Notes under the pieces: generated by a model | The model's input: the letters and a program-made list of their open reading frames with translations, nothing else | What the model was told of the DNA's origin: nothing | Databases searched by the model: none | Part shown: in pieces, positions 1 through 50,078 of the stretch | Position numbering within the stretch: position 1 is the stretch's first letter | How the letters are laid out: each line of letters opens with the position of its first letter | Made by a program: the position numbers and the translations under genes | Source: a phage | Sequence record: NC_107631.1 | Reading direction: 5' to 3' (one strand) | DNA length: 50,078 nt

Positions 1-409
1 AATCAAATTTAAATGCACTTCCGCAGAAAAAATCACAGGATTCGAAGTTAATAATCTGTACAAAGGTCGTGAGCACGACGACGGCACTCGCGAAGTAAAG
101 TTAAAATGCGGTAAGTATTTAAAACTTGAAAAGCATGATGAATTACATATTCACGGATCTGATGAAATCTTCTTCGCGAAGTTCACTGAGTTGAAAACAA
201 AGACGCTCAAGTGCACCGGACTTGACCATCGCAACCCGATGAAAAAATCATTCAAGGTTGGAAAGCGTTACCAGGTAGAAAGCGGTCGCGCTCTCGGTGC
301 TGTGGCTGGTTACATCTTTGATGAGGACGGTTGCCGCTGGACCTTATACAGATCCGATATTGGATTTGAGGTAGCTGACGGTACGAAGTTTGAAGGACTT
401 TACTCATGA
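1..409 (+). CDS. hypothetical protein, 5'-truncated at window edge
   Basis: Frame is open from position 2 to the stop at 407-409; internal repeats of K-x-K-C-T / F-E-V type; overlaps the next start (ATGA). Confidence 0.5.
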   Translation, partial: IKFKCTSAEKITGFEVNNLYKGREHDDGTREVKLKCGKYLKLEKHDELHIHGSDEIFFAKFTELKTKTLKCTGLDHRNPMKKSFKVGKRYQVESGRALGAVAGYIFDEDGCRWTLYRSDIGFEVADGTKFEGLYS

Positions 410-891
410 TAAATATAAGAGATGATTTTTTATATGTTGATGGAATTATTTATTATAAGAGTAACACTAGATTTAAAAACCTTGCTGGGAGAGAGGCTGG
501 AAAGTTAGATAGGCTGGGTTACTGTAGGTTTTATGATGGGTTTAGGATGGTTTATAGACATAGATATGTATGGACTATTTTTAACGGCCAGATACCTGAA
601 GGTATGGAAATAGACCACATAAACCATATACCAGGTGATGATAGAATTGAAAATTTAAGACTTGTAACTAGAGAAGGGAACACAACAAATAGAAGTCTAA
701 ATAAAAATAACACATCTGGCATGAATTGCATATACCCTATGAAATCAGGCTCTTACAGGGTAAGAGTTAGATTTAGGGGTAAGACTTACGGAAGGTGCGT
801 TGACACTGTTAGTGAGGCTATAGATTTAAGAGATTCAATACTCATTGATCTTGGTTTTCATGAGAATCACGGATCGAATAGCATTTTTTGA
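406..891 (+). CDS. HNH homing endonuclease (HNH plus AP2-like domain)
   Basis: IDHINHIPGDDRIENLRLVTREGN motif; tail resembles AP2 domain (YRVRVRFRGKTYGRCVDTVSEA); visibly AT-rich codon usage versus neighbours. Confidence 0.8.
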   Translation: MINIRDDFLYVDGIIYYKSNTRFKNLAGREAGKLDRLGYCRFYDGFRMVYRHRYVWTIFNGQIPEGMEIDHINHIPGDDRIENLRLVTREGNTTNRSLNKNNTSGMNCIYPMKSGSYRVRVRFRGKTYGRCVDTVSEAIDLRDSILIDLGFHENHGSNSIF

Positions 892-950
892 AAAACGCGT
901 GTACCATTGGCGGTGTATCATTTACACCGTCAACTAAGGAGTTTATTGTG

Positions 951-2519
951 ATGTTTAATATTAAGCCAAAACTGAATTACCAACAGATTATTGAGATCGC
1001 AAATAGCACTGGAGTTAATCCGGTGGCGATCGCAATTCGTGAAAACAGTTATGGGGATTCAGTTTCTTTTTGGCAAGATCCGATCGATATCAACAGCGGA
1101 AACGATAAGTTCCCTCTGATTTCGTTAGGTGGCGATAACCTGGTATTCGAATATGCAAAAGCAAAAGCTGAATCAGTCCAGTTCCCGGTTTCATCCGCGT
1201 ATGCTCATTTTATCGGTTGCATCTCAGCCGCGATGCTCGGGAAGTTTTGGGTGCAATATCATGGAGAAGAACAGCCGACAGCACTTTACATGGTAATCAG
1301 TCAGCCACCATCAACAGGTAAATCAGCGATTAACTCAGCGGCGATTACACCTATGCGTGCGGAGATTCAGCGACTGAATGAAGAGCGCAAAAAGGAACGT
1401 ATCCGTTTAACAAGTCAGCTACGTCAGGTCGAGAAGGAAATTAAAAACGATCCGAAGGGTAACACGACGGCGGCGCTGTACGAAGACAAGGAAAAACTGG
1501 AAGAAAAGATCAAGAAGATGGCTGATATTGTTTTTGCGGTATCAGATCCTACACCTGAAGGTCTTGCGAAGGTGGCGGCTGTTCAAGGTCACTTCTCCGT
1601 AATCTCTGATGAGGCAACAGCAATAAATACATTGCTGGGACTGACCTATGGCGGTTCTGATAAGAAATCAAACAGCGAGCTTATCCTTAAGGCGTGGGAT
1701 AAAAACCATATGGAGGTCGCGCGTTCAAATCAGGACAACAACTTATCTCTTTGCCCGGTCGGTTCGATCTGCGTCATTGCGCAGGATGAAACAATCAAGG
1801 GCATAATGGACGCAGGCCAGCGAGGTATCGGTGTATCTGAGCGTTTCCTATTGGTTCGCGAGGAACCGCTTTTAGGTACTCGTATTCTTTGCGATGAAAA
1901 TGGTGATGCGCTGTATAAGGAAGTCGATCGAGGGTTGGTGAGTAAATATTATCGACTCGTGCACAACATTATGAAAGAGGACAGCGTTGTTCTCTCTGTA
2001 AGCCGTAATGCTATGCGTGAATTGAACCTTGCGCGTCAGGCGATGGAGCCGGATTTCGCCGCAGGGGGTAAATACTCTCACTCAATGCTACGCGGTCATC
2101 TCGGCAAGTTCGATAAGCACGCCTTGCGTATTGCTTCAGTTCTCCACACAATCAAGAATTGGGAGGGTGAATCACCGAACCGTTCCAATCGTGAGATAGA
2201 TCTTGAAACAATGCAGGAAGCAATCATGATTTTTAATGAGCTTTCCAGAACTTATCTGTCGTCTGCCAGCGCCGCCGGGTATGCTGGTGATGAGGCTGAA
2301 TCTCGTAAGCTGATTGATGTTATCACTGAGATCGCAAAGAAGAACAAAGGTCGCGCACCTATTCATAGCATTGTTGCAAAGTGCCGTAACGTTACGCCGT
2401 TCAACGGTCAACAGAAAGTAGCTGAGCGAATCGACAGCCTGCTGATCACGCTCGAAGAGATGAACTACACTTGCCGCATTGATGATATTGTTTTCATCAA
2501 TCCTCGACTGATGGGTTAA
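951..2519 (+). CDS. putative replication-associated P-loop NTPase (DnaB-like Walker A)
   Basis: Start moved to Met22 of the track ORF, preceded by AAGGAG; ISQPPSTGKSAINSA resembles the DnaB RPSMGKTA Walker A; function is inferred only. Confidence 0.5.
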   Translation: MFNIKPKLNYQQIIEIANSTGVNPVAIAIRENSYGDSVSFWQDPIDINSGNDKFPLISLGGDNLVFEYAKAKAESVQFPVSSAYAHFIGCISAAMLGKFWVQYHGEEQPTALYMVISQPPSTGKSAINSAAITPMRAEIQRLNEERKKERIRLTSQLRQVEKEIKNDPKGNTTAALYEDKEKLEEKIKKMADIVFAVSDPTPEGLAKVAAVQGHFSVISDEATAINTLLGLTYGGSDKKSNSELILKAWDKNHMEVARSNQDNNLSLCPVGSICVIAQDETIKGIMDAGQRGIGVSERFLLVREEPLLGTRILCDENGDALYKEVDRGLVSKYYRLVHNIMKEDSVVLSVSRNAMRELNLARQAMEPDFAAGGKYSHSMLRGHLGKFDKHALRIASVLHTIKNWEGESPNRSNREIDLETMQEAIMIFNELSRTYLSSASAAGYAGDEAESRKLIDVITEIAKKNKGRAPIHSIVAKCRNVTPFNGQQKVAERIDSLLITLEEMNYTCRIDDIVFINPRLMG

Positions 2520-2523
2520 TGAT

Positions 2524-2931
2524 ATGCTTCTTCTTTTAGATCTGTTCAGGTTCTGCGAAGGTTACGACAAATACACTCGACAGCACATAGCGAAATTTAT
2601 ATACGCCCACAAGGAAAGTGAGCGATTTGCTAAGGCCGCTGGAATGACTCACCGTGAATTTACAAGTGCGCTATCTAAGGAGTTTTGCGCACGTTGCGTG
2701 ACTGAGGGTTATCTTGATTGCAAGGATGGGTTTTACTGGTGCAAGGGAAAGATTAAGCGCCCTGTAATGATGAAGCTGATGTGTATTGATGGCTACAACA
2801 ATCGGTATACGTGGGAAATGATGCACATTGGAGAGATGAGTGATGAAGATTTGTTTGGCGAACGTAGAAACATTGATAGATCGGAACGTCGAATTGTGCG
2901 CAAGGCTCCAGCTTACGAAAGAAGAATTTGA
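2524..2931 (+). CDS. hypothetical protein (Cys-rich, basic C-terminus)
   Basis: 135-aa ORF directly after the previous gene on the same strand; no recognisable motif. Confidence 0.5.
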   Translation: MLLLLDLFRFCEGYDKYTRQHIAKFIYAHKESERFAKAAGMTHREFTSALSKEFCARCVTEGYLDCKDGFYWCKGKIKRPVMMKLMCIDGYNNRYTWEMMHIGEMSDEDLFGERRNIDRSERRIVRKAPAYERRI

Positions 2932-3043
2932 GCAAGGGTTGTTGAGTCTGTTACTCACTTCAATGAGGGCCAGTAACGAAAGCGAGCATAATCTTTGCGA
3001 CCAGGAGGGGGAGTTACTCATTCACGTAAAAAGGTACAAATAA
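2843..3043 (+). CDS. hypothetical small protein, possible overlapping gene
   Basis: ATG 8 nt after GGAGAG; ends just before the bidirectional terminator; overlaps the 3' end of 2524..2931 in another frame, so one of the two may be spurious. Confidence 0.3.
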   Translation: MKICLANVETLIDRNVELCARLQLTKEEFEQGLLSLLLTSMRASNESEHNLCDQEGELLIHVKRYK

Positions 3044-3070
3044 GAAAGGAGGCTAAGCCTCCTTTTTTTC
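3044..3070. terminator. bidirectional intrinsic terminator between convergent genes
   Basis: AGGAGGC-taa-GCCTCCT hairpin flanked by an A-run on one side and T7 on the other. Confidence 0.7.
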
Positions 3071-3457
3071 GTCCTTGCGAAGTGAAAAATAAACCAGCAA
3101 CAGACCAATGAAAACGAGAGGCCAGCCAGCGATAGCGTCGTACCAGTTCCCAGGTTTTGTCACAGTGATTCTTTCAGCGTTAACCGTGTTGGCCTGAATG
3201 GTTGACACTTCAATTGACTTCTTCACGGAAGAGTCAACCTTTCCTACATTGGACTTTTCAACTTTAACATCTCGCTTATCTTCTGATTTTGCGGTTACTC
3301 CTGCTAATTGCTTTGTGTTCTCCTCTCCAATCTGTGCTGTAACTTCAGGTTTAGATCCGATTAAACCGCTCAGGGCAGATGCCATTGAGCAACCTGATAG
3401 AGAAATGACACCAACAGCCACTACAATCGCAATGCATGTTTTCTTCAGTTTCATCAT
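3053..3457 (-). CDS. unimolecular spanin (u-spanin), T1 gp11-like
   Basis: N-terminal lipoprotein signal with lipobox LSGC plus C-terminal transmembrane helix ([13 protein letters not shown]); sits directly after the endolysin gene. Confidence 0.7.
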
Positions 3458-3942
3458 AATTCCTTAACGCAATACGCGTATTCTTCAGCGCGTCGGTTCT
3501 TGAGTCCTCTAGACACTTCGCGCTTTTTGGTTTTTGGGTTGTAGTAGTATACCCATCGCCATAACTGATTGCACGCTTCCTTGTGCTTACTCTGATTTAT
3601 TAGCTTAAGCATTGTAGAAGATCCGAATGCGCCAGTACCAACGTTGAAAGTAAAACTGTACAGTGACGCGCGCATCGTTACCGGAATGTCAACCTTAACC
3701 TTCTTGTCAACGTATCGCTGAGCGACGCCGATATGTTTTATCAGCAATGCATCGCATTCTCGCTTAGTGTATTTCTTACCAGGTATGACGTCAGGCCCGG
3801 TTATTCCGCTGCATACGGTAGGGACTCCGGCGATATCGTAATAAACCTCGTATTCTATACCTTCGATCCGTTCCAGTAGGGTGGGTGTCAACGTCAAAGC
3901 GGCCCCGATGGATGCGCCTATAACGTTATTTTTTAAACTCAT
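3454..3942 (-). CDS. SAR endolysin (GH24 lysozyme, P21 R21-like)
   Basis: Gly/Ala-rich N-terminal SAR segment; [14 protein letters not shown] matches the E-D-T catalytic region of P21-type lysozymes (LEG..YKDIVGVWTVC); GGGGAG RBS. Confidence 0.85.
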
Positions 3943-4157
3943 TATCTCCCCCTAATCTTAAGCGCCTTATTTAGATCGCCATCGTTTAACGCTTCCTGAA
4001 TAGCCTTACTATCGCGATACTTCCAGTACGCTCCCCATGCACCAAAAAGCAGAAAGCAAATAAATGTAGCGCCAGCAATATAAAGCTGCCCTGTCGCCGC
4101 CCCTACCAACGAAGCACCGCCCGTGCTTGACGTAGCTGCTGTTAAAAATTCTTTCAT
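3942..4157 (-). CDS. holin (small, pinholin-like)
   Basis: Start moved to Met22 (ATG) because the track start is TTG; Gly-rich transmembrane segment; stop overlaps endolysin start (TAATG). Confidence 0.6.
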
Positions 4158-4191
4158 AATCTCACCATATATTTTTTGAACAAGTGAATCG

Positions 4192-4220
4192 ATTTTAACC
4201 TTCAAATTTACTTGATACAA
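4192..4220 (-). promoter_or_regulatory. sigma70-type promoter for the lysis cassette
   Basis: On minus strand TTGTAT-N17-TAAAAT immediately upstream of the holin. Confidence 0.4.
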
Positions 4221-4275
4221 CGCAAAAAGGCCAGCATGTAAATCATGCCAGCCTGTAAGGTGATGAATGATATTG

Positions 4276-4452
4276 TTAATCTATCGCAATAAATTCCAGA
4301 TAGCTACCGTTCAGAGGCGCTTGGATTGCTGAACATCGCCCGTCGTAAATCTCAAATAATCCCCCACCGAAATCATAACCAACACTATAGATCTGATTTA
4401 CGCGGAATGGAAGTGTTTGGGAGTCATTTCGGATGCACTTAACTAGCTTCAT
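4276..4452 (-). CDS. hypothetical small protein (about 58 aa), not in ORF track
   Basis: ATG 7 nt after AGAGG; served by a dyad-motif promoter; coordinates approximate. Confidence 0.4.
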   Translation of the reverse strand: MKLVKCIRNDSQTLPFRVNQIYSVGYDFGGGLFEIYDGRCSAIQAPLNGSYLEFIAID

Positions 4453-4481
4453 GATATAGCCTCTTTGTTTTCGATGTGGTT

Positions 4482-4525
4482 ACTATGCCCGAATCCATTC
4501 GGGCGTTTTTATCAATTAGTGCGAT
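4482..4525 (-). promoter_or_regulatory. dyad-motif middle promoter (degenerate site)
   Basis: TCGCAC-TAA-TTGATAA on minus strand; CATAGT hexamer 28 nt downstream, inside inverted repeat GCCCGAATGGATTCGGGC. Confidence 0.45.
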
Positions 4526-5667
4526 CCTGTCATTTCTGGACGATAGATGAAGCGACCTATTTCCCCAAACTGCTTATCGTAAACAATTACAGCCGCCTGG
4601 CGATATGAGCGCCACCCTCCGCGCGCTGCGTATGCGTCTTTCGCGCCTAACTGACCGTGCACTTCATCAATACCTAACGAGTGTTCAGTGATTGTCTGAT
4701 GATGCCAGTGACCGCTATGAGTATACACATACTTACTCTCTCCGAAGTCTGCACGGAAGTCTGCCGCCATCGCTGCAAGTCGCGTGTCTGCCTTTTTCAT
4801 AGTGTGCCCGTGAGTGTATCCCAATAAGGTGTTTCCCCAGCGAGTCTTATGCAGAATCATAGGACTAACGTCAACGAATACTCGCGGCTCGTCTTCATAA
4901 TATGCAGACATTGCAGCTCGCAGCCAAATCATCCCAGACTGATCGTGGTTCCCTTCGATAACCTGGACCTCGACTTCTTTGTGTTTCATAAGCATTTTGT
5001 CGATGGCGCGACGCACCGAACGAATCGCTACATGCACCAATTTCGCATATCGTGAATCCTGATCTAGAACGTGACCACTTGCCGGGGTAACAGCGTCAAG
5101 GCCGTCAGAGTGAAGGAAGTCGCCGCCGATTAACAGAACAGCCTTCTCTGCGTTCGGCGCAATATCGATCGCGTAATTAAAGAAGTCGCTAAGCACTTTT
5201 TCCGCTACGTCGGTGGAATAGTTCTCACCGCATTCATGCTTATGAGCAAGCGCGCCAATATGAAGATCGAATACCGGATAGAGTGCCAGCTTACCCATCG
5301 CCGTAGTAAGCCCTTGTGAGGTTAGTAGTTCAGTTGGCTTTGCTCGAGGCAGGTCTTCACAGAATGCAATACGCGCCGCTTCCATCATTGCCGCAATCTT
5401 CTCACGGTCCTGATCGGTCTTAACCCAGCGAACTACCTCGGTCCCATCTCCGCGAATCATCGTTGATGTACCTTTTACCATGAATCCTTCCGGCACGTTT
5501 TTAGCAACATGCTCGTTACCGTGGAAGTGGCCTTCTTTTGCAAGTTTTGCGTGACGCGCCTCGACAGTGCGAATGTGCATACCGTACTTTTCCGCGATCT
5601 CGCGAAGTGTAAGTCCGTTCATGCGCTCTTCGACAAGTTGTTCGGTAGTGATTTTAGCTTGTGACAT
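4516..5667 (-). CDS. calcineurin-like metallophosphoesterase with N-terminal HTH domain
   Basis: N-terminal HTH-like segment (LTLREIAEKYGMHIRTV); phosphoesterase motifs DLH, GGDFLHSDG, GNHD, GHT. Confidence 0.7.
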   Translation of the reverse strand: MSQAKITTEQLVEERMNGLTLREIAEKYGMHIRTVEARHAKLAKEGHFHGNEHVAKNVPEGFMVKGTSTMIRGDGTEVVRWVKTDQDREKIAAMMEAARIAFCEDLPRAKPTELLTSQGLTTAMGKLALYPVFDLHIGALAHKHECGENYSTDVAEKVLSDFFNYAIDIAPNAEKAVLLIGGDFLHSDGLDAVTPASGHVLDQDSRYAKLVHVAIRSVRRAIDKMLMKHKEVEVQVIEGNHDQSGMIWLRAAMSAYYEDEPRVFVDVSPMILHKTRWGNTLLGYTHGHTMKKADTRLAAMAADFRADFGESKYVYTHSGHWHHQTITEHSLGIDEVHGQLGAKDAYAARGGWRSYRQAAVIVYDKQFGEIGRFIYRPEMTGSH

Positions 5668-5745
5668 ATTTTAATCCTTACATGATAATGAAATACATTA
5701 CAGAAAATGAAATTAGCGGTGTTAATACTACAGCAAAATAAAGTT

Positions 5746-6147
5746 TCATGCCACAGCCTTTAACCAGAATCCTAGATCCGAAGATTTAAACTCAACAAGT
5801 TTTCCGTCAACCTCAAGCATCATACTGTTTCGGCCTGGTGAGTAGTAACCTATATGCAACTCCTGCTCAATACCGATAGTGCAAAGCACATTAACAAAGT
5901 CAGGTGGCAACCAGTCAGAGAAAGGGATTTGCTTAACCTGTTTTTTCCCAATCCATATAGTCTGGTAGTCATCTGATCTAATGTTTAAGCCTGGAAGGCT
6001 TGTTGTTCTTTGCGTTTTTTCGTTCTCGCTCAATTCTCTTTCCTTCTTCACGATAAAACTCAAGTGATGGGGTGGCTGGCACTCTATGCATTTTTCTAGG
6101 CATATCTTCCATAAATGAAATCTTTCCGTTTGAGATAATGCTAACAT
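5746..6147 (-). CDS. hypothetical ORF, doubtful
   Basis: Overlaps 5978..6250 by about 170 nt in another frame; poor RBS; kept only as a possibility. Confidence 0.2.
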   Translation of the reverse strand: MLALSQTERFHLWKICLEKCIECQPPHHLSFIVKKERELSENEKTQRTTSLPGLNIRSDDYQTIWIGKKQVKQIPFSDWLPPDFVNVLCTIGIEQELHIGYYSPGRNSMMLEVDGKLVEFKSSDLGFWLKAVA

Positions 6148-6250
6148 CCTTTATATCGAAATATTTTGCTATTAGTGCTATATCGTCTGAGATTCCGCAT
6201 TCCTTCGCGTGCTCCCACACTTCGCGCTTACCTTGTTTTTTTATCAGCAT
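5978..6250 (-). CDS. hypothetical protein
   Basis: ATG preceded by GGAGA at about 9 nt; basic C-terminus. Confidence 0.4.
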   Translation of the reverse strand: MLIKKQGKREVWEHAKECGISDDIALIAKYFDIKDVSIISNGKISFMEDMPRKMHRVPATPSLEFYREEGKRIERERKNAKNNKPSRLKH

Positions 6251-6437
6251 TGGTTAGTTTCTCCACGTCAGAGATGAAGCCTTCGACTTCTTCAACTGAG
6301 CAACGGTAATAAGACATTTTAAGGAAGTTCATAGCAATATCCCAATCGAAGTTGCCGCCTTGCTTGTTCGTAATGTGAACAGCCATTTTTGCGGACTGTT
6401 GAGCGATATTGAAAAAGTTTGCGTTAATGCGTGCCAT
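6228..6437 (-). CDS. hypothetical protein
   Basis: Start moved to Met6, preceded by GAGGAATCAG, the conserved RBS context seen at other genes. Confidence 0.5.
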   Translation of the reverse strand: MARINANFFNIAQQSAKMAVHITNKQGGNFDWDIAMNFLKMSYYRCSVEEVEGFISDVEKLTNADKKTR

Positions 6438-6469
6438 CTTCTGATTCCTCATTTCGTTTCGATGAAATA

Positions 6470-6513
6470 ACTATACCCGACTTTCGCCGGGTAGTTTTAG
6501 CAATTAGTGCTGA
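6470..6513 (-). promoter_or_regulatory. dyad-motif middle promoter
   Basis: CAGCAC-TAA-TTGCTAA then TATAGT 28 nt downstream inside inverted repeat ACCCGGCGAAAGTCGGGT. Confidence 0.5.
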
Positions 6514-6755
6514 ACGATCGTATCAGTTTTAAGTTCCTCTACGTCTTTCTGTATGATTGAAGGCCAATTCTCTATGTATTCATTTTTTATCTCATCGAAA
6601 GACATATCAAGAGAACTAGTGAACTCCCATAGATCGCAACCAATAACATCCTGAGTCAATCCGTTTTGCTCCATAATTTCGCAGCACGTAGCGCGATAAA
6701 GAAGCCATAAACCTTGCTCAGTTAATTTAACAGGAACCATTTTTTCGCTCATCAT
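6504..6755 (-). CDS. hypothetical protein
   Basis: 83-aa ORF overlapping the dam stop/start region; acidic. Confidence 0.5.
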   Translation of the reverse strand: MMSEKMVPVKLTEQGLWLLYRATCCEIMEQNGLTQDVIGCDLWEFTSSLDMSFDEIKNEYIENWPSIIQKDVEELKTDTIVQH

Positions 6756-7465
6756 ACTTTCCTCACCTTTGCTCGTTTGTTTTTAACCGAAGGGCAAATG
6801 CTTGTGATTGGGATATAGTGAGTCTGTTGCACCTCACCTTCTTTAAGTTCGCGCATAATAAAAATTACCGAACCTTTGTTATTGCCGTCTACTGCCTTTC
6901 CAGTTTCACCGGATATGAAAGCCAGGCGACCGGATCGAGCATACTCGTTGCCGTCAATATCTTCTGTCAAGTCAGCCTCAATCCAGATGATTTCAGCCGC
7001 GTGCTGTCGCGCCTCAGTAAACCACGCCGTAGAGTTATCTGTAGGTAAAAGCATATCGATCTGGTTGTTGTGCTCCATTTGCTCAATCGCCTTCTTGACG
7101 AATATATCAGGTCGACTGTAAGGAGGATTTAACCAAACGTGCTTATTCTTTCCCCACCAACGTTTTAAGCAGTTTGTTTCCTGAGAGTAAAACTTCTCGC
7201 AAACTTTATTTTCTTCGCTTGCCGCAGCGTCCAGATCATATTTTCCGTAACGCCCCTCAAGGTATGCGATAACCTCGCGTGGGGTTGACCATAAATCACG
7301 AACAGCGTCAGGCGTATTGGTCCCCTTGTATCTACGTCCTGAAATCTCTTTGCAGGTTGGCGTTTTCAATGCTTGATAATAACCGCCTGATGCTATTGCT
7401 TCGCGAGTGAATGAGCAACCAGTTTCTGCAAAGTCGATAGTTTTGATATCATTAAAGTCTTTCAT
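6752..7465 (-). CDS. dam: DNA N6-adenine methyltransferase (phage Dam type)
   Basis: Catalytic NPPY motif (WLNPPYS); size and context typical of phage Dam-like MTases. Confidence 0.8.
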   Translation of the reverse strand: MKDFNDIKTIDFAETGCSFTREAIASGGYYQALKTPTCKEISGRRYKGTNTPDAVRDLWSTPREVIAYLEGRYGKYDLDAAASEENKVCEKFYSQETNCLKRWWGKNKHVWLNPPYSRPDIFVKKAIEQMEHNNQIDMLLPTDNSTAWFTEARQHAAEIIWIEADLTEDIDGNEYARSGRLAFISGETGKAVDGNNKGSVIFIMRELKEGEVQQTHYIPITSICPSVKNKRAKVRKV

Positions 7466-7492
7466 TTTTATTCCTCTAGTTTTGGTGAGATA

Positions 7493-7536
7493 ATAATGCC
7501 AGATTCCATCCCGGCAGTTTTAACAAGAAGTGCTAT
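7493..7536 (-). promoter_or_regulatory. dyad-motif middle promoter upstream of dam
   Basis: ATAGCAC-TTC-TTGTTAA then CATTAT/TATTAT 28 nt downstream. Confidence 0.5.
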
Positions 7537-7949
7537 TTCATCATTTCGTAAATTGCGATCTTGAATTGCCCGAATCCGTATGCGACGGCAGAGAAGCCGC
7601 CACGCTCCCGGACCTTTTGGAGAAATTCCCTTTGCTTGTCGCTGACTGGTGACGCCTTTCCTTTTCCTGACTTATTAACCCGCTTAAGTTCGATTGCTGC
7701 AAACGGGTATCGTGAGTTAACACCAATCAGGATAACAAAGTCTGACACTCCTTTAAGTAATCCGGCCTGCTCATCCCTGAGCGCCGATGTGATTGTTTTT
7801 TCACCTTCATTGACAGTGTGCCAAAATAGAAGGTGCGGGAAGTTGTATTTCAGCCAGGACACGCAATCTACCTGGTGCGCGTCCTCTTTCCGTGTATCGC
7901 TGGGATCTCTCTCGTAAAATTCTAAATAATCACCTTTGTCTGTAATCAT
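7533..7949 (-). CDS. VRR-NUC domain nuclease
   Basis: PD-(D/E)XK-like core (GVSDFVIL..ELK); sits immediately downstream of the helicase, a common pairing; GGAGGA RBS. Confidence 0.65.
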   Translation of the reverse strand: MITDKGDYLEFYERDPSDTRKEDAHQVDCVSWLKYNFPHLLFWHTVNEGEKTITSALRDEQAGLLKGVSDFVILIGVNSRYPFAAIELKRVNKSGKGKASPVSDKQREFLQKVRERGGFSAVAYGFGQFKIAIYEMMK

Positions 7950-9958
7950 TCCGGGATATCCTCCATACCGAAGTCTTTACGTGAAATAATATCTTCTTTC
8001 TTCTGGTTGCGACGATGAGTTACGCGCACCGGGTGAGCAATATGATGTGAGTATTGCAAAATCTTGATGGCGTTCTTCATTCCGATAAAGTAGCGGCGCA
8101 TTTTAGGATCTGACACATGAGGTAATACACCTTTCGTTTTCCATAGCGTACCGCAAATCTTAGAGTCAGACTCGGGGAAGAATTTTTCATACGCCTTGAA
8201 CTCATCACCATCGTCGTTAATCAGAGTGTATTTGTATATTATACCTTTCTGGTTTTTGGTTAGCGTAACCTCAAAATTCTTTACTTCATACCAGTCATTC
8301 TTAGTGTACGCCTTACCGGATAACTTCAGGTTAGGATCGACAAGAGAAACATCACAACAACGACAGACTCGCGCAACAACATCATTCTCTGCACCGCATC
8401 CTTTAACAAGGATTTTCCCGGTTCGCTCGTCAACCTGGTCCTCACAAATCTGAGAAGTCCAGAAATGATCGCAACGCTCACCATCAATGACATTAACGCA
8501 TCGTCGAGCATAGAAGCTATTTACGCAACCGCATTTCGGACACGTTTTCGGGTCTTTTCCGTTTTCAAAACGCTTTTGGAATTGTGCCTGCTCAAGTATC
8601 GGATCGAAATAAAGCTGACCCAACTCATCCATCGTACCTGCGAAATCCCATACCAGATGGTCCTGCTTAACCATTCCCTCAGCAACCTGCCAAGATTTAA
8701 GCAGACGCATACCCCTACCCAAAAGTTGAATTAACAGTGTGAGCGACCCTATCTTGCGGAGTATGACACTGAAATCCCAATTTGGAACGTTAACGCCAGT
8801 AGTGAGCGCCATTACCTGAAAGGTGTATTTAATTTTTCCGGCCCTTACATCGTCAAGAATCTTCTTGCGCGCTTTGTTGTCTGTGTCGCCAGTGATGATT
8901 GCATAGGTACTTCCAGGAGGAAGTGCAGCCGCCGCCTCTTTGCAGTGACGCACCCCGGCGCATGTAATCAGTACCGCGTTACGCTCTTCAGCCTTTTTGG
9001 CAACCATTTGCATGATTCGCTGAGTAAGAGATTTATCATGAAGGATCTCATCTTCCATTGCCTTCATATCTTTCTCTGTAAAGTCCTGTACCCCATCCTC
9101 GCTTGAAGCCTTGAATTTATCAAGATCGTAGTGAACTCCGTCCGTCGAACCGAATATAGTCGGCACAACAGAACCGAACTCAATAAGATAATTTGTGTCA
9201 ATATCAGTCACGCGCTCACGCCAGAATCCAAGAGCTTTCGGATTCTCTACCAGAATAGGAACTACACCCCGAAATTCAGATCCAGTCATACCAAATATTC
9301 TGAGATCGTGACCGTGAACCTTTTTACAGCGCCGCATCATTTCCATGATTACGATCGTGTACTGACTGCGCTTAGTTCCAAGCAAAGGTTTTCCATCATT
9401 ACCAATCATGGGGATATCTCCGTCCATGATAACCTTCCCTTTCTCGCCCCTCATCTGCTCCATCGTTTCCTTGCCTTCGATGGCTTGCGCAAGGTCTTCC
9501 CAATCCACCTGGTGACATTCGTCGATCCCAATTACATGCGGTACGAAATCAGCTAACTCATTGTCGAGGCCATTTGCAACAGTACCCTCTGAGCCAACCA
9601 CGATCGGAAAGTAGCAGGACTTGATTCCAAGTGACGCTGAGAAGATGGAGTTCGTTACCCCGAAGTTGTCGATCTCTTCGCTATCCTGATCGACAATCTC
9701 ACCCTGACGAGCCAGGACAAGCATTTTTAAGCCCATTTTCTGACACTGCTTTGCCACCATAGCGAAGATGATTGTCTTACCTGCGGATACAGACGCTTTA
9801 ACGAAGAATGGATGCTCGTAATTTGATAGGCGTTTCGCGATCTCGGCATAAGCAACAACCTGGTACGGATAAGGAACAACCTCACCAACAGTAAATCGCT
9901 CCTGAGTTCTCTTTATATAGTCATCGCCAAGTAATGCAATCTGTTTTTTAATGTTCAT
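7946..9958 (-). CDS. SF2 DNA helicase (DEAH-type) with C-terminal zinc-ribbon
   Basis: Walker A-like SAGKT, motif II IGIDECHQ, C-terminal CPKCGC..C..C cluster; start moved to ATG at Met3 because track start is GTG. Confidence 0.8.
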   Translation of the reverse strand: MNIKKQIALLGDDYIKRTQERFTVGEVVPYPYQVVAYAEIAKRLSNYEHPFFVKASVSAGKTIIFAMVAKQCQKMGLKMLVLARQGEIVDQDSEEIDNFGVTNSIFSASLGIKSCYFPIVVGSEGTVANGLDNELADFVPHVIGIDECHQVDWEDLAQAIEGKETMEQMRGEKGKVIMDGDIPMIGNDGKPLLGTKRSQYTIVIMEMMRRCKKVHGHDLRIFGMTGSEFRGVVPILVENPKALGFWRERVTDIDTNYLIEFGSVVPTIFGSTDGVHYDLDKFKASSEDGVQDFTEKDMKAMEDEILHDKSLTQRIMQMVAKKAEERNAVLITCAGVRHCKEAAAALPPGSTYAIITGDTDNKARKKILDDVRAGKIKYTFQVMALTTGVNVPNWDFSVILRKIGSLTLLIQLLGRGMRLLKSWQVAEGMVKQDHLVWDFAGTMDELGQLYFDPILEQAQFQKRFENGKDPKTCPKCGCVNSFYARRCVNVIDGERCDHFWTSQICEDQVDERTGKILVKGCGAENDVVARVCRCCDVSLVDPNLKLSGKAYTKNDWYEVKNFEVTLTKNQKGIIYKYTLINDDGDEFKAYEKFFPESDSKICGTLWKTKGVLPHVSDPKMRRYFIGMKNAIKILQYSHHIAHPVRVTHRRNQKKEDIISRKDFGMEDIPE

Positions 9959-9977
9959 TGTCACGGCTATTAATCCT

Positions 9978-10006
9978 TTGAATCGTTGTAACGTTTACGC
10001 TATAAT
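9978..10006 (+). promoter_or_regulatory. strong sigma70 early promoter for the HTH regulator gene
   Basis: TTGAAT-N17-TATAAT. Confidence 0.6.
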
Positions 10007-10045
10007 ACACGGCATACAGTAAACGTTTTTAGCAAAAAGTGCTAT
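10002..10045 (-). promoter_or_regulatory. dyad-motif promoter driving the helicase operon, overlapping the divergent early promoter
   Basis: Dyad TTAGCAA-AAA-GTGCTAT (ATAGCAC-TTT-TTGCTAA on minus) with TATTAT 28 nt downstream on the minus strand; the same dyad lies in the 5'UTR of the plus-strand transcript. Confidence 0.5.
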
Positions 10046-10057
10046 AGGAGAATTAAG

Positions 10058-10510
10058 ATGAGTATTCAACGTATCGCAGAGTCAACTGGTGAAATCGATA
10101 AACGTCACATCAATGGTAACAACGGAACACGACGCGGTAAAGATAAAAAGCCACGACAGCGCTGCGGATTCTATATTCATAAAGAAGAAACACGCGCAGG
10201 ATTGCGAGCACGACTTGATGCGCTTATCGAATATTATGGTGGCCCTGCGGCCTGCGCAAAGGCTCTAAAAGTTAGCAATCAGACGGTGCAAGGCTGGAAA
10301 GAACGCAATATGATTTCATGGCAAGGTGCTGAAGCTGCGCATCGTGCTTACCGCCGACAGGGGTGTAAAGGGTTTAGGGCCGCATGGTTGCGATTCGACC
10401 TGAAGTTTGACGGTAACGGCAAGTGCATTGAGAAGCGATGCAAGAACAAGAAGTTTATGCGAGTGGTGAAGAAGGAAGATATCGGGACGACCAATAGCAT
10501 TTTTAGTTAA
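10058..10510 (+). CDS. HTH DNA-binding protein, candidate transcriptional regulator
   Basis: Cro/C1-type HTH signature (AKALKVSNQTVQGW); basic protein; RBS AGGAG. Confidence 0.6.
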   Translation: MSIQRIAESTGEIDKRHINGNNGTRRGKDKKPRQRCGFYIHKEETRAGLRARLDALIEYYGGPAACAKALKVSNQTVQGWKERNMISWQGAEAAHRAYRRQGCKGFRAAWLRFDLKFDGNGKCIEKRCKNKKFMRVVKKEDIGTTNSIFS

Positions 10511-10517
10511 AACAAAC

Positions 10518-10556
10518 GACGCGTAGCGGGTTAATATCCTTCTACGCGTTTTTTAT
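10518..10556 (+). terminator. intrinsic terminator
   Basis: GACGCGTAG-loop-CTACGCGT followed by TTTTTTATTTT. Confidence 0.7.
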
Positions 10557-10571
10557 TTTGGAGATCTGGAA

Positions 10572-11507
10572 GTGAACGAAGAATTTATGATGTTTCAGAA
10601 AGAGGACGTTTTGCCGTACATGAAGGGGTTATGGCGCGAGGCTTTCCAGTCCGTATGCGGATTACCGAACGAGGTTTTCAACAAGAAGCACCAACCTTGC
10701 CCTAACTGTGGCGGCAAGGACCGTTTTCGCTGGACCGATAACTTAAACACTCCGGGCGACGGCGGCGCGATCTGCAACTCATGCGGGAACGATTCCGGGA
10801 TCGGGTGGCTAATGAAATTAACTGGCATGCCGTACAGTGAATGTATAAACATCCTGGGGAGATTTCTCGGAAAGGTTCCACAGGAATACATTGTTAAGGC
10901 AAACAAGAAAGCACGCAGGACTCCGGTCTCTGGCGTCAACGTCATGATGGCAGACCATGAAGCAGTAATGAAAGTTATGGAGCGTACAGAGAAGCGCGTA
11001 AACACACCCCTAAGCATTTTTGAGTCGCTACCCACTGAATCATTCGACGTTGGCGTAAAACGTCGAGAAGATGGCGGGGAGAGCGTATTTCACACTATCC
11101 CGTGTCAACTTGTGCACGAGGATGGACTTGATGACGAGTTTTGCAATATTTTGATTATTGATGAAGAAGGGAGGGAGTCATTTTACGCTAAGAAATATAC
11201 GAGTTGCTCGGTTGCCGTGACTGGTAAAACTGAAAAGGCGATCTACTTATGCCTGAACTGGATTGATGCTCAGCATATTGCATTTCACACAAAGCAAGAG
11301 GTATGGGCCTGCTTCACTCCTGAAAACCTAGAAATGGTTGCGTACAGGTATAAAGGTGATCGAGAAGTAAGAGTGGCGTGCGAACCTTCGGACAAGGAGA
11401 CTTTATACATGGCAGACGACCGACAATTAAAAATAATCATCCCGAATCCTGGAGGATACCGTTCAGGAATGCAAGTCAAATTATTCTCAGCAAGTGACCT
11501 ACTCTAA
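10572..11507 (+). CDS. putative DNA primase-like protein with zinc-ribbon
   Basis: CPNCGG..(N)..CNSCGN zinc-ribbon typical of primases; possible TOPRIM-like IIDEEG; GTG start per track, ATG alternatives 15-18 nt later. Confidence 0.5.
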   Translation: MNEEFMMFQKEDVLPYMKGLWREAFQSVCGLPNEVFNKKHQPCPNCGGKDRFRWTDNLNTPGDGGAICNSCGNDSGIGWLMKLTGMPYSECINILGRFLGKVPQEYIVKANKKARRTPVSGVNVMMADHEAVMKVMERTEKRVNTPLSIFESLPTESFDVGVKRREDGGESVFHTIPCQLVHEDGLDDEFCNILIIDEEGRESFYAKKYTSCSVAVTGKTEKAIYLCLNWIDAQHIAFHTKQEVWACFTPENLEMVAYRYKGDREVRVACEPSDKETLYMADDRQLKIIIPNPGGYRSGMQVKLFSASDLL

Positions 11508-11530
11508 CCGCCTTTGGGCGGTTTTTTATT
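11506..11530 (+). terminator. intrinsic terminator
   Basis: AACCGCC-tttg-GGCGGTT then T-run. Confidence 0.7.
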
Positions 11531-11535
11531 GCCCA

Positions 11536-11564
11536 TTGCAAGGCAGGTATCACAATGATAAAAT
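11536..11564 (+). promoter_or_regulatory. sigma70 promoter for the tail-fibre gene
   Basis: TTGCAA-N17-TAAAAT; predicted transcript starts at the dyad motif. Confidence 0.5.
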
Positions 11565-11570
11565 CTGTGC

Positions 11571-11587
11571 TTAGCAATTCGTGCTAT
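11571..11587 (+). promoter_or_regulatory. dyad element in 5'UTR next to RBS
   Basis: TTAGCAA-TTC-GTGCTAT, 6 nt before AAGGAG. Confidence 0.6.
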
Positions 11588-11607
11588 TTACTTAAGGAGT
11601 TTATACT

Positions 11608-13473
11608 ATGGCTTTATATAGACGCGGTACTGCATCAATGGATGCAGACGGCACGGTTCACGGAACCGATACAAAATGGAAAGATCAGCTTGCTCTGATT
11701 CGAGTCGGTGCAACTATCGTATTCCTGGAGCAACCGATTAAGCTGGCGGTAATCAGCGATATTGTGAGCGATACGGAAATGAAGGCTATCTCTACGGATG
11801 GTCAGACTGCAGCTGACGGAAAGTATGTGATCTTGCTTAGCGATTCACTAACCGTTAACGGGCTTGCGCAAAACGTTGCTGAGACGCTTCGATACTATCA
11901 AAGCAAAGAGACTGAGATCGCGGCAGCTATAGACCTGATAAATCAGCTTGACATGACTAAACTTGAGCAAATAGTTACTGAAGTGAATCAGGCAAAATCT
12001 GATGCTCAAGATGCGCAAGGTCAGGCTGAACTAGCTCGTGATGCCGCTAACGCTGCGCGCGATGAAACCAACTCAATCAAGGACCAGGCTCAGGGAATTG
12101 TTGACGGCGCTGTCGATGGAATTAATGCCGCAAAAGACCAAGCGATCACAGATGTAGGCGCTAAAGAATCTGCGGCGGTTACGCACATCGACACGGAAGA
12201 GGCGGCAGCTATTCAGGCAATCAATGACGCTAAAGGCGATCTATCCGGGTATGTTAATGACGCTCAAACAGCTGCACAAACAGCCACATCTGCAAAGAAC
12301 GATGCTCAGTTGGCGCGTAATGATGCTGTTAGCTCAAAAGATGCGGCGGCGGTAAGTGCTCAGGAAGCGAAAGACGCAGCAAATAGCATTAATGCTGAAA
12401 ACCTTTTAACTAAGGATGGAAACCTGGCAGGTTTAACAGATCCAGAGGAGGCAAGGTACAACCTAAAACTGACTGAGTGGGGGTTGTTAAGTGACGCATC
12501 ATCTGCTGGTGTTTCTGATATAAACGCAATATCTGTAAACTGCAATTACAGCGTGCCACCAAAAAACACCAATAATTTAACTGGTACATATCCATTTGAG
12601 CACGTTCAAAATCTTGATGATGGTTGGTTAATTCTTGAAACACGTATGCATCCAGATCCTAATTATGGAATTCAGAGGGCTACTCAATTCACAGGCAATT
12701 CCGCTGGCTCCGTTAGCGTGAGATGCAAGATCAATGGAGCTTGGGGGAATTGGGGTCAGGAAAGAGGATCGCATGGATATCTTGCAAACGTAATACTTGA
12801 CAGAGCAACATTTAGATCTGTCGGTACTGCTTCTGGAGGTGCTGGGGCGTTGGTTGGCGGTGGAGTTGAGGGTGGTGCGTATCAACAATGGAGAGATAGA
12901 GCTACTGGATTACTGGTTGAGGCAATTGCGAAAGATGCAGCGGTATCAATATTCAAGAGTGTAATGTGGGGCCAAGATTGGATTGGGGGTCTTGATTGTG
13001 TTCTATGGGGTGCTGGCAGTAAGGAGATGAAACTTTATACTGGTGGCGCTGAGTTCACTTTTAATTACGCAGGAGTAGCTACAGCAGCTCAGTGGACAAG
13101 TACATCTGATATCAGGCTGAAAACAAATCTTAATAAAATTGAGTCGGCAACCGAGAAAGTGGAGAGGCTCGTTGGTTATACTTACTACAAGAGAAACACC
13201 ATTGAAGAAACTGAAAACTCAAGGTATGAGATTGAGGCTGGTATAGTAGCTCAGGATCTTGAAATGGTTCTACCTGAGGCTGTTCTTAGCATAAACAGCA
13301 AAGGTGAACTCGACCCTAAAAGAGAGGGTATTAAGAGTGTCAATTATGCTGGAGTTGCGGCACTTCTTGTTAACGCATTTAACGAGCAGAAGAAAAGGTC
13401 TGATGAAATGGAGTTAAAAATAAATGAAATGATAAAGGAGATTGACGAAATCAAAAAACTATTGAACAAGTAA
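11608..13473 (+). CDS. tail fibre protein with C-terminal intramolecular chaperone (peptidase S74-like) domain
   Basis: N-terminal coiled/repeat region rich in D-A-Q/A-A-N-A; C-terminal SDIRLKTNL..VGYTYYKRN..EAGIVAQDLE resembles the self-cleaving chaperone domain of T5 pb1/endosialidase fibres. Confidence 0.8.
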   Translation: MALYRRGTASMDADGTVHGTDTKWKDQLALIRVGATIVFLEQPIKLAVISDIVSDTEMKAISTDGQTAADGKYVILLSDSLTVNGLAQNVAETLRYYQSKETEIAAAIDLINQLDMTKLEQIVTEVNQAKSDAQDAQGQAELARDAANAARDETNSIKDQAQGIVDGAVDGINAAKDQAITDVGAKESAAVTHIDTEEAAAIQAINDAKGDLSGYVNDAQTAAQTATSAKNDAQLARNDAVSSKDAAAVSAQEAKDAANSINAENLLTKDGNLAGLTDPEEARYNLKLTEWGLLSDASSAGVSDINAISVNCNYSVPPKNTNNLTGTYPFEHVQNLDDGWLILETRMHPDPNYGIQRATQFTGNSAGSVSVRCKINGAWGNWGQERGSHGYLANVILDRATFRSVGTASGGAGALVGGGVEGGAYQQWRDRATGLLVEAIAKDAAVSIFKSVMWGQDWIGGLDCVLWGAGSKEMKLYTGGAEFTFNYAGVATAAQWTSTSDIRLKTNLNKIESATEKVERLVGYTYYKRNTIEETENSRYEIEAGIVAQDLEMVLPEAVLSINSKGELDPKREGIKSVNYAGVAALLVNAFNEQKKRSDEMELKINEMIKEIDEIKKLLNK

Positions 13474-13475
13474 AA

Positions 13476-13503
13476 CAAATCCCCGCATTGCGGGGATTTT
13501 TAT
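13476..13503. terminator. bidirectional intrinsic terminator
   Basis: AATCCCCG-cattg-CGGGGATT followed by TTTT; lies between convergent genes. Confidence 0.75.
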
Positions 13504-13919
13504 TAGAACGGAATATCGTCATCAAATGTTGACTGAGGGTTAGGTTGTGGTTGTTGTTGAGTTCGCTGTTGCTGCTGAGGTGATCTCTGTTGTTGATTGC
13601 TTTGCCCTCGTTGACTGAATACCAGCTTAGGGAAATCAGCAGCCTGCAATGAATTGTAAGTAGTTCCGTTGTGCTCACGGGATGAGATCTTCAACGTTTC
13701 GCAAGATACTGAAATTACCCGACCAACCTGAAACGCTTCACGATACCAATCAGCAAGGCCAGGCTTTCCACCATCGCTAAAAAAGAATGTGTAGTTGGTG
13801 TATTCACGATCGCCATCACGAGGCTTATAGCTTTCTGCCAGTTCGATGATATAAGTATTGCCGCCGTTACGTTCAAGAATCTTAGGTTCTTTGCGGATCT
13901 CGCCAGTTATAATATGCAT
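13503..13919 (-). CDS. ssb: single-stranded DNA-binding protein
   Basis: OB-fold-like N-terminus, Gln/Pro-rich linker, canonical acidic C-terminal tail DDDIPF. Confidence 0.85.
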   Translation of the reverse strand: MHIITGEIRKEPKILERNGGNTYIIELAESYKPRDGDREYTNYTFFFSDGGKPGLADWYREAFQVGRVISVSCETLKISSREHNGTTYNSLQAADFPKLVFSQRGQSNQQQRSPQQQQRTQQQPQPNPQSTFDDDIPF

Positions 13920-13964
13920 TATTTCTCTCCTAAAATTTATGGGCGACCGAAGCCGCCCTGATGA

Positions 13965-14612
13965 TTATTCGAAGTTGGTGATTGATTGAGATTGTACAGG
14001 CTTCGCGCTAGTTGCTTCAACCTGTTTTTTCTGTTCCGGTTGCGCCGGGCGAATACCACGAGCTTTACCGATCTCAAACTTAGCCTTAAGTGCGTTGTAG
14101 TGATCCTGAATGATTGACTTGCTTGCCGTGTCCGTCTGGCGGTAAGCGTTAGCCCATACCTCTTTCAGTGATTCGATATCTTCACACGCATCAAGTTCTT
14201 TTTTCCAGTCCTTGACAGATTTCACTGCAAGCTGAGCATCGTCATCACTCTGGCTAATCCCCAGCGCTGCGGCTAATGAGTAACGTCGAGCATACGTCAT
14301 TGCGGAACCTACGCCTTGCGGATCGCGTTTTGCAATCGGCATCATCATGAAGAATTTGGCCCACTGCCCGGATTTATGAATCAACATCGTCTCAAGATGG
14401 AAGGTCGTTTCCGTGCTTGTATCAAGCATTGATTGCAAGATCATAATATCGTTGTCGGTGAGCGCCGGGCTAACGGCTGACATCATTGCATCAAGGGTTG
14501 CGTATGAATTTTTCAGGTGGTTGTTTTTTGCGTCCTTCTTTGCTTTAGCAAATTTGTTGCGAGCATTGAACAGTGCTGGAAGGATTTCGTTCGTTTCTGG
14601 TGATAATTGCAT
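13965..14612 (-). CDS. erf: ERF-family single-strand annealing recombinase
   Basis: Similar to P22 Erf: N..K.AKAKKD..NSYATLDAMMSAVSPAL and AMTYARRYSLAAALGI; start moved to Met12 with conserved ACCAATCAGGAG RBS. Confidence 0.75.
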   Translation of the reverse strand: MQLSPETNEILPALFNARNKFAKAKKDAKNNHLKNSYATLDAMMSAVSPALTDNDIMILQSMLDTSTETTFHLETMLIHKSGQWAKFFMMMPIAKRDPQGVGSAMTYARRYSLAAALGISQSDDDAQLAVKSVKDWKKELDACEDIESLKEVWANAYRQTDTASKSIIQDHYNALKAKFEIGKARGIRPAQPEQKKQVEATSAKPVQSQSITNFE

Positions 14613-14686
14613 CTTTACTTCTCCTGATTGGTGTATGAGGTGCATTATAACACCTCATTAATTATTTGTTTAGCTATTTGTGCCGT

Positions 14687-15751
14687 TTACTTATTTTGGT
14701 AACGCACCCATGATGGCGTTTCAAGTTCGATCTCGCTTGCGTCGCCAGCGTACCCAGGCCAAACATCCATTTCAGAGCAAGCCTTGTAAGTGTGGACTAC
14801 GCTAATGTACTGGTTACGACCGATCCTGATTTGCTCCATAGTCATACGGTAAGCAAGTGCGATGTAAGGCTCTTTTTTCTCCTGCGTAAGCAATCGAACT
14901 ACGATCGGGATATCTTCCGGAAAGTTTCCTTCAAAAGCGCCAGCCTGGATTGCACGTCGTAGCAGGTCATGCTGCAAGGCCATTTTTAGATAATACCCGT
15001 GATTGTATGCCAGTCTAGGGAACTCTAACGGGTTAGCGCTCATCGTGGTTTTGAAGTCAGTGATAATTAGCGCTTCAGGGAAAATAACGTCTTCAAATAC
15101 CGGATCGCCGTTCTCATCATAACCAGTCAGCACGCGGCCTGGAACATTCTCTTTGTAGTCCAGATGGTCAAGACGAACCTTAACTTTGACGCCGGATATC
15201 TCACCGAAGATTGAGATCTCACGCTGAGCCGTCTCGCTATTGATGCACGCTTCATGATCCTGATTTTGCTCAAGGATTGCCCTCATCTTCATGCAGGCGT
15301 CGTATTTGTCAGCGTCAACCAATTTCTTTCCTTCAGCGCGCGCCTCGGCCTCAGCAATTAGTTCAATCAGATATTGGACGTTAAGGTCTTCACCACAATC
15401 AACCATCATTTTGATGAGGTCCGGGTACTGCTTACCGGATGTACCTTTCAGGCCGAATGATTTTAATTTAGATGCCAGCGCCGCCTGCGAAGTAATCAGA
15501 TCCTTAAACTCTGCCGGAGCCGGGCAACGGGCATACGATGCAGTAAACAGATCTCGGCTCTCAAAGTTGGTATGCGACTGAGTGCCGAACTCCAGCGCTT
15601 TCGTTGTCTCATTCTTCTTGAATCGCCAGTTAGCCGGGCAAGTTTGATAGATTTCTGCAAGGCTCGATCCGCTCACATACTCTGCCGCCCAACCTTCGTT
15701 GCTATGATACTCGTCATTAGAAAGCTGACTTGATGTGAATACCTGGAACAT
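14687..15751 (-). CDS. PD-(D/E)XK exonuclease (recombination partner of ERF)
   Basis: IITDFKTT motif of RecB/Cas4-type nucleases; first gene of an exo-erf-ssb operon; AGGAG RBS. Confidence 0.6.
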   Translation of the reverse strand: MFQVFTSSQLSNDEYHSNEGWAAEYVSGSSLAEIYQTCPANWRFKKNETTKALEFGTQSHTNFESRDLFTASYARCPAPAEFKDLITSQAALASKLKSFGLKGTSGKQYPDLIKMMVDCGEDLNVQYLIELIAEAEARAEGKKLVDADKYDACMKMRAILEQNQDHEACINSETAQREISIFGEISGVKVKVRLDHLDYKENVPGRVLTGYDENGDPVFEDVIFPEALIITDFKTTMSANPLEFPRLAYNHGYYLKMALQHDLLRRAIQAGAFEGNFPEDIPIVVRLLTQEKKEPYIALAYRMTMEQIRIGRNQYISVVHTYKACSEMDVWPGYAGDASEIELETPSWVRYQNK

Positions 15752-15782
15752 TGCGTTTATCTCCTTTGTTTACGATGAGTCA

Positions 15783-15810
15783 ATTATAGCCATTAACAGC
15801 GTTTAGTCAA
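15783..15810 (-). promoter_or_regulatory. strong sigma70 promoter for the recombination operon
   Basis: On minus strand TTGACT-N16-TATAAT. Confidence 0.55.
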
Positions 15811-16029
15811 TAGAATGCATGTAATTGGCGTGTAATTGCGTGTCTATATCGCTCAAGTTACAACCAGTGTCAACGCAATCAATATCTTAGCCATGTTTTT
15901 ATGTGGTGTCTATTGCGTAATACTTGTAACAGCATTTTCTTAGAAATACACGGATATCCATGAATAGAATCAATATTGATTAAATTTTGAACATATATGA
16001 TAGAAATTTGACGAATCAATAAAATCACC

Positions 16030-16200
16030 TGTTACACGATAGACAACTGTTACACAGCAATAATTATATATATAAAGCTAAAATTAAATATTATCTATCT
16101 ATATATATTATATAGAGTTTTTATCATATCCCTCTGCGGTCGGGTGGGGTGGATTTTGTAACACCCGTTCCGGTTACAAAAATAGACACCTGTTACACGA
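16030..16200. repeat. AT-rich block with (TA)n runs and repeated CTGTTACAC / GTGTTACA sites
   Basis: ATAGACA(A/C)CTGTTACAC occurs twice plus inverted TTTGTAACAC; TATATATA runs; divergent intergenic region. Confidence 0.6.
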
Positions 16201-16219
16201 AAAAATTGTAATCGCACTA

Positions 16220-16248
16220 TTGCAATAAAAGTAAATGCGACATACAAT
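16220..16248 (+). promoter_or_regulatory. sigma70 promoter for the lipoprotein gene
   Basis: TTGCAA-N17-TACAAT. Confidence 0.5.
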
Positions 16249-16277
16249 GCAATCACACTAACGACGAGGACATACAA

Positions 16278-16505
16278 ATGAAAAAGTTAATCACCATTAT
16301 CGCTGCGGCATTCATCCTGACTGGTTGCTCATCAATGCCTGAGCGAACTTGTACGGCAATTTATGAATCAGGAGGCTCAGAGTACTCGGTTTACGTTTTT
16401 GGATCTAAGATGCGAGGAGAGGAGATGCTATTGCGTGCTGGATACCCATTCTCCTTCAACTACGTATCAGAGAAAAACTTCAAGTCTCACGATTGCTCGA
16501 TATAA
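16278..16505 (+). CDS. small lipoprotein, candidate Cor/Llp-like superinfection-exclusion protein
   Basis: Signal peptide with lipobox LTGC; two further Cys; 75 aa; divergently placed beside tail-tip genes, as for T5 llp and T1/phi80 cor. Confidence 0.55.
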   Translation: MKKLITIIAAAFILTGCSSMPERTCTAIYESGGSEYSVYVFGSKMRGEEMLLRAGYPFSFNYVSEKNFKSHDCSI

Positions 16506-16530
16506 AAGAAAAGCCCCGCAAGGGGCTTAG
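16505..16530. terminator. bidirectional intrinsic terminator
   Basis: AAGCCCC-gca-AGGGGCTT with A/T runs on either side. Confidence 0.7.
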
Positions 16531-17216
16531 TCATACGCTGCTGTGTTGATTGCTGTTATGATATTTCCATTATTCGTGGTGTTCATTATCTGACCCGCAG
16601 CTGTGGTTGCTGCTGCATTTATCCTAGTTGCGCTCCCGTTGTACCTGCATGAGCTGCCTGCTGTTGAGTTTCCTATTATGGGTTGCCCAGTTGGCAACCT
16701 GCCAATAACAACTTGATAGTTGCCAAGTATAGTTGGGACAACTGCGTAGCTTCCGCTGAGTGTTGTGTCTATGTTTAATCCACCGCCAGCGTATCCAGGA
16801 GTGCCGACTGTAACCAAATCACTAAGGACTTTTGTCTCATTTGTCAGCACTAGTTTTCCTGACGAATCCCATATTGCCATACCCCAGCTCGGTAGTGGCT
16901 GCTCAAATATGGCAAATATGTAGTATGTTAGCGTGTATGATTGGTTTGCTGGATTTGTCCCCCTTATATAAACAGTTCCAACATTGGGTCCGCTTCTGAA
17001 AGTAAAGGCTGAAAGCGCGGTCCCCTGCTGCGTGTTTGTTGTTTTGCAAAAAGCTATAACCGGAACGCCTGTAGGTATCCGAACATATCTCTCCGCAACC
17101 TGTGAACCACTAACATTTACTGATTGAATTTCCCCTCTCGCATATAAGGCGAACGGCGTGGATAACGGGGTTATGAATGGGTTTCCGTTTACATCTATAA
17201 AAGCACCGTATGACAT
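16527..17216 (-). CDS. putative distal tail / receptor-recognition accessory protein
   Basis: Gly/Thr/Asn-rich beta-type composition; downstream of the tail-tip J-like gene; N-terminus paralogous to 17216..17548. Confidence 0.4.
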   Translation of the reverse strand: MSYGAFIDVNGNPFITPLSTPFALYARGEIQSVNVSGSQVAERYVRIPTGVPVIAFCKTTNTQQGTALSAFTFRSGPNVGTVYIRGTNPANQSYTLTYYIFAIFEQPLPSWGMAIWDSSGKLVLTNETKVLSDLVTVGTPGYAGGGLNIDTTLSGSYAVVPTILGNYQVVIGRLPTGQPIIGNSTAGSSCRYNGSATRINAAATTAAGQIMNTTNNGNIITAINTAAYD

Positions 17217-17548
17217 TAATCATTCTCCAGATATGCTATTAAGTAACAGTTTGATGATGGGTACACGTTTGGCCCGGGTGAGTTTGTTGGCGTTACTGTT
17301 ATCGTATTACCGCTAGCAATAATTTTCCTGCCAGGCCCACTAATGGCGCCATCGTCAAGGCTTATAACGTAGTTCACATGCATACCAGGAGGAACTTGAT
17401 AGCTGAACGATGCTGAATTCTGTCCTGCTGACAAAAAGTTCCAACCAACAACCGTAACAGGCTTAATTCCATAGTTATTATAAACGCCATTTGCGTCCCA
17501 AGTTGATATACCGTACGCCATAATAAATCCTCCAAAAGAAAAGGGCAT
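17216..17548 (-). CDS. putative tail accessory protein
   Basis: Small Gly-rich protein downstream of the J-like gene; N-terminal similarity to 16527..17216. Confidence 0.4.
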   Translation of the reverse strand: MPFSFGGFIMAYGISTWDANGVYNNYGIKPVTVVGWNFLSAGQNSASFSYQVPPGMHVNYVISLDDGAISGPGRKIIASGNTITVTPTNSPGPNVYPSSNCYLIAYLEND

Positions 17549-17566
17549 CGAGAGATGCCCTTGATA

Positions 17567-20500
17567 TTACCATGAACCAGTCAACCTGCCAATCTGAACC
17601 CTCAGACGACCACTCGCATCCCTAACAGATATTGTGGTATTAGTTTGCTTCATTGCACCCTCACCGTCACTTCCGTAGTTTTCGAATGTTCCACCCTTGT
17701 CAAGCCTCCAGCCGGACTGGTTAAAGACATAGTTATTCGACTGAATGAAGTTTCCAATCATCGCATTCGTGATGAATCCGTTCTTAATGATTGCGCTATT
17801 AAGAATCACCTGATTACCTTCAACAACGAAAGGATACTGAGTCTGACCGTTCATCCCTGTCATGATTGCAAATCGTGACGCCTCGAATAGAATTTGCGCC
17901 TTAACCGCAGCACCTGAACCAATAAGAGACATAGCCATACCAGCACTGTATTCCTGGCCGTTATACTTCAGACCCAGCTTGACGCCGTACATTGCACCAG
18001 TCGAATCCGCATTACTCCACGAATCAAGTTTTTGAGAAAGTGCCGCCTCATTATCACCAAGCCTCGCGCTTAATGACAAGTCAGCTTGCGTTCTCGCCTC
18101 AGTCTCGTTTGCTATAGCCTCTCTGATATCAGTCAAACTTGCCTGGATATCATCACCAATCTCTGCCCTGAGTTGGTCGATTTCACGCGATAGCGCTCCA
18201 GTCTCAGTTGCGATAACTTCACGCAATTCGCTGTTGCTAGCGCTAATCTGATCTCCAAAACTTGCCTTCAATTGCTCGATCGCCGTCACTCGTGCCTGAG
18301 TCTCATCAACAATAAGTTTCAGTGATTTCGTGTACTCGGCTTTTCGTTTTCCGTTCTCCCTCTTCATATAGATCGCGTCTTTGTCATTGGCGAGCGCGTT
18401 TTCTATTGCCGCCTCTGCGTTAGCTGCGTTCTGCGCAGCGTTGTCGGTTGCGTTATCAACAAGCCACTTGTAACCCGGCGAGTTTTCGATATCAACAGAA
18501 ATCTCTCCGATGATATCGTCAACGTTTGTTGATGCCATGCCCCTGACAAAATCAGTCCACTGAGAAACGTTACCGATCCTGTCAACCGTCCTTACCCGAT
18601 ACCACACAATATTCCCTCCAGGCATCGGTGAGTGATAATACTCATGCTGCGGATACGGAATCAAAGAAAGCAAACTTGCGTTATCCACTGTTCCATCCGG
18701 AGACTGTTGCAACTCCGTATAGGCCGTATCTCCAGAACCATCAGAGAACCCCCATTTTGTACGGATACCAAAAACAACATCATCTGTAGCTGTAAGGTTA
18801 ATCGGCCTCCCTGGCTCTCCTTGCTTGCCTGTCAACGTCGCTGCGACGATATTTGACCATCCGGAAGTTGTACCGGAACCAGCGACGGAGCGAACGCGAA
18901 CCTGATAGTTGCCAGCGTAAATACCCTCAACGTAAACCTCTTTGTTTGCCGTCTGAGGAACGTTTTGCCAGTTGCCATTATCCTTTCTCCACTGCACATC
19001 ATAGAAAACTGCGTACGGAACTTTATCCCAGCTAACAATCATAGTTTCTACGCTCATCCCCTGGACGATTCGTGACTCAGAGGACACTTTCACGTTTTCC
19101 GGTTTAGGAATCTGATCTGGCTCAACGATGCTCGTCGGTCGGTCGTCAATGTTTACTCCGTAATCAATCTCATCGTACTTGTTAGGATCGTACTCCACCG
19201 CAGTAATTTTGTAGGTAAATTCCTCATCATCATCACCCTTGTCGATTTTGGTCACGACGTACTGCTGCAAAGCAAGGTCGGTGCGGTCGATAGCGAATAC
19301 CGTGTTAGGCTTCACAGGAAAGCCAAAGCCGATGTTAACCTCTATAGTCTTGCCATCCGCACTAACACTTGAGATTGTGCGCTTTACGGGCTTGCCATCG
19401 GGCTTATTTACGATGATGAAGTCACCTGCGCGAGCATCGACACGGAACGGCAAGAAAATCTGACTTCCAGACACTTCGAGCAAGCGCCCTGACAGGTTCA
19501 TAGTCAAGTTACTTGACCAGAAGTTATCAGCTATAGCTACAACATCTCCAATTGTCGGAATCATACCCTCAAGCCCGGTAGCAAAGTTTACCGTAGTGCT
19601 GCGAAGGTTTGTTTTCAGAATCCATCGTCCGCGACGGTTAGCTTCACTTCGACGTGTGCACCCGATCGCTGTAATGCTCGTTACGTTATTCCCGAACCGT
19701 AGAGTTGCCTCTCTGTCGAATACTGGCTCAACGTCCTGCTGATACATGTTTTGCTCATCATCAAACATAACGTTGCACGTCGTGTACATACTTTTCTCGC
19801 TTGCGAAAGTATAGGAGAAGTCACCGTTAACAACGTTGTCGTTAGTGAAGATGTACGCAGGCTCACGCGGTCTGTCGATGATTACAGAAATGCTCTCACC
19901 ATTCCAAAAACTCATGCCACGGAAGATTGAGCAAATATCTCGAATCACTTTGTAAGCATCAGTCTGTGACTGAATTATCACGTCGCAAAGGTATCGAGGC
20001 TCCGTACCGCCTTTGCCATCAGGGACCATCTGATCGCAATATTGCGCCGCCTCATATAGCGCCCATTTATCGACAGATATTCCAAGCTCTTTCTGATCAA
20101 GCCCATAACGCTGATTAATCATCAGGTCATAAAGTACCCAGGCAGGATTATTAGTCCACGCCTTCTTAAAAGTTCCATCCCAATTTCCGTTATAAGTTCG
20201 TGATTCTGGATCATAGTTTGACGGAACGTTTACAATCTTCCAGCGCTTACGAATTGAGATCGTAGGTAACTGGTTTGGGAACATCTTCGAATCGAACTCG
20301 ACGAAAAGAAGACCAGTCAGAGGGTAACGGAATTTGGCATCAATCACCTCGGCATAGCTCTTTACCTGAATCGCGTCAACAACGTTCGAGTCGTTAGAGT
20401 CTGGAGTTTTACGAACGACTCTGAATATCACCTGATTGTTGAAGTTAGGTAGGTTTACACGTCTGCTTCGATCATAACCTGACATTGTTTTGCCTTCGAT

Positions 20501-20986
20501 TACATCGGTGAGCACCGTCTCAAACGAGCCGCCATCAACAGCTTGTTGCACCTCATACTCAACTCTTACGCCGTTTTTATCACCGTTGCTTTCAATTCGT
20601 ACGCCGCGAGGCATAAACATTTTGATACGGATTGCCGAAAGTGTTTTGTTGGTTACTGAGATCGTGTATGGGTTATCTGTAGTAACCTCACGGTTTACAG
20701 TTACCTCACTAGAGCTATCTTCCATCCCCTTGATATATTCCTGAGTCTGCGTCCCCGGCCTAAACTCTGCCTTTACTCCCTCGAAGTTAAATGAGCCATC
20801 CTCGTTTTGCACCGGGACTGAGTTAAACATCAACTGCTTTAGGCTGAATGTTTCGTCAATCTCGCCATCAGACACAGCTAACAGGATCTTGATTTTGTTG
20901 ATTGAGATTAGATTATCTTCCATCTCAACTGGCTTATGCGGCTTAGGTGAACCGCCTTTCGATCCGCTTATCACTTTTTGAATCAT
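17567..20986 (-). CDS. tail tip / central fibre protein (lambda gpJ-like)
   Basis: 1139 aa; position after gpI/K/L/M-like genes; fibronectin-like and coiled repeat segments. Confidence 0.85.
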   Translation of the reverse strand: MIQKVISGSKGGSPKPHKPVEMEDNLISINKIKILLAVSDGEIDETFSLKQLMFNSVPVQNEDGSFNFEGVKAEFRPGTQTQEYIKGMEDSSSEVTVNREVTTDNPYTISVTNKTLSAIRIKMFMPRGVRIESNGDKNGVRVEYEVQQAVDGGSFETVLTDVIEGKTMSGYDRSRRVNLPNFNNQVIFRVVRKTPDSNDSNVVDAIQVKSYAEVIDAKFRYPLTGLLFVEFDSKMFPNQLPTISIRKRWKIVNVPSNYDPESRTYNGNWDGTFKKAWTNNPAWVLYDLMINQRYGLDQKELGISVDKWALYEAAQYCDQMVPDGKGGTEPRYLCDVIIQSQTDAYKVIRDICSIFRGMSFWNGESISVIIDRPREPAYIFTNDNVVNGDFSYTFASEKSMYTTCNVMFDDEQNMYQQDVEPVFDREATLRFGNNVTSITAIGCTRRSEANRRGRWILKTNLRSTTVNFATGLEGMIPTIGDVVAIADNFWSSNLTMNLSGRLLEVSGSQIFLPFRVDARAGDFIIVNKPDGKPVKRTISSVSADGKTIEVNIGFGFPVKPNTVFAIDRTDLALQQYVVTKIDKGDDDEEFTYKITAVEYDPNKYDEIDYGVNIDDRPTSIVEPDQIPKPENVKVSSESRIVQGMSVETMIVSWDKVPYAVFYDVQWRKDNGNWQNVPQTANKEVYVEGIYAGNYQVRVRSVAGSGTTSGWSNIVAATLTGKQGEPGRPINLTATDDVVFGIRTKWGFSDGSGDTAYTELQQSPDGTVDNASLLSLIPYPQHEYYHSPMPGGNIVWYRVRTVDRIGNVSQWTDFVRGMASTNVDDIIGEISVDIENSPGYKWLVDNATDNAAQNAANAEAAIENALANDKDAIYMKRENGKRKAEYTKSLKLIVDETQARVTAIEQLKASFGDQISASNSELREVIATETGALSREIDQLRAEIGDDIQASLTDIREAIANETEARTQADLSLSARLGDNEAALSQKLDSWSNADSTGAMYGVKLGLKYNGQEYSAGMAMSLIGSGAAVKAQILFEASRFAIMTGMNGQTQYPFVVEGNQVILNSAIIKNGFITNAMIGNFIQSNNYVFNQSGWRLDKGGTFENYGSDGEGAMKQTNTTISVRDASGRLRVQIGRLTGSW

Positions 20987-21033
20987 GATGTTTACCTTTT
21001 TGTGCTATTTATCGGTGAACCCATTATACAGGC

Positions 21034-21060
21034 GAAAAAAAACCCGCGCAAGGCGGGTAT
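21034..21060 (-). terminator. intrinsic terminator/attenuator between tail assembly I-like and J-like genes
   Basis: ACCCGCGCAAGGCGGGT hairpin; on the minus strand followed by T8. Confidence 0.6.
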
Positions 21061-21063
21061 ATT

Positions 21064-21663
21064 TTAACTCATATCCTCGGCATAGGAACCTGCTGAGAAA
21101 GTTGCGCCACCTCCGGCGCGATATCCATACGGGACCGGGAGAGGGTATCCCGCCGCCGTCGTATTGACAGCGCCGCCGAACGCGTACGAAGGTTTATTCT
21201 TGCTTGATTGAACTTCAAAGTTTGCGCCACCCGGCTGCGGTGAAATCATCTGCATCACGCCGCCCAGCACCATAGCGCCGCCCATCATAAACAGAGACGA
21301 GGACATTGTGCCCATTAAAGCCAGAGACGCGCCGCCAGTATAGAATGCTGCAACCATTATTGCCGCGCCCAATACAACCTGAAATAGACCTCCTGTCTTA
21401 GAGCCAGTAGGGATCGGTACGATTCTTATCTCTTTTGCGCACTTGAATTTTTCCTCTTCATGGTGTCCCACGTTAACGCCATCCACAAATATTGCAAACT
21501 TGCTACGAGATCCTACCTCGCTTTGCATGTATTCTTTAAATCCGTCCACCTGACTGGATAGCGCCCGGATGGCTTCCGGGTAAGAATCAACAGCGTAACG
21601 GTGAAAGACGCCGAAGCGTCTCCCAAGTGAACCTGATAATTTGATTAACTTTACATCATTCAT
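21064..21663 (-). CDS. tail assembly protein (lambda gpI-like)
   Basis: Position and size; C-terminal hydrophobic Gly/Ala-rich region; start moved to Met18 because track start is TTG. Confidence 0.65.
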   Translation of the reverse strand: MNDVKLIKLSGSLGRRFGVFHRYAVDSYPEAIRALSSQVDGFKEYMQSEVGSRSKFAIFVDGVNVGHHEEEKFKCAKEIRIVPIPTGSKTGGLFQVVLGAAIMVAAFYTGGASLALMGTMSSSLFMMGGAMVLGGVMQMISPQPGGANFEVQSSKNKPSYAFGGAVNTTAAGYPLPVPYGYRAGGGATFSAGSYAEDMS

Positions 21664-22394
21664 AATTTTAGATCCTTGTGCCGAACAATTAAAACGGTGT
21701 GATCCTGATACCAACCTGAATAAATATCACGGCGTGATAGCTTTCCGAAGGCGTGATGCAAGATCTGATTATCTCCCAGGTAAATCCCTGCGTGGTTCCA
21801 TACCGGAACGTTTTGCCCTATCTGCATGATTACCATATCACCGAATGACGGGTTATTCTGATCTGTAATCTCAACGAAGCCATCTTGCTTGTAATAATCC
21901 TGATAGAGATTAATTCCGTACTCAGGTTTCCACCATTCAAAATTCAATCGGCGATCGCGCAACTCTACGCCGTGCTCTTTGTGCCACGCCATAACAAGAC
22001 CATAACAGTCGAATGATCCTAATGACCACGGACGACCAATCAGAGGTAATTTCTCTGGCTTCACAAAGCGCATATCTCCTTCCGGCACGCTAACAATAAT
22101 CCAGGTAACTTCCATCTCGTTGCACATACACGTATCGTGAGCGCTCGGTAGAGTTGTAGCACCGTCTCCGGTGTGGCTGTGTACGATTGCGATCGTGGTT
22201 GATTCTGCGTCGTCCTCAATGCAGGCGTATTGCACTGCGTCCATCATGAAGTGATTTTCAGGATCGCGATGCACGTTATCAATGCGATGGTATTTTTGCA
22301 CTCGCCCCTTTTGGGTAACTACCCCGCAGCATTCGCGGGGGTATTCTTCTTGTGCATGAGTCATGATTTCAAGTTTAATTTTTGCACTAATCAT
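21660..22394 (-). CDS. minor tail protein (lambda gpK-like: JAB/MPN plus NlpC/P60)
   Basis: JAB-type metal motif HSHTGDG..S..D; Cys-His region (CYGLVMAWH); position between gpL-like and gpI-like. Confidence 0.75.
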   Translation of the reverse strand: MISAKIKLEIMTHAQEEYPRECCGVVTQKGRVQKYHRIDNVHRDPENHFMMDAVQYACIEDDAESTTIAIVHSHTGDGATTLPSAHDTCMCNEMEVTWIIVSVPEGDMRFVKPEKLPLIGRPWSLGSFDCYGLVMAWHKEHGVELRDRRLNFEWWKPEYGINLYQDYYKQDGFVEITDQNNPSFGDMVIMQIGQNVPVWNHAGIYLGDNQILHHAFGKLSRRDIYSGWYQDHTVLIVRHKDLKL

Positions 22395-22891
22395 TTTCCG
22401 TGCCTCCAGGTAAAGCCATTTTTCATGTTAAATTCTTCCCTAGCCTTTACAGCCTCATCAAGTGAGTCATAGTAGCCTATATGAGTGTTTCCAGATGATA
22501 CCCTCCACTTTCCATTCCTGTATAAATTAACACCATTAAATCCAGAAGAATTTTTTGAGTTTTTCTTCTGGTTTTTTGCGTTAATGATAGTGTCAGCAAG
22601 TCTTAGGTTTTCTATTCTATCATCTCCAGCAATTCCATTTATATGATCTATAACCTTTCCTCCTGGTATAGATCCATTAAACATGGTCCAAATAATCCTG
22701 TGTCTGTAAAATCTTTCTCCATTTATTTTTACAATGACGTAACCATCATTCCTTTTAGTTCCAGCCGATAAGCCGAGTAACCCCGGCTTTCTCTTTGGCG
22801 CTAACTTGTAAAAAATCTCTCCGTCTCTATAAGAAAATAACTCAATGTAGTTAATCATTGATTTTTCCTCTGTAGTGAAGCGACAGCGCAA
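22391..22891 (-). CDS. HNH homing endonuclease inserted in the tail operon
   Basis: IDHINGIAGDDRIENLRL motif plus AP2-like tail; AT-rich; lies between gpL-like and gpK-like genes. Confidence 0.8.
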   Translation of the reverse strand: MRCRFTTEEKSMINYIELFSYRDGEIFYKLAPKRKPGLLGLSAGTKRNDGYVIVKINGERFYRHRIIWTMFNGSIPGGKVIDHINGIAGDDRIENLRLADTIINAKNQKKNSKNSSGFNGVNLYRNGKWRVSSGNTHIGYYDSLDEAVKAREEFNMKNGFTWRHGK

Positions 22892-23637
22892 CCGCCAAAA
22901 TCCAGTTCATTGTTTGCTCCGAATCTCAGGCGGCAGGCCGTTACCGTACCTGGGCAGAAATCCAGAGAAGGATCATCTACCGGATTATTGTCTTTGTCAA
23001 AATAACCGTTTTGCCCGTTGTATCCGCAGCCTTTCCCGGTTTTATACCATCCTCTTTGTGCAAAATAGCATACGCTTTGCGTGAGTCGAGACGGGATCAT
23101 GATGCCGTCCATATCGTAAGGTGATGTGAGATCGAACCGCGCAACACTTTTATCAACATAGTTCGGACGCTCGATATAGTATACCAGCTTACGGTAAGCT
23201 CCATCAGCGATTGAGCCATCAGAGTTAATAAGCTCACGCTGAGTTATCCAGATAGTCACCTTAGCTTGCATCAATCCGTTATATGCGCGAATCATTGCCG
23301 ACACTCTGCTATCAATATTTGCCACTGTCAACTGTGGTTTAGTCGCCTTGCCGGAACTGTCGAACGAGATACCGGATATACCGAACGGTCGCGCCCCGTA
23401 TTTCTCGCCACGGAATGTAATTTCCTTCGGCGGTAGCGTTCCAGTTTGCTGGGCCTGCATGATTTCTTCTGGAGTGTACTGGATGTTCTCTCCGTGGAAT
23501 CGGTACACCTGAGCACCGAACTTACTACCATCAACTTCAATGAGGGTGATTATCTCGCCAGGATACAGTGATTGCAGGCAGTTATGAAACAGGCTCTTTC
23601 CGCTTTCTTCATCATAAAGTTTTTTGTTTTCGCTCAT
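22855..23637 (-). CDS. minor tail protein (lambda gpL-like)
   Basis: Start moved to Met20 with AGAGGA RBS; C-terminal Cys cluster (C..C..C) as in the gpL iron-sulfur domain. Confidence 0.65.
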   Translation of the reverse strand: MSENKKLYDEESGKSLFHNCLQSLYPGEIITLIEVDGSKFGAQVYRFHGENIQYTPEEIMQAQQTGTLPPKEITFRGEKYGARPFGISGISFDSSGKATKPQLTVANIDSRVSAMIRAYNGLMQAKVTIWITQRELINSDGSIADGAYRKLVYYIERPNYVDKSVARFDLTSPYDMDGIMIPSRLTQSVCYFAQRGWYKTGKGCGYNGQNGYFDKDNNPVDDPSLDFCPGTVTACRLRFGANNELDFGGCAVASLQRKNQ

Positions 23638-23678
23638 TGATTTTTCCTCTTGTTTACCTGCAACCATTCTACAGCTAC

Positions 23679-23702
23679 AAAAAAACCCGCGCAAGGCGGG
23701 CT
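23679..23702 (-). terminator. intrinsic terminator/attenuator
   Basis: ACCCGCGCAAGGCGGGC hairpin with A7 on plus strand; near-identical to the hairpin at 21034..21060. Confidence 0.6.
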
Positions 23703-23716
23703 TTTGTTATGTAGCG

Positions 23717-24070
23717 TTAATCCATAGATGTAAATTGCTCCATAAACGTGACGTTAATCTCCATCACGTCGCGTGATACTGGCTTCGCTCCCAAGCTGTT
23801 AGGCTTTACTACCCATATCCCGATCTTACCGTCCGGAGGCGTCCATGCGAACGGCTTAATGCGGTGAGAGTCACAGAAGTCGTAAACAGCCATGAAATCT
23901 TCCCCGGCATAGACAACTGAATACTCGCGTCGAGTGGTGTTAAATCCAGACGATGCAAGCTGCATGTAGCCGTTACCAAACTGGATTGAGCGGTCATTGT
24001 TGGTAGTGGTAAGGGAGCCGCCGCCCCCTTGAACCTGCGTACACCAACCAAAAGTGTCAAGTGTCGCCAT
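23717..24070 (-). CDS. minor tail protein (lambda gpM-like)
   Basis: 117 aa; immediately downstream of the tape measure gene. Confidence 0.6.
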   Translation of the reverse strand: MATLDTFGWCTQVQGGGGSLTTTNNDRSIQFGNGYMQLASSGFNTTRREYSVVYAGEDFMAVYDFCDSHRIKPFAWTPPDGKIGIWVVKPNSLGAKPVSRDVMEINVTFMEQFTSMD

Positions 24071-24072
24071 TA

Positions 24073-26946
24073 TTAACCTCCTGTTTTTTCCTGAATGTAA
24101 TTATAAACCTCGCCTCCCTGCGAGCAAGACTCACGAATCATCTTTTTGAACATCATTTCTACACCCTGAGAAATGCCTCTCGGATCTGAACCGTTGTCAA
24201 CTTTAACCTCCATACCCCTAACGTCAACGACCGTCCCGCCTGCTGATTGGTTTACTGCCTTCGGTGCTGCTTTAGATGCGTTAAATCCAGATGTTGCCAC
24301 ACTACCAGCTGCGGCAGCAAGAGAGGTAACGGCAGCGCCAGATGATAAAGACCTAAAACCGGAGGCGGCAGGCGTAGGAGTTGCCTGTGATGCCGCAGAA
24401 GCACCAGACGACGCCACTCCAGCAAAGCTCCACGTCTTACCGCCCATCATGCCTGAGATCGTATTGAAGATTACCATCTGAGCAATCATCTTTATAATCA
24501 TGCCGATGATATTTTTCGCAAAGTCCTCAAAGTTCGCTTTTCCTGTGGTCAGAAATTGAACCATCATATCTGACATTCCGTTAAGGGCACTTGACGCGAT
24601 CTCGTTAACATTGCCGTACATATCCATTGCTGCATCACCGTAATCAGCAAAAGCACTTTCAGCACCTGCCAACCAGTCAGCTCGCTTGGCATCTTCCGCA
24701 GCGTAGTAATCATTTTGCGCCTTAATCATGTTCTGAAGTTTCTCGTCTCCTTCGCTGCCGCCGGAGTTGATGTAATCAGTGGTGATTTTAGCTAGTTCAG
24801 CTTGTCGTTCCATTTCGCGAGTACTAAGACCTCGTGAAGCGTTAAGCTGTTCCGTCGCCGCCGTCATCTCATTGACAAACTTCAGTGATTTGTCGGTAAG
24901 TGCGTTCAACTGCTGTTGCTTGACAATCTGATCGCCAATCTCAGCCTTCTGTTTAGCAAGTTCTACAACCTTCTCCTGACTTGCCAACAATGCTTTTTCT
25001 TCCGCAGACAACTGACGCTTGGAACTGGCTTCACGAAGAACAGCAATCGTCGCCTCGGTCGTAAACAGCGCTTTTCTCTGTGCGGAAAGTTTTTGCCCGA
25101 TCTCCTTGTGCTCTTGCAATACCTTAAGTTGAGCCTTGAGTGAAATTAACTCCTTGTCGAATTGCTCTGTCGGTGAGCGTACAATTTTCGACTGCTTATT
25201 TCTTTCTCGGTTTCGCTTCTCGATCTCTTCTGCTTCTTTCCTTATTGCCTCCTTAGTTTCCTCACTGTACTGCTTTTCAAGAGTTCGACGCTGCTTCATT
25301 GCTTCAATGTATCCCATCTCGCCTTTCTCTACGCGAGCGTTAATAGCATCAAGCTCTGAAGCCAACTGTTCGTAGTTGTCGCGAGAACTTTTTACGATGT
25401 TCTCCTGCTCCTTCAGCACATCAGCGCCGAAATCACTCATTCCAGGTAGTGACTGAGTTGCCTTTATGGCTGAGGCGATAAAGTTTGAGATGTACTCATC
25501 ACCCTTCGCAAGAATCATTTTAACCTGAATCACTGTACCCTGAACAACGTCGATAATCAGGTTTAGCGCCCCGAGTGTATGATCACCAACCCATCCCCAC
25601 GCGTCCGAAGCCCATTGTTTAATATCGCTCCACATTTTTTCTAGGGGTGTGGCGTTATCCGCGATCGACTTCATTCGCTTTTCCATTACGTCGGAGAATA
25701 ATTTCGTTGCTTCAGATACTGCTTCGGTTTCACCCTTCGTCCGGCTTAACGTGTCGATATAGGTCAGTTGACCTTTTTCAAGGAAGTTATATTGTTCGTT
25801 TAACTTCTCCAGACCTTTGACCGGATCGCTTGCGATTTTGTCGAACTCAGCAATGATTTGGCTTGCTGATTTTCCAGTTGCTGCCGACCACTCTGCCGTC
25901 GCCTTAGTGATGTTCTGGATCTGCTTGCGGGTGTACTTACCAGAACTCGCCAACTCCGTTACAATCTCGCGAATACTCCCAATGGTTGAGTTGCTTGTCT
26001 GCGCGATCTTTTTAGACACTGAATCAAGATCTTCAGCCGTAACACCTGCATAACCGCCAGTCTCAATAAGCGCATTCTGAATATCAGTTATTGACTTGTA
26101 AGAGTCATAACCAGCTTTCGCCAGAAGACCTAACGAACCAACAAGAACGCCAACACCTGCCGTGACCGGATTAATATAACTCAGCAACACTTTAAACGTG
26201 TTACCGATCCCGCCGAACGAATCCTTAATCTGACCGCCCTGCTGGATAGCAACCATCCATACTGGCATACCGGATGCAAGAGATGTTACGACATCTGTGA
26301 TCTGCGCAGGAAGCATTCGAATTGCCTGTCTGTATTCCCCGGAGCTAATACCTGCTGCATTCATAGCCCGGCCTTGATCTTTAAGTTTTGCGATTAGTGG
26401 TGCTGCTTCTTTCGATAAACCAAGCTCAGCCGCTTTCAGTTCCATCAATTCAGCATGAGTCTTGCCGATCGCGTTAACTTGACCATTCAGGGCATCCATG
26501 AACGCCTTGCTTCGTGCTGTCGCCTGCTCTTTTGCTTTCGCTTCCTGCAATGCCGCCTGACCTTCTTCCGTAAGCATAGCCCGGCTGCGAGCAAGTTTTG
26601 CGTTTTGCAGATCCAGCATTTCACCCAAACGGAAAAAAGTCTCATCTGGAACGACTCCCTGCTGCCAGAGTTTATCAAGCTGCTGAGATGCAATCTTCAA
26701 CCTTTCCATTTTTGATACTGTAGGATCGATTGCCTTCTCCACGGCCTCATACTCTTTTCTCTGGCGCCTGAGTTGTTCAGCGTGTTCTTTGGCCTTCTGT
26801 TTTGCAACCTCTGACTCATTGATTAAAGAACCCATAGAATCAGCGGCCTGGTCGTTGGCCTTTGAAAACTCTTTCAGTGACTTGACCGCACGCTGAACTG
26901 TTGACACGTCAACGTCAAGAGATAGACCTGCTACCTTATCAACCAT
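24073..26946 (-). CDS. tail tape measure protein
   Basis: About 958 aa, long coiled-coil regions, Gly/Ala-rich hydrophobic segment near the C-terminus; start moved to ATG at Met11 with AGGGGG RBS. Confidence 0.9.
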
Positions 26947-26984
26947 ATAACCCCCTATATACGAAAAAACCGCCAAACGGCGGC

Positions 26985-27311
26985 TTAGTTGTTTTGCTTA
27001 GCAATCATTTCAAGCGCTTTCGCTTCCATGATCCTAACGTCCTGCAATGCCAGTTCTTCATCTTCTATTTTATAGATTTTGAACAACATAGGCAAAACAT
27101 TATAGTCAAGACCATAAGCTCCAGCGCCTGAACTTCTCCACTGAGTGAGCATTGACGTAAAAACATTCCACGCCTTCACCATTTCAGCATCGCCGATTAT
27201 CGTTTCCGGTTCCTCGTCTTCATAGTCAGAAAGACTGAGGCCAACCGATCTTAATTGCTCTTCTGTTGGCGGTTTCTGATATAACAGATAAACCGCCCTT
27301 TTTAGTTTTTT
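26985..27311 (-). CDS. tail assembly chaperone frameshift extension (GT-type -1 frameshift product)
   Basis: The -1 frame is open from slippery heptamer A-AAA-AAC at the 3' end of 27302..27619 through to 26985, just before the tape measure gene. Confidence 0.5.
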
Positions 27312-27619
27312 GCGCGGTGTCCTGCGAGCGCCTTGATGTAAGTTGCCGTCAGATTGTACGCTGCTGAAGGATAATACTGTACCAGTTTACGCGCATTCTC
27401 TTCGTTAAATTCTTCTTCCAGATTCCATCCTGATGCGATCTTAGTGATGAAATCGCTATCATTCATTTCGCCCTGCTTCGCATACATATCTTGCACTTCT
27501 TTACTGGAAAGGTGGCGTACTGTAAAAATAATAGTCGCATCCTCGCCGTTTGGCATGGTGAACGTCACCGGAAGTTTGAAGTCTGGAAGCTGCCCCAACA
27601 CGAAATTGAATTTAGCCAT
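27302..27619 (-). CDS. tail assembly chaperone (gpG-like)
   Basis: Position between major tail and tape measure genes; ends in slippery site; conserved CAACCAATCAGGAG RBS. Confidence 0.6.
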   Translation of the reverse strand: MAKFNFVLGQLPDFKLPVTFTMPNGEDATIIFTVRHLSSKEVQDMYAKQGEMNDSDFITKIASGWNLEEEFNEENARKLVQYYPSAAYNLTATYIKALAGHRAKN

Positions 27620-27640
27620 GATGTTTCTCCTGATTGGTTG

Positions 27641-27657
27641 ATAGCACTTTTTGTTAA
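27641..27657 (-). promoter_or_regulatory. dyad element immediately upstream of RBS
   Basis: TTAACAA-AAA-GTGCTAT on the coding strand, directly abutting CAACCAATCAGGAG. Confidence 0.5.
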
Positions 27658-27700
27658 AAGTTAAGTGAATAAAGTTGATAGGATGATTTTACAGAAATGA

Positions 27701-27726
27701 ATAAGGGGGCGCAAGCCCCCTATGGA
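27701..27726 (-). terminator. intrinsic terminator/attenuator
   Basis: GGGGGCTTGCGCCCCC hairpin followed by TTATT on minus strand. Confidence 0.5.
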
Positions 27727-27732
27727 TAGGAT

Positions 27733-28401
27733 TTAAGCACTAGGCGAGGCCAGAGTGGAGGAAATGAAAGTAAAGTCACCTTTCAGGGATACGGCGAGTT
27801 CCACCGTTTCCATTTCGTTAACCTGCGTGGATGGAATATCGTTAAACGACAAGATACCAGCCCACATACGCATTTCGCTTGCTTTCGGCACGTACATTCG
27901 AACCGCTGTCACCTGACCAGACGAATCCAGCTTGCGCAGAATCGGGTAGATCGGGTTATCAAATTCGTGCGCGAAAGTGTACGTTAGCGATACCGCAGAT
28001 TTAAACGTTGGGATCTGCTGCTCTTTATCGTCGGACAAACACTGATAAGTGTAATACTGCTGCTCGCCGCCGTCCTGACCAATCTCCTGTACGCAAGGAA
28101 TCTCAGTCCAGCCAGTAATTTTTGCAAAGCTCATTGTACCGCCAGCCGGGAAAACAAGAGTATCAGAGGTGTCAATTCCAGCAAGAGTGACGCTTGTTTC
28201 TTGAGCGTCAGTAACAATTAGCACTCGACTAACCATCTTAGCCCAAGTTGACTGAGTTACAATAACGTAATCGCCTTTTACTAAGTCACCTTTAGATGCA
28301 ACTGTAGCAACAGGATTATCTGCATTAGTGATAGCGGTCGCCTCAATCTCTACTCCGCGAGAGGTTTCCACGAAAATTTGCGCGCCATTTGGTAAGTGCA
28401 T
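27733..28401 (-). CDS. major tail protein
   Basis: Position upstream of chaperone/tape-measure genes; 222 aa. Confidence 0.6.
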   Translation of the reverse strand: MHLPNGAQIFVETSRGVEIEATAITNADNPVATVASKGDLVKGDYVIVTQSTWAKMVSRVLIVTDAQETSVTLAGIDTSDTLVFPAGGTMSFAKITGWTEIPCVQEIGQDGGEQQYYTYQCLSDDKEQQIPTFKSAVSLTYTFAHEFDNPIYPILRKLDSSGQVTAVRMYVPKASEMRMWAGILSFNDIPSTQVNEMETVELAVSLKGDFTFISSTLASPSA

Positions 28402-28402
28402 A

Positions 28403-28801
28403 TTAAGTCTCCTTTGTGTCTACTCGTACTGTAAAGCGAACCGGAATCATCCACCCGCTTTCATGTTTAACAATTTGATGCACGATTGCACCCTCGAAAA
28501 TATAACCAACGTTAAGCATTTTACCATCTTTGAAAAAATCAGCAATCTCTTTTGCTTTCAATCTTGCCTCGTCAACGCCGGAACCTGGAGGGAACACTAC
28601 GCCGATCTGAACGATTGCGATGTAAGATTTACACTTTCTGTCAATGGATAGATAAAGCGTATCCCCTTCAATGTAGTTGAACCTCAGCCACATCCCGCCA
28701 TCCTTCGGCGGTGTGAAATTTCTGTTTTCCATGTAGTGAGGAAAGTCTCTGTACTTTGATAGAAAAGCAGCTCGCGCCGCCGCTGATAACTCATAGTGCA
28801 T
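28403..28801 (-). CDS. putative tail completion / tail terminator protein
   Basis: Position only. Confidence 0.35.
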   Translation of the reverse strand: MHYELSAAARAAFLSKYRDFPHYMENRNFTPPKDGGMWLRFNYIEGDTLYLSIDRKCKSYIAIVQIGVVFPPGSGVDEARLKAKEIADFFKDGKMLNVGYIFEGAIVHQIVKHESGWMIPVRFTVRVDTKET

Positions 28802-29234
28802 TTTGCTGTCTCCTTGCCTGCTTGATTGCGTCAGCCATATATGATCTCAGCCTTAATGCCACAAGACCGACAACGCCGCTCGGTGCTTGCTGTGAATGAC
28901 CGTACTCAAGAGCGTTTGCATAAATCAACATGTTTGAAAAGTGAACTGATGTTATCGCGCCGCCACGGCTGAACATACCATAAGTTTTGGCCTGCTCCTC
29001 ACCTCTGACGACACCGCCAGTTTTATCGTATCGGTTTAATGCGTGGTTAGGGATTTCGTTAAAAGTTATCTGCCAGTTACCCTTGAATCGACCTGTATCA
29101 ACAGGGGAGCGGCTAACAAGAGCGTCGTGAACATCCCTTACGAATATCTCTATAGCGTGCTCTAGCGTGCTTTCAGCGGCCTTAATCCACGCATCAATCT
29201 CACCTTGAAATCTACGAATCTGATAATTAGCCAC
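28791..29234 (-). CDS. putative head-tail joining protein
   Basis: Position only. Confidence 0.35.
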   Translation of the reverse strand: MANYQIRRFQGEIDAWIKAAESTLEHAIEIFVRDVHDALVSRSPVDTGRFKGNWQITFNEIPNHALNRYDKTGGVVRGEEQAKTYGMFSRGGAITSVHFSNMLIYANALEYGHSQQAPSGVVGLVALRLRSYMADAIKQARRQQNAL

Positions 29235-29607
29235 CGACTGATACCCTCCTCAATACCGGACGATAGGCGACAGGCTCTAATGACGCCTGAACCGGACGGG
29301 CGTCAACGACAACATGACGAACGCCATCAATCTCTATATAGTCACCTTCGTTTATTTCATGATCATTATTGAAGATCCCCAAAATATCTGAGGCGCGGAT
29401 AGTTTCCCCGTCAATCTCACGCGCGTTCGGTCTTCGCGTCGCGCCGGATATTGGAATAACCTTTTCCATTGGTGGGATCTCGAATCCGTTTTCATCATAT
29501 CCGTATTCACCTTGTTTTATCAGGTTCATAGGTCTTGACGGATCGGTGAAGAAAGCCACGCCTTTGCGAGCCATCCTTTCAATCTGTGAGTAGTTCATTA
29601 GTGGCAT
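29227..29607 (-). CDS. putative head completion protein
   Basis: Position only. Confidence 0.35.
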   Translation of the reverse strand: MPLMNYSQIERMARKGVAFFTDPSRPMNLIKQGEYGYDENGFEIPPMEKVIPISGATRRPNAREIDGETIRASDILGIFNNDHEINEGDYIEIDGVRHVVVDARPVQASLEPVAYRPVLRRVSVGG

Positions 29608-30008
29608 CCTCCACGGAGTCCTGTCATTAATGCGAATCGACCACGTCGTCGCGCCTTAAGCTGTTCGAACATCTTACCCCACGGCGTCGAAAGCATCATG
29701 TTTCCTGACTGGTTCTTCGTCACCTCTCCGAAAGTCTGGCTAAATTCACCGCTCAGGGAGAATGACGTAACGCGTCGTGAGTACGATTCAAGATCCTCAT
29801 CTTCACCTTTTAGCGCCCCATCAAGGAAAGCAAGGTGCAATGCATAAAGAGAAAGCGCCTTGATGTATGCATCTTTAAAGGTCTTCTGGCATACAAATAG
29901 CTCAGCCATTTCTACCCACGCATAAAGCGTTTCGTCTGGAACCTTACGAAGTGCCGGAACCAGCTTTCGCATTTGCTCAACAACTGCAATTAAAGTTTCT
30001 TGATTCAT
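29598..30008 (-). CDS. putative head-tail connector protein
   Basis: Position only. Confidence 0.35.
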   Translation of the reverse strand: MNQETLIAVVEQMRKLVPALRKVPDETLYAWVEMAELFVCQKTFKDAYIKALSLYALHLAFLDGALKGEDEDLESYSRRVTSFSLSGEFSQTFGEVTKNQSGNMMLSTPWGKMFEQLKARRRGRFALMTGLRGGCH

Positions 30009-30051
30009 AATTTACCCCCATAAAAAAGGCGCTACATGAGCGCCTTGATGA

Positions 30052-30339
30052 TTAATATTCGCCGCCGTCCTCAAGCTCTTTAACGCTTTTGCTATCCCAC
30101 GGATCTGGCTTCTTGATCTTTGCCATTTCATCGCGGATTTTGCGGTTGGTTGCACTGTCGTCTTTAACTTCGATTTCTTCGCGAGCAATTAAGCAACGCA
30201 GGCCAGGTAAATCAAGAACGGAAGCCGGAAGCGTGACCTCTTCATCTGGAAGAACTTTAGCAAAGGAACCATCTTCAAGACGGAACATCTGAAGAGCTAC
30301 ACCAACGTTTACGATAACAACAGTTTTTTCTTTAGCCAT
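30052..30339 (-). CDS. hypothetical structural protein
   Basis: 95-aa ORF after the major capsid gene; preceded by hairpin-T7-GGAG module. Confidence 0.4.
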   Translation of the reverse strand: MAKEKTVVIVNVGVALQMFRLEDGSFAKVLPDEEVTLPASVLDLPGLRCLIAREEIEVKDDSATNRKIRDEMAKIKKPDPWDSKSVKELEDGGEY

Positions 30340-30389
30340 TTTGATTTCTCCAATAAAAAAAGGGACTAACTAAGTTAGCCCCTATAATA

Positions 30390-31349
30390 TTACACGCCAG
30401 TGATTAAGACAATAGTCATCGGGCGATAAATTGTAAGACCAGTACACTTAGAGGTGCAAGGCACTTTAAAGTGCAAGTCTTTCGGTTGTGCTGGCAGCAT
30501 GTTAAATGCTTCCGGGATCTCGATGGACATGTTCATCGGATTCTTTTCGTACACCAGTACGCCTTTAGTGCCTGCGCCGTCAATATCCTCAAGCTCTGCG
30601 ATAGAGTCGATTTCGATACCGGAGTTCTGAGACTTAAAATAGTCCAGGTAAGACATGGTTGTCTCAGGCATACGAATCGCCAAAACCTTACGCATGGAAG
30701 GCGGGATCAGGATGTTGGTAGCTCGGTGCTGGCCTCGAGTAATCGTCTCGATGGTTTCGATCGCCTGAGTCAATTCCGCTTCAGCCGTTTCCGGTTTCTG
30801 AGTTGCGCCATCCATCCACTTACCGGAGGTAATTTTGGTGATGTTTGGATGATTGAACACGGACACAATCTTGTGCGGCGCGGAACCTTTGAACACCAGG
30901 CGGTTAACAAGCTGATCATGCGCCAACTGGCACGCACTTGCCTTACGGGTTGACAGTGGGCGACCAGTTGCCTGACCTGCTTTGATTTCGTCGATTGAGA
31001 TCAGATACGCGTTACCCAGACGGAACACCTTGCCAAACTCAGAAGTACCCAGGGCATCAACAAGCGGCAGGTCATCGGTGTAGTCAGCGATAATCTGAGC
31101 CGTACCAACCTTATCAAAGGTCATGTATTCAAACGCCTTGTCGGTCGGAGATAGATCGGTTGTAACCGGGAATACGCGTAGAGCGGAGCCTACCGGGTAG
31201 TCTTCTTCATAGGACTGGCTTTTGATGCGGTGTAGTTCCTGAGCGGTCCAGATACCCATCGTTGCGGCTGCATCCTGTTTTACGCCAGCCTGGATCAGAT
31301 ACATTTCAACATTGCTTTTATCTGCTTCATCAAATTTTTTAGTAGTCAT
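30390..31349 (-). CDS. major capsid protein
   Basis: 319 aa; sits after a scaffold/protease-like gene and decoration-like genes; strong promoter plus 5' hairpin. Confidence 0.65.
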   Translation of the reverse strand: MTTKKFDEADKSNVEMYLIQAGVKQDAAATMGIWTAQELHRIKSQSYEEDYPVGSALRVFPVTTDLSPTDKAFEYMTFDKVGTAQIIADYTDDLPLVDALGTSEFGKVFRLGNAYLISIDEIKAGQATGRPLSTRKASACQLAHDQLVNRLVFKGSAPHKIVSVFNHPNITKITSGKWMDGATQKPETAEAELTQAIETIETITRGQHRATNILIPPSMRKVLAIRMPETTMSYLDYFKSQNSGIEIDSIAELEDIDGAGTKGVLVYEKNPMNMSIEIPEAFNMLPAQPKDLHFKVPCTSKCTGLTIYRPMTIVLITGV

Positions 31350-31400
31350 GATTACTTCTCCGTAGTTAATAAAAAAGCCGTGATTATGTTCACGGCTTCA

Positions 31401-31429
31401 ATAATAGCACTTTTTGTTAAAGCGTCAAA
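31401..31429 (-). promoter_or_regulatory. sigma70 promoter with embedded dyad element, upstream of the major capsid gene
   Basis: On minus strand TTTGAC-N17-TATTAT with TG extension; the spacer contains TTAACAA-AAA-GTGCTAT; followed by hairpin AAGCCGTG..CACGGCTT and T-run. Confidence 0.5.
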
Positions 31430-31440
31430 GTGTTTTTATG

Positions 31441-32208
31441 TTATACATCAACCCCTGGCGTTGGCACTGCTTCTACGCGATAAGCAATGGTTGCCGTCGT
31501 CTTGCTGGCATCGTTAGCCGTCCAGGTAATATTAAAATCACCGACTGACTCTCCACCAACAGGAGTTACAAGACCTGAGTCCGGATCGACAGTGGCGATA
31601 TTGGTAGCGTCGATTGACCATTTGCCAGTCTTATCAGTTGCATTAGCCGGAAGAGCATTAGCTACACACTGGATCGTAACATTGTTTGGTTGAGGACTTT
31701 CCTTGTCAGTGGTGACTGTAGCGGACTCAACAAGAACGACAGGGGGCGGCGGCGGTGGAACGATGAAAGCATTTTGTTTCACCTGAACCTCAATGACATA
31801 CCCGTCCTCGTGCTTAACAAAGCCGCCAGCAAAGGTCCATCCTGCGGAACCAGATCCACCAGTAACAACTCCACCAGCTCCAAACTGCAACTTTGAGAAC
31901 AAGCTGGGAGCCTCATCAAGAGAAGTAAGCGCCCACACTCGACCGTGAGAAACGACGCTGCACACTTCACCGTCGAGGATTTTACCGCTCAGATGTTCAT
32001 ATTGGGAACGGAAAGCGATACCGTAAGGAGTTCCACCATCAGAAAGCGCCGTAACAACTTTTACACCATCAACGATGCCGACAACCTGAACCGCTGAGCC
32101 GAACTCAATGTCACCTTGAGCCACGCAAGCGCCATCAATATTGTAGGTTGAAGTATCAGAAAGATTTCCCGGACACGCGGGGCGCAAGAACAAATTTTCG
32201 TAAGCCAT
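31441..32208 (-). CDS. putative head decoration protein with C-terminal Ig-like domain
   Basis: N-terminal domain paralogous to 32272..32748; poly-Pro linker then Ig-like beta domain. Confidence 0.5.
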   Translation of the reverse strand: MAYENLFLRPACPGNLSDTSTYNIDGACVAQGDIEFGSAVQVVGIVDGVKVVTALSDGGTPYGIAFRSQYEHLSGKILDGEVCSVVSHGRVWALTSLDEAPSLFSKLQFGAGGVVTGGSGSAGWTFAGGFVKHEDGYVIEVQVKQNAFIVPPPPPPVVLVESATVTTDKESPQPNNVTIQCVANALPANATDKTGKWSIDATNIATVDPDSGLVTPVGGESVGDFNITWTANDASKTTATIAYRVEAVPTPGVDV

Positions 32209-32271
32209 AATGATTTCTCCATAAAAAAAGGACTATCCAAAAAAAAGGATAGTCCCCATATTAAACGCTAA

Positions 32272-32748
32272 TTACAGTTGATGCAACTGAACCTCAACAA
32301 GCTGAATATCTTTGTATTTAGTCCAGCCGCCAGCGTAGGTCCAGGTTGTTTCGATTGTGCCATCAGATTTCTCTTGACCATCAACATCAAGTTTAACGGC
32401 AGAGCCGAAAGTTGGTGCTTCGGTGGATTTGGAAAGCATCCATACTCGGCCTGAAGTCATCACGTTGATAGCGCCGCCATCTTCGTAAATCATCTGATTT
32501 TGAGCGTTAACAGTCTGCCAGTGAGATCGGATTGCCACGCCGTAAGGAGTGGTTCCGGTAGTAAGAGCCTTAACCAACTTATGACCATCAACCGCCTGAG
32601 CTTGAACAACTTGTACGGCAGCGCCAACAAGAACATCACCTTCATTAACGACACAAGCGCCGTCAATATTGTACTTTGAAGTATCCGCAACCATGCCCGG
32701 AAGCGCAATCGCCATATCTCGCTGATAAGATGCATTAATTTGTGCCAT
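32272..32748 (-). CDS. putative head decoration / capsid accessory protein
   Basis: Shares N-terminal sequence with 31441..32208 (..YNIDGACV..VGAAVQVV..). Confidence 0.5.
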   Translation of the reverse strand: MAQINASYQRDMAIALPGMVADTSKYNIDGACVVNEGDVLVGAAVQVVQAQAVDGHKLVKALTTGTTPYGVAIRSHWQTVNAQNQMIYEDGGAINVMTSGRVWMLSKSTEAPTFGSAVKLDVDGQEKSDGTIETTWTYAGGWTKYKDIQLVEVQLHQL

Positions 32749-32759
32749 GATATTTCCCC

Positions 32760-33872
32760 TTACATTACTTTGCTTAAACGTGAATTTGGCGTAACAGGCG
32801 CGGAGTCGTTTTTCTCTTCCGGCTTACCGCCTTCGATAGAGTCGCCTTTTACTGCTTTACGCTGAATAGCCATGATATCAGAATCTTTAGCAACATCAAA
32901 CATAGCGTCGATATATGCGTCTGATTTTTCACTAACATCTTTATCAAGCATGGCTTTAACTACGGCAATCTTGACGTCTTTGATATCAAGACCATCATGT
33001 TTGACACCTGCGGTTTCTGCTACTGCGGTAACTTCTGCGCGTGCGGCGGCATCGGCTTTTTGCTTCTCTACCTCGGCTTTAACCAGTTCCGGCAGGGAGT
33101 CAACCTTAACCTTCAGCGCATCGCGCTCAGCTTCGAAGCCATCAGCTTTACCCTGAATGGTGGCAATCTGCGCGGTTAATTTTTCGATATGGTTTGCAAC
33201 TTCTTCGGTTACTTCCACATCAACTGAGTCGATCTTAATTTTTTTCATTTGCTTGTCCTCGTTAGTTAATTGAACGTTATTATCATACGGGAACTCCTGC
33301 TCGGCATCAAGATTTAATTTAGCAATTCCCGCACGACCTTTGAAAACAAGTGCAATATGGTTAACCTTGATATTAGTCTGTACCGCGTCAAATTTCACCC
33401 AGCCTTCAGGCGGCGCTTCGTCCTGTTTCATATCCTCTTCGAAGATGTATTCTCCAGTCTCATTTGAACCCCAACCAGGCTTATCAATATCAACCGAAGT
33501 ATAACCAACAGATAATTCACCTGCTTCTTTTGCTTTAGCTTTGCTGATCGCGTAGTCGCTGTAAATACTCAAAGGAACTTCAACGCCAACCCCTGAAGCA
33601 ATACCAGCGCCAGCACACGATCCGACAACAACGTCCTTAGCATTCTGCGGAGTTACCGTTACGTGACCGACAGTAATTGGCTTCCCTGCAAAACTTTGCA
33701 AGGACTCTTGCTTGAAAACTTCGGACGCCGGACGGAACTCAACGCGATCGCCGTGCGGAGTCTTGTAAACCTGAGCACCGATTCGCGCCACGATTGGGCG
33801 GTCAACTAAAAAACCGTTATCATCAAAGTGCGCCTTGATTTTTACCGAATCGAATCTTTGCTTTGCCTTCAT
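32760..33872 (-). CDS. putative prohead protease / scaffold protein
   Basis: Start moved to Met15 with AGAGAGG RBS; C-terminal coiled-coil scaffold-like region; position upstream of the capsid gene. Confidence 0.45.
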   Translation of the reverse strand: MKAKQRFDSVKIKAHFDDNGFLVDRPIVARIGAQVYKTPHGDRVEFRPASEVFKQESLQSFAGKPITVGHVTVTPQNAKDVVVGSCAGAGIASGVGVEVPLSIYSDYAISKAKAKEAGELSVGYTSVDIDKPGWGSNETGEYIFEEDMKQDEAPPEGWVKFDAVQTNIKVNHIALVFKGRAGIAKLNLDAEQEFPYDNNVQLTNEDKQMKKIKIDSVDVEVTEEVANHIEKLTAQIATIQGKADGFEAERDALKVKVDSLPELVKAEVEKQKADAAARAEVTAVAETAGVKHDGLDIKDVKIAVVKAMLDKDVSEKSDAYIDAMFDVAKDSDIMAIQRKAVKGDSIEGGKPEEKNDSAPVTPNSRLSKVM

Positions 33873-33886
33873 TTTTAACCTCTCTT

Positions 33887-34639
33887 TTATGTGAATGCCG
33901 GAACAGCCCAACATCGGCAGTTGTATTCCTCGCCCGGGAATACGTGATCGGAGTCTACCGCTATGCGCTTACCTTCCCATCTTACATGTTTTTCACGTTC
34001 GCGTAAATCCATCACCCCGCGCCAGAAATAGTAAGAGACACCAGCGTCTTTTATGCGCTGCCGCATCAGTCTACTGTTCCAGGTTCCGACAATTCCCGAC
34101 GCCCTGTTTTTGGCCCAGCTTCGGTAAATACCAAATCGCTCCTTAGCCAGTTCAACAACAAAATCCTTGCTTTTACCCTGACCGGATGCCGCACGAAGTT
34201 TATCAGTGAAATCAGTAACCATGTTGGCGGCAAATTTCCTGATAGAAGTAGTCACCTGCGATCGCCACAGATTATATTGTCCTGAGTACCAGCTTTCGGC
34301 AGCGGTAGGACCAATCAGGGCAAGTAGCATCACGGCTTGATTCTTCTTACCTCCAGCATTGCGAGCGATACGCAGCCACTGCTTAGAGTTGAATTTATAG
34401 ATCGTTAGCGCAACGGATGATAGAGAACCAATAATCGGAGCGATGAGTGATTCAACGTAATCAAGCAATGACCTTTCCGTCTGATCTATCTCTTCGTCGG
34501 TAGCGTCAAATTTCATCGGCTTTAATTCGTCACGCATTTTTTCAGTTAGTTTGGCTGCTACATCCTGTAGGGAGCGCGACATTGCGCGCTCGCTCATTTC
34601 AGGGTAGCGCCACTGTGTTGCAACGCCATTAATTTTCAT
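33887..34639 (-). CDS. minor head protein (Mu F / SPP1 gp7-like head morphogenesis)
   Basis: Position directly after the portal gene; C-terminal CRCW motif. Confidence 0.55.
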   Translation of the reverse strand: MKINGVATQWRYPEMSERAMSRSLQDVAAKLTEKMRDELKPMKFDATDEEIDQTERSLLDYVESLIAPIIGSLSSVALTIYKFNSKQWLRIARNAGGKKNQAVMLLALIGPTAAESWYSGQYNLWRSQVTTSIRKFAANMVTDFTDKLRAASGQGKSKDFVVELAKERFGIYRSWAKNRASGIVGTWNSRLMRQRIKDAGVSYYFWRGVMDLREREKHVRWEGKRIAVDSDHVFPGEEYNCRCWAVPAFT

Positions 34640-35939
34640 CTTCTAACTTCTCCCCTAATCCCGGTTCCGGCTCGGTTGTTTCTTCCGGTTCGCGAATGTT
34701 GATGTTATTACCATCCTTGAGTTTGAACTCAGGGGCAATGGATCGCAACGTGTCGCGAGCTTCTTCCAGATCGATGATTTGCTCAGTGATAGCCTTCGTT
34801 ACTGACTCAACGTTATTCTTCGTGATCTCTGATTCCTCTTTCTTACTCGGAACAGACAAAGGCTCAAACTCGATCGACCACTCTTCCTCATCAACAATGA
34901 ACGGCAACAAGAACTCAAGAAGCGGCCTGTAATCTTCCTCGCGCTTGCGATCGACTAGCTTATAGAAAGTCTCAAGTGCTGTGTTTTGGCTCGCTGATAC
35001 GCCGCCTACGTTCTTATTCTTGATGATAATCTCATGAATCCCGGATAGGGAGACGATGCGGTCCATCTTGCTTGATAAGAACTCAGGAACTCCGCTGATA
35101 TCAGAGTTGAGAACGTCATATTCCTCAGTCTCAGCATCGATACCGATCGCACGGCCTACGCCGGAGTTATCATCAACCTGAGCAAGTCTCAGTCGCGCGG
35201 CATACTGAGCATCATCATCATCACACATTTCAGCAAGACCTTTGACCTTCCATACAGCCTGTTGCTTACGTCGCAAGATCTGAGTAGCCAGAGATTCACA
35301 GTAATCATAGTCACAGATTGCATCAATCAGTGACTTGTTCAATACCGAAGCTCCCCATCCTTGATTCTGCTTTCTTGCCTGTTGCGTTACTCGTTCACCA
35401 TCAGCAATAAAGACTCTTGAGTGATGAATCAGATACGGCTGCATATTGTCGCCAGGGGATACCTTGTAAATTTCAGGCTCACCATAGCGAGGAGATCTTG
35501 CATTGGTGACTCGCTTTTCAACAGTGATAGCAAATCGATCGTAAACTCGGACGCCTTCAAGTTTAGCTCCAGGCTTTGCCTGACTGGTTAACATCCGGTT
35601 GTCGTTGATGATTGCCACCATCGCCGCGCCACCGTAAAGTCGCGCCCAACAAAGAAGATCCACCAGACTTGAATCAAGTTTGTAGCTATCCCATAAAGAC
35701 TTGAACTCTTTTTCATCCTTAACGCCTGACATTTTAAAACCAGCCGTCACCATCTCTTCCGGGATAACATCCACAATTCGCTTCGCGGTTGCGTTGTCGT
35801 TGTAGAAAGAACCGACGTGATATGATGCATCAGACATAAAGAATGGCTTAGGCGATCCGTCCGCGCCGCCGTTAAAGATATCGTTATATCCATCATGCTT
35901 AACAATTTTCATGTTTCCTCCAATAAAAAGGGCCGTCAA
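34629..35939 (-). CDS. portal protein
   Basis: 436 aa immediately downstream of the large terminase; acidic C-terminus. Confidence 0.7.
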   Translation of the reverse strand: MTALFIGGNMKIVKHDGYNDIFNGGADGSPKPFFMSDASYHVGSFYNDNATAKRIVDVIPEEMVTAGFKMSGVKDEKEFKSLWDSYKLDSSLVDLLCWARLYGGAAMVAIINDNRMLTSQAKPGAKLEGVRVYDRFAITVEKRVTNARSPRYGEPEIYKVSPGDNMQPYLIHHSRVFIADGERVTQQARKQNQGWGASVLNKSLIDAICDYDYCESLATQILRRKQQAVWKVKGLAEMCDDDDAQYAARLRLAQVDDNSGVGRAIGIDAETEEYDVLNSDISGVPEFLSSKMDRIVSLSGIHEIIIKNKNVGGVSASQNTALETFYKLVDRKREEDYRPLLEFLLPFIVDEEEWSIEFEPLSVPSKKEESEITKNNVESVTKAITEQIIDLEEARDTLRSIAPEFKLKDGNNINIREPEETTEPEPGLGEKLEDEN

Positions 35940-35966
35940 TTGACAGCCCTAATTATATCTCATTTA

Positions 35967-37535
35967 TTACCGCTTAACCATCCCGGCGAGTCGCTTCATT
36001 CTCTCGATAGGATCATCAATGGTCAGCAATTCGATGTTCGCCGCATCCATGAAGTTATCGACGATATCATCATGCGGGTGGGTGTCATCGTAAGTAAAGG
36101 CGCTATGTTCTGCGATGATTTCCGCAAGCATAGGGTGCTCTTCTGGAAGAACCACGCGACCAGCCTTAATGACTGGCTGAGCATCCATCGCTCGGGTAAC
36201 TTTATCCTTGTTACGCTGCAATGGAGTGATAGAGATCGGAGTCTTCTTCCTGAGATTCTGGATTAAGCCCGTACCGCTTGCTTTGTCTTCCACGTAGATT
36301 TTACGAAGCACGCCCATTGATTTATTGTGCCTCCATGCCTGATTGACGAAAGCTGTAAATTGCCTCTCCATATCCGGCGCTTCCCACTTTCCGCGAATGC
36401 CGTCGATAAAGTAAACCTTATCATTCTTCTTGCCCCACAAACAAAATACCGTGTAGTCGTTTAGCTCGCCTGTCTTCTGAGCGGTATCGGCAGTGATGAA
36501 TCGGTAATCATATTTACCCGGATCTGGCTCGTCAGCGTCAAGACTGCTGCCGTAATAAGTCCACCACTCTGAGTTAAACACTGAGCCACCCAGCGCGATC
36601 GGTTTCTGCTGATACTGAGAATCAAAGGTATACTGATCTGCTTCTCGTAACGCTAACAGGTCGTGAACGCTTTCCTTGCTGGGCCAAAAAGAGTAATGCT
36701 TAACGCCATCCAATTCTACATACTCAGACGATAAAACATCACGCTCAAAGTAAGGCTGCAACCAATCAGGAAGCGTCTTTCCGTATTCTTCAGTAACCAG
36801 CGCCGGGATTGAGATTTGGTCAAACTCAATACCCATCCCGCCATTCATCATGAACCAGGTTGAATCCTGAGCATGCAGTCGTTGCTGAATTGCAATAATA
36901 GGCGTCTCGTTATGCATACGACGGGATCGAATGGTGTTTTTCAATAGCATGTGCGTACGCTCACGCTTAACCTTTGAGAACATATCATCAGGCTTGTCGA
37001 TATCGTCGAGCATTACCATCCCTGAGAATCCCGGCATCATGTAGCCACCACGCGAACCAGTAATACGACCGCCAGCCGCTGCGGATATCAACTCAAACCA
37101 AACCTTTCCGTCACTATTCAGAACCTGAATCTCTTCGTCTTTAGATGTGCCGAACTTGCAGGGCCATAGCTCCTGGAATTCGTTGCTGCTGATAATCTCA
37201 CGAACGCGCTTACTGTTACGCTTCACCAGGCTGTCGGCAAACGACACGTTAAGGTTACGAATCTTTTTACACTTAAGCATTGCGTACACCGGGAGGTGGA
37301 TTGAGAATATCTCAGTTTTTGATGATCCTGGCGTTACGTTAAAGATGGTGTTACCGCGACGACCCGCAACAATCTCTTCAGCCTCATGACACAAGTAAAT
37401 GTGATGCCAGTTCATTGAGTATTTTTGCGCCTGCATAATCTGGAACCATGCCCTAATCATTCCAGAGAAGCTTGCCTCAGATATTTTCTTTATAGCCAGC
37501 TTCTCAAGATTGTTTAACTCTTCCCATTGCAACAT
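35967..37535 (-). CDS. terminase large subunit
   Basis: 522 aa; ATPase-like N-terminus and nuclease-like C-terminus (..FITADTA..DYTVFCLWG..); followed by portal. Confidence 0.85.
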   Translation of the reverse strand: MLQWEELNNLEKLAIKKISEASFSGMIRAWFQIMQAQKYSMNWHHIYLCHEAEEIVAGRRGNTIFNVTPGSSKTEIFSIHLPVYAMLKCKKIRNLNVSFADSLVKRNSKRVREIISSNEFQELWPCKFGTSKDEEIQVLNSDGKVWFELISAAAGGRITGSRGGYMMPGFSGMVMLDDIDKPDDMFSKVKRERTHMLLKNTIRSRRMHNETPIIAIQQRLHAQDSTWFMMNGGMGIEFDQISIPALVTEEYGKTLPDWLQPYFERDVLSSEYVELDGVKHYSFWPSKESVHDLLALREADQYTFDSQYQQKPIALGGSVFNSEWWTYYGSSLDADEPDPGKYDYRFITADTAQKTGELNDYTVFCLWGKKNDKVYFIDGIRGKWEAPDMERQFTAFVNQAWRHNKSMGVLRKIYVEDKASGTGLIQNLRKKTPISITPLQRNKDKVTRAMDAQPVIKAGRVVLPEEHPMLAEIIAEHSAFTYDDTHPHDDIVDNFMDAANIELLTIDDPIERMKRLAGMVKR

Positions 37536-38079
37536 TTTTCAACTCCCCTTCATTAAATGACCTTTCACACAAGTTTTCATGAATTTCTAATTTCGCTTTC
37601 GCGTATGCTGCTCTACATTCTTCCGGAGTGTCAAAATAACCAATGAATGTTACCTTGCCTTTCCTCTTAATCCTGCAATGCCATCGACCAACCCTTTTCT
37701 CAAAATATCCACCAGCAATATCATTGCAATCTCTATTCTGCTGATTCCTCATCGCGTCAGTTTCTTGCAGGTTTTTTACTGCATTGTTTTGTCTGTCACC
37801 ATCAATGTGATCTATTTTTTCAGGCCATACCCCATAATGAAGGAACCACACCACGCGATGAGCAAAAAACCTCCTACCCCTACTACCGCGCTGACCTCTA
37901 AAATAACCGTCTTTAGTAACCTCCCTGAATGCGACGGAGTTTTCCTTATTCCTATGAAACATGTTCTTAAATCTCAATGATGTAGGTGATGATTCGTCGT
38001 AATATACGTGATCCAACAACCACGCCTCATCATCTGCACTTACTTCTCTTGCTAATCCTGTGTTCATAGTCAAACCCAT
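37504..38079 (-). CDS. HNH endonuclease between terminase subunit genes
   Basis: IDHIDGDRQNNAVKNL motif and AP2-like tail; overlaps the large terminase start. Confidence 0.75.
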   Translation of the reverse strand: MGLTMNTGLAREVSADDEAWLLDHVYYDESSPTSLRFKNMFHRNKENSVAFREVTKDGYFRGQRGSRGRRFFAHRVVWFLHYGVWPEKIDHIDGDRQNNAVKNLQETDAMRNQQNRDCNDIAGGYFEKRVGRWHCRIKRKGKVTFIGYFDTPEECRAAYAKAKLEIHENLCERSFNEGELKNVAMGRVKQS

Positions 38080-38107
38080 AAAATGTTACCCATCCGTGGG
38101 TAAGATA

Positions 38108-38632
38108 CTACAGCAATCCAATAACCTTGTCTACCGCGTCCTTCATTGCATCCTCAGTAGTGGCGACCACTGTCGATGCGGAGGCTGACGAGTTTTCGAT
38201 ATTTATTGAGGCTGGCTTATCGATTCCGAGATCCTTACCGATAAAGGAGGCATTAATAACACCGTTGGCGGCAAGCTGAAATTTTTGCTCGTTGATTACG
38301 GATTCCACGAACTCCATAACCTCACTGTATTCTTCCTCACGCTTCCACTTAATGATTGCGGCCTCGCTTGCACCGATAAATAGTCGGTATCCGGTCCAGG
38401 TGAAGACGCGCGGCTTATGAACAAGCGATTCATAAACGCCACCCTGAAAGCTGGCTGATTCTGACGCCTTTATCGCATTGTCTTCAGCCCATTCGAAATA
38501 CTTAACTGACAGATCGAATAGTTGCTCAGGCGTCATTGCCCGGTTCTTCGCAAGAACAGTGCCGAACTTTTTCTTGTATAGCTCTTTGAAATTACCTCCC
38601 TGAACAACGGGGGCGTTCTTAGGTTCACTCAT
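38108..38632 (-). CDS. putative terminase small subunit
   Basis: Position upstream of the large terminase; start moved to Met9 with AGAGGG RBS. Confidence 0.45.
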   Translation of the reverse strand: MSEPKNAPVVQGGNFKELYKKKFGTVLAKNRAMTPEQLFDLSVKYFEWAEDNAIKASESASFQGGVYESLVHKPRVFTWTGYRLFIGASEAAIIKWKREEEYSEVMEFVESVINEQKFQLAANGVINASFIGKDLGIDKPASINIENSSASASTVVATTEDAMKDAVDKVIGLL

Positions 38633-38649
38633 AAATCCATCCTCTTTGT

Positions 38650-38666
38650 TTAACATTTAGTGCTAT
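38650..38666 (-). promoter_or_regulatory. dyad element just upstream of the putative TerS RBS
   Basis: TTAACAT-TTA-GTGCTAT on plus strand; TGGTAAAAT extended -10-like sequence adjacent on minus strand. Confidence 0.4.
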
Positions 38667-38682
38667 TTTACCATATTGCAGG

Positions 38683-38712
38683 CATAAAAAAACCCGCCGG
38701 AGCGGGTTAGTG
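38683..38712 (-). terminator. intrinsic terminator
   Basis: ACCCGCCGGAGCGGGT hairpin with A7 on plus strand. Confidence 0.55.
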
Positions 38713-38716
38713 TTTA

Positions 38717-38944
38717 TCACGACAATAGTCGTTTAATGCCTTTAGGGTGGGTCTTAGCTTTAGAATAGCAGTGAGCAAGGTCGCCAGTCATTTCCCATTG
38801 GTCCCTCTTAGGTGAGTAGGTCAGCCATACACCAGTTTTATCCTTCGCGTCCATCGCAATTGCTGCCGCAACAAGTGCGAAGCCAGCAAACAAACCAGCA
38901 CCAAAAATAACAACACCAGCGATAATCAATAAAAAAATTGTCAT
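38717..38944 (-). CDS. small membrane protein
   Basis: N-terminal transmembrane helix (IFLLIIAGVVIFGAGLFAGFALVAAAIA). Confidence 0.45.
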   Translation of the reverse strand: MTIFLLIIAGVVIFGAGLFAGFALVAAAIAMDAKDKTGVWLTYSPKRDQWEMTGDLAHCYSKAKTHPKGIKRLLS

Positions 38945-38945
38945 G

Positions 38946-39131
38946 TTAAATCTCCTTGATTAATTCAATATTTATTTTGTGAGTGTCAAAGTTAGCGCCG
39001 GAAAGTTTTTTTGCTTTCGTGATGGCTTCTGCCTGACTGGTTGCTGATAATTCAGTTTCGAAAGATTGCTTGCACGACTGGCAAAACATTCCCATCTTTC
39101 GAATAATTAATTTAACTTTGAATCGCTTCAT
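38946..39131 (-). CDS. hypothetical small protein
   Basis: 61 aa; contains a C-x-x-C pair. Confidence 0.4.
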   Translation of the reverse strand: MKRFKVKLIIRKMGMFCQSCKQSFETELSATSQAEAITKAKKLSGANFDTHKINIELIKEI

Positions 39132-39273
39132 CTTCCTGCGCCTTAATCATAACGCCAGCAATGCGACCAATAACAGCCTCGCCAGGATTTAATCGTTTTT
39201 TATAACGAGTGGTTTCACCGTTGCGAGTTACTTTAATTTCAATTTTGACTGATTCATCTTTAGTGTTTTGCAT
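39111..39273 (-). CDS. hypothetical small protein (about 53 aa), not in ORF track
   Basis: ATG 9 nt after AGAGGA; coordinates approximate. Confidence 0.3.
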
Positions 39274-39449
39274 TATGCAATCCTCTTGAATTTTTGCCGC
39301 TTACGGGTCTGCGGCGTTGCTTAACCACTATGCAACCGAGCTTGTTAGCTGGAAGTGTGAGAATCGTCTCACGCGTTGCGACTAATTGCGCCTCGTCTGT
39401 CTACGTGATTAATACTATCACCGCTCAGGGACGTAGGTCAATCATTAAT

Positions 39450-39641
39450 TTAGAATTGTCCCTTAGTCATATCCTGCGGGTAATCAATCTCATGCAAGTT
39501 TCCATCATCCCCGTACACGAATACAAGTCTCTTTGATTTACTAACCTTTTCTACGTCGTACGCGCACCCCGCCGAGAAAGCATTACCATTGCGTGAAGTG
39601 ACACATCTAACCTGATCGCCTTTCTTCGGTAAATTAGCCAT
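39450..39641 (-). CDS. hypothetical protein
   Basis: 63-aa ORF in compact same-strand array. Confidence 0.45.
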   Translation of the reverse strand: MANLPKKGDQVRCVTSRNGNAFSAGCAYDVEKVSKSKRLVFVYGDDGNLHEIDYPQDMTKGQF

Positions 39642-39871
39642 TATTCGTAATCCCCTTCTTTGTTACCTACGCGCCCTGCAATATACCCGGCAGTCCATAC
39701 AAATTTGTATCGGTCGATGAGTAGCTCGACCTTTTTGTGGTGAGTCGATATTACATCAATCATGATCTTATCGTTTTTGCGATCTTCTTTCTTCATGCCG
39801 CTGACGAATTTATTTAATTCTTTAGCTGCGCGCTTTACTACGTTCCATTCTGCCTCGCTTAAACCGAACAT
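39641..39871 (-). CDS. hypothetical protein
   Basis: 76-aa ORF; start/stop overlap with neighbours. Confidence 0.45.
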   Translation of the reverse strand: MFGLSEAEWNVVKRAAKELNKFVSGMKKEDRKNDKIMIDVISTHHKKVELLIDRYKFVWTAGYIAGRVGNKEGDYE

Positions 39872-40215
39872 TATTTACCTCTCCCAAATGAAAAATTAAC
39901 ACCTAAAACCTGATTGCAAACCGACTCCATGTATCGCAACTGGTATTGAGCAACCTTTGAAGGACTTAATTCATCGGTAAATAAATCCTCAACATTTATT
40001 TCTTTTTTATGCTTGCGCTTCCATGCCTTGATGATATTTGGCAGGATTCGCTCGCTCTTCCAGGCTGCAAACTCAGATTGATTCGTTGATGCCGGGGTAA
40101 ACTGCCTTTCGATCTGGTTAAGAAGTTCGGCGGCAGCGCCTTTTACGTGAAGCTGTTCACCAATCGTGTCCAAGAGTTCGCGAGCTTGTTTCTCTGACAA
40201 GTTAATCGTAATCAT
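39871..40215 (-). CDS. hypothetical protein
   Basis: 114-aa ORF, translationally coupled. Confidence 0.45.
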   Translation of the reverse strand: MITINLSEKQARELLDTIGEQLHVKGAAAELLNQIERQFTPASTNQSEFAAWKSERILPNIIKAWKRKHKKEINVEDLFTDELSPSKVAQYQLRYMESVCNQVLGVNFSFGRGK

Positions 40216-40421
40216 GCCTCTTCTCCTTCTTCTTCGATCGGGGTAAAGAACTGCGTTTTAGTTTCCTGGTTGTAATAAACACCTTCGTCATAATCGCTTT
40301 CTTTTACTGCGATAAAAACATCACAGCCGTCATGCATAAAGTCGCCGCTGTCAGTTTCAATCAGCTCGAATATCTCAGAAGTTTTAGTGCAAGTGAAAAA
40401 CTTATCAGTTGATACCATCAT
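40212..40421 (-). CDS. hypothetical acidic small protein
   Basis: 69 aa; preceded by a dyad-motif promoter cassette. Confidence 0.45.
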   Translation of the reverse strand: MMVSTDKFFTCTKTSEIFELIETDSGDFMHDGCDVFIAVKESDYDEGVYYNQETKTQFFTPIEEEGEEA

Positions 40422-40453
40422 TTTGATTTTCTCTCTTCGTTGTCGATGAGGTA

Positions 40454-40497
40454 ACTATATCAAATCACCCCATCGACGTTTTAGCAATTCGTGCTAT
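40454..40497 (-). promoter_or_regulatory. dyad-motif middle promoter
   Basis: ATAGCAC-GAA-TTGCTAA; TGaTATAGT extended -10 28 nt downstream inside inverted repeat GTCGATG..CATCGAC. Confidence 0.55.
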
Positions 40498-41066
40498 TTA
40501 TTGATGAACGTGGCGGCTATGTGCTGAGCGGTAATTTCTGGATGGCCTTCGACAGAAAAGAAGTCACATTCCTGATAACCGTTGACCCCAATCATATCGT
40601 CCAGGTAGATATAGTCTCGACTGTCATTATCGAAGTTGCAACCGTTGCGATGTATTCGACATAGCTTTACCTGGATATCACCTTCAATCATCTGCAATAT
40701 TTCATCTTTGAATCCACCATCAGTAAATACCGAAAGGGAGTGAGACTCTTTCACCTTGCTTTCCGCTCGCATACCGAAGAAGCGATTTCCGAACTGCGGC
40801 TTGATGACTTCCTCGCTAATCCAGATCATAAACTGGCGAGGGCTTTTACCGTTCAGGATTGATGCTGGCTCTTCTTTATATCGACGGTCCTCATACAAGA
40901 ACATGAAATACTCGTAGTTAGCTTCACCCAGGATTGCCCGGGCAATCTCAAACATTGGCGCTTTGAAGCTGCGCAAGGCTACGTGATCGTAAGTGTCAGC
41001 CAGGATGCATCCGATAGTGTCTTTTCCCGCGCCAGGTGCGCCGTTTAAAATGATAGCTGTTTTCAT
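40494..41066 (-). CDS. P-loop kinase, polynucleotide kinase-like
   Basis: Walker A ILNGAPGAGKDT resembling the T4 Pnk N-terminal kinase domain; AGGGAG RBS. Confidence 0.55.
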   Translation of the reverse strand: MKTAIILNGAPGAGKDTIGCILADTYDHVALRSFKAPMFEIARAILGEANYEYFMFLYEDRRYKEEPASILNGKSPRQFMIWISEEVIKPQFGNRFFGMRAESKVKESHSLSVFTDGGFKDEILQMIEGDIQVKLCRIHRNGCNFDNDSRDYIYLDDMIGVNGYQECDFFSVEGHPEITAQHIAATFINK

Positions 41067-41174
41067 GTTAGCATCTCCCTAAAAATAATTTTGCCACATT
41101 GATGATTGTGTGATTGATGATTAACAGGATGATAACCGTCAATACCGGATGTGCTGCAATAAATTCGTACAGGT

Positions 41175-41708
41175 TCATTCATCTACCCCGTGGGATTTTA
41201 AATGATCGTGAACGTTATCACCATAGTCAACTACAGCGTAAGTGGTTATCCCAAGCGATCTGAATAATGGAATAATTTGCGGCGAGTCATCCCAAGCCGC
41301 CAGAATGTTATCAATGCCGATCGCGCGCACCGCCTCTTCTTTCATTACCGTGTCTTTGCGGTTGTCGGTGTGCGGTCGCATGACTAAGTAATCATATCGA
41401 GCGCCGTGATGCTTAAGCCATAACTCAGATGCGTAACGCACCTCATCACTTCGCCCGGTTAAAATTATTACATGATATCCAGCGGCAAACATAGAGTTCA
41501 TCACATCGATCGTGCTTTGGATAGGGTTGTCAAATATTGCCGCGCGGTTAAACTCGGACCAGCTTTCAGTCAAGTGCAAATCCTTTGTCGGCAGCAGGTG
41601 AAGTCGACCAGAACCATCGCTAAGTGTCCCGTCAAAGTCAAAGATTGCCACGCGGCGCGTGCCGAGAAACAGGTTGATTGTCTGGCCCCAAATTGTGATT
41701 TTATCCAT
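41175..41708 (-). CDS. HAD-family phosphatase, T4 Pnk 3'-phosphatase domain-like
   Basis: VAIFDFDGTLSD and NP..GYHVIILTGRS match the T4 Pnk phosphatase motifs FDVDGTL and GYQIVVVSGRES. Confidence 0.65.
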   Translation of the reverse strand: MDKITIWGQTINLFLGTRRVAIFDFDGTLSDGSGRLHLLPTKDLHLTESWSEFNRAAIFDNPIQSTIDVMNSMFAAGYHVIILTGRSDEVRYASELWLKHHGARYDYLVMRPHTDNRKDTVMKEEAVRAIGIDNILAAWDDSPQIIPLFRSLGITTYAVVDYGDNVHDHLKSHGVDE

Positions 41709-41748
41709 GATTTATTCCTCTGATTGGTTGCTTAACTCAACGAAGGGC

Positions 41749-41792
41749 ATTCTAACAAATACCCTTGAGCAAGTTTTAGCAATTCGTGCTAT
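41749..41792 (-). promoter_or_regulatory. dyad-motif middle promoter
   Basis: ATAGCAC-GAA-TTGCTAA then TGtTAGAAT 28 nt downstream inside inverted repeat AAGGG..CCCTT. Confidence 0.55.
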
Positions 41793-42286
41793 TACCAGTA
41801 ATCAACCTCGTAGTCAGCCCAGGCGTCAAAATCACTTTGGCAGAATGTTCCGCTATAATTTTCCATCATTTCATCGATCAGGAAGTAGCATGACTCACCG
41901 TTACGATAGAAGTATGAATCAGCAACGTTACGCGCCCATCGCCCGGCATCTTTCTTGCTCATCTTCCAGTGTTTCATTGCAATTTTCTTGAATGCGCGAA
42001 CAACGCGTTTGCGGATCTTGACATGCTTGTACACCGCATTGCAGCCGTAGGCCATATATTCGTTATTTCCAAGATTCTGCATGATGTAAGGATTAACCTC
42101 TTTCGATGTGATTTCCAGATCGCCATCATCCAGCTTGTCATCTTGAATCTTAGCTGTAATGTAGTGACCTTTGAACATACCTAAGCCATGCAGAGTGTAC
42201 TCGTCGTTAGGTGCTTCAATACAGATTAGGTGTTTCATTCGTGCTTCCTCTTTTGTTGGTGTAGGGGAATCATAGCGCATTCCCAT
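41792..42286 (-). CDS. hypothetical protein
   Basis: 164-aa ORF with Trp/Tyr-rich C-terminus. Confidence 0.5.
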   Translation of the reverse strand: MGMRYDSPTPTKEEARMKHLICIEAPNDEYTLHGLGMFKGHYITAKIQDDKLDDGDLEITSKEVNPYIMQNLGNNEYMAYGCNAVYKHVKIRKRVVRAFKKIAMKHWKMSKKDAGRWARNVADSYFYRNGESCYFLIDEMMENYSGTFCQSDFDAWADYEVDYW

Positions 42287-42312
42287 TGATAGGTTTTAGC
42301 AATTCGTGCTAT
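42269..42312 (-). promoter_or_regulatory. dyad-motif middle promoter
   Basis: ATAGCAC-GAA-TTGCTAA then TATGAT 28 nt downstream inside inverted repeat GGGAAT..ATTCCC. Confidence 0.55.
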
Positions 42313-42671
42313 TCGTTTTAATAGTGATGCAAAAATAATTTTTTAAGCACGTCACTACGCGCGCTGAATCGACTTGTGGGAGCCTTAAAATTTCGTGGGT
42401 CAATTGCACTGCCGACACATCAGATTTGTAGTAGTGGGCGATTCTGGAGCTATTTGGGCGCATTCCTTCCACTGCGTCGCGTGCTGCATCTTCTGCTGTC
42501 ATGATAGTAGCCATAAAACACCCTTAAGAGATAGAGTCAGAAACAGGAGGCAGAATAACAACTCATGAAATGATGGAGGTTCGTTTTTCCAGTTCTTAAA
42601 GTCAGGCATAAAGCTATTCATATTCACCTCATAAAAATAGGGAACCGCTCAGGAACGATTCCCACTTTAAT

Positions 42672-43328
42672 TTAAACTACGAAAAACAGCACGATAAGAG
42701 AAATAAGAAGCACGGTAGCCATAGCCAGGTTCGCCAGATTATCAATGTCCTTGTTGGTCAGCTTAGGCTTGACTTTACCATCAACTTCGGTTGGCTTAAC
42801 GCTGTGAATCTTACCCTGTTCGATGCGGAAACCGCCCTTGATTCGACTGGTATTAAATTTCTGCTTCTTCTTGCCGAACGTTGCAAACTTAGTGCCGCCA
42901 CTATTCCAGCGAAGACCCTCGCCGTTGTGAGTTACGGTTGCAATGCGGTTGCGACCCGTGTCGTCGGTAATTACAGCTGCGTGCTTTGCGTTCTCGGTCG
43001 GTACATCGTAGATATTGCCAACGGTAAATTTTTTGGTGTTATCGCTGATACATTCGAATTTCATAGTTTTTACCTCTTTATTATGCAGTTGGTTGATTGC
43101 TTCGATTACGTCGTTAAATTTAACACCATCCACGATTCGATGGAAGATATATTTTGAACTACCGCCATATGGCAGGAAAAGCTCCTGGTATTCGTGACGC
43201 CGCACAACGTTCACGTTACTACCGAACTCATCAACTATAACGAAGTTGTCGTCATTGACGCGAGCGCCTTCGTAGATTTTGCCGTACTTAAAACCAGATC
43301 CGATACTTGATACGCATTCAAATTTCAT
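42672..43328 (-). CDS. membrane-anchored protein with tandem duplicated domain
   Basis: Two repeats each beginning MKFEC(V/I)S...G(K/N)IY; C-terminal transmembrane anchor. Confidence 0.5.
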   Translation of the reverse strand: MKFECVSSIGSGFKYGKIYEGARVNDDNFVIVDEFGSNVNVVRRHEYQELFLPYGGSSKYIFHRIVDGVKFNDVIEAINQLHNKEVKTMKFECISDNTKKFTVGNIYDVPTENAKHAAVITDDTGRNRIATVTHNGEGLRWNSGGTKFATFGKKKQKFNTSRIKGGFRIEQGKIHSVKPTEVDGKVKPKLTNKDIDNLANLAMATVLLISLIVLFFVV

Positions 43329-43612
43329 GGTCTAACCTTCCTGTAAGGTTTGATTGATAACATCACGTATTGCGTGAAGTCGCATTCTTGCTCGTCATAC
43401 CCGCGATTGATGTACGGAGTCACGTCGGTAACATCGGATACCCTGGCGTGAACCTCCCAACCGGTAAACTCATCGCGATCGAACTCTCGTAGCTCAAGGA
43501 TATCACCAACCTGGAAGTTTCTGTCATTGACTCGGAACTCTGCCGTTTTGGTTCCGTTCATTACACCAATGAAATGTACCGGGGCGATTTTTAACTTATG
43601 AGTTTTGCTCAT
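43325..43612 (-). CDS. small beta-barrel protein, possibly ASCH/DUF3850-like
   Basis: 95 aa; weak pattern resemblance only; translationally coupled to the downstream gene. Confidence 0.35.
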   Translation of the reverse strand: MSKTHKLKIAPVHFIGVMNGTKTAEFRVNDRNFQVGDILELREFDRDEFTGWEVHARVSDVTDVTPYINRGYDEQECDFTQYVMLSIKPYRKVRP

Positions 43613-43802
43613 CTTTCTTTACCTCGAATGTCACGTTCCAGAATTTATTGCCGCATGAATGATAGATTACGTCATGAGATGTTAGTTCGTGCAATGCGTG
43701 CCCGACAATATCCATTCGGTCATTCGGCGTCAGTCCGCGAAGCGATTCACGAAGGCGTGAGGCCTTGTCGTAAATCTGCCACTGAGTTAGTCGTGTAGCC
43801 AT
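43596..43802 (-). CDS. hypothetical protein
   Basis: Start moved to Met15, directly after the conserved CAACCAATCAGAGGAAT cassette. Confidence 0.45.
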   Translation of the reverse strand: MATRLTQWQIYDKASRLRESLRGLTPNDRMDIVGHALHELTSHDVIYHSCGNKFWNVTFEVKKDEQNS

Positions 43803-43842
43803 AGCTGATTCCTCTGATTGGTTGCCATGCTTCAATAAGGCC

Positions 43843-43886
43843 ACTATATCAAATGGCCTTGCGGAAGGTTTAGCAATTCGTGCTAT
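43843..43886 (-). promoter_or_regulatory. dyad-motif middle promoter (cassette family B)
   Basis: ATAGCAC-GAA-TTGCTAA then TGaTATAGT 28 nt downstream inside inverted repeat GGCCA..TGGCC. Confidence 0.55.
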
Positions 43887-43949
43887 TTAAAACTTTCTTG
43901 ATGCGATTGCGATAAAACTGCATTACGTGCTCATTATGCCAATTGCTCA

Positions 43950-44435
43950 TTATTTCGCCTCGTAGCGTACAAGCGTTCCGCGCTTAATGCTGATTTCACC
44001 TGATACCGTCTTGTGTTTGAAGCTGCCATAATGCAATAGAAGAGTGATGATATCGTCGTGCACTTCAATAGTTTTCGGCGTAGCGGTGATTTCAAGCCAG
44101 GATTTATCATCAAGCTGAACTCCTTTTAGCGTTGCGCTAAGTGGCATGTTCTCGATTTGAGTGCATTGTAGCATCGGCTTGATTTCTGGCTTTGCTGCGT
44201 GAAAGATGGCTCGACCAGTCTTCCAGCCAGGCCCGACACTCTCAACATAATACGGAAGAGATGGGATGTTATCAGGATTGTGATTGTTATGAAGCTCTAT
44301 GAGATTACCAACAATCGACGGATGGCACTCATTGAATGACGAATCAGTTGCACGATCTTTGCTGTGGCAGGTTATTTTACCGCAGCTAATAGTGTTAAAA
44401 ACTACAGGGAATTTAATCTCGTTTAATTTCAACAT
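43950..44435 (-). CDS. hypothetical protein
   Basis: 161-aa ORF served by its own dyad-motif promoter. Confidence 0.5.
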   Translation of the reverse strand: MLKLNEIKFPVVFNTISCGKITCHSKDRATDSSFNECHPSIVGNLIELHNNHNPDNIPSLPYYVESVGPGWKTGRAIFHAAKPEIKPMLQCTQIENMPLSATLKGVQLDDKSWLEITATPKTIEVHDDIITLLLHYGSFKHKTVSGEISIKRGTLVRYEAK

Positions 44436-44465
44436 AATGACTTCCTCTTAGTGGTCGATGCGGGG

Positions 44466-44509
44466 ATTATACCAGTCAGGACAAATCCCCTTTTAACAAT
44501 TCGTGCTAT
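44466..44509 (-). promoter_or_regulatory. dyad-motif middle promoter
   Basis: ATAGCAC-GAA-TTGTTAA then TGgTATAAT 28 nt downstream inside inverted repeat GGGGATT..AATCCCC. Confidence 0.6.
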
Positions 44510-44976
44510 TTGGTAAGATACTTCACGTTACTACCAGCAACCTCATTCCAGCCGTCATCAAAGAACACGCTGTAGCACGTTGCTGAGCGCTGTCGAATCT
44601 TCGATACGGTTCGCCACACTTTACGCCCCGAGTAACCAGTCAGCACACGCATCCCTGGCAATAACTCACCCGACTTTCTCACCTTAATAGCCACATCAGA
44701 ATCAAGCTCGAACGACTCAAGATAGACCGGGTTAATCATATTCCACATACGGCGCTCTTCGTGCTCATCTGCCCACTCGCAGCCATTGTTCGTCTTGATA
44801 GATCCAATGAAGCAACCCAGTTTTTCAGTAAGTGAGTCTGCGCGGTATGAGTTGATATCGATGACCGTGTAGTGGCTGTACATATGCCAGTGCGATCCGG
44901 TTTTGTGCTCAAACGCGAAGAATGACATTTCGCCATCAATCTCATCTTTAGCCAGAAATACGGTAATTGTCGCCAT
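44506..44976 (-). CDS. hypothetical protein
   Basis: 156-aa ORF. Confidence 0.5.
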   Translation of the reverse strand: MATITVFLAKDEIDGEMSFFAFEHKTGSHWHMYSHYTVIDINSYRADSLTEKLGCFIGSIKTNNGCEWADEHEERRMWNMINPVYLESFELDSDVAIKVRKSGELLPGMRVLTGYSGRKVWRTVSKIRQRSATCYSVFFDDGWNEVAGSNVKYLTK

Positions 44977-44978
44977 GA

Positions 44979-45173
44979 TTAAGCCTCAGCAAAGTAAGTG
45001 TTAAAGCCTTTGAGTTTGTAGTCGCTACCTACGCGCACAACGTTCCAGGCAAGGCCCGAGTGATATGCAACCATATCCTCAAGGTCGATCGTGATTTCGG
45101 TTCCTTTCTTGAACAGACCCTTTTCATGAGTTGAGTCGCGCTGAACAACAACCACATCAATTTGAGTTTCCAT
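44979..45173 (-). CDS. hypothetical small protein
   Basis: Start moved to Met23, preceded by GAGGAAACGAAG, identical to the RBS of the gene at 46658..46828. Confidence 0.45.
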   Translation of the reverse strand: METQIDVVVVQRDSTHEKGLFKKGTEITIDLEDMVAYHSGLAWNVVRVGSDYKLKGFNTYFAEA

Positions 45174-45205
45174 CTTCGTTTCCTCTGTATCGTGTCGATG
45201 AGAAG

Positions 45206-45249
45206 ATAATACCCGATCCGCTCGATCGGGCTTTAACAAAAAGTGCTAT
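45206..45249 (-). promoter_or_regulatory. dyad-motif middle promoter (cassette family A)
   Basis: ATAGCAC-TTT-TTGTTAA then TATTAT 28 nt downstream after inverted repeat CCCGATC..GATCGGG. Confidence 0.55.
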
Positions 45250-46060
45250 TCCATTCGCTAATTTTTGGAGGCTTTACAGATTCAACACAGTTCTTCAATA
45301 TCGCACACCTTTCGGCAAGTATGTCTGATTTGCTGCCACCTTTGGAAAGGCATTGATCTACAGCTTGCTTAACGTCATCAGTATCAATCCACTTATCCTT
45401 GTGGATACTCCTCCTGCAAGCCTCAATTGTCACTACCTTATTTATGGCAAGGTACTTAGGAACGTTGCAAGCCAGGTTAGTGCTATCTGCTGAGTTTAGA
45501 GGGTAGTTACCTAAAACTCTTCCATCAAGCATCCTTAGCCCATGCAGTTTTACCTCAACATTAGATTCCTTAATGGCTGAAAAAGCCTCACTTATCCTTT
45601 GCTTCCACCTGGCGGATCTGACTGTTGCAAATTCTCCAGAAGATCCCATGCATACCCATTCCCATTTTTCACATAGACTTATCAGTCTGCTTATTGGCTC
45701 GTGCATATGCCACACCGGAGCTGCCTTACTCTTTAGATCTGAAGGCAACTGAGATATGAGCTTATCATTATCCTCGGCACTGCCAGTTATGTCATCCGGG
45801 ATAACAAAGAATCTCAATTTTGGGTTGTCAAACCAGTCAGGAAGGAAGTTGCAATAAAACTCTCTCCAGTCTTGATTCTTCCCGCTCTTCCACTTTGAGA
45901 ACGCCCCATTATCTATGCATACAGTGTCAGCCGCATCAAAGGCTAATTTTATCTGATCAGGTCGCTCGAATGATACGAATGCACCGCTTCCACGGTGCGC
46001 GATTCGTGCAATCCTTCCCCTATCTCCCCATATTGGAGATCCGTGAAAGTGAATTGTCAT
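45233..46060 (-). CDS. DpdA-like DNA-guanine transglycosylase (TGT family), putative
   Basis: Local matches to TGT catalytic motifs: CIDNGAFS vs LTDSGGFQ, FVIPDD vs MIFDEC, SADSTNLACNVP vs GIDMFDCVMP; overlaps the start of the transporter-like gene. Confidence 0.5.
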   Translation of the reverse strand: MTIHFHGSPIWGDRGRIARIAHRGSGAFVSFERPDQIKLAFDAADTVCIDNGAFSKWKSGKNQDWREFYCNFLPDWFDNPKLRFFVIPDDITGSAEDNDKLISQLPSDLKSKAAPVWHMHEPISRLISLCEKWEWVCMGSSGEFATVRSARWKQRISEAFSAIKESNVEVKLHGLRMLDGRVLGNYPLNSADSTNLACNVPKYLAINKVVTIEACRRSIHKDKWIDTDDVKQAVDQCLSKGGSKSDILAERCAILKNCVESVKPPKISEWNSTFC

Positions 46061-46536
46061 AGTTTAAATTTCCTCATGATAGCTATGATTATAAATGCGC
46101 CAACTGTCTTAGCTGCGAATTGAGCTAATGAAACATCAATCATTATGCTTCCGAATGCTATCATTGGGAACGCCATAGAGTCAATTGCAGCCGACACTGT
46201 ATTTGCCGGGATTGATTTGCTGTAGAAGTCACCACGCTTCAACTTGAACGTTATGGCGCTACCAGTTCCAGCAAGGATTACTGATGATACTGATGCAACA
46301 GCTATCATTCCTGCACTGGGGTCTATAATCACTGTAGCAATCCCAGCTACAAAGCAAGCTAGCATCGAATACCAGAACCCAAAATTGTGCTGTATCTTGT
46401 CCCTGATAACCATGTCTGCTGATATGATTACGAGTGCATTGATTGGGGTTGACCACACCCCAAAGTACGCTACTGACAGGTTTGCTGCAACATACAGCAA
46501 AACAAATAATACAATCATTACTGATAATTTACGCAT
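46057..46536 (-). CDS. YhhQ/QueT-family (DUF165-like) 7-deazaguanine precursor transporter, putative
   Basis: About 6 predicted transmembrane helices; F-KLKRGDFYSKSIPANTVSAAIDSMAFPMIAF aligns with E. coli YhhQ FNRLRQSRRWWLAPTASTLFGNVSDTLAFFFIAF. Confidence 0.55.
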   Translation of the reverse strand: MRKLSVMIVLFVLLYVAANLSVAYFGVWSTPINALVIISADMVIRDKIQHNFGFWYSMLACFVAGIATVIIDPSAGMIAVASVSSVILAGTGSAITFKLKRGDFYSKSIPANTVSAAIDSMAFPMIAFGSIMIDVSLAQFAAKTVGAFIIIAIMRKFKL

Positions 46537-46657
46537 ACGGCCTCCGTGGAAAAGATTGGTAGGATCTGGATGTTTGGTCTAACCTGCCTGATTCTGCTTA
46601 CGATTGATTCATCACTTAGAGGATAAAACACACCATTTACGAGCCATCCTATCCTAA

Positions 46658-46828
46658 TCATTCGTCGATCTCTCCAATATACTTAGCCTCTTTCCACTGT
46701 GAGTATGCATCTTGCTCGCTGAACCCGTAGCCAGTAAAGCCACCTCCCTGGCACATGAACCGCTTAAATTTCATGATTCCTTTGTAGCTGTCGCCGCGGT
46801 CGGTGATTTTGCATTCTTCGTTAATCAT
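46658..46828 (-). CDS. hypothetical small protein (about 56 aa), not in ORF track
   Basis: ATG preceded by GAGGAAACGAAG; coordinates approximate. Confidence 0.4.
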   Translation of the reverse strand: MINEECKITDRGDSYKGIMKFKRFMCQGGGFTGYGFSEQDAYSQWKEAKYIGEIDE

Positions 46829-46859
46829 CTTCGTTTCCTCGTTCGTTGTCGATGGGATA

Positions 46860-46903
46860 ACTATACCAAGCTATCCCGATCCAGCTTTAACAAAAAGTGC
46901 TAT
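46860..46903 (-). promoter_or_regulatory. dyad-motif middle promoter (cassette family A)
   Basis: ATAGCAC-TTT-TTGTTAA then TGgTATAGT 28 nt downstream inside inverted repeat GGGATA..TATCCC. Confidence 0.55.
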
Positions 46904-46917
46904 TTACCGTTCAGTGC

Positions 46918-47493
46918 TCACAGTCCACACTTTTCGATATGCGCTTTCATCTGGCGAACGATCTCGTTTACGTCACGAGTCATCAATTCGCTATCAGCCA
47001 GTTTACCCACATCAACCACAAACGAATCCAGGCAATCAGCCAGGCTAACTTTTTTCCGACTGCGGCGCTTCTTCACTGGAACTTCTTCGTCACTCACTGA
47101 GATGGTAACGACTCGCAACTTCTCATCGTTCATGGTTACGCTCACCTTGACCGACTTGCCGATTTTGGAGAAGTGACGAGAAACGATCGGGGTGATGAAT
47201 GATGATTTAAACTTCTCGTTAATCTCTTCCGTCTTCCCGAGCAACCAAGACTCGGCATATCCGCTAACAGCATCATCATCAGCGTCAGGGACTGACTTTC
47301 TCACTGCTGCCTCAGCCATCTGAGTAGCGTCGAATGAGAACTCGACATTCTCGCCATCACCATAAAGCTGATCGCAAGCGGCACGGATAACATCGGTCAC
47401 TTTTGCCTCCTGGCGCTTCTCAACGGTCACGCCAGATTTCTGGTAAGCCGCCTGAATTGCTGCCTGCACTGCGTCTGATTGGTAAGAACTCAT
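46918..47493 (-). CDS. hypothetical protein, first gene of the leftward accessory operon
   Basis: Start moved to Met31 with GAGGAG RBS; acidic N-terminal half, basic patch KKRRSRKK. Confidence 0.5.
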   Translation of the reverse strand: MSSYQSDAVQAAIQAAYQKSGVTVEKRQEAKVTDVIRAACDQLYGDGENVEFSFDATQMAEAAVRKSVPDADDDAVSGYAESWLLGKTEEINEKFKSSFITPIVSRHFSKIGKSVKVSVTMNDEKLRVVTISVSDEEVPVKKRRSRKKVSLADCLDSFVVDVGKLADSELMTRDVNEIVRQMKAHIEKCGL

Positions 47494-47608
47494 ATCTTTC
47501 TCCTCATTTTCAATATACACCATGATTAACATGTAACACTGTGTCTCTAATCGTAGTGTTACACGGCGACACGCTTGTGTCAAGGCTTGCGAGCCGATTT
47601 TAAGCGTG

Positions 47609-47635
47609 GTTAATCGTGTTAATCGTGTTAATCGC
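47609..47635. repeat. tandem direct repeat (GTTAATCGT)x3
   Basis: Three consecutive 9-bp units in the divergent control region, next to GTGTTACA sites. Confidence 0.7.
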
Positions 47636-47699
47636 TTTTCCCATATAAATATGAGCCGATAAAACTACTGTATATATAAACATGAATATAATAACCAGA

Positions 47700-47830
47700 G
47701 CATCCAACGATTAACATAGTAGACACGCTATACATCCATATTACAAATAATAGTATCTATATATATAAATAAAAAAAACACTTATATATTATATATATAC
47801 ATATATCTATATGTATATTATAAGGCGTAA
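47700..47830. repeat. AT-rich low-complexity block with TATATATA runs
   Basis: Extended TA-rich sequence resembling the block at about 16060-16125. Confidence 0.6.
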
Positions 47831-47911
47831 TTTGGTGTAATTTTGTCTACGATTGCGATTTAGGCAAATCATATACATGGATTAACACACAATCAAGCGT
47901 AATCGTAATTG

Positions 47912-47928
47912 ATAGCACTTTTTGCTAA
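47912..47928 (+). promoter_or_regulatory. dyad element without an obvious -10 partner
   Basis: ATAGCAC-TTT-TTGCTAA; no -10-like hexamer at +28 on either strand. Confidence 0.4.
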
Positions 47929-48116
47929 AAATGGAGATGACTACCAGGCGAACCGGGTAACACCAATTCCTCCCTCTCACAATCATTGCAATCTCAGCAA
48001 CAAATCAACCAACTGTTGCACACCATGCAATAATCACGTTTCATCATTCGCAATCAATAACAATCAAAATTATTCCACCTATTCCAGTATTGATGGAATA
48101 ATGAGCAATTATTGAA

Positions 48117-48161
48117 ATAGCATTTTTCGCTAACGACTTGACCAGGTTGTCAGGGTATAGT
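48117..48161 (+). promoter_or_regulatory. dyad-motif promoter (degenerate) for the rightward early genes
   Basis: ATAGCAT-TTT-TCGCTAA then TATAGT about 29 nt downstream; followed by CAACCAATCAGGAG RBS cassette. Confidence 0.45.
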
Positions 48162-48193
48162 TCGGGCCATCAACCAATCAGGAGAATCACCAT

Positions 48194-48424
48194 ATGGCAA
48201 TCAAACACCCTGGATTAAAGAAAGCAATCCAGCGCGCCAATGACGAGGGATTCATTGTCTACCGCACACATTACGGTCACATGGGTGGATTAAAAGAGCA
48301 TCATACAAAGGTTGAGCTTGTCGACCTTTGGGAAGATTACGATACATTCCAGTATATCGCCACGTCTGACGTAGAGGCGCAAGTGAAATACATCAACGAT
48401 ACAATTGATAGTTTTAGAGGGTGA
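48194..48424 (+). CDS. hypothetical early protein
   Basis: 76 aa; conserved CAACCAATCAGGAG RBS. Confidence 0.5.
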   Translation: MAIKHPGLKKAIQRANDEGFIVYRTHYGHMGGLKEHHTKVELVDLWEDYDTFQYIATSDVEAQVKYINDTIDSFRG

Positions 48425-48428
48425 TTAC

Positions 48429-48800
48429 ATGTTTAAACAATTCGTAGACCTTGACTTCTCAGCAAGCACAGCAATCCAGACTGACGAGAAAGAGAACGTA
48501 GCGATCGAGAACATTGCTCGCAAGATTTACAACAAGCAAGAGAAGGCAGTGAGAGCCGCTCTAAGCGCTTATTACGGTGTAAGTGATGCAATGGAGTGTG
48601 TTAACCGTGTAACGCGCGTGGTGGACCGTTCTGGCGCGTCTCGTTTCGTCGATGACGATACTGGCGAAACAATCATCCAGCTTAACAATCCATCCATGCG
48701 CACCGAGCTTGGCAATATTGCATTATGGGGCGTGGCTAACTACTCAATCACCGTGAACTCCTGCATTGCGGGTCGCGTCAAGGAGGCATTATATGAGTGA
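48429..48800 (+). CDS. hypothetical early protein
   Basis: Start moved to Met9 with AGAGGG RBS; 123 aa. Confidence 0.5.
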   Translation: MFKQFVDLDFSASTAIQTDEKENVAIENIARKIYNKQEKAVRAALSAYYGVSDAMECVNRVTRVVDRSGASRFVDDDTGETIIQLNNPSMRTELGNIALWGVANYSITVNSCIAGRVKEALYE

Positions 48801-48993
48801 TAATATTTACCGCGTAGTGGCGATCTCACGTAAGACACAGAAGAGAGCGATCGCTTACATGGGTAGTAGCGCCATTGAAGCTACGGACGCTTTCGAATTG
48901 CTAAAGAATAATGAAGGATTTATGAACACGTTCCGCGTTCGACTTGAGCGCCTCGAACCTGTTATCATTGATGAAGCGCGAAAGCTATCCTGA
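48793..48993 (+). CDS. hypothetical early protein
   Basis: Start moved to Met10 with AGGAGG RBS; overlaps the previous stop. Confidence 0.5.
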   Translation: MSDNIYRVVAISRKTQKRAIAYMGSSAIEATDAFELLKNNEGFMNTFRVRLERLEPVIIDEARKLS

Positions 48994-49010
48994 ATGGTTA
49001 AGGGGGAGTA

Positions 49011-49331
49011 ATGAACCACACTTACAAAATCACAACGAAGTCACCGAAGATTAACGGAAGCACGGTTGCGGCACTGAATAACGCGGCGGCAATTCACGAA
49101 AAAAATATCATGGAGCGCGTGAAGGCAGCGGTAGGTAGATTCTACGGGATCAATGCCGACATTGCCGACAGCAAGCGACTGTTCAAATACGTTCCAGGTC
49201 ATCCATATGGCAGGATGATTGATATCAAGCATGATAAAGAACTGGTTCGAATCGGATCGCTTAGCGTTGACGAGTTCGACCATAGCATCAACCTGGTTAC
49301 GGCATATCAAACATGGGACGGTAAAAAATGA
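49011..49331 (+). CDS. hypothetical early protein
   Basis: 106 aa; RBS AAGGGGGAG. Confidence 0.5.
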   Translation: MNHTYKITTKSPKINGSTVAALNNAAAIHEKNIMERVKAAVGRFYGINADIADSKRLFKYVPGHPYGRMIDIKHDKELVRIGSLSVDEFDHSINLVTAYQTWDGKK

Positions 49332-49471
49332 TTTATGTTCACACCTTTTATACAGGAAAGTTTAACAGCGTAAAAAATGTTCGCGTTTACGATAGTCACC
49401 AAAAAGCAATGATGCAGAGAGTAGTGCTAGGAGGAACAATCAAAGAGTGCAAAGTAATCTCTGAGTACTGA
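49328..49471 (+). CDS. hypothetical very small protein, not in ORF track
   Basis: ATG overlapping the previous stop (ATGA); coordinates approximate. Confidence 0.25.
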   Translation: MIYVHTFYTGKFNSVKNVRVYDSHQKAMMQRVVLGGTIKECKVISEY

Positions 49472-49515
49472 TAGCACAAATTGCTAAAGACACACACCGG
49501 GGAGTGAGTTATATT
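49471..49515 (+). promoter_or_regulatory. dyad-motif promoter
   Basis: ATAGCAC-AAA-TTGCTAA then TTATAT(T) 28-29 nt downstream inside inverted repeat GGGAGT..ACTCCC. Confidence 0.5.
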
Positions 49516-49548
49516 ACTCCCACACCAAACGAAACAAAGGAATCAAAA

Positions 49549-49773
49549 ATGAGCATTAAAGTTGAGAATATCATCAAGCACTTGAACGCAAAAGGTCGTG
49601 TAGTTATCAAAATGGATAAGTCTTCCGGTTTTATTTCAATGACGGTAACTAAGACCCGTAACGGTAATAACGTTATTGGCAGCACGCCAGGCTCGCACTT
49701 AGTAAATGCAACAGATGCGGATGTGCGCGCTACGCTTGAGGCTAACTCAATTTACATTAATTCATGGAGTTAA
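49549..49773 (+). CDS. hypothetical early protein
   Basis: Start moved to Met16 with AAAGGA RBS; 74 aa. Confidence 0.5.
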   Translation: MSIKVENIIKHLNAKGRVVIKMDKSSGFISMTVTKTRNGNNVIGSTPGSHLVNATDADVRATLEANSIYINSWS

Positions 49774-49777
49774 TTTA

Positions 49778-49990
49778 ATGGAACGGGATAATTTCTGGAC
49801 TCGTTATTTTGGCGCTCTTGATGCTGGTCTTAGTGCTGAATGGTGTATCAAGGTAGCGTATAAAGAAATAACGCTTGAAGAGGCTTTGGGTGATATGAAT
49901 ATGGACGAAGAAAGTGAGTTTGATCCTGATTTTGAATTACCAGAAGAACCAAAAAACGAAGATTTAGACGACGATTATATCCCGTGGTAA
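49778..49990 (+). CDS. small acidic protein with SSB-tail-like C-terminus
   Basis: Start moved to Met25 with GGAG RBS; C-terminal DEESEFDPDFELPEEPKNEDLDDDYIPW. Confidence 0.5.
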   Translation: MERDNFWTRYFGALDAGLSAEWCIKVAYKEITLEEALGDMNMDEESEFDPDFELPEEPKNEDLDDDYIPW

Positions 49991-50034
49991 ATAGCACGAT
50001 TTGTTAATATTGCCGTAAGGTCATTTGATAAAGT
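49991..50034 (+). promoter_or_regulatory. dyad-motif promoter (cassette family B)
   Basis: ATAGCAC-GAT-TTGTTAA then TGaTAAAGT 28 nt downstream inside inverted repeat; the whole cassette is near-identical to the one at 43803..43886. Confidence 0.55.
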
Positions 50035-50070
50035 GGCCTTATTCAAGATAACCAATCAGGAGTTAACACC

Positions 50071-50078
50071 ATGAAAAA
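50071..50078 (+). CDS. start of a gene truncated by the window end
   Basis: ATG AAA AA following the conserved AACCAATCAGGAG cassette. Confidence 0.4.

Follow-up and report, generated by a model that had tools for sequence, protein, structure and literature searches.

Hairpins followed by T-runs recur at the gene junctions of the late structural block of this phage, and they are probably Rho-independent terminators of the host RNA polymerase, most of them fused to a sigma-70-type -10 box. The window (the whole stretch of 50,078 nt that was analysed, NC_107631.1) belongs to a T1-like phage with about 95.6% identity to T1 over 12.5 kb (20000-32500). Its structural genes lie on the minus strand in a block of about 25 kb, which the terminators would split into a dozen short transcription units. 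Genes and junctions are shared with T1 (AY216660.1), and the sequences are almost identical. The core of the finding, the hairpin with its T-run, is already known, because 8 of the 10 sites listed in the initial annotation coincide with homologues of rho-independent terminators in the T1 record AY216660.1 (the MTP/G and TerL/portal hairpins are without annotation there). The finding as first stated therefore changes little, since it re-discovers what the T1 annotators already mark. Judged from sequence, the hairpin units are orthologous to these annotated terminators. The sequences show the features themselves with their enrichment, strand bias and conservation, from which termination at the hairpins, initiation at the boxes and the start sites are inferred. 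What is new relative to the T1 record is the comparative pattern of box and hairpin over about 140 related loci. The features of the window are collected in table 1.

Table 1. Predicted terminators, -10-like boxes and associated elements of the late region (dG in kcal/mol; order of elements as read on the strand given)
Junction	Predicted feature	Coordinates	Strand	Details
g75/TerS	terminator hairpin + T7	38691..38708	-	then CAATAT 38678-38673, TGGTAAAAT 38673-38665, 21-nt repeat 38666-38648
TerL/portal	unit	35929..35957	-	TATAAT 35957-35952, 1 nt, hairpin 35950-35929 (dG -15.6), T5, ribosome-binding site
deco/Ig	unit	32228..32263	-	TAATAT 32263-32258 abuts hairpin 32257-32228 (dG -17.0), T7, ribosome-binding site
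Ig/MCP	unit	31374..31428	-	promoter TTGACG-16-TGcTATTAT 31428-31401, hairpin 31399-31374 (dG -14.5), T6, ribosome-binding site
MCP/g95	unit	30361..30389	-	TATTAT/TAATAT box 30389-30384 abuts hairpin 30383-30361 (dG -13.3), T7, ribosome-binding site
g95/g136	terminator-only unit	30026..30046	-	dG -11.4, T6, then ribosome-binding site
MTP/G	unit	27686..27721	-	hairpin 27721-27704 (dG -14.0, loop TTGC), degenerate T-run, CTGTAAAAT 27694-27686
GT/TMP	terminator-only unit	26967..26986	-	dG -11.8
M/L	terminator, A4-extended hairpin AAAAGCCCGC-CTTGC-GCGGGTTTTT + T7 run	23681..23705	-	dG -13.1
M/L	-10-like box TAGAAT	23666..23671	-	within CTGTAGAATGG, after terminator
I/J	terminator hairpin ACCCGC-CTTGC-GCGGGT	21042..21058	-	dG -9.5; stems covary in relatives
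I/J	hairpin loop TTGCGC		-	17 nt upstream of the I/J -10 box
I/J	terminator T8 run	21034..21041	-	the A-run of the plus strand
I/J	-10-like box TATAAT	21023..21028	-	within CTGTATAATGG, after terminator
I/J	repeat-like 19-mer ATAGCACAAAAAGGTAAAC, J leader	20990..21008	-	1 mismatch to marbox pattern; contains AAGG ribosome-binding site
J/g110	unit	17541..17592	-	TTGGCA-17-TGgTAATAT 17592-17564, hairpin 17562-17541 (dG -13.9), T-run
end of late block	terminator closing the block	16511..16528	-	convergent with plus-strand cor-like gene

Two of the units are twins, as the initial annotation had claimed. The sequence ACCCGCGCAAGGCGGG is found exactly at 21042-21057 and at 23685-23700 of the plus strand, and chance is excluded, none of 100 shuffles having three or more matches at three or fewer mismatches. 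The gene placement given there is likewise right: one unit separates the I-like gene from the J-like gene, and the other separates the M-like gene from the L-like gene. On the plus strand ACCCGCGCAAGGCGGG is preceded by A8 (21035-21042) at I/J and by A7 (23679-23685) at M/L. Read on the coding strand, both units contain the exact 22-mer CCCGCCTTGCGCGGGTTTTTTT and, at equal distance, CTGTA(T/G)AATGG, and their local alignment extends over 38 nt. The identical copies had been read as a duplication, and one part of this idea stands: the M/L unit of the T1 lineage is closer to the I/J units of other lineages than to its orthologous M/L units, which suggests that it was replaced or converted by an I/J-type cassette. 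The other part does not, because a terminator is present at both junctions in nearly all relatives, and a recent duplication creating a new site is therefore rejected.

On the minus strand each of the eight other sites of the initial annotation is a GC-rich hairpin with a T-rich tail behind it, the tail at 27701 being weak, and further sites absent from that list are located at J/g110, at the end of the late block and at 13499-13477. Hairpin energies range from -9.5 to -17 kcal/mol, and the stems of 6-11 pairs (4-6 GC) with loops of 3-8 nt are of the kind found in intrinsic terminators. When the coding strand was scanned from 13400 to 39000, 15 sites were detected against 0.93 +/- 0.95 expected (60 dinucleotide shuffles, largest 3), and 13 of the 15 are intergenic, directly 3' of stop codons; the opposite strand has 5. 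Such placement on the same strand as the genes, after stop codons and above chance, is characteristic of terminators. It also bears on the explanation that the units are DNA-level elements (cruciforms, protein-binding palindromes, recombination sites) or chance matches, to which we give hardly any credence. Some units do look symmetric, with A-runs upstream, and a scan of the plus strand likewise marks 21042-21058 and 23686-23700 as terminator-like. However, neither the strand bias nor the location after stop codons fits this explanation, chance is excluded by the shuffles, and no fixed protein site is kept at the hairpins, because the stems covary in sequence.

The T-rich tails point in the same direction as the stems. 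In the 8 nt right after the scanned stem, 10 of 14 tabulated hairpins (13499-13477 included) have 5-7 T, and overall the U-rich tract of an intrinsic terminator is present. At M/L part of the T7 run pairs into the A4-extended stem. The run at MTP/G is interrupted in the window at 27704 (TATTCATTTC, 5 T in 8), and relatives have T6-7 there. Only 3 T are found in the 8-nt post-stem window at GT/TMP, and 4 in that of a non-terminator 5'-UTR hairpin at 13958-13941.

Nine junctions were surveyed in the relatives, where each junction has 10-21 distinct hairpins. The hairpin with its T-run is retained at every junction in no fewer than 83% of distinct sequences, and eight of the nine junctions reach 87% or more. 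RNAalifold, run on MAFFT alignments, recovered 6 pairs with compensatory changes in 4 of them. Because the hairpin register shifts between lineages, which limits RNAalifold, pairs were counted on individually detected hairpins; at least two Watson-Crick pair types are seen at 2-7 of the first 7 stem positions across the nine junctions, a count from alignments fitted to each hairpin individually and thus biased towards structure. Compensatory changes of this kind are expected of intrinsic terminators. Searched over the whole window, Rfam gave no family at gathering score, and the hairpin units are therefore not members of a curated RNA family.

While the stem sequence varies, the most conserved feature of the junctions is a -10-like box, TAnnAT, which is present in 93-100% of distinct sequences at seven of the nine junctions. 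It lies upstream of the hairpin at TerL/portal (37/37), deco/Ig (14/15), Ig/MCP (38/41) and MCP/g95 (39/39), the shuffles giving 0.2-0.3, and downstream of it at MTP/G (48/48), M/L (52/54 distinct relatives) and I/J (57/58), where shuffles give 0.5-0.66 under lenient criteria in A/T-rich regions. Because this control is high, the case for the downstream box rests on its fixed position and its invariant columns; in alignment A1, which comprises 27 diverse sequences, no variation is seen in the T, A, A, A and T columns of the I/J box. The conserved A at -11 and T at -7 of TAnnnT are those of a -10 hexamer. The downstream box is preceded by a TTG at a distance of 16-18 nt in 47/48 sequences at MTP/G, 30/52 at M/L and 35/57 at I/J. 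Elements of the -35 type are seen at Ig/MCP (TTGACG, spacing 16) and J/g110 (TTGGCA, spacing 17), conservation of the latter promoter being ambiguous because its hexamers fall within the final part of the J coding sequence. The corresponding TTGCGC in the hairpin loop of the downstream-box units matches at only 3 of 6 positions. TG often stands upstream of the box, and in the T1 group it is directly against the hexamer, one nucleotide off the canonical extended -10.

Two arrangements of box and hairpin are proposed. In layout A (MTP/G, M/L, I/J and probably g75/TerS) the hairpin and T-run would be followed after 4-9 nt (10-16 nt in the survey of relatives) by the -10 box; the spacer then contains the T-run, and some 17 nt separate the loop TTG from the box. 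In layout B (TerL/portal, deco/Ig, Ig/MCP, MCP/g95 and probably J/g110) only 0-4 nt lie between the end of the box and the GC core of the stem, and for that reason the start site is expected inside the 5' arm. RNA born at such a box would be without the terminator hairpin and would escape, and RNA arriving from upstream would terminate. For starts placed 6-8 nt after the box, the residual stem has 0 to -7.7 kcal/mol and is detached from the U-run, whereas the intact hairpin has -13 to -17 kcal/mol. In one lineage (L132-L141) the order of terminator and promoter at Ig/MCP is reversed, with 20 nt between them, and the two functions would thus be separable.

The boxes bear on the question of whether the hairpins are pure attenuators. 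According to that explanation the late genes are read as one or a few long transcripts, each hairpin stops a fraction of the polymerases and so produces a stepwise gene dosage, perhaps with the help of an antiterminator, and the boxes are functionless. A similar role, that of partial terminators setting the ratio of structural proteins, had been put forward in the initial annotation. It was based on the coding strand reading as hairpin then U-run, which holds, but the idea fits g95/g136 and GT/TMP only. At these two junctions the hairpin and T-run abut the ribosome-binding site, and the genes that follow must be reached by read-through, because no conserved promoter box follows the hairpin; these two terminator-only units would be attenuators that lower expression of the downstream genes. 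Terminator-only sites precede genes of low-copy proteins, the tape measure protein among them, and the weak T-run of MTP/G would leak, which also agrees with attenuation. For the block as a whole we consider pure attenuation unlikely. A 25-kb operon transcribed at about 50 nt/s would occupy most of the latent period of T1, which is about 13 minutes, and no antiterminator is annotated in T1. Functionless boxes would hardly be the most conserved intergenic feature at seven of nine junctions, with invariant positions that fit the known -10 profile, and Ig/MCP has a full TTGACG-16-TGnTATTAT promoter that, like the terminator beside it, is annotated in T1 (AY216660.1), as the only promoter annotated among these junctions. 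Since a conserved box stands beside the hairpin at seven of the nine junctions, termination followed by re-initiation is favoured over simple attenuation in one long transcript.

A post-transcriptional role was considered as well, in which the hairpins protect 3' ends by blocking 3' exonucleases or mark processing sites, with RNase E/III cuts in the A/U-rich boxes, and so set mRNA half-lives. Stable hairpins of the energies given above adjoin A/U-rich single-stranded stretches, and modules of the early region have comparable covarying hairpins without T-runs; for that reason some hairpins in the genome clearly serve another purpose than termination. As the explanation of the late units it is nevertheless quite improbable, because the T-rich tail right after most stems is a terminator signature, which protection does not need, and because the TAnnAT pattern (A2 and T6 invariant, TG often upstream) fits a -10 box better than the loose preference of RNase E. 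Processing or protection and termination are compatible with each other.

The reading as terminator-promoter cassettes can be set against two well-studied late programmes. Phage lambda (PR', tR', Q) resembles the present phage in its homologous tail genes, which are likewise arranged as M, L, K, I, J, and in the terminator hairpins along the path of its late transcript. There, one late promoter and an antiterminator carry transcription through all terminators, and protein ratios are set mostly at translation. The late block of the present phage, by contrast, is broken up by roughly a dozen terminators, the majority of which come with a conserved -10 box, and the T1 annotation lists no Q-like function. 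With the late genes of T4 the block has in common that promoters are spread through the structural genes, with a -10-type box and a weak or absent -35. T4 late promoters (TATAAATA) require phage gp55, gp33 and the sliding clamp, whereas the boxes described here look like ordinary sigma-70 -10 hexamers. To our knowledge, systematic fusion of promoters with terminators is not a feature of T4.

For T1-like phages the literature offers predictions to which the cassettes can be related. The T1 late region has been termed a series of 'transcriptons', flanked by terminators and with RpoD promoters inside (Roberts et al. 2004, PMID 14972552, as quoted in PMC11447400). In TLS 21 terminators are predicted (PMC11447400), and in other T1-like phages 18-21. 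A stringent promoter prediction gave the TLS authors only three sigma-70 promoters, and the transcriptons were not affirmed; no phage sigma factor is known (PMC11447400). A literature search (T1, Tunavirus, Drexlerviridae) found neither 3'-end or 5'-end transcript mapping for these phages nor, classic phage though T1 is, a published account of its transcription programme, and the PhageExpressionAtlas paper does not mention T1-like phages. The comparative pattern amounts to a family-wide map of predicted late transcript ends and starts in T1-like phages, which is more useful than the hairpins alone. It offers a simple rule, namely that the box follows the T-run or abuts the stem. Compact terminator-promoter cassettes would also suit synthetic biology as insulator parts.

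Some cassettes carry a further element. The known 21-nt repeat of this phage family is found in the I/J and g75/TerS units and throughout the early region; the spacer of the Ig/MCP promoter is an inverted copy of it, and at MTP/G an inverted copy lies farther downstream (27658-27641). At every specified position the repeat matches gcannwwntgnnaaa, the marbox consensus of MarA, SoxS and Rob (PMC12052159). Exact matches to the consensus number 17, against 0.97 +/- 1.08 expected, and 15 of the 17 are copies of the repeat.

The position of the repeat agrees with this likeness. Among 234 distinct contexts from 47 relatives, 214 have 22 nt between its TTGnTA and the -10 hexamer, and because of this spacing the repeat would be centred near -40, given an inferred start site 7 nt past the hexamer. 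TTGnTA as a normal -35 is rejected, as the spacing is not 16-18 nt. The repeat is oriented with the gene strand in 269 contexts and with the opposite strand in 53, and the idea that it is an antisense promoter is rejected, because the opposite strand does not conserve the base that would serve as the -7 T. The geometry in early and middle modules is that of a class II marbox, which lies in forward orientation at about -36 to -55 (near -41) and replaces the -35 element. The class II promoters of MarA, SoxS and Rob in Enterobacteriaceae have the same consensus, the same forward orientation, a centre near -40 and a replaced -35.

Two aspects of a possible regulatory programme follow from these positions. 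First, at early and middle promoters the 21-mer would be activating, from a class II position at about -40; second, in the late cassettes (I/J, g75/TerS and the MCP promoter), where the repeat lies over or just after the core promoter, it could be restraining. The bifunctional cassettes would then be part of a programme that extends over the whole genome and is read by a marbox-type 21-mer, in which a single DNA-binding factor, from the host (Rob, MarA or SoxS) or a mimic made by the phage, could activate the early genes and keep the late units in check. In this reading the terminator loop and T-run of layout A would also serve as -35 element and spacer of the following promoter, and the terminator of layout B would go unseen by the RNA that starts within its stem. 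We hold this only tentatively and with more doubt than confidence. None of ten early open reading frames matches the AraC-type HTH family as an AraC/MarA-like phage protein would, and one (10058-10510) is weakly Cro/C2-like. Should the marbox connection be borne out, it would account for the repeat, on whose function the TLS authors did not decide, and would link the timing of phage genes to a stress regulator of the host. Compared with host marboxes, the phage repeat, a putative binding site, is far less degenerate and is partly palindromic (TAGCA-N5-TGCTA).

Between 20000 and 32500 the window shares 95.6-95.8% identity with Escherichia phage T1 and Eco_BIFF (Tunavirus, Drexlerviridae), and 200 phage records match this region; at 50 kb, the window has about the length of a complete T1-type genome. 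Genes for packaging, head and tail occupy the minus strand and are read from about 39000 towards 16500; sequences are given below in the orientation of this coding strand. The repeated hairpin and T-run units of this block are real and far above chance expectation. The 16-mer ACCCGCGCAAGGCGGG was found in exact copies at the I/J and M/L junctions, and, read on the coding strand, both units contain one identical 22-mer, CCCGCCTTGCGCGGGTTTTTTT, with CTGTATAATGG or CTGTAGAATGG at equal distance 3' of it. Each of the eight other positions named in the initial annotation holds, on the coding strand, a GC-rich hairpin that runs into a T-rich tail, with an interrupted T-run at MTP/G (27701); hairpin energies across the units range from -9.5 to -17 kcal/mol, and three further units of the same kind were located (table). 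Between 13400 and 39000, a stricter scan of our own detected 15 sites on the coding strand, compared with 0.93 +/- 0.95 after dinucleotide shuffling; 13 of the 15 are intergenic, and the non-coding strand yielded five sites. A search of Rfam returned no family match anywhere in the window.

Coordinates of the features discussed
Feature	Position	Strand	Remark
Exact copy of ACCCGCGCAAGGCGGG, I/J	21042-21057		A8 ahead of it on the + strand
Exact copy of ACCCGCGCAAGGCGGG, M/L	23685-23700		A7 ahead of it on the + strand
Further unit	17562-17541	-	hairpin + T-run
Further unit	16528-16511	-	hairpin + T-run
Further unit	13499-13477	-	hairpin + T-run
Repeat copies	4508-4522, 6496-6510, 10028-10042, 38649-38663, 40480-40494, 41775-41789, 42295-42309, 43869-43883, 44492-44506, 45232-45246, 46886-46900	-	marbox match
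Repeat copies	27644-27658, 31407-31421, 47915-47929, 49474-49488	+	marbox match
Inverted repeats	downstream of repeats at 40497, 41792, 42312, 43886, 44509, 45249, 46903, 7536	-	
Inverted repeats	repeats at 49471, 49991	+	
HNH_3 ORF	22391-22891	-	E = 1e-16; insertion vs T1 between L-like and K-like tail genes
HNH_3 ORF	37504-38079	-	E = 4e-12; insertion vs T1 between small and large terminase genes
HNH_3 ORF	406-891	+	E = 2e-19

As annotated terminators these units are already known: 'terminator, rho-independent' is the label that the T1 GenBank record gives to the counterparts of 38683, 32221, 31370, 30351, 30017, 26964, 23679 and 21034, and also to sites after J and at the block end, and papers on T1-like phages routinely predict 8 to 21 terminators; the TLS paper (PMC11447400) quotes the T1 genome paper as describing the late region as 'transcriptons' with flanking terminators and internal RpoD promoters. 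The T1 record also places a promoter immediately ahead of the MCP terminator, and of the sites considered only the MTP/G and TerL/portal (35921) hairpins are unmarked in it. For T1-like phages, literature searches found no mapped transcripts. New here are comparative data indicating that most units are terminator-promoter cassettes, evidence that one cassette was replaced in the T1 lineage and, separately, a marbox lead that can be tested.

Nine gene junctions were extracted from two sets of loci, 80 around the L-like gene (protein identity 63-100%) and 63 around the MCP gene (57-100%). All nine junctions retain the hairpin and T-run in at least 83% of distinct sequences, eight of them in 87% or more, with 10-21 distinct hairpins per junction. 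The stems vary in a compensatory manner: depending on the junction, two to seven of the first seven stem positions carry several Watson-Crick pair types; RNAalifold gives partial support for compensatory change, the formal covariation counts being limited by MAFFT alignments that place hairpins out of register. Unexpectedly, conservation among the intergenic features is highest in a -10-like TAnnAT box adjoining the stem, and not in the stem itself: at I/J the invariant columns comprise all of TA(T/C)AAT except its third position, plus part of the T-run. In L008, a close relative whose apparently recombinant J gene is only 68% identical, the I/J hairpin is lost (6119-6197, ACCCGCTCCGCATTCATTTTTTTT) and the T-run, TATAAT box and repeat are all retained, which would make this junction a natural terminator knock-out.

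Three layouts can be distinguished. In layout A the order is hairpin, T-run, 4-9 nt, box; the box is present in 48/48 distinct sequences at MTP/G, 52/54 at M/L and 57/58 at I/J, and a loop TTG lies 16-18 nt 5' of it in 47/48, 30/52 and 35/57, respectively. These three junctions of the window have the loop CTTGCG in common, the distance between TTGCGC and the box is exactly 17 nt in each, and g75/TerS resembles them. In layout B the box ends 0-4 nt 5' of the GC core of the stem and the T-run adjoins the ribosome-binding site; the box occurs in 37/37 sequences at TerL/portal, 14/15 at deco/Ig, 38/41 at Ig/MCP and 39/39 at MCP/g95 (0.2-0.3 in shuffled controls). Ig/MCP has a complete promoter, TTGACG-16-TGcTATTAT, and at J/g110 TTGGCA-17-TGgTAATAT precedes the hairpin, yet lies within the J reading frame. 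Layout C (g95/g136 and GT/TMP) is a terminator without a conserved box. Most units thus appear to be terminator-promoter cassettes of two fixed geometries. Termination and promoter functions are probably separable and both retained, because in a divergent lineage (L132-L141) the order at Ig/MCP is reversed, with the promoter 20 nt after the terminator and no hairpin following it. In the same lineage, whose MCP is 57% identical, the TerL/portal hairpin is without a T-run.

Most likely, the hairpins terminate host RNA polymerase and a promoter at most junctions restarts transcription, so that the block would be transcribed in roughly a dozen short pieces. In layout A the hairpin loop would serve as the -35 element and the T-run as the spacer of the next promoter. 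In layout B transcription would start 6-8 nt past the box, within the 5' arm of the hairpin; RNA from such a start keeps a residual stem of 0 to -7.7 kcal/mol, which unpaired bases separate from the U-run, compared with -13 to -17 for the full hairpin. RNA born at the box would escape, and RNA arriving from upstream would stop. The terminator-only sites would lower transcription of the connector genes past g95 and of the tape measure gene past the chaperones. On the one hand, the initial proposal of partial terminators or attenuators that tune protein ratios fits these sites; on the other hand, most other junctions carry a conserved box, and the proposal is right only in part. The latent period of T1 is roughly 13 minutes, and RNA polymerase moving at about 50 nt/s would need most of it for a single 25-kb transcript; many promoters make sense for so short a cycle.

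The hairpins at 21042-21058, 23686-23700 and 13477-13499 score as terminator-like on the non-coding (plus) strand too, where the upstream A-tract becomes a T-rich tail and the loop reads GCAA(G); they may additionally stop antisense transcription.

The identical I/J and M/L copies had been taken to suggest duplication. Neither site is new, because nearly all relatives carry a terminator-box unit at both, and beyond the T1 group the hairpins of the two junctions are not alike (TLS-like phages, for example, have GCCGCCATTGTGCGGC at M/L and ACCCGCCGTTGCGCGGGT at I/J). Since the M/L unit of the window aligns best with I/J units of other lineages (the top 12 matches are all I/J, with no orthologous M/L), the best reading of the identity in the T1 lineage is that an I/J-type cassette of about 40 nt replaced or converted the M/L cassette. 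The sequences are short, and convergence under the same constraints could conceivably have produced the likeness. Under replacement, the duplication claim holds for the copied cassette, but not for the creation of a site.

The motif ATAGCAC, with 20 occurrences in the window (5.8 expected), begins a 21-nt repeat, aaATAGCACnnnTTGnTAAAA; the TLS paper describes this repeat and leaves its function open (PMC11447400). The repeat agrees at every specified position with the MarA/SoxS/Rob marbox consensus, gcannwwntgnnaaa (PMC12052159), and 15 of the 17 exact consensus matches in the window (0.97 expected) are repeat copies. In early and middle modules it is forward, with a fixed 22 nt from TTGnTA to the -10 hexamer, a spacing kept in 214 of 234 distinct contexts from 47 relatives; its contexts in relatives number 269 on the gene strand versus 53 on the opposite one. 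This spacing centres the repeat near -40 and leaves no -35. Class II marboxes are forward, near -41, with an unrecognisable -35 (PMC12052159), a geometry that the early and middle copies appear to have. The copies in late cassettes overlap or follow the core promoter: one makes up the spacer of the MCP promoter, one lies over or just after a candidate -10 box at g75/TerS (TGGTAAAAT), and one is present with one mismatch in the J leader. A marbox over the promoter spacer represses E. coli pbpG (PMC12052159). The literature search found no paper tying marboxes to phage promoters. Compared with host marboxes the phage repeat is much less degenerate and partly palindromic, which makes a phage protein, in place of MarA/SoxS/Rob, a possible reader; no AraC-type protein was found among ten early ORFs.

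Early and middle modules also contain a GC-rich inverted repeat of 6-15 bp without a T-run, variable in sequence between copies (for example AAGGCCATT..AGTGGCCTT and GGGATAGCT..AGTTATCCC), which wraps or precedes the extended -10 box. RNA started at such a promoter would be without this hairpin; one possible role is 3'-end protection of read-through RNA. Three ORFs of the window are of the HNH_3 homing-endonuclease type (table). At 13941-13999 (minus strand), a promoter-like TTGAAG-18-TACAAT (within CTGTACAAT) falls in the last part of the recombinase gene; 30 nt further on, just 5' of the SSB gene, lies a stable hairpin of -12.7 kcal/mol that lacks a T-run and reads as a 5'-UTR hairpin, not a terminator.

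Follow-up and report, generated by a model that had tools for sequence, protein, structure and literature searches.

The stretch of DNA analyzed here (hereafter, the window) is 50,078 nucleotides long (sequence record NC_107631.1) and has ~94% identity to Escherichia phage T1. In a whole-window comparison, the window was colinear with T1 on the opposite strand, and its two ends (base 1 and base 50076) meet on the T1 map at positions 47029 and 47032. This colinearity, together with the abutting of the two ends on the T1 map, indicates that the window is, as judged from its sequence, a complete, circularly permuted genome of a Tunavirus (T1-like, Drexlerviridae). The tail, terminase, and left-end regions aligned with ~92–95% nucleotide identity to T1 and other Tunavirus genomes. 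T1-like genomes are mosaic, and identity varies from 64% to 100% along the genome.

Three genes in the window are predicted to encode endonucleases of the HNH_3 family. HNH1 (406..891, plus strand) lies between a homolog of T1 gene ST7 and a DUF3987 gene (the ST9 homolog); HNH2 (22391..22858, minus strand; 155 aa plus stop) is free-standing between genes for gpL-like and gpK-like tail tip proteins; and HNH3 (37504..38079, minus strand) lies between the genes for the small (TerS) and large (TerL) terminase subunits, with its 3′ end overlapping TerL by 32 nt. A sequence-only reading of the window had called three HNH endonuclease ORFs here and had named the tail and terminase neighbors, including the TerL overlap, and profile searches bear out both points. 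All three ORFs matched Pfam HNH_3 (PF13392) well above its gathering cutoff of 24.8 bits (HNH1, 69.4 bits, E = 2e-19; HNH2, 60.7 bits, E = 1e-16; HNH3, 45.9 bits, E = 4e-12), and all three matched phrog_99, “HNH endonuclease,” with E = 1e-42 to 3e-47. We note that phrog_99 is a very large family. With an HMM based on 42 members of the family, exactly these three HNH_3 ORFs were identified in the six-frame translation of the window, and no extra copies were identified in the low-GC or variable regions at 15.6–16.4 kb, 44.5–46.9 kb, and 47.3–48.2 kb. Five residues (H53, D71, H72, N84, and N93) are invariant in the 42 sequences, all three window copies included, and the invariant HNH residues (D-H ... 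N ... N) align to the beta-beta-alpha-metal motif of I-HmuI.

The GC content of the three genes is 0.342 (HNH1), 0.367 (HNH2), and 0.406 (HNH3), compared to 0.452 for the genome, and a local GC dip reaches down to 0.36. Among 500-bp windows, these values fall at the 0.9th, 2.2nd, and 7.8th percentiles, respectively; GC profiling thus agrees with the earlier claim that at least the first two genes are conspicuously AT-rich, as these two fall in the lowest 1–2%.

HNH2 and the gpL/gpK junction

The gene upstream of HNH2 is predicted to encode a gpL-like tail tip protein of 260 aa (22855..23637, minus strand, using the T1-length start), based on a match to Pfam Phage_tail_L (E = 3e-41) and on TBLASTN analysis; the ORF with the Phage_tail_L match spans 22855–23694. 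The downstream gene (21660..22394, minus strand) is predicted to encode a gpK-like tail tip protein with JAB/MPN (Prok-JAB) and NlpC/P60 domains. Both are full length, and both protein products are 100% identical to those of T1.

In an alignment with T1, HNH2 stands out as a single insertion of 464 bp, placed precisely where the gpL stop and the gpK start overlap as ATGA. The T1 junction, which includes this ATGA, reads GAGGAAAAATCA and then ATGATTAGTGCA; among 16 insert-free Tunavirus loci, it varies by one substitution. On both sides of the insert in the window, the T1 sequence is unchanged. The insert consists of the ORF alone: it opens at a first ATGA (22855..22858, minus strand), where the gpL stop overlaps the HNH2 start in place of the gpK start found in T1, and it closes in a second ATGA (22391..22394, minus strand), where the HNH2 stop overlaps the gpK start. 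An intron-borne element of the I-HmuI type was considered and rejected: a search of the whole window for group I or group II intron RNA, or for any other Rfam family at gathering thresholds, returned no match, and the HNH2 insert is coextensive with its ORF.

A GAGG Shine-Dalgarno element at −12..−9 (22867..22870, minus strand), annotated in T1 as the gpK ribosome-binding site (T1 23623-23626), precedes HNH2 in the window with its spacing unchanged. The last HNH2 codons (TGG AGG CAC GGA AAA TGA, encoding W-R-H-G-K and the stop) create a GGAGG at −13..−9 before gpK (22403..22407, minus strand), which would serve as a replacement gpK Shine-Dalgarno element at the original spacing. In the related genes of four other carriers (L007, L008, L009, and L012), a GAGG/AGAGG element is kept. 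We found no sense-strand terminator within the insert. Because HNH2 inherits the Shine-Dalgarno element and ATGA of gpK and supplies a new GGAGG and a new ATGA in return, the late tail operon is expected to be undisrupted; that is, HNH2 splits the operon physically, but the operon should stay functionally intact. HNH2 would thus be a selfish gene within a stoichiometry-sensitive tail operon whose translational coupling is unbroken. In T4, free-standing homing genes typically carry expression signals of their own and are found in intergenic spaces, whereas HNH2 is spacer-less and, by its predicted signals, translationally coupled on both sides.

The sequence-only reading had given this gene as 22391-22891. 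That maximal ORF exists; however, it depends on a TTG start at 22891, and a start at the ATG at 22858, giving a 155-aa protein whose start codon overlaps the gpL stop as ATGA, is likely to be the correct one. The upstream extension (22859..22891, minus strand) lies in the 3′ end of gpL and is ordinary gpL sequence that is also present in T1; the extension is probably left untranslated and the TTG unused. In related contigs, the HNH2 homolog is likewise called in its 155-aa ATG form.

A repeat of 7–8 bp, (A)ATGATTA, occurs at both ends of the HNH2 insert. As a target-site duplication it was rejected, as the insert ends in L007 and L035 share only ATGAT and those in L008, L009, and L012 share only ATG. 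We read the repeat instead as a probable constraint of the ATGA overlap. Rather than homing, such a repeat could stem from functional constraint or from microhomology-based recombination.

Distribution, divergence, and predicted fold of HNH2

Comparison with related phages, which the sequence-only reading had named as a check on its proposal of recent acquisition, found the three genes to be rare rather than shared by all close relatives at the same sites with matching composition: HNH2 occurs in 0 of 135 deposited phage records matching its region, HNH3 in Shigella phage S2_02 only, and HNH1 in Eco_BIFF only. For HNH2, the best deposited records cover 90% of the region query, in two pieces, and no deposited record spans as much as 80% of a 651-bp junction probe. 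Using TBLASTN against 50,697 deposited phage genomes, we identified no full-length HNH2 match above ~47% aa identity; in the same genomes, the best identity was 56% for HNH3 (S2_02 aside) and 45% for HNH1 (Eco_BIFF aside). The lineage of nuclease genes found at the gpL/gpK junction is therefore unrepresented among these 50,697 genomes. A scan of IMG/VR with HNH2 also returned no close relative. Among 22 gpK loci found in IMG/VR, the junction is uninterrupted in 20; in the remaining two, L035 and L036, it is occupied by an unrelated, EndoVII-like nuclease ORF (phrog_1035).

A collection of 5.8 billion proteins contained a few close relatives of HNH2, all from ENA or Logan assemblies. Five relatives with readable contexts (P0003, 98% aa identity; P0004, 72%; P0006, 53%; P0007, 50%; P0008, 49%) all lie between Phage_tail_L and JAB/NlpC-P60 genes of other siphophages, and the gpL and gpK proteins of their host phages are 53–77% identical to those of the window. 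The relatives in deposited phages, with ≤47% identity, are located elsewhere: beside a gene for a DUF3987 protein, within a lysis cassette, or close to DNA-binding genes. In an identity matrix, same-site clades share 49–98% identity, whereas genes at different sites share 25–48%. This distribution, drawn from the handful of HNH2 carrier contigs known, is the pattern to be expected if HNH2 belongs to a site-specific homing lineage.

Between the window and the carrier genome L006, HNH2 is 98.3% identical (dS 0.055), whereas the flanking genes gpL (92.4%, dS 0.37) and gpK (90.6%, dS 0.68) are much more diverged, such that the synonymous divergence of HNH2 is 7 to 12 times below that of both flanks. 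On this basis, the insert is much younger than its carrier genomes, although the exchange of a mosaic segment by ordinary homologous recombination could also account for its low divergence. Omega is 0.15 for the window/L006 pair and 0.10 for the L008/L009 pair, values that place the protein under purifying selection, and compared to its flanks the insert is AT-rich in each of the five carrier backgrounds. Within ~480 bp of the junction, we detected no substitutions specific to HNH2 carriers and, therefore, neither a co-conversion tract nor an immunity substitution for HNH2; immunity by mutation of the target was accordingly set aside as unsupported. If the HNH2 enzyme does recognize the junction, carrier protection would need to come from the insertion itself, given that nearby substitutions are lacking.

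A search of PDB sequences with HNH2 gave only a marginal match to I-HmuI (E = 0.11), so a fold search was needed. AlphaFold2 modeled HNH2 with a mean pLDDT of 87.5. The modeled catalytic core has an I-HmuI-like fold, and the C-terminus is predicted to form a three-stranded sheet plus a helix, corresponding to the AP2 fold. The AP2 label assigned in the sequence-only reading stands for HNH2 on the basis of this predicted fold, but not on the basis of Pfam AP2, which matched neither HNH1 nor HNH2 and gave HNH3 a weak match of 16.7 bits, below the 33.3-bit cutoff; two members of the junction clade (P0006 and P0007) scored 25.7–26.6 bits, also below this cutoff.

I-HmuI of Bacillus phage SPO1 (PDB 1U3E), which nicks one strand, resembles the HNH2 model in the fold of the HNH catalytic core. 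The two differ in that the I-HmuI gene lies within a group I intron and the C-terminal DNA-binding region of its product is a helix-turn-helix, whereas HNH2 is free-standing and has a predicted AP2-like C-terminal domain. In this respect, HNH2 is like the HNH-AP2 homing endonucleases, in which an N-terminal HNH domain is followed by a C-terminal AP2 fold; a passage of PMC10448857 citing Magnani et al. 2004 treats these as a recognized homing endonuclease class present in phages, cyanobacteria, and protists. The class also takes in the T7 gp3.8-like proteins to which the T1 annotation refers.

HNH3 and HNH1

HNH3 is flanked by TerS (38108..38656, minus strand), a P22 gp3-like small subunit (GP3_package) whose last ~8 codons differ from T1, and by TerL (35967..37535, minus strand; Terminase_6C), and the terminase regions share 90–94% nucleotide identity with the T1 group. 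Among Tunavirus records matching the terminase region, only S2_02 shares the gene (98.4% aa identity), where it is annotated as a “putative homing endonuclease”; HNH3 is absent from T1 and from about 60 relatives with terminases at 90–94% nucleotide identity. The next relative, with 56% identity, belongs to Warwickvirus mar001J1 and likewise lies between TerS and TerL.

Compared to T1, the HNH3 site has 592 bp in place of 59 bp. Over the first ~240 nt of TerL (37296..37535, minus strand), divergence from T1 is ~30%, compared to ~7% further into the gene, and identity to S2_02 is 100%; this tract looks like a donor-derived flank that moved with HNH3. Upstream of HNH3, the sequence ATGGGTAACATTTT (38080..38093, minus strand) appears to be a stranded remnant of the annotated T1 TerL start (ATGGGAGACTTAATC).

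The HNH1 allele has 98% aa identity to that of Eco_BIFF. At the same site, T1 and JMPW2 carry a different HNH gene (ST8, 40% identical), and the site is empty in most other relatives. The region at 401–1300, comprising HNH1 and about 400 bp downstream, is 98–100% identical to Eco_BIFF; outside this tract, identity to Eco_BIFF is 87–92% upstream and decays to 94% farther downstream.

Homing and other readings of the three genes

We consider it probable, with considerable confidence, that each of the three ORFs is a free-standing homing endonuclease gene (HNH_3/AP2, phrog_99) and that a T1-like phage acquired each of them independently. They are polymorphic for presence and absence at precise sites, and they lie between intact genes without an intron or intein; the insertion sites of HNH2 and HNH3 are kept across diverged hosts, and lateral movement is seen in the low dS of HNH2 and in the exchange tracts at HNH3 and HNH1. 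The proposal of mobile acquisition in the sequence-only reading gains from the same observations, in that the insertions are precise, the inserts are more alike between carriers than their flanks are, and exchange tracts border HNH3 and HNH1. That reading had also called the three genes paralogous. They do share a family; however, with pairwise identity of 28–41% they are not recent paralogs, and since HNH2 and HNH3 are closest to same-site genes in other phages (49–98% and ~56% identity, respectively), independent acquisitions are indicated.

Cleavage, its specificity, and homing by the three genes are inferred from these features, and the scheme we propose is as follows. During co-infection with an insert-free relative, the HNH2 enzyme would be made late, along with the tail proteins, would bind via its AP2-like domain, and would use its I-HmuI-like beta-beta-alpha-metal site to nick or cut the uninterrupted gpL/gpK junction or DNA close by. 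Phage recombination genes would then repair the break from the insert-carrying template, such that the gene is copied in; based on position and similarity to T1, the window encodes homologs of the T1 exonuclease VIII (14687-15751) and of the T1 Erf-like annealing gene (13965-14645). Carrier genomes would be immune, on the assumption that the insertion splits the site. For HNH3, at the TerS/TerL site, and HNH1, at the ST7/DUF3987 site, we propose the same scheme, with flanking DNA carried along. Phage propagation would need none of the three genes.

Comparable elements are the free-standing homing endonuclease genes of T4 (mobE and SegF/SegG) and the nuclease genes of ICP1, the latter located at exchange boundaries (PMC2790892, PMC10448857); that nuclease genes mark such boundaries in phages has been noted before (PMC10448857). 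The T4 and ICP1 genes are intergenic, intronless, and patchily distributed, with co-converted flanking markers, and the tracts at HNH3 and HNH1 resemble this arrangement. HNH genes also shift position among T1-like phages, as reflected in the “occasional repositioning of HNH nucleases” noted in the KanT1 paper (PMC13164509).

The nucleases might instead be kept mainly as weapons or for auxiliary functions, either in marker exclusion of co-infecting T1-like competitors or in the processing of host or phage DNA. The purifying selection on the protein would fit such a role, as would the presence of two to four such genes per Tunavirus, with a different set in each, and published cases (e.g., PMC13096335) place phage homing and intron nucleases in inter-phage competition and immune evasion. 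As the main reason for their retention, we regard this as fairly unlikely: the rare and patchy occurrence of the genes among relatives argues against a strong general benefit, although sequence cannot separate this role from selfish homing, with which it is compatible.

It is quite unlikely that ordinary mosaic recombination brought in the genes as inactive or decaying passengers, without nuclease-driven mobility of their own. The general mosaicism of T1-like genomes would allow for this, and HNH2 shows neither a co-conversion tract nor a carrier-specific substitution near its junction. However, the ORFs are intact, their catalytic residues are invariant, and omega is low; the HNH2 insertion is exactly one ORF rather than a mosaic block, and its synonymous divergence is well below that of both flanks; and the lineage stays at the gpL/gpK junction even in phages with gpL and gpK at just 55–72% identity.

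The sequence-only reading had allowed that the terminase-adjacent copy acts in DNA packaging, and its position between TerS and TerL, overlapping the TerL start, and the Warwickvirus homolog in the same position could suggest a role as co-factor in packaging, as for the HNH proteins of the HK97 gp74 type, by which terminase cutting is stimulated in cos phages related to HK97 in type; this is highly improbable, as T1 and its roughly 60 relatives with similar terminase regions lack HNH3 entirely, so that it is not needed for packaging, and as HNH3 belongs to phrog_99 with HNH1 and HNH2 and adjoins a 240-nt tract of foreign sequence common only to the other carrier, S2_02. Among the Tunavirus records matching the terminase region, S2_02 is the sole other one with the gene, so HNH3 is not a terminase partner conserved throughout the phage group. 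A P22 gp3-like TerS and a terminal repeat indicate headful rather than cos packaging; the T1 record includes a 2.8-kb terminal repeat, and T1 is a headful-packaging phage. Rejecting HNH3 as a packaging component matters for annotation.

As putative homing genes, the three are of a known kind of element, one already described from this phage group, and the case is mostly confirmatory, as patchy HNH genes are familiar from many phages, T1-like ones among them. The new findings are modest: a lineage specific to the gpL/gpK junction that is missing from deposited phage genomes, its spacer-less and doubly coupled arrangement, and an unrelated nuclease gene at the very same junction in other contigs (L035 and L036). 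The locus nevertheless offers a clean natural example, in which carrier and insert-free alleles are ~94% identical, the boundaries are exact, and the junction-specific lineage can be traced down to 49% identity; with these features, tests of the target site should be straightforward in T1, which is a classic and tractable phage.

A broader possibility, which we put forward tentatively and rate somewhat below an even chance, is that the gpL/gpK overlap of lambda-like tail-tip operons in Drexlerviridae is a recurrent landing site for nuclease genes. Both the HNH_3/AP2 genes and the EndoVII-like phrog_1035 genes would be spacer-less and coupled there, borrowing the downstream ribosome-binding site and carrying a replacement in their own last codons. 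If true, selfish genes at this junction would be adapted to be invisible to operon stoichiometry, unlike intergenic homing endonuclease genes with their own signals.

The HNH genes of T1 itself (ST8, ST15, and ST63) belong to the same family and phage group as the window copies and are 33–42% identical to HNH1 and HNH2 and 28–37% identical to HNH3. ST8 occupies the ST7/DUF3987 site held by HNH1 in the window, whereas the sites of ST15 and ST63 are both empty in the window, which has copies at the gpL/gpK and TerS/TerL sites instead. In the T1 record, the description given for these three HNH genes is “similar to phage T7 protein 3.8.”

Nuclease genes at the gpL/gpK junction and elsewhere in tail-tip operons

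In the window, the HNH nuclease gene HNH2 (22391-22858, minus strand) lies at the ATGA overlap of the gpL stop codon and gpK start codon. In two IMG/VR contigs that lack HNH2 (L035 and L036), exactly this gpL/gpK junction is occupied by a nuclease ORF of 160 aa that is unrelated to HNH2 (L035: 2022-2504, plus strand; same in L036), with ATGA overlaps at both ends. The gpL and gpK proteins of these contigs are 69-74% identical to those of the window. The 160-aa ORF had no match in a Pfam search; it matches the PHROG family annotated as "endonuclease VII" (phrog_1035, E=2e-24) and contains an HNH-like Cys-rich motif. Because an unrelated nuclease gene occupies the identical junction, these data suggest that the gpL/gpK junction is a recurrent landing site for nuclease genes.

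The interval between gpI and gpJ in L035 contains a second nuclease gene (3828-4331, minus strand; HNH_3, E=2e-24), located on the opposite strand. With nuclease genes at both gpL/gpK and gpI/gpJ, the tail-tip operon of L035 has therefore been invaded twice. In Shigella phage ESh4 (ON528718.1), a Hanrivervirus with a deposited genome, the genes for assembly proteins K and I flank a homolog of the L035 EndoVII-like gene (44% identity; locus L041, 1792-2364). In that record the gene is annotated as "hypothetical protein"; thus, deposited genomes already hold tail-tip operons with nuclease genes that are not labelled as nucleases.

Among the relatives of HNH2 at the same site, the more distant carriers have gpL and the nuclease gene separated by ~70 nt (L008: 1893-1962; L009: 2931-3000; L012: 149-216). 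Within this spacer, an inverted repeat (e.g., GATGATGGCCGGATTTTCGGCTATCAT) precedes a ribosome-binding site rich in G; the repeat may be a regulatory hairpin that travels with the cassette. The HNH2 version in the window lacks this element.

HNH sites across Tunavirus and genome completeness

The set of HNH genes differs from one Tunavirus to another. The window sites corresponding to two HNH genes of phage T1 are empty, namely that of ST15 (4490-4530, after the SbcD-like exonuclease) and that of ST63 (41070-41238, after the polynucleotide kinase). The HNH1 allele (406-891, plus strand) is 98-100% identical between the window and Eco_BIFF, the only other phage with this allele. Even to Eco_BIFF, however, identity is only 73% at 301-400, where the ST7 homolog ends immediately before HNH1; the nuclease gene thus has a sharp exchange boundary upstream. 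Because window positions 1 and 50078 adjoin on the T1 map (at T1 47029 and 47032), the window is a full genome opened within the ST7 homolog and not a fragment.

Low-GC stretches, a block without T1 counterpart and the side tail fibre

The lowest GC of the genome (down to 0.32) occurs in two stretches (15600-16400 and 47350-48200), neither of which contains an HNH gene. A block at 44508-46916 (ORFs of 156, 86, 275 and 159 aa) has no T1 counterpart and is mostly missing as well from S2_02, a Shigella phage that shares HNH3 (37504-38079, minus strand). The 86-aa ORF (44979-45239, minus strand) matches "Phage antiviral trigger protein Gp54" (Pfam PF25180, E=7e-35); Pfam searches of the 275-aa and 159-aa ORFs returned no match, and the latter resembles a membrane protein of the multi-pass type.

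For the C-terminal third (12433-13467) of the side tail fibre (11608-13473, 621 aa), neither T1 nor S2_02 gives a nucleotide match. The end of this third is formed by a Peptidase_S74 intramolecular chaperone domain. Together, the missing match and the terminal Peptidase_S74 domain suggest that this third is a swapped receptor-binding module.

Follow-up and report, generated by a model that had tools for sequence, protein, structure and literature searches.

Why should a phage keep a stretch without a gene in an array in which the genes otherwise abut one another? The gap that raises this question occupies positions 39274-39449 of the window (the whole 50,078-nt stretch of phage DNA that was analysed). 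The window belongs to a T1-like coliphage (Tunavirus, Drexlerviridae), and ~1 kb around the gap is 93-95% identical to Tunavirus coliphages. T1 is one of the classic coliphages, and to our knowledge the scheduling of its transcription is still essentially unknown. All genes around the gap are on the minus strand, and the gap lies exactly between the start of an orf57-like gene (39112-39273) and the stop codon of an orf58-like gene (39450-39641), in agreement with a sequence-only reading of this DNA that had described a non-coding island with no credible ORF in a dense gene array. Conservation of the gap is at least as high as that of the flanking genes: in comparison with IME18, identity is 97.7% in the gap and 94.6% in the surrounding 1 kb. 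A plus-strand ORF of 80 aa (39294-39536) is open across the gap in all Tunavirus relatives checked. At the corresponding place, stops are found in all three frames in 7 of the 11 other-genus loci checked, and variable sites fall at codon positions 1/2/3 in a ratio of 6/8/4, with no enrichment at the third position. Interrupted in most other genera and free of codon-position bias, this ORF is unlikely to be a gene.

On the minus strand, the orf57-like gene is the first gene after the gap and is followed by an orf56-like gene (38946-39131), an orf55-like gene (38717-38944) whose product has one transmembrane segment, TerS (38108-38656), an HNH/AP2-type homing endonuclease gene (37504-38079), and TerL (35967-37535). 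TerS and TerL are adjacent in T1 and IME18, without the HNH gene that stands between them here. The longest TerS ORF starts at 38656; an ATG at 38632, preceded by the RBS AAGAGGA (38646-38640), matches the annotated start in T1, and this shorter form is probably the real one. The products of orf55, orf56, and orf57 all fall into PHROG families without an assigned function. The orf56-like protein of 61 aa carries a CxxC motif (GMxCxxC) and has a weak, sub-threshold Pfam HMA match (E = 0.0024). In its AlphaFold model (pLDDT 79.6), the fold is beta-beta-alpha-beta, for which the PDB offers no significant neighbour (best E = 0.066). The AlphaFold model of the orf57 product is of low confidence. 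Finally, a polynucleotide kinase/phosphatase gene lies ~2 kb upstream of the gap.

A promoter and a structured leader on the minus strand

By consensus scan and conservation, the gap contains a -35 hexamer, TTGACC (39441-39436), and an extended -10 hexamer, TAGTAT (39417-39412), on the minus strand; they are separated by an 18-nt spacer (39418-39435) that holds the motif CTGAgcGG(TGA), which places a TG just upstream of the -10 hexamer. Judged by its sequence, this near-consensus sigma-70 promoter (TTGACC, 18 nt, TGa-TAGTAT) should start transcription, and it is the sole candidate in the gap; the consensus scan found no promoter-like site on the plus strand. The promoter features recur in 54/54 distinct homologous upstream regions, with an unvarying distance to the RNA core: the -35 hexamer is TTGACN in 51 of these regions and TTGCAT in three, the spacer measures 17-18 nt in relatives with CTGAnnGG kept across most genera, and the -10 element TAnnnT ends 4 nt before position 1 of our covariance model, a distance that is fixed in other genera as well. 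From the distance to the -10 hexamer, transcription is predicted to start at ~39405/39404 on the minus strand, and the predicted leader from this start to the orf57 ATG is ~131 nt long. The window has two other near-consensus sigma-70 promoters with CGT(R)(R)ACA at the predicted start, at 31428-31374 and 15810-15751, both on the minus strand. The motif at 31428 sits within a terminator hairpin, while the start motif of the promoter at 15810 continues as CGTAAACAAAGGAG-N9-ATG before the gene at 15751.

The predicted RNA begins with a single-stranded, purine-rich 5' end, GUAGACAGACGAG (39392-39405), which contains a Shine-Dalgarno (SD)-like GAGG and follows a consensus, CGT(A/G/T)(A/G/T)ACAnAAGAG, that is conserved family-wide; by sequence, this motif resembles a usual start-plus-SD module from which the start codon is missing. 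Hairpin H1 follows (GCGC-AAUUAG-UCGC, 39391-39378), the innermost pair of which is a C-U mismatch in this phage. Across 62 distinct sequences, 97.5% of the cells in H1 are paired and all 4 of its 4 pairs show a compensatory change. A linker, AACG(C) (39373-39377), in which AACG or AAAG is nearly invariant, connects H1 to hairpin H2 (GUGAGA-CGAU-UCUCAC, 39372-39357), in which 100% of the cells are paired and 4 of the 5 modelled pairs show a compensatory change, with stem variants such as GCAGC/GCUGC, GCAUC/GAUGC, GCGGC/GCCGC, and GUGGC/GCCAC. Further downstream, a conserved UCG (39339-39337) precedes hairpin H3 (GUUGC-AUAGUGGUUAA-GCAAC, 39316-39336), which is directly abutted by hairpin H4 (GCCGC-AGACCCGUAA-GCGGC, 39315-39296). 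The H3 loop pattern AU(A/U)GUG(R)..AA is common to Tunavirus, Vilniusvirus, Nouzillyvirus, and Rogunavirinae, and the H4 loop follows the pattern A-N1-3-CCGUAA, with the CCGUAA end present family-wide. The leader closes with a tail, AAAAAUUCA (39274-39295), that includes a conserved A..AUUCA and the orf57 RBS AAGAGGA (39287-39281). This phage and its Tlsvirus-like relatives have no U-tract after H4 and thus no attenuator within the leader.

Several of these elements had been noticed on the DNA level by the sequence-only reading. Two of the three hairpins that it listed, GTGAGA..TCTCAC and GCCGC..GCGGC, are H2 and H4, respectively, and both are conserved. The third, GGGAC..GTCCC (39428-39432 with 39458-39462), covers both the -35 box and the stop codon of orf58; T1 and SA30RD do not keep it, and it is therefore best read as chance. 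The degenerate dyad GCGAC-TAA-TTGCGCC is real and conserved as hairpin H1; since genera differ in its sequence but keep the pairing, it does not qualify as a conserved palindromic DNA operator.

Support for H1 and H2 comes from a covariance model of the core, R1, built on CGTAGACA-nAAGAG-[H1]-AACG-n-[H2]. In the model-fitted alignment of 62 distinct sequences, 98.8% of the cells in H1 and H2 are paired and changes on both sides occur in 8 of 9 pairs; the covariation score of 0.658 compares with ≤0.07 for controls in which the partner was slid. An unfitted MAFFT alignment of ten diverse leaders gave similar values (97.8% paired, 6 of 9 pairs compensatory, and a score of 0.674 vs ≤0.12 for the slid controls), and RNAalifold recovered both H1 and H2 from it. 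When read as minus-strand RNA, H1 and H2 show G-U as opposed to A-C combinations in a ratio of 10 to 1, and this excess of G-U on the gene strand fits a sense transcript. In the 3' module, MAFFT misplaces gaps, and H3 and H4 were therefore counted by script. For H3, 12 distinct stems are paired at 54/54 positions, and for H4, 8 distinct stems are paired at 40/40 positions with 3 of 5 pairs covarying, both counts being partly circular in that the stems were found by a search for pairing. The same script found the abutting pair of H3 and H4 in all Tunavirus-, Vilniusvirus-, Nouzillyvirus-, Tlsvirus-, Braunvirinae-, and Rogunavirinae-like leaders. In the JLA23 clade, UCG before H3 and CCG in the H4 loop switch jointly to UCC and CGG, a hint, from a single covarying pair in a single clade, of a 3-bp pseudoknot between the two elements. 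The folding energy of the gene strand does not exceed chance (z = -0.85), and that of the plus strand lies modestly above shuffles (z = -2.33), so that it is covariation across genera, and not thermodynamic stability, that lifts the hairpins above chance. Altogether, these sequence comparisons make it very probable that the gap consists of a minus-strand promoter and a structured leader that is under selection on the sense strand.

Conservation of the leader and variation in what follows it

We compared TerS-anchored loci from Rogunavirus, Braunvirinae, Nouzillyvirus, Webervirus, Tlsvirus, and Kyungwonvirus together with 80 IMG/VR loci, and in every locus fetched there is a non-coding gap, separated from TerS downstream by a few small genes. 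R1 matches once in 84 of the 90 sources; each match shares the strand of TerS and precedes that gene by 0.5-1.2 kb, and the one in the window lies at 39407-39351 and scores 66.8 bits. Five of the six negative sources have no upstream DNA, and the sixth (L189) has a diverged copy of the leader, read by eye, ahead of six tRNA genes. Nothing unrelated scored above 15.9 bits in 0.88 Mb of other viral DNA. Rogunavirus-type matches score 16.7 bits and therefore rest on synteny and inspection rather than on their score. In Rfam 15, no family reached its gathering score over the whole window, and in a local search at E up to 10 the best hit, to an archaeal snoRNA model, had 15.9 bits compared with a cut-off of 50, with no tRNA match. 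We found no homologue of the leader in 5,426 E. coli genomes or in plasmids. A 19-mer from H4 had eight matches in bacterial genomes, all in high-GC bacteria with no core motif nearby, which we regard as chance; a 14-mer scan of viral contigs likewise returned mostly chance matches, although it was useful after filtering and later served as a negative control for R1. The public records of related phages that we examined carry no promoter or RNA annotation at this place, and the literature on Drexlerviridae transcription, antitermination, and small RNAs yielded nothing relevant. The leader RNA and its promoter are real and conserved, and they are apparently undescribed.

What follows the conserved core varies between lineages. 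In the leaders of type B genera (for example L149, L150, L152, L159, L163, L167, L181, and L200), the 5' tail, H1, and H2 are followed by a long GC-rich hairpin, a longer counterpart of H4, with CCGUAAGA in its loop and then by 4-8 U, with the RBS only 1-2 nt further; this hairpin and U-tract constitute an intrinsic terminator. Webervirus-like leaders are only ~55 nt long, and part of them have a U-rich stretch after H2 (UUUUAUU in some). The gene that comes next also differs: it is orf57 in Tunavirus, Tlsvirus, and others, orf56 directly elsewhere, a tRNA-Ser(GCT) gene in Vilniusvirus, a tRNA-Arg gene in Braunvirinae and Rogunavirinae, and a set of six tRNA genes in L189, an IMG/VR phage. The leader is kept whatever comes next, and orf56 and orf55 are encoded downstream of it in every genus inspected. 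On the gene orders compared, the slot between leader and orf56 (39112-39273 in the window, 1425-1512 in L003, 2634-2711 in L128, and 1820-2467 in L189) is a hot spot for gene insertion or tRNA capture.

The unit headed by the leader has a well-marked end. A strong intrinsic terminator, AACCCGCUCCGGCGGG-U7 (38708-38686, minus), which is annotated in T1, closes the orf57-orf56-orf55 unit, and a terminator of the form AACCCGC-loop-GCGGG-U7 is present between orf55 and TerS in nearly all related loci inspected. Just before TerS lies an extended -10 promoter, TGGTAAAAT (38673-38665, minus), which bounds the unit and is not part of the leader; the pattern TGnTAnnnT is found ~12-18 nt past the terminator in most related loci inspected (~12 nt in the window). 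With this terminator and a promoter of its own for TerS, the leader heads a self-contained unit. Many further terminators are found along the late genes.

Possible functions of the leader

We tentatively favour a model whereby the leader is a cis-acting element that controls termination or elongation, a reading that we hold with less than even confidence and that builds on a predicted start site and a conjectured mechanism. In this model, host sigma-70 RNA polymerase would start at ~39405/39404 on the minus strand and transcribe the first ~131 nt as a non-coding leader, the promoter-proximal core of which (the 5' end, H1, and H2) would let RNA polymerase, or a protein of phage or host origin, dock. 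This docking would then decide whether the polymerase passes the terminators downstream. In several genera, the first of these would be the leader's own intrinsic terminator, a few bases before the first RBS, while in the phage studied here, with no U-tract after H4, transcription would read through into orf57 and the first terminator to be met would be the one before TerS. We favour cis control because the core has a fixed place right after the start, because terminators follow in all lineages, either within the leader or at the end of the unit, because the leader is kept regardless of the first downstream gene, and because conservation extends to the promoter spacer and to the initially transcribed sequence. 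Several observations count against it. The conserved promoter of TerS means that the late genes need no read-through from the leader, and the conserved terminator-plus-promoter module before TerS weakens late-operon antitermination as the sole explanation. Unlike boxB or put, the helices H1 and H2 have only 4-6 bp and their loops vary, and no antiterminator protein is annotated in T1. By inspection, we saw no mutually exclusive terminator and antiterminator pairings in the leader.

The conserved single-stranded 5' end and the terminator of other genera fit a trans-acting small RNA equally well. Such an RNA, either stand-alone or derived from the leader, with the unpaired 5' end GUAGACAnAAGAG as its seed, is the main rival to cis control and, in our view, a possible but doubtful one. 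Of the antisense or small RNA that the sequence-only reading had proposed, the antisense RNA is unsupported, and a sense leader or a small RNA derived from it is supported. In many genera, the locus has the outline of a small RNA gene, with its own promoter, a structured RNA, and then a U-tailed terminator, and in other genera a tRNA directly follows the leader; the 3' end would be made by the terminator in type B and some Webervirus-like phages and by RNase P at the tRNA in Vilniusvirus, Braunvirinae, and Rogunavirinae. In Tunavirus, it would be made by endonuclease cleavage within the AUUCA tail; the leader of this phage is followed by neither a terminator nor a tRNA, and no signal for a 3' end is evident. 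The most conserved part is the unpaired 5' end, and possible A-R-N triplets for the distal face of Hfq are present between H2 and the terminator hairpin in type B (AAC/AAG, ACAACAAC) and between H2 and H3 in this phage (CUAACAAG). However, a search for phage targets with ≤3 mismatches gave four sites, one of which is the site itself, compared with 2.4 expected, and none of them goes beyond chance. Moreover, the 5' motif resembles the start-plus-SD module of other promoters in this phage, and its occurrence at the promoter at 15810 tempers both the cis-acting and the small-RNA readings. That SD-like element, AAGAGG/GAGG, is conserved at ~+11 to +16 with no start codon after it, and it would be at home in a 5' UTR whose role is to stabilise an mRNA or tRNA precursor, or to raise its translation, by 30S binding near the 5' end or by protective hairpins, with no role in transcription control. 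Strong expression at this place, as suggested by the tRNA genes that the slot behind the leader attracts, would suit such a UTR. Nevertheless, ~13 unpaired nucleotides at the 5' end are a poor shield against 5'-end-dependent decay, four covarying helices and conserved loop motifs (CCGUAA, AUUGUGAAA) exceed the needs of a stabiliser, and the leader-internal terminators of other genera do not fit, and we therefore consider a purely stabilising UTR unlikely.

The tRNA genes at this place also bring up a degenerate tRNA gene or remnant, possibly a decoy for tRNA-targeting host enzymes, in which H3 and H4 would correspond to the D arm and the anticodon arm. The loop of H3, AUAGUGGUUAA, is similar to a D loop, tRNA genes have an insertion hot spot in the slot, the polynucleotide kinase/phosphatase gene is ~2 kb away, and a sensitive BLAST search with the gap reached annotated tRNA-Ser genes of Vilniusvirus-like phages. 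These BLAST matches reflect synteny and not homology. The tRNA occupies the place of orf57, and in NBD2 the opening 17 nt of the tRNA-Ser line up with the RBS and ATG of orf57 in the window (AAGAGGATTGCATAATG); no more than the first 9-12 nt of the tRNA fall within the match, which otherwise covers the homologous non-coding leader upstream. It was this Vilniusvirus-like alignment that gave the first view of the conserved -35/-10 pair on the gene strand and of compensatory changes in the hairpins. The sequence-only reading had found no tRNA-like T-loop, and the RNA has neither an acceptor nor a T arm; in addition, the H4 loop has 8-10 nt and not 7, the Rfam tRNA models do not match, and ARAGORN finds no tRNA gene anywhere in the window, making a tRNA remnant very unlikely. 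Even less probable is a plus-strand promoter or dyad operator driving an antisense RNA, as put forward by the sequence-only reading. The somewhat better folding of the plus strand relative to shuffles (z = -2.33) is in its favour, but the gap has its one promoter-like site on the minus strand, where it is conserved in 54/54 regions, the G-U pairs (10 vs 1) are on the minus strand as well, and it is the pairing of the dyad that is conserved and not its sequence. We likewise give almost no weight to a site acting as DNA, either pac or a replication origin. Only ~0.6 kb separates the gap from TerS downstream, and a location within or close to terS is common for pac sites; in T1 and T1-like phages, however, pac has been located at the genome end between divergent early units (PMC7718038), which by the T1 map is ~7.5 kb away in T1 coordinates. 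There is no change in GC skew at the gap, arguing against an origin, and the strand-asymmetric G-U pairs together with the promoter point to RNA.

Relation to known regulatory RNAs

Among known systems, the layout of the leader is similar to that of put in phage HK022. The put sites (putL and putR) are cis-acting antiterminator RNAs that bind RNA polymerase, act as nascent RNA, give passage through terminators by way of the beta-prime zinc-binding domain, and need no dedicated phage protein; putL starts just after PL. As in put, two promoter-proximal stem-loops (H1 and H2, ~14 nt after the predicted start) are followed by terminators, a likeness in layout only. Unlike the leader, in which H1 and H2 have 4-6 bp and variable loops, put is ~70 nt long with two long irregular stems and a triple helix, and the setting differs in that T1-like late genes have their own promoter. 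A search with R1 of the HK022 immunity/early region (26000-40751) at E up to 10 gave no match, and Rfam itself holds no put model. The action of put has been reported to be independent of the RNA staying tethered to the polymerase (PMC9378689); an untethered mode of action would be compatible with a downstream tRNA being cut out of the leader transcript.

The late region of lambda offers a second parallel. Similar to the pR'/6S RNA/tR' arrangement on which Q acts, the locus has a constitutive-looking promoter upstream of packaging genes, a conserved promoter spacer and initially transcribed region, and, in many genera, a short leader with a terminator. Unlike the Q region, the first 25 nt of the leader have no conserved -10-like pause element (TAnnnT), and the leader of this phage is without a terminator. 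In contrast to lambda nut, where N acts through boxA and boxB, the leader alignments contain no conserved boxA-like block (CGCUCUUA / GCUCUUUAACAA), and the H1 loops differ in both length and sequence between genera, unlike boxB. Neither a Q nor an N homologue is annotated in T1. Riboswitch and attenuator leaders share with this RNA a conserved multi-helix 5' domain followed by platforms that vary between lineages, with a terminator in some, but the leader has no Rfam match, inspection showed no alternative antiterminator pairing, and the downstream genes give no hint of a ligand. Finally, enterobacterial genes for Hfq-type small RNAs resemble the locus in having their own promoter, an unpaired conserved 5' end, and, in many genera, a U-tailed terminator, and they differ from it in that the RNA of this phage continues into coding genes without a terminator.

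We speculate, as a bolder extension that we think is rather unlikely to hold in full, that the leader represents a new class of phage riboregulator across Drexlerviridae, either a polymerase-loading RNA or a sensor domain, that gates a tRNA-capturing unit. In one version, the RNA would load, by itself or together with a small protein of the phage, on E. coli RNA polymerase and cause it to ignore terminators, and if so it would be a second, unrelated example of the put principle. In the other version, it would be a sensor domain, possibly with the UCG/CCG pseudoknot. A leader that modifies RNA polymerase or senses a signal would amount to a new RNA mechanism in a well-studied host, while one that is only a stabilising 5' UTR would still be useful to annotate and would supply phage engineering with a promoter and leader that are strong and portable. 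In either case, a promoter and a four-helix leader beside the packaging genes provide a concrete and testable handle on the regulation of transcription in T1.

Outside the gap, the window contains an intergenic repeat, ATAGCACnnnTTG(C/T)TAAA, in about 16-18 copies, none of which lies within 39274-39449. Copies are found on the minus strand near 46903, 45249, 44509, 43886, 42312, 41792, 40497, 38666, 11587, 10045, and 7536 and on the plus strand near 27641, 31404, 47912, 49471, and 49991. The same 21-nt repeat was described in the TLS genome paper, in which its function is listed as an open question (PMC11447400). Many copies have an extended -10 element (TGnTAnnnT) ~20-25 nt downstream, and, from this arrangement of sequences, the repeat may be part of a phage promoter class.

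Follow-up and report, generated by a model that had tools for sequence, protein, structure and literature searches.

The window analysed here, a stretch of 50,078 nucleotides (NC_107631.1), is the genome of a T1-like coliphage (Tunavirus, Drexlerviridae) in which a short dyad recurs at a nearly constant distance upstream of -10 hexamers. Comparison with related phages supports the view that this dyad forms the upstream half of a putative, family-wide sigma70 promoter class of T1-like phages that lacks a -35 element. With a probability of roughly 0.55, we propose that the dyad is the recognition element of a dimeric factor, which would activate these -35-less promoters from position -42 and repress others.

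A search with the pattern ATAGCAC-N3-TTGYTAA, allowing up to 2 mismatches, returned 20 matches against 0.37 expected (maximum of 2 in 100 shuffles), in agreement with the number and positions of the copies reported in a preliminary description of this DNA. The 14 promoter-type spans listed there all contain the dyad and a -10 hexamer of the A2/T6 type, but the list was incomplete, as a PWM scan added three promoter-type dyads at 878-894 (+), 10494-10510 (+) and 14670-14686 (-), the last one degenerate. The same scan detected another copy at 20992-21008 (-). The consensus, 17-19 bp long, is A-T-A-G-C-A-C-w-w-w-T-T-G-y-T-A-A-A and comprises two arms of 5 bp, TAGCA and TGCTA, with centres 10 bp apart. 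It is asymmetric, the ATAGCAC half being almost invariant and the other half varying between C and T. The motif is unchanged among phages that share only 45-60% identity in their core proteins and infect hosts from Escherichia and Klebsiella through to Vibrio. Its sequence is already published, since the dyad is the same element as the 21-nt direct repeat (DR1-DR18, consensus aaATAGCACnnnTTGnTAAAA) described in phage TLS in 2024, and noted for T1, Rtp and Rogue1 too (PMC11447400).

A sigma70-type -10 hexamer lies 3' of the dyad in 17 window copies, after a gap of 21 nt (20 or 22 nt in three copies), which places the dyad centre at -42. The preliminary description was thus right about a fixed distance but not about its exactness in 13 of 14 cases, as the gap is 21 nt in 12 of the 14 and 22 nt at 48117 and 49471; its own spans for these two measure 45 nt, not 44. 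When the best -10 per dyad copy was searched over 40 positions (uniform expectation of 2.5% per position), 65 of 103 copies from 7 genomes or loci had it at a single offset. Across 80 further loci, 297 of 481 distinct copies (62%) had it at exactly the canonical offset, as proposed for a promoter class, and 369 (77%) within 1 nt of it on either side. The geometry is also found in TLS, KLPN1, Vibrio phage Vc1 and metagenome relatives. The location of the dyad near -42 and the missing -35 likewise hold family-wide, the consensus at -35 to -30 being AAAacn in the 481 distinct copies. The information content of the spacer between dyad and -10 is near zero while its length is constant, which suggests functional coupling of the two elements as in class II activation; that the dyad is a class II activator site is what we infer from this arrangement. 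The conserved positions of the -10 are A at -11, T at -7 and often G at -14. Family-wide, G at -14 reaches 74% and T at -15 only 22%, so that TG extensions exist but had been overstated as frequent. As roughly 25-40% of the promoters have such an extension and most -10 hexamers are near-consensus, some dyad promoters may fire unaided. A conserved CA follows 7 nt past the hexamer (C at -1 in 72%, A at +1 in 79%), and a conserved leader and then an RBS lie downstream of this predicted start. In the early region, the number of canonical -35/-10 pairs (26) does not exceed expectation (26.8). A literature search for transcript 5' ends, binding or expression data on the dyad promoters found none.

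Every cassette contains a hairpin of variable sequence that overlaps the -10. On the minus strand, the cassette at 40454-40497 consists of the dyad ATAGCACGAATTGCTAA (40481-40497), a 21-nt spacer and the hexamer TATAGT (40454-40459), with the predicted +1 in a CA at about 40447 and an 11-bp hairpin around the -10 (about 40442-40477). Perfect dyads are present in the next three minus-strand cassettes: 41749-41792, where a hairpin surrounds the TG-extended -10 TAGAAT and the next gene downstream encodes polynucleotide kinase; 42269-42312, with TATGAT, where the TAA of the dyad is the stop codon of the upstream ORF; and 43843-43886, where the TG-extended TATAGT lies in the loop of the hairpin AAGGCCA/TGGCCTT. 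The dyad at 44466-44509 (-) has a TTGTTAA half and is combined with a TG-extended TATAAT and the hairpin GGGGAT/ATCCCC, whereas at 45206-45249 (-) the dyad is followed by the hairpin CCCGATC/GATCGGG, which was also picked up by a simple terminator scan, and then by TATTAT. The cassette at 46860-46903 (-) has TATAGT and the hairpin GGGATA/TATCCC, which differs from its T1 orthologue, GGGGTA/TACCCC, by a compensatory G-C to A-T change. On the plus strand, the rightward early arm opens with a promoter (48117-48161) that has a weaker dyad, ATAGCATTTTTCGCTAA, a 22-nt spacer and TATAGT; the cassette at 49471-49515 has a 22-nt spacer and the hairpin GGGAGT/ACTCCC around TATATT; and that at 49991-50034 has TAAAGT with a TG and the hairpin AAGGTCA/TGGCCTT, with a G-U-type wobble on the sense strand.

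In the remaining regions, the minus-strand cassette at 4482-4525, which precedes the lysis-gene block, has a degenerate dyad, ATCGCACTAATTGATAA, the hairpin GCCCGAAT/ATTCGGGC and the -10 CATAGT, and that at 7493-7536 (-), upstream of the Dam methylase gene, has CATTAT. The hexamers of these two (4482-4487 and 7493-7498) are -10-like, as had been claimed, but begin with C. At 6470-6513 (-), the hairpin ACCCGGC-GAAA-GTCGGGT abuts the 5' side of TATAGT; its orthologue, like that of the hairpin at 7493-7536, is an annotated terminator in the T1 record. The cassette at 10002-10045 (-) serves the helicase gene (7946-9964), and its -10, TATTAT at 10002-10007, shares 5 bp with the -10 of the opposing regulator promoter. 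The cassette at 10494-10557 (+) contains a dyad, the -10 TAATAT (10532-10537) and an RBS and serves the primase gene; its hairpin (ACGCGTAG/CTACGCGT, followed by a T-run) is a true intrinsic terminator and has the -10 in its loop. At 878-921 (+), upstream of a DUF3987 helicase-like gene, the dyad is ATAGCATTTTTTGAAAA and TATCAT lies in the loop of an 11-bp hairpin. Similarly, a degenerate cassette upstream of erf (14644-14686, -) combines ACGGCACAAATAGCTAA and a 20-nt spacer with TATAAT in a hairpin loop.

The cassette hairpins have a mean z of -3.3 (z < -2 in 62 of 83) and are less stable on the antisense than on the sense strand (p = 2e-7). Compensatory changes were found in 27 of 79 consensus pairs, and this covariation indicates that the hairpins are maintained. 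The T1 and SA30RD records list these hairpins as terminators, for example at 38973-39001, 39998-40024, 41980-42007 and 35930-35971 in T1 (NC_005833). However, the U-tract is absent from most of them, so the terminator label is secure for a subset only.

As the dyad lies directly 5' of hairpins that behave as RNA structures, it might itself act as RNA, namely as a boxB-like hairpin, UAGCA-CNNNU-UGCUA, in read-through transcripts 5' of each intergenic hairpin, which would attract a factor for antitermination, processing or translation, for instance via the arginine-rich N-terminus of the regulator described below. Its arms of 5 bp and loop of 5 nt would allow such folding, a G-U pair is preserved where C is replaced by T in the right arm, as is common, and some dyads are only 5-17 nt ahead of start codons. 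We nevertheless regard this as very improbable. The stem does not covary, the degenerate copies at 4509, 6165 and 6497 lose pairs without compensation, and the reverse-orientation copies with TTGTTAA (27641 and 31404) would have an A-C mismatch in the sense RNA. Moreover, the dyad lies upstream of the predicted start of its own accompanying promoter, and an RNA role does not account for the exact spacing to the -10.

Other dyad copies are in operator positions of canonical sigma70 promoters, namely those of the regulator, capsid and tail-fibre genes. The regulator gene has the sigma70 promoter TTGAAT-N17-TATAAT (9978-10006, +), with the dyad 10029-10045 between its predicted start and the RBS, a layout also seen in TLS (P57 of PMC11447400), KLPN1, Vc1 and two metagenome phages. 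The promoter of the major capsid gene, TTGACG-N16-TATTAT (31401-31428, -), has a dyad in opposite orientation (31404-31420) occupying its spacer, an operator position, and a terminator hairpin beginning 3 nt past the -10; this arrangement is conserved in T1, TLS and KLPN1. At the promoter of the 621-aa tail-fibre gene, TTGCAA-N17-TAAAAT (11536-11587, +), the dyad 11571-11587 covers about +1 to +17, and a divergent metagenome phage has a similar layout. Upstream of terS, the copy at 38650-38666 (-) lies 17 nt 5' of the start codon and overlaps the 3' end of the -10-like TGgTAAAAT; it has no -10 at the canonical offset. The copy at 20992-21008 (-), 5 nt 5' of the tail-fibre J start codon, is about 14 nt past a TATAAT which itself follows a terminator, and its right half is also the Shine-Dalgarno sequence. 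For the tape-measure-chaperone gene, a copy in reverse orientation (27641-27657, +) lies between the -10-like TGTAAAAT and the RBS. A perfect copy at 47912-47928 (+) in the AT-rich divergent control region has no -10 at the canonical offset, and the weak copy ATAGCACTAATAGCAAA at 6165-6181 (-), 17 nt 5' of a possible ATG at 6147, has TAGCAT at that offset and an ambiguous promoter status. The either-way orientation and variable distance of the operator-type dyads at canonical promoters fit a DNA-binding dimer.

Since several dyads are clearly in repressing positions (spacer, +1 or 5' UTR), the element could be a repressor operator only, stoperator-like or for shut-off, by which constitutive -10 or extended -10 promoters would be silenced later by a phage protein, the constant spacing being inherited through duplication of one cassette. 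Cro-fold proteins are classical repressors, the -10 hexamers are near-consensus with G at -14 common, and a stoperator-like role was already proposed by the TLS authors (PMC11447400). However, a repressor does not need an exact 21-nt spacing, and the spacer has repeatedly been exchanged completely in sequence, yet its length is kept in 62-77% of the 481 copies across subfamilies. As no copy has a -35 and T at -15 is infrequent, most dyad promoters are expected to be weak without help. The phage is also virulent, with no lysogeny module found. Repression as the only function thus appears unlikely to us, and the dyad is most likely the binding site of a candidate activator protein.

The best, but unproven, candidate for this protein is the product of 10058-10510 (+), a 150-aa homologue of T1 gp23 with a Cro-fold HTH core and an invariant N-terminal arm, which matches Pfam P22_Cro and phrog_2856 ('transcriptional regulator'). 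In its AlphaFold model, the core (pLDDT above 90) matches two all-alpha Cro proteins, those of Xfaso 1 and N15, at a TM of about 0.7 on the target, and the arm is predicted with low confidence. It is a core gene of the phage family, present in 824 phage records, and a dyad always lies between it and the divergent helicase gene. Its recognition helix differs widely by lineage (NQTVQGW, QQTVNQW, LKTVWGW, VRLTNAY) while the DNA motif is invariant, so the DNA would be read either by the N-terminal arm or by another protein. Among 28 proteins from the early, replication and lysis regions, Pfam scans revealed no further HTH domain and none of a sigma factor, RNA polymerase, MotA or AsiA, which leaves the suggested alternative promoter-recognition element, for example a novel sigma factor, without support. 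Of the two proteins put forward as HTH proteins for pulldown, 10058-10510 holds as the Cro-fold regulator, whereas 4516-5667 is a DNA-repair exonuclease (phrog_704, E 5e-157) and not an HTH protein.

The varying recognition helix would also be compatible with a host protein as binder, a conserved and abundant enterobacterial regulator, of which Lrp is nearest by consensus; a very conserved host target would be expected to keep the motif invariant across divergent phages and hosts. The dyad promoters would then be active from DNA entry with late promoters held off, and the programme would flip once phage replication, at about 25 sites per genome, had titrated the fixed host pool. Early promoters independent of phage products would suit the 13-minute life cycle. 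TAGCAC-www-TTGCTA agrees at 11 of 15 positions with the E. coli Lrp consensus yAGhAwATTwTdCTr and shares the skeleton AGnAn-www-nTnCT with the second one, AGAATwwwATTCT, both as quoted in PMC5554404. However, the Lrp consensus is degenerate, the dyad has a strongly conserved C at -44 and A at -50 as well as the A-run, none of which is a feature of Lrp, and Lrp normally acts from several cooperative upstream sites. Exact dyad copies do occur in intergenic DNA of some Enterobacteriaceae, but 10 of the 16 matches in enterobacterial genomes belong to a single orthologous coding sequence, so that a host regulon does not become apparent. As the conserved regulator gene beside the dyad would also be left unexplained, we consider a host binder improbable.

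In the model that we favour, a dimeric DNA-binding protein on the dyad would recruit the host's RNA polymerase to, or stabilise it at, some 17 promoters of the early, replication and lysis classes, which would be weak alone. The same protein would be a repressor where the dyad is inside or just downstream of canonical sigma70 promoters, as at the capsid and tail-fibre genes and at the gene encoding the Cro-fold regulator. Because this last gene has one of the few unaided sigma70 promoters, the regulator would be made first and then turn the dyad promoters on. Read-through transcripts would contain the entire hairpin, a subset also with the U-tract, whereas transcripts from a cassette's own promoter would start inside or past the hairpin and escape it, making the cassettes compact terminator-promoter units. 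If the activator of early genes also represses the capsid and tail genes, an unexplained release step is needed.

Among known systems, the cassettes resemble class II activator-dependent sigma70 promoters in having a 17-bp pseudo-palindrome centred at -42, abutting or replacing a missing -35, and a sigma70-type -10. Lambda cI at OR2 activates PRM from -42, and class II CRP/FNR sites are centred at -41.5. The candidate binder here has a Cro/cI-type fold, and the same operator would likewise be reused for repression, including that of the regulator's own gene. However, there are about 17 copies per genome here versus one or few, the phage is virulent without a lysogeny switch, activation and polymerase contact are putative, and the candidate protein has in addition an invariant N-terminal arm and is extended at its C-terminus. 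The middle promoters of T4 (MotA box with sigma appropriation by AsiA) also keep a sigma70 -10 and replace the -35 by a phage-specific box, a lytic phage thereby redirecting host sigma70 polymerase to many promoters, and the MotA box core, TGCTT, is resembled by the half-site TTGCTAA. The MotA box is, however, a single 9-bp element at -30 rather than a dyad at -42, and MotA/AsiA domains were not found among the 28 scanned proteins. Like the stoperators of mycobacteriophage L5, the dyad is one short site repeated many times in short gaps between genes, usually with the same orientation relative to transcription, but L5 is temperate and its sites are 13-bp, asymmetric, without a fixed relation to a -10, and bind the lysogenic repressor to block elongation. 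The hairpins following the dyads are the features annotated as terminators in T1, whose 'transcriptons' are, according to the T1 genome paper as cited in PMC11447400, modules bounded by rho-independent terminators; here, in contrast, they form part of a fixed cassette in which they overlap the -10 or the start of the following promoter, and most have no U-tract. In TLS, as in the window, the dyads are intergenic, oriented with transcription, about 76 nt 5' of start codons and divided into subgroups by the central triplet (AAA, TTT, GAA). The TLS authors found only three sigma70 promoters and offered a stoperator, an enhancer site and an UP element as guesses for the repeat, leaving its function an open question (PMC11447400). 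Their paper does not report that the repeat is tied to a -10 by a fixed 21 nt or that a -35 is missing, nor does it mention the hairpins over the -10 or the copies in operator positions, and the link of the dyad to the -10 is thus new relative to that work.

BLAST comparison with phage records gave 95% identity to coliphage T1 over the structural genes and 86-91% identity to T1-like phages over the early region. Judged by these similarities, the window is approximately one genome length of a Tunavirus (Drexlerviridae), and it is in this respect a T1-like genome of the kind that carries the 21-nt direct repeats DR1-DR18 of phage TLS. Its gene content was carried over from the T1 record, and no repressor/integrase module is present in T1 or in the window. 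The 17-bp dyad ATAGCAC-N3-TTGCTAA, or its reverse complement, was found 20 times in the window with at most two mismatches, in agreement with the preliminary description, which had counted about 20 copies; 0.37 matches were expected and the maximum in 100 shuffles was 2. A weight-matrix scan added weaker copies at 878, 10494, 14670 and 20992. The consensus of the window copies, aaATAGCACnnnTTGnTAAAA, belongs to the TLS repeat family and is identical in TLS itself and in Table S1 of PMC11447400.

When the 14 copies first singled out as promoter-type were aligned on the motif, a -10-like hexamer appeared in a single register. The fixed gap proposed for them was thus retained, but the tally changed from 13 copies plus one exception to 12 copies with a gap of 21 nt and two (48117 and 49471) with a gap of 22 nt. 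The same layout was found in three further copies (878, 10494 and 14670), which brings the promoter-type copies in the window to 17. A CA usually stands 7 nt past the hexamer and is followed by a conserved leader, CATCGA(A/C)AACGAA or the variant ..AACCAATCAGGAG, by the RBS and by the start codon. Start codons that were called reliably stand 70-84 nt from the beginning of the motif, the automated call being wrong at 43870 and ambiguous at 14670. The copies are intergenic and the orientation of the dyad matches the gene strand, with a minority of 7 copies that are nearer the gene or reversed.

Several local features accompany these copies. Upstream ORFs often end within the dyad (42296, 45233 and 44506), with the TAG of aTAGcac or the TAA of ttgcTAA as stop codon; stops are thereby available in two frames, and the genes end next to the promoter that follows. 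In the degenerate cassette of erf (14644-14686, minus strand), the TATAAT falls downstream of the start implied by the ORF (ATG at 14645). The T1 erf gene is annotated at the same length as the window ORF, and in Vc1-like phages erf starts 30 nt past the -10; both the start implied in the window and the T1 annotation may lie too far upstream. The reversed dyad before the tape-measure-chaperone gene (27641-27730, plus strand) has TAGGAT (TAAGAT in T1) at the canonical 21-nt offset and faces in the antisense direction, toward a bidirectional terminator approximately 40-50 nt away, and a short antisense RNA is possible there. Between the two divergent early arms, the AT-rich stretch 47600-47900 contains three tandem TTAATCGTG units (~47606-47632) and long TATATA runs, and is adjoined by a perfect dyad (47912-47928) with no -10 at the canonical offset. 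This stretch might serve as an origin, as a pac region or in early control.

The geometry was then compared across the family. The best -10 hexamer (A2/T6 type) was sought over 40 positions for each of 103 copies from the window, T1, TLS, Klebsiella phage KLPN1, Vibrio phage Vc1 and two metagenome contigs, and it was located at the same offset in 65 of them and within 1 nt of it in 10 more. In 80 further loci found through the regulator protein (10058..10510, plus strand, the 150-aa homologue of T1 gp23), the exact offset was observed in 297 of 481 distinct copies (62%), and 77% were within 1 nt. Column by column, the 326 copies in exact register showed near-invariant motif positions, with invariant G/C at -47, -46, -44 and -38, an A/T-rich central triplet in which C was never present, and a 21-nt spacer of almost zero information content. 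In these copies G occurs at -14 in 74%, T at -15 in 22%, C at -1 in 72% and A at +1 in 79%. Since the consensus from -35 to -30 is AAAacn, the dyad promoters have no -35; nor were -35/-10 pairs enriched, and the earlier remark that no -35 is recognisable therefore holds. A sigma70 -10 with a weak or absent -35, as in class II promoters, is what the dyad copies display.

Activator sites of class II promoters are centred near -41.5/-42 and overlap the -35 region. The centre of the dyad, whose arms of 5 bp, TAGCA and TGCTA, have their centres 10 bp apart, lies 30 nt ahead of the first base of the -10 hexamer. With the hexamer set at -12..-7 this corresponds to -42 if transcription starts 7 nt past the hexamer, a figure that depends on a start site predicted solely from the conserved CA. 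The spacer is free in sequence but fixed in length, as is characteristic of paired elements that have to be read jointly; this is the strongest argument for the dyad as a promoter element. The observation behind the proposed promoter class was confirmed and extended to the whole family, and its interpretation is partly supported.

With a probability of about 0.55, we propose that a dimeric factor bound at -42 activates the -35-less sigma70 promoters and acts as a repressor where the dyad overlaps canonical promoters. Production of the regulator would come first, driven by its unaided promoter, with autoregulation setting in afterwards, and the dyad promoters would have the class II geometry of lambda cI at OR2/PRM. 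Judged by their positions, the copies that are not promoter-type are placed non-randomly. The dyad fills the spacer of the promoter TTGACG-N16-TATTAT before the major capsid gene, an arrangement kept in T1, TLS and KLPN1, and covers approximately +1..+17 of the promoter TTGCAA-N17-TAAAAT before the 621-aa tail-fibre gene, with a similar arrangement in a divergent metagenome phage. Before terS, the J-like tail-fibre gene and the tape-measure-chaperone gene, it is found right behind -10-like boxes downstream of terminators. In the 93-bp divergent gap between the helicase and regulator genes, one dyad is at -42 of the helicase promoter and also sits between the start of a strong canonical promoter, TTGAAT-N17-TATAAT, which is P57 of TLS, and the RBS of the regulator gene. 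The two opposing -10 boxes in this gap overlap by 5 bp, and the layout recurs in 6/6 lineages examined. Orientation and distance vary among the operator-type copies, as expected if a symmetric DNA-binding dimer acted there as repressor or roadblock. A dyad that is a purely repressive operator at all its sites is rather improbable, as this explanation is weakened by the strict spacing and the absent -35 of the promoter-type copies.

The recE (exonuclease VIII) promoter (15783-15810, minus strand), which corresponds to P51 of TLS (PMC11447400), is a strong canonical TTGACT-N16-TATAAT with the CATCG..AAAGGAG leader of the dyad cassettes and no dyad. It probably belongs to a very small set of immediate-early promoters.

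The product of 10058..10510 is the sole protein recognisable as DNA-binding. It has a weak Pfam match to P22_Cro and matches phrog_2856 ('transcriptional regulator') at 2e-76, and its AlphaFold model is confident for residues 38-140. The best structural matches found by Foldseek are the all-alpha Cro proteins of Xfaso 1 and N15 (TM ~0.7 on target), a fold-level, Cro-like result that carries no specificity information. All-alpha Cro proteins bind 17-bp pseudo-palindromes as dimers. The regulator gene is core to the family (824 records). An Lrp/AsnC-like identity, considered from the size of the protein, was discarded because Pfam gives a Cro-type HTH. Two HTH proteins had been put forward for binding assays: Pfam, phrog_2856 and the Cro-fold model agree with the HTH assignment of 10058..10510, and 4516..5667 was rejected as an HTH protein, being by homology a DNA-repair exonuclease. 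Within the activator model the Cro-fold regulator is the most likely, putative binder, with an overall probability somewhat short of even.

The recognition helix of gp23 varies widely between lineages and 17/17 variants go with the same motif; no positive signal of co-variation between regulator and motif was found over these 17 variants, and the constancy of the motif is mild evidence against a read-out by the HTH. The most conserved part of gp23 is its N-terminal arm (residues 1-37; RIAxSTGEIDKRxxNGNNGTRRGKDKKPR), with 12 invariant residues in 27 sequences, the recognition helix being far more variable. This arm is modelled by AlphaFold with low confidence, and might serve to read the DNA or to contact the polymerase. 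No motif-bearing phage lacking the regulator turned up among the viral contigs, where the multi-copy dyad is restricted to contigs as long as Drexlerviridae genomes (roughly 33-52 kb) and the comparison thus cannot discriminate.

Because the recognition helix varies while the motif is constant, a conserved host protein is a live alternative as the binder, albeit an improbable one. The dyad matches the E. coli Lrp consensus yAGhAwATTwTdCTr at 11/15 positions, but this consensus (PMC5554404) is degenerate. Exact copies showed an enterobacterial excess in a scan of 100,044 bacterial genomes; however, 10 of the 16 enterobacterial hits are one conserved coding site (..WWRDEILANSAI..), and the few intergenic copies do not define a regulon. 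Exact copies of ATAGCACNNNTTGCTAAAA in intergenic DNA of Enterobacteriaceae are located at yeeZ-plaP, in a fimbrial-like region and at bluF-ycgZ (loci L092/L093, L141/L153 and L163), and between L092 and L093 the motif is kept and the flanks have diverged.

The promoter-type copies are further associated with hairpins that overlap the -10. Folding of the 45 nt that follow the motif is much more stable than that of shuffled sequences (mean z -3.3; z < -2 in 62 of 83 cassettes), and the sense RNA, on which G-U pairs are tolerated, is for this reason more stable than the antisense RNA (mean -12.9 vs -10.7 kcal/mol; Wilcoxon p = 2e-7). The stems differ between cassettes, and within groups of related cassettes compensatory changes affect 27 of the 79 consensus pairs, for example GGGATA/TATCCC in the window vs GGGGTA/TACCCC in T1. 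The cassette hairpins are thus G+C-rich stem-loops selected at the RNA level, as terminators are, and they are annotated as rho-independent terminators in the T1 and SA30RD records. An RNA-level, boxB-like hairpin formed by the dyad itself is very unlikely, given arms without covariation and mismatches in the reversed copies.

Two layouts were distinguished: either the hairpin is located between motif and -10, with the T-rich -10 region as its tail, or the loop contains the -10 and the 3' arm the predicted start. The hairpin in the regulator-primase gap (10494) forms a complete terminator, T-run included; the stem differs among the T1, TLS and Webervirus lineages and the -10 stays in the loop. 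A U-tract is clear at 10494 and in cassettes with TTTGTTATTAT after the stem, and is absent from most hairpins enclosing the -10; as most hairpins have none, termination is secure for a subset only. The simplest reading is that the cassette is a compact terminator-promoter unit, in which transcripts from upstream carry the whole hairpin and locally started ones do not. In the late region (31350-31400, 30340-30412 and 17550-17592, all minus strand), promoter-like -35/-10 pairs are followed a few nt later by a terminator hairpin with T-run and then by an RBS; the predicted start is inside the 5' arm, and the full terminator would therefore be present in read-through transcripts only.

A wider proposal, in which a single dyad and a single factor constitute the whole temporal switch of T1-like phages, with titration and insulated cassettes, is unlikely. 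The factor would turn on ~17 -35-less early, replication and lysis promoters from -42, and would hold down the canonical capsid, tail and own-gene promoters from the spacer or from +1. The ~25 sites on each newly replicated genome would then titrate it and allow late expression, although a late switch by titration from replicated genomes is speculation. Overlapping hairpins would insulate the cassettes, with only locally initiated transcripts escaping termination, and the factor could be either the Cro-fold protein, with its invariant N-terminal arm and not its variable recognition helix reading the DNA, or a conserved host protein.

In the 2024 re-annotation of TLS, aaATAGCACnnnTTGnTAAAA was described as a 21-nt direct repeat with 18 intergenic copies along transcription, ~76 nt before start codons, and also present in T1, Rtp and Rogue1; stoperators, enhancer sites or UP elements were suggested, the function of the repeat was named an open question, and only three sigma70 promoters were found (PMC11447400). 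We found no other description of the repeat in the literature, and no study that mapped transcripts or measured binding in a member of the Drexlerviridae. The sequence element is thus known already, whereas its fixed link to the -10, the cassette structure and the dual placement are absent from PMC11447400 and new. The dyad promoters would be activator-dependent phage promoters in kind, with a new promoter role and geometry that are directly testable. Recognised as the upstream part of a promoter with fixed geometry and no -35, the dyad would give a family-wide promoter map of ~17 promoters per genome and a short list of candidate regulators, and the cassette structure would lend itself to a compact, portable terminator-promoter design. 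T1 belongs to the seven classical T phages. Its relatives rank with the most common coliphages and Klebsiella phages that are used in therapy and turn up as contaminants of fermentations. To our knowledge, T1-like phages have no polymerase or sigma factor genes of their own, and hardly any promoters are recovered in them by standard tools. If true, the proposed reading fills in the regulatory logic still missing for a model phage family; little is lost if it is wrong.

Several known classes of element were compared with the dyad and rejected. The MotA box of T4-type middle promoters is centred at -30, 11-13 bp from the -10, unlike the dyad, which is 17 bp long and ends 21 nt before the -10; sigma, polymerase, MotA and AsiA domains are absent from the 28 Pfam-scanned proteins, although remote homologues of MotA or AsiA might escape Pfam. 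A sigma54 promoter reads TGGCAC-N5-TTGCW with GG and GC exactly 10 nt apart, whereas TAGCAC-N3-TTGC in the dyad has AG for GG and a spacing 2 nt too short. UP elements are A/T-only tracts between -40 and -60, which is incompatible with the invariant G/C at -47, -46, -44 and -38. TTGCTA as a displaced -35 would require a spacer of 21-22 bp, which is too long, and sites for IHF, Fis, OxyR/LysR, NtrC and sigma32, compared by eye with their consensuses, fail on spacing or key bases. Stoperators of the L5 type are sites for the lysogenic repressor of a temperate phage and have no fixed relation to promoters, whereas T1 and the window have no repressor/integrase module and the dyad has a strict 21-nt link to the -10.

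Follow-up and report, generated by a model that had tools for sequence, protein, structure and literature searches.

Inverted repeats in the promoters of a T1-like phage as candidate RNA stem-loops of a composite promoter cassette

At positions 40454-40480 of the window, by which we mean the whole 50,078-bp stretch of DNA analyzed here, the first-pass annotation described a short inverted repeat enclosing the -10 hexamer of a promoter of a 'dyad' type, and stated that every promoter of this type carries such a repeat with arms that differ between loci. The question raised by this locus is what such repeats are for, and whether they act as DNA or as RNA. The window is the nearly complete genome of a T1-like siphovirus (Tunavirus, Drexlerviridae); its 38-43 kb region is 92% identical to phage DELF2 and is related to 123 phage records, and the genes around 40454-40480 lie on the minus strand. 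T1-like phages are common laboratory contaminants and therapy candidates whose transcription program is essentially unmapped; our literature search found no transcript maps of T1-like phages, and Rfam gave no matches in the window. The focal promoter (40442-40497, minus strand) and the gene that it serves are composed of the following features.

40478-40497, minus strand: upstream promoter box ATAGCACGAATTGCTAAAAC (-50 to -31), the 'dyad' of the first-pass annotation, resembling a MarA/SoxS/Rob marbox
40454-40459, minus strand: -10 hexamer TATAGT, extended by a TG at 40461-40462 and placed exactly 20 nt after the 18-mer box
40442-40477, minus strand: focal stem-loop, with the 5' arm at 40463-40477, the loop at 40457-40462 and the 3' arm at 40442-40456
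40212-40421, minus strand: downstream ORF of 69 amino acids, served by the focal promoter

Read along the minus strand from 40497 to 40419, the 18-mer box ATAGCACGAATTGCTAAA (40480-40497) is followed by 20 nt, the hexamer TATAGT (40454-40459), TACCTC, the A at 40447, TCGACAACGAAGAGAGA and the ATG of the downstream ORF, about 8 nt 5' of which lies a Shine-Dalgarno-like GAGAGA. We infer from the hexamer that the A at 40447 is the start of transcription. The interval 40454-40480 corresponds to the -10 plus the spacer, and the TAG at 40494-40496 within the box is the stop codon of the upstream ORF (40494-41066). The arms GUCGAUGGGGUGAUU and AGUUACCUCAUCGAC form a stem of 15 bp, including G.U pairs, with a 6-nt loop, and this stem covers the spacer, the -10, the discriminator and +1 to +6; the first-pass annotation gave arms of 4-9 bp, which describes most of the other stems (6-9 bp) and falls short of the focal one. 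The sense strand of the focal site folds at -26.7 kcal/mol (z = -6.6; none of 200 shuffles equals it), and the antisense strand at only -16.5 because several of the focal pairs are G.U. The focal orthologues differ from one another by changes between G.U and A-U.

The box is present in the window in 14 copies at no more than three mismatches to the 18-mer (0.09 expected) and in 23 copies with a looser consensus. When -34 to +14 is folded for every copy, 16 of the 23 have a stem, which encloses or overlaps the -10 in 12 cases and lies wholly within the spacer, ending at -13, in four (4508-, 6496-, 7519- and 45232-); the remaining seven (6164-, 11570-, 27641+, 31404+, 38649-, 47912+ and 48117+) yield no significant stem on folding. 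All four repeats quoted by the first-pass annotation are present (GGCCA..TGGCC at 43839-43858, GGGATA..TATCCC at 46854-46877, GGGGATT..AATCCCC at 44462-44490 and GGGAAT..ATTCCC at 42265-42284). That the inverted repeats exist, and well in excess of chance, is confirmed, but they had been over-generalized: they are not a property of every promoter with the box, and flanking of the -10 describes the 12 stems that reach it and not the four confined to the spacer. Beyond the focal site, the stem-loops are as follows.

907-933, plus strand: stem-loop UUGGCGGUG..CACCGUCAA around -10 TATCAT; box 878-895
4487-4504, minus strand: spacer-only stem-loop CCCGAAU..AUUCGGG ending at -13; box 4508-4525
6474-6493, minus strand: spacer-only stem-loop CCCGGC-GAAA-GUCGGG ending at -13, GNRA-type in its loop and containing a G.U pair; box 6496-6513
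7497-7516, minus strand: weaker spacer-only stem-loop with G.U pairs; box 7519-7536
10514-10554, plus strand: stem-loop ACGCGUAG..CUACGCGU around -10 TAATAT, then TTTTTTATTTT; box 10494-10511
14635-14658, minus strand: stem-loop GAGGUG..CACCUC around the -10-like TTATAAT; degenerate box 14669-14686
41731-41773, minus strand: stem-loop around -10 TAGAAT, core AGGGUA/UGCCCU with one U.G pair, where phage T1 has G-C; box 41775-41792
42265-42284, minus strand: stem-loop GGGAAU..AUUCCC overlapping -10 TATGAT; box 42295-42312
43830-43867, minus strand: stem-loop AAGGCCAUU..AGUGGCCUU with an outer 4-bp helix, around -10 TATAGT, a member of covarying family A2; box 43869-43886
44462-44490, minus strand: stem-loop GGGGAUU..AAUCCCC overlapping -10 TATAAT; box 44492-44509
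45211-45231, minus strand: spacer-only stem-loop CCCGAUC..GAUCGGG ending at -13, before -10 TATTAT, flagged as terminator-like; box 45232-45249
46851-46881, minus strand: stem-loop GGGAUAGCU..AGUUAUCCC around the -10; box 46886-46903
49500-49521, plus strand: stem-loop GGGGAGUG..UACUCCC around -10 TTATAT/TATATT; box 49471-49488
50008-50050, plus strand: stem-loop AAGGUCA..UGGCCUU whose U.G pair can form only on the plus (sense) strand; box 49991-50008

Several boxes have surroundings of their own. The box at 38649-38666 (minus strand) lies directly before the small-terminase gene, with no -10 and with a Shine-Dalgarno sequence 4 nt past the box; a strong separate terminator (38691-38708, minus strand) lies 25 nt 5' of it, and the layout is conserved in T1 (8362). 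This box could be a roadblock or a remnant. Two perfect boxes without a stem-loop, 27641-27658 and 31404-31421 (both plus strand), are antisense within late structural genes and are conserved across genera (T1 18833- and 15069-; TLS 15025-). A -10-like TAGGAT accompanies the first, which points towards the terminator hairpin of the major tail gene; both may drive short antisense RNAs. The box at 11570-11587 (minus strand) ends in AAG, has no -10 at the standard distance and is followed about 50 nt on by a strong terminator, AAAAAACCGCCCAAAGGCGGTT, an arrangement conserved in T1 (34902) and Rtp (33762).

To place these promoters in a family we used phages T1, TLS and Rtp together with 80 T1-like IMG/VR loci anchored on the polynucleotide kinase gene; a degenerate 14-base box pattern run on IMG/VR returned mostly unrelated contigs and was replaced by these protein-anchored loci. 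The family set holds 855 boxes, 785 of them with a -10-like hexamer, which begins exactly 20 nt past the 18-mer in 711. Its 518 unique promoter sequences form 164 clusters, and the cluster representatives are the 164 non-redundant promoters used below. The mean minimum free energy of their -32 to +10 regions is -12.0 kcal/mol. Permuting the columns among promoters gives -6.0 (standard deviation of the mean 0.18), and shuffling gives -5.5. Given that column permutation preserves the G-rich spacer and the C-rich discriminator, the excess folding reflects complementarity specific to each locus. A stem with at least five Watson-Crick pairs is found in 151 of the 164 promoters; in a classification by position, 107 promoters have a stem that extends at least into the -10, 40 have one that stops at about -13, and 17 are without a stem.

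Covariation points the same way. Within clusters, 30 double changes leave the pair intact, compared with 2-5 when the partner column is slid by 1-3 positions. A family of 30 sequences, which includes the window promoters 43869- and 49991+ and whose members were chosen without reference to the 3' arm, has 96.2% of its cells paired (83.2% in shuffles and at most 50% with slid partners). Six of its pairs have changed on both sides, giving 52 double-change cells, a number reached by none of 500 shuffles, and one pair takes six types (CG, GC, AU, UA, GU and UG). RNAalifold independently predicts the identical 9-bp stem. The proposal that structure rather than sequence is under selection is thus borne out, both by compensatory changes among related promoters, for which a covariation check across related phages had been suggested, and by the loss of half the folding energy on permutation; orthologous promoters do retain compensatory pairing. 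These two results also make it highly improbable that the repeats are a non-functional by-product, either of G-rich spacer and C-rich discriminator composition or of recombination that left scars of mobile cassettes, a reading that draws on the location of cassettes at mosaic breakpoints and on a discriminator that is C-rich even where unpaired. Its C fraction is much alike whether or not it forms part of a stem (0.50 and 0.47); stems often use the discriminator as their 3' arm, as had been noted, but its C-richness is a feature of the family.

The pairing is also strand-specific. With a single-stem scoring that treats G.T and A.C alike, and with mismatches counted only where two Watson-Crick pairs stand on either side, we find 33 internal G.T and 9 A.C mismatches in the stems (p = 2.7e-4), divided 24:9 in stems that reach the -10 and 9:0 in spacer-only stems; column-permuted sequences give 242:314, so that composition leans the opposite way. 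An earlier count based on the union of sense and antisense folds was dropped because G/U-rich helices of the antisense 5'-UTR had entered it spuriously. Of 163 promoters compared, 111 fold more stably on the sense than on the antisense strand. The tolerance of G.T, but not of A.C, means that selection acts on pairing in the transcribed-sense strand, whichever of the two DNA strands carries the genes (e.g. 49991+), and this speaks against both a symmetric cruciform and a duplex protein site. Two-fold symmetry close to the core promoter is what a binding site for a second, dimeric protein factor would offer, but the arms differ between loci, six pair types occur at one position, the center of symmetry shifts from about -22 to -8, and no motif is shared beyond the -10. 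We consider such a site, which the first-pass annotation had listed among the possible roles, the least probable of the readings discussed here.

Whether a promoter has a stem depends on what lies upstream of it. We assigned internal and leading classes by hand from the annotations of four complete genomes, the orthologues among which are not independent: promoters directly after a co-directional gene fold at a mean of -13.3 kcal/mol (n = 60), and leading promoters, in divergent or terminal intergenic regions, at a mean of -6.7 kcal/mol (n = 10, p = 1.6e-4 versus internal), which is about the permuted null of -6.3 +/- 0.3. Antisense orphan boxes inside late genes likewise average -6.7 kcal/mol (n = 5). 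The exceptions are 10 of the 60 internal promoters, which are weaker than -8 kcal/mol, and one leading promoter with a 9-bp repeat (9990-10027). A cruder, ORF-based test gives a trend in the same direction; its upstream-context classes were too noisy, many early genes being shorter than 50 codons, and the annotation-based classes were used instead. Stems at internal and not at leading promoters fit an RNA that acts on read-through transcripts, given that a promoter-intrinsic role in DNA predicts them at both.

The exceptional leading promoter is that of the helicase operon (9990-10027, minus strand). Whereas the stems elsewhere are GC-rich, its repeat is rich in AT, a perfect palindrome AACGTTTAC-N17-GTAAACGTT with a counterpart in T1 (36444). 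Divergent from the operon, ORF 10058-10510 (plus strand) encodes a Cro-like helix-turn-helix protein (Pfam P22_Cro, E = 4e-5, below the curated cutoff), for which the palindrome may be the operator.

The same results bear on a role at the level of DNA, in which a cruciform or a hairpin in the non-template strand would present or occlude the -10 and so make the promoter respond to supercoiling or to a factor. In 12 window promoters the -10 is within the loop or beside it, and G.T is the least destabilizing DNA mismatch, so that the tolerance of G.T is compatible also with a hairpin in single-stranded non-template DNA. A symmetric cruciform, however, predicts no asymmetry between G.T and A.C, and the -10 lies outside the structure in 40 of 147 stems; moreover, the leading promoters of the same family would need the element equally and have, on average, no more folding than the null. 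Arms of 6-9 bp with loops of 5-15 nt, which are the dimensions of these stems, are poor cruciform formers. We therefore regard the cruciform proposed by the first-pass annotation as unsupported and a DNA-level element in general as very unlikely. Hairpin promoters are known for the phage N4 virion RNA polymerase, and there too a short inverted repeat is tied to a promoter. The N4 hairpins have a conserved sequence, stems of 5-7 bp and loops of 3 nt and are read as DNA by a phage RNA polymerase, whereas the T1-like arms vary, the loops are long and the stem is on average absent from leading promoters; no RNA polymerase gene is reported for the TLS phage group in the TLS paper.

The anatomy of the family suggests why the stem lies within the promoter. 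The consensus is AATAGCACwwwTTGyTAAAa (-51 to -32), a G at -14 (87%), TATaaT, a C-rich discriminator and A(+1)TCgAAAC, so that the order of a cassette is the box, a spacer of 18-20 nt, the -10, the discriminator, A(+1)UCGAAACGAA, the Shine-Dalgarno sequence and the ATG, the last two about 30-40 nt past the -10. The upstream stop codon (TAG or TAA) lies inside the box at 40494, 42296, 44506 and 45233 and overlaps the first base of the box at 41792; the spacer and the discriminator are therefore the sole free positions between the genes, which places the stem within the promoter. Spacer-only stems fill the spacer (37 of 40 end at -12/-13), and stems that reach the -10 most commonly end at -1, with many running to +2 to +9; most stems are 6-9 bp with loops of 5-15 nt (median loops 5-11 nt). 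This flexibility of position fits a structure that needs only to exist somewhere in the gap. The beginning of the transcript, A(+1)TCGAAACGAA (+1 to +12; e.g. 40436-40447, minus strand), is conserved even where the genes downstream are unrelated and may be a start-site or 5'-UTR signal; it sometimes forms the outer 3' arm of the stem (GTCGATG..CATCGAC).

Two other readings of the promoter were rejected. A start site 5' of the stem would have to use TAAAAC, the sole -10-like string in the box, which is without the essential final T. TTGCTA as a -35 would lie at a spacing of 22 bp in every member, and no hexamer is conserved at 17 bp. A standard -35/-10 scan misses the box promoters (26 found and 26.8 expected, no enrichment).

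From these observations we posit that the stem-loops are written into sequence-neutral positions of a compact promoter cassette. RNA polymerase starting at the cassette would begin just 3' of the stem or within its 3' arm; the transcript of the cassette itself could then not form the full stem, and the hairpin would form only in RNA read through from the upstream gene. There it would mark the end of the upstream unit, as an attenuator, a terminator or a barrier to 3' exonucleases, and would insulate tandem co-oriented units from each other. We think it somewhat probable that the repeats are RNA stem-loops acting in this manner on read-through transcripts, in a cassette that closes the upstream transcription unit and resembles the promoter-early stem-loop (PeSL) cassettes of T4-type phages. 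Of the roles offered by the first-pass annotation, the hairpin in read-through transcripts is the one favored by the G.T/A.C asymmetry and by the dependence on a co-directional upstream gene. The read-through RNA and the start site are things that we infer from sequence, as is the exact role of the hairpin (termination, stabilization or processing).

With respect to termination, a GC-rich stem just past a gene end is a feature shared with rho-independent terminators, but most of the T1-like stems have no U-tract and overlap a promoter that looks functional. In the 8 nt that follow the stem, T occurs on average 1.0 times where the stem reaches the -10 (five or more T in 6%) and 2.95 times where it is confined to the spacer (five or more in 12%). 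Most stems are therefore unlikely to act by canonical intrinsic termination. The exceptions are 10514-10554 in the window and a few sites in T1, TLS and Rtp. The stem at 10514-10554, between the gene of the Cro-like regulator and the primase gene, is followed by a long T-run and is kept in three genera (T1 35930-35971, an annotated terminator; TLS 35223); it is a true intrinsic terminator superimposed on a promoter. Spacer-only stems might use the -10 as a U-tract, as is weakly suggested by an enrichment of TATTAT (p = 0.017), with a T count that is low. In the T1 genome record, the spacer-only stems at 38973-39001, 39998-40024 and 41980-42007 are annotated as rho-independent ('transcripton') terminators, the first two being the orthologues of 7497-7516 and 6474-6493, respectively.

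The hairpin could instead be an RNA processing site, at which the stem guides an endonuclease such as RNase III or RNase E to its own 3' base, where cleavage gives the downstream mRNA a 5' end that mimics the primary transcript, or a protective 5' hairpin. The 3' arms of stems reaching the -10 often end near the predicted start, most frequently at -1, the focal stem has 15 bp and several others have stacked outer helices, and the strand asymmetry and the context dependence fit this reading equally well. We nevertheless judge processing to be unlikely: at 6-9 bp, most stems fall short of the usual length of an RNase III substrate, the spacer-only stems stop at -13 rather than at the start site, and no conserved cleavage motif is evident. 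Another kind of intercistronic hairpin is the REP-type stabilizer (e.g. malE-malF), a sense-strand stem-loop between co-transcribed genes that can block 3' exonucleases without termination. Unlike these, the T1-like hairpins are embedded in promoters.

Returning to the preferred reading, a read-through hairpin at the end of the upstream unit, the best description that the sequence affords is a PeSL-like composite cassette, i.e. a candidate marbox-type promoter carrying a stem-loop, with the same insulating logic as the PeSL cassettes. The latter occur in the T4-type phages RB49/phi1, PST and nt-1 and mediate modular shuffling; terminator/attenuator activity and the formation of mini-circles were shown for them, and one PeSL stem reduced read-through as rrnB T1 does (Arbiol et al. 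2010, PMC2839356; Comeau et al. 2014, PMC4122927). Both kinds of cassette have a locus-specific stem-loop, rich in G on one side and C on the other, that lies between the upstream element and the -10 or overlaps the -10, with G-T pairs on the sense strand; both are bounded by an upstream stop and a downstream Shine-Dalgarno sequence and ATG, are repeated (23 boxes in the window) and lie at the edges of gene modules that differ between relatives. They differ in that the phage families are unrelated and without sequence homology, and in the promoter itself: PeSLs have a consensus sigma-70 promoter with -35 and -10 at 16-18 bp, whereas the T1-like TTGNTA lies 22 bp from the -10, as part of a 20-bp marbox-like element 18 bp from the -10, and there is no -35 at 17 bp.

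The homology blocks that the window shares with T1 and three relatives end at 41792, 43886/7, 44507, 45254 and 46904/5. The corresponding box edges lie at 41792, 43886, 44509, 45249 and 46903, so that homology breaks within 5 nt of the upstream edge of a box. The 2.3-kb module 44508-46824, composed of five ORFs, is replaced in T1, and the cassettes, each of about 80 bp, match their paralogs at 79-94% identity. These breakpoints are consistent with a modular exchange mediated by the cassettes.

The upstream box, ATAGCACnnnTTGnTAAA, was labeled a 'dyad' by the first-pass annotation, a label that is probably wrong given that the element matches the asymmetric MarA/SoxS/Rob marbox, at consensus grade and in class II geometry. 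A PWM was built from 85 Salmonella ChIP-seq sites (consensus GCACTAATTGCTAAA), and hits were graded against the scores of those real sites themselves. The window gives 21 hits that reach the 75th percentile, with 0.57 expected, and 10 that reach the 90th, with 0.04 expected. The focal box, with a score of 17.3, exceeds the 90th percentile; box 6496- has exactly the sequence of the ChIP consensus, and box 49471+ that of a SoxS site on pSLT. The hits number 20 in T1, 21 in TLS and 14 in Rtp, and in each genome 12-15 boxes are followed by a -10 hexamer at a distance of exactly 20 nt. The marbox-like boxes noted in the window are listed by their low coordinates.

878, 4508, 6496, 7519, 10028, 40480, 41775 and 42295: marbox-like boxes
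43869, 44492, 45232, 46886, 47912, 49471, 49991: marbox-like boxes, continued

The box is in forward orientation (GCAC..AAA towards the -10), its 15-mer core spans -47 to -33 from the predicted start with the center at about -40/-41, and it overlaps the -35 position; there is no -35 hexamer, and the -10 is good. In sequence match, orientation, center and missing -35, these promoters resemble class II MarA/SoxS/Rob(/RamA) promoters such as micF (PMC10268841, PMC12052159, PMC8811837). Unlike those cellular promoters, the phage box occurs 14-21 times per ~50-kb genome at consensus strength, and the phage promoters carry spacer hairpins, which are unreported for cellular class II promoters. A search with approximate query sequences found no phage-encoded MarA/SoxS homolog among the 541 six-frame ORFs of the window (best E = 0.88), so that host Rob, MarA or SoxS are the candidate activators; the literature search found no published link between MarA/SoxS/Rob and T1-like phages. 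The box had been described before, as a '21-nt direct repeat aaATAGCACnnnTTGnTAAAA' of TLS, T1, Rtp and Rogue1; the 2024 TLS re-annotation left its function open between stoperator, enhancer and UP element and made no mention of hairpins. We hypothesize, with the chances about evenly balanced, that some 15-20 consensus-strength class II marboxes per genome drive most early and middle genes of T1-like phages (Drexlerviridae), that host Rob, MarA or SoxS (RamA in Klebsiella and Salmonella) activate them, and that the internal promoters carry an insulating RNA hairpin in the spacer.

If the marbox reading is true, it would explain the conserved 'direct repeat' of the TLS re-annotation and would tie phage development to the antibiotic, bile and oxidative-stress regulon. 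The growth of a whole phage family would then be under the control of the same host stress regulators that make bacteria tolerant of antibiotics. The promoter-embedded repeats would, if our reading of them holds, be RNA-level boundaries between tandem units and a second, independent occurrence of the PeSL design. They would illustrate that promoter spacers and discriminators can hold a second, overlapping code for RNA structure, and the presence of the cassettes at mosaic breakpoints would imply a role in the modular shuffling of these genomes.

Follow-up and report, generated by a model that had tools for sequence, protein, structure and literature searches.

A predicted Pnkp-type 3'-phosphatase and a gp1-family kinase form a conserved gene pair in the early region of a T1-like phage

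Locus organization and genome context

The two main genes of the locus lie in the minus-strand early region of a phage genome, just upstream of the terminase genes, within a stretch of 50,078 nucleotides (sequence record NC_107631.1) that was analysed as a whole and is referred to below as the window. Both ORFs are found exactly at the coordinates given in the original prediction; they are on the minus strand, with the HAD phosphatase gene first and the kinase gene 108 nt further on. Together with a small ORF that occupies the interval and a distant gene whose product is a probable partner, the features considered are as follows.

41175-41708, minus strand: HAD phosphatase, 177 aa, with the DxDxT motif in the form FDFDGT; family of the T4 Pnkp phosphatase domain
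41068-41178, minus strand: small ORF between the HAD and kinase genes, encoding a hydrophobic peptide of 36 aa, MNLYEFIAAHPVLTVIILLIINHTIINVAKLFLGRC
40494-41066, minus strand: P-loop kinase, 190 aa, with the P-loop GAPGAGKDT; T4 gp1/phage dNMP kinase family
4516-5667, minus strand: phrog_704 'DNA repair exonuclease', 383 aa; distal probable partner

The 2.6 kb around the finding are 90-93% identical to many genomes of Tunavirus, the T1-like phages of the Drexlerviridae (ADB-2, Shfl1, SH6, phiL and IME18, among others), and the first 25 kb of the window match Tunavirus at a similar level; judged by these nucleotide matches, the window is a T1-like phage of the genus Tunavirus, with about 93% identity to known members. 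Among Tunavirus genomes, the kinase is conserved at 97-99% identity. Its gene is preceded, 8 nt upstream, by the ribosome-binding site AGGGAG, and a scan of the region for promoters and terminators gave nothing above shuffle expectation.

Several other minus-strand ORFs of the window were characterized along the way. Three genes upstream of the phosphatase, amid early ORFs without known function, a DUF3850/ASCH-like protein of 95 aa is encoded (43325-43612; Pfam PF12961, E=3e-16; phrog_986 'RNA-binding protein'). The 672-aa product of the ORF at 7946-9964 contains ResIII and Helicase_C domains and is therefore an SF2 helicase, which is annotated as 'hypothetical' in phiL, an annotation gap. 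The ORF at 45233-46060 encodes a DpdA-like protein of 275 aa that matches phrog_887 'queuine tRNA-ribosyltransferase' (E=2e-76) and has no Pfam match; it overlaps an ORF for a protein of 159 aa (46057-46536) that gives a weak Vut_1 (vitamin/queuosine-precursor transporter) signal (E=0.13). Among 50,697 phage records, a close copy of the DpdA-like ORF is present only in Escherichia phage LHE71 (95.6%), the remaining relatives being less than 60% identical, and some of the latter adjoin 'VUT family' genes; no ORF of this size is found in the respective region of the close relative phiL. These observations suggest that this Tunavirus carries, at 45233-46536, an uncommon module for the 7-deazaguanine modification of DNA.

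The HAD phosphatase

The product of the upstream gene matches the Pfam family PF25109 (HAD_PNKP) with 61.7 bits, compared with a gathering cut-off of 27.6 (E=1.1e-16), over profile positions 3-141 of 143, and falls in phrog_415 (7.7e-67), as does the C-terminal half of T4 Pnkp. Its best PDB matches by sequence are Pnkp1 and T4 Pnkp, its fold is closest to the solved Pnkp phosphatase domains, and BLASTP aligns it with residues 157-296 of T4 Pnkp at 27% identity (E=8e-10). In this alignment, D24, D26, T84, K123 and D141 are paired with T4 D165, D167, S211, K258 and D278, which are, respectively, the nucleophile, the general acid, the motif II residue, the motif III residue and a Mg ligand (Das and Shuman, 2012; PMC3592404). 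Four of these residues of the HAD protein (D24, D26, K123 and D141) are invariant in 16 homologues and T84 is nearly so. Furthermore, R35, R86, D119 and D140 align with T4 R176, R213, D254 and D277, which are reported to have catalytic-site roles as well. On the strength of these alignments, the protein is predicted to be an active, stand-alone Pnkp-type 3'-phosphatase that retains every catalytic residue, and the original identification of the upstream gene as a 3'-phosphatase of the T4 Pnk type is borne out by the above-threshold HAD_PNKP match, the aligned catalytic residues and the presence of T4 Pnkp among the best PDB matches.

The protein contains neither a P-loop nor a kinase domain. 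It is 91% identical to a phage T1 protein annotated as 'polynucleotide kinase', which is a misnomer for a 177-aa protein that consists of the phosphatase domain only and lacks a P-loop.

Following HAD motif I, there is a subfamily-specific insert of approximately 15-20 residues (R35-N54) that is highly conserved, the residues RLHLLP...SW..FN being invariant. T4 Pnkp lacks this insert, and the structural model predicts it with low confidence. It could be a substrate-specifying flap. A conserved 20-residue segment of this kind, along with the early-region location of the gene amid many small ORFs of unknown role, is compatible with an anti-defence function: the substrate of the phosphatase, alone or together with the kinase, would be a small phosphorylated nucleotide made by a host defence system as a signal or toxin. 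However, given that searches against PADLOC and anti-defence families gave no match, that no literature support was found, and that the gene neighborhoods point to DNA metabolism, such a function appears highly improbable.

The P-loop kinase

Under the original prediction, the downstream gene would encode a kinase resembling the N-terminal domain of Pnk, so that the locus would represent a Pnk split into two genes. None of the Pfam and NCBIfam models scored above its own cut-off with the kinase. In the PHROG database, it matches phrog_139 'deoxynucleoside monophosphate kinase' (E=2.4e-46, profile positions 82-260), and so does T4 gp1 (1.8e-65, positions 83-261), whereas T4 Pnkp is assigned to phrog_505 and other families but not to phrog_139; the gp1 and Pnkp queries were checked to be identical to PDB 1dek and 1ltq, respectively. 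Thus, in the domain searches against Pnk profiles that had been proposed as a check, the HAD protein matches HAD_PNKP, whereas the kinase does not match the Pnk family.

Sequence searches of the PDB with the kinase, either as a single sequence or as a 33-sequence profile, returned generic P-loop matches only, so that structure prediction was needed. When the AF2 model obtained from a 33-sequence alignment (pLDDT 95) was compared with solved structures, 1DEK (T4 gp1) ranked first, and no Pnk kinase was present among the best 60 structural matches. The model shows the gp1 fold, with a P-loop core and a helical NMP-binding domain, and the kinase lacks the Pnk-type domain with its general base Asp35 and Arg126. 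Foldseek comparison of the model with viral models (BFVD) retrieved mostly proteins named dNMP kinase. Alignment of the kinase profile with the single gp1 and Pnkp sequences by hhalign was also tried as a discriminator and was not decisive: the probability is 88% for T4 Pnkp, but just 24 P-loop columns align, and 72-77% for gp1, with 77% reached over 74 columns, a weak relationship at the sequence level. Given the membership in phrog_139 rather than phrog_505, the top rank of 1DEK and the restriction of the Pnkp alignment to the P-loop, the kinase is a gp1-family enzyme and not a split-off Pnk kinase domain, and the interpretation of the locus as a split Pnk has to be abandoned. Two findings had been named at the outset as evidence against an end-healing pair, a dNMP or nucleoside kinase and a nucleotidase unrelated to end healing; the former holds at the family level, whereas the phosphatase is truly of the Pnkp type.

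The roles of the gp1 residues K37, R68, R132, R177, M135, D175, E181, D204 and H206 in the dNMP site have been described (Wirth et al., 2023; PMC10653934, Table 2). In a low-scoring HMM alignment, gp1 R132, M135, D175, E181 and D204 correspond to R77, M80, D116, E122 and D148 of the kinase; R77, D116, E122 and D148 are invariant in the 33-sequence kinase alignment and M80 is nearly so. In the same low-scoring alignment, K37 is replaced by F39, R177 by G118 and H206 by R150, and R68 falls in an unalignable region. Given that two phosphate-binding residues of gp1 are not conserved (K37 to F39 and R177 to G118), the kinase may use an acceptor other than that of gp1; judged by family membership, dNMPs appear to be the most probable acceptors. 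Complementation of tmk/gmk/cmk mutants has served to test PP_1964 (PMC10653934).

Among the BFVD matches, a protein of 297 aa named nucleoside 2-deoxyribosyltransferase (A0A6J5RPH7, rank 37) includes a domain that resembles the window kinase in structure; this fusion, a more distant member of the fold, points the kinase fold family to nucleotide metabolism.

A small gene between the phosphatase and the kinase

The spacer of about 100 bp assumed in the original prediction is filled by the 36-codon gene at 41068-41178, whose ATG overlaps the stop codon of the HAD gene (ATGA) and whose own stop codon lies 1 nt before the ATG of the kinase gene. Across Tunavirus relatives, this frame shows 14 synonymous versus 3 non-synonymous codon changes, compared with 3/14 and 0/16 in the other frames, and the ORF is kept in phiL, SH6, Sfin-5, FCWL1 and the Tunavirus loci of IMG/VR. 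It is already present as a CDS in the annotation of Sfin-5, and in Sfin-1 it is CDS17, with a length of 111 nt (PMC6714547). Judged by the codon changes, the peptide gene is under purifying selection; PHROG and Pfam searches with the 36-aa peptide gave no family match. An alternative ORF of 39 aa in the spacer (41063-41182) was rejected, given that phiL, Sfin-5 and FCWL1 lack its start codon and that its frame gathers non-synonymous changes. The HAD gene, the 36-codon ORF and the kinase gene are predicted to be translationally coupled. In JMPW2, and apparently also in T1, an HNH homing endonuclease takes the place of the 36-codon ORF; where the endonuclease fills the slot, the gap between the HAD and kinase genes is 486 nt.

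Gene order, overlaps and fusions

Linkage of the two genes was analyzed in loci fetched from IMG/VR and GenBank, in which the genes were mapped with family HMMs. The HAD gene is located upstream of the kinase gene, on the same strand, in all loci that contain both (87/87); a kinase-then-HAD order initially seen by tblastn in Webervirus-like loci turned out to be an artefact of overlapping matches, the HMM mapping placing the HAD gene first everywhere. In Aeromonas phage Ahp1 (Autographiviridae), the two genes share 4 nt, and in Kagunavirus XY1 (Guernseyvirinae), 1 nt; these two groups are unrelated to the Drexlerviridae and have little else in common with them. In all, three phage families show the two genes overlapping or abutting.

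Comparison of the kinase profile with 1.84 billion representative proteins yielded 4921 relatives. In the fusion proteins P0218 (403 aa) and P0234 (461 aa), HAD_PNKP is N-terminal and a kinase of the window type is C-terminal; a third such fusion, P0350, is 74% identical to P0218, and P0234 just 37%. P0218 and P0350 are encoded intact (at 8001-9212 of locus L107 and 8001-9242 of locus L109, respectively, with the gene for a phrog_704 exonuclease next) on phage contigs of 12.5-60 kb from four different metagenome samples; for P0234, the only source is a contig of 1.9 kb. The order of the two activities, reversed relative to T4, was noted in the original prediction; it is not diagnostic of a rearranged Pnk, given that mammalian PNKP itself is organized as phosphatase-then-kinase.

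It could be argued that the two genes are mere neighbors that are inherited together and have unrelated functions, the kinase serving, for example, nucleotide metabolism and the phosphatase another early task in host takeover. Each gene is indeed found without the other in some phages: rV5-like phages possess the kinase without the HAD protein, beside thymidylate synthase and ribonucleotide reductase, and Drulisvirus possesses the HAD protein without the kinase, between endonuclease VII/5'-3' exonuclease and the RNA polymerase gene. Moreover, many Drexlerviridae have other small genes between the two, over a distance of up to about 2 kb, and the slot between them in Tunavirus takes an HNH endonuclease. 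However, the order conserved in 87/87 loci, the start/stop overlaps in both the Autographiviridae and the Guernseyvirinae and the maintenance of fusions at 37-74% identity make such a chance association improbable. The invariant order, the overlaps or abutments in three families and the three fusions support a functional tie between the phosphatase and the kinase; to this extent, the original view that the two proteins work together stands, although the kinase is not one half of a Pnk.

The phrog_704 exonuclease

The gene located directly 3' of the fusions, which encodes a protein of 386 aa, was considered as a potential ligase gene and turned out to encode a phrog_704 'DNA repair exonuclease' that is 44% identical to the product of the window ORF at 4516-5667. 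The window protein is 40-45% identical (E ~1e-150) to the phrog_704 proteins encoded at the fusions and in Kagunavirus XY1, and shows signals of an N-terminal HTH and a calcineurin-like metallophosphoesterase that are weak and fall below the Pfam cut-offs; sequence searches identified no solved homologue of the phrog_704 family. An uninterrupted set of exonuclease, HAD and kinase genes is present in 30 loci, Ahp1 and XY1 among them (in XY1 with the exonuclease first, followed by the HAD protein and the kinase), and a fusion and the exonuclease are contiguous in 4, which makes 34 loci in all; further examples of phrog_704 genes are located at 1982-2956 of locus L086 and 1283-2437 of locus L087. 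In the Tunavirus analyzed here, the exonuclease gene is not adjacent to the HAD-kinase pair but is located elsewhere in the genome. In the KanT1 study, PNK and dNMP kinase were found to follow this exonuclease most often, an arrangement that was interpreted as boosting nucleotide supply (PMC13164509).

In agreement with the original prediction, no ligase was detected by Pfam and PHROG searches among the larger unassigned ORFs of the window, a search that small or novel ligases could escape, or in the Pharokka annotation of the relative phiL. The lack of a ligase is nevertheless compatible with end healing, given that host LigA could seal healed DNA nicks.

Potential roles of the two enzymes

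The interpretation that we favor, with a probability of roughly 0.55, is that the locus is a conserved early cassette of two separate enzymes that help to recycle degraded host DNA into new phage DNA. Under this scenario, a phage nuclease, namely the metallophosphoesterase-type exonuclease encoded elsewhere, would break down host DNA; the HAD phosphatase would clear 3'-phosphates from DNA ends, 3'-dNMPs or deoxynucleoside 3',5'-bisphosphates, via an aspartyl-phosphate on D24; the gp1-type kinase would turn 5'-dNMPs into dNDPs; and host NDP kinase would finish the dNTPs. The 3'-specificity of the phosphatase would avoid a futile cycle with the 5'-dNMP kinase. Also in favor of this scenario are the retained equivalents of the gp1 substrate site, the contiguity with a phrog_704 exonuclease in 34 loci and the neighborhoods of the single genes in Drulisvirus and rV5-like phages. 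The phosphatase of T4 Pnkp accepts 3'-dTMP as well as polymer ends (PMC3592404), and in both T1 and TLS host DNA is degraded and its nucleotides are recycled, a process to which no genes have been assigned (PMC11447400). The cassette provides concrete candidate genes for this long-known process. On the other side, the scenario requires 3'-phosphorylated DNA or nucleotides in infected cells and names no source for them, the products of most phage and host DNases having 3'-OH ends; in addition, the equivalents of gp1 K37 and R177 are lost, the alignment with gp1 is weak, the exonuclease gene is not adjacent in this genome, and a 3'-phosphatase tightly fused to a kinase would equally be expected of an end-healing enzyme.

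The latter point leads to a different scenario, in which the two proteins are an end-healing pair: the HAD protein would clear away 3'-phosphates or 2',3'-cyclic phosphates, and a kinase of the gp1 type, recruited for this task, would phosphorylate 5'-OH polynucleotide ends, with DNA nicks sealed by host LigA and RNA by a host or unrecognised ligase, and with nucleases that leave 3'-phosphate and 5'-OH ends being countered as a result. Consistent with such a role are the bona fide Pnkp-family phosphatase with all its catalytic residues, the strict order of the two genes with their overlaps and three fusions in the order of mammalian PNKP, the association with an Mre11/SbcD-like metallophosphoesterase 'DNA repair exonuclease' and the loss of two ligands of the dNMP phosphate of gp1. 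We consider end healing by this pair unlikely. Equally doubtful is the extended version of this idea, that the HAD protein and the gp1-type kinase, together with the fusions P0218, P0350 and P0234, represent an unrecognised flavour of polynucleotide kinase-phosphatase, in which a protein of the dNMP kinase fold would phosphorylate 5'-OH ends of DNA or RNA, with the phrog_704 nuclease completing a DNA end-cleaning module directed at host nucleases whose products have 3'-P and 5'-OH ends; if the kinase does act on polynucleotide ends, this would be a new architecture among Pnkp end-healing enzymes. For the role in RNA repair and in countering host anticodon nucleases that had originally been suggested, no positive sign was found, the neighboring genes being those of DNA nucleases and nucleotide metabolism, not ligases. 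Reuse of host DNA is the most economical reading of the cassette.

Comparison with known systems

The gene pair as such is already known and is annotated in T1, TLS, Sfin-1 and KanT1. The orthologues include T1 'pnk' (3'-phosphatase, 5'-polynucleotide kinase) and T1p62, Gp09 'pnk' and Gp14 'dmk' of TLS, and CDS18, CDS17 and CDS16 of Sfin-1; the pair is already named PNK and dNMP kinase in the papers on TLS (PMC11447400) and KanT1 (PMC13164509). Sfin-1 has the same three-gene arrangement as the window, including the 111-nt ORF, and the respective paper notes that the similarity of the protein to T4 Pnkp is confined to the C-terminal phosphatase domain (PMC6714547). JMPW2, and apparently T1, differ from the window in having the HNH endonuclease instead of the 36-codon ORF; otherwise, nothing essential differs. 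A search of the literature on the function of T1-type pnk or the kinase found genome-annotation papers only. New here are the conclusion that the locus is not a split Pnk, the coding nature of the interval between the two genes, the invariance of their order, the fusions and the module of three genes. The resulting correction of annotation is twofold: hundreds of Drexlerviridae records call the 177-aa phosphatase-only protein 'polynucleotide kinase', and the neighboring kinase is a nucleotide kinase of the gp1 type, not the missing half of Pnk.

The HAD protein has the same fold, DxDxT motif and catalytic residues, without exception, as the C-terminal domain of T4 Pnkp (pseT; PDB 1ltq, 5uj0). 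However, T4 Pnkp unites its two domains in one polypeptide, whereas the window encodes the phosphatase and the kinase in two ORFs that are separated by a third. Moreover, homology of the window kinase to that of Pnkp is limited to the P-loop, the HAD protein has the additional insert of about 15-20 residues, and a ligase partner of the Rnl1 or Rnl2 type is missing. For the kinase, the nearest named systems are T4 gp1 (PDB 1dek/1del) and the dNMP kinase of phage T5; compared with gp1, to which it is 12% identical, the window kinase is about 50 residues shorter, without the gp1 insertion at approximately 96-128, and has lost the equivalents of K37 and R177.

Mammalian PNKP (PDB 3zvl, 1yj5) combines a phosphatase and a kinase, in this order, on one polypeptide, as do the fusions P0218, P0350 and P0234. 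Residues 152-254 of the T4 phosphatase match 51-154 of 3zvl, and residues 3-36 of the T4 kinase match 259-291. Mammalian PNKP, which acts on DNA strand breaks, differs from the window pair in that it has a Pnk-type kinase domain, a phosphatase of a different HAD subfamily and an FHA domain. A precedent for stand-alone HAD DNA 3'-phosphatases without a kinase domain is provided by yeast Tpp1 and plant ZDP, two eukaryotic proteins of another HAD subfamily that have no nucleotide kinase as a partner.
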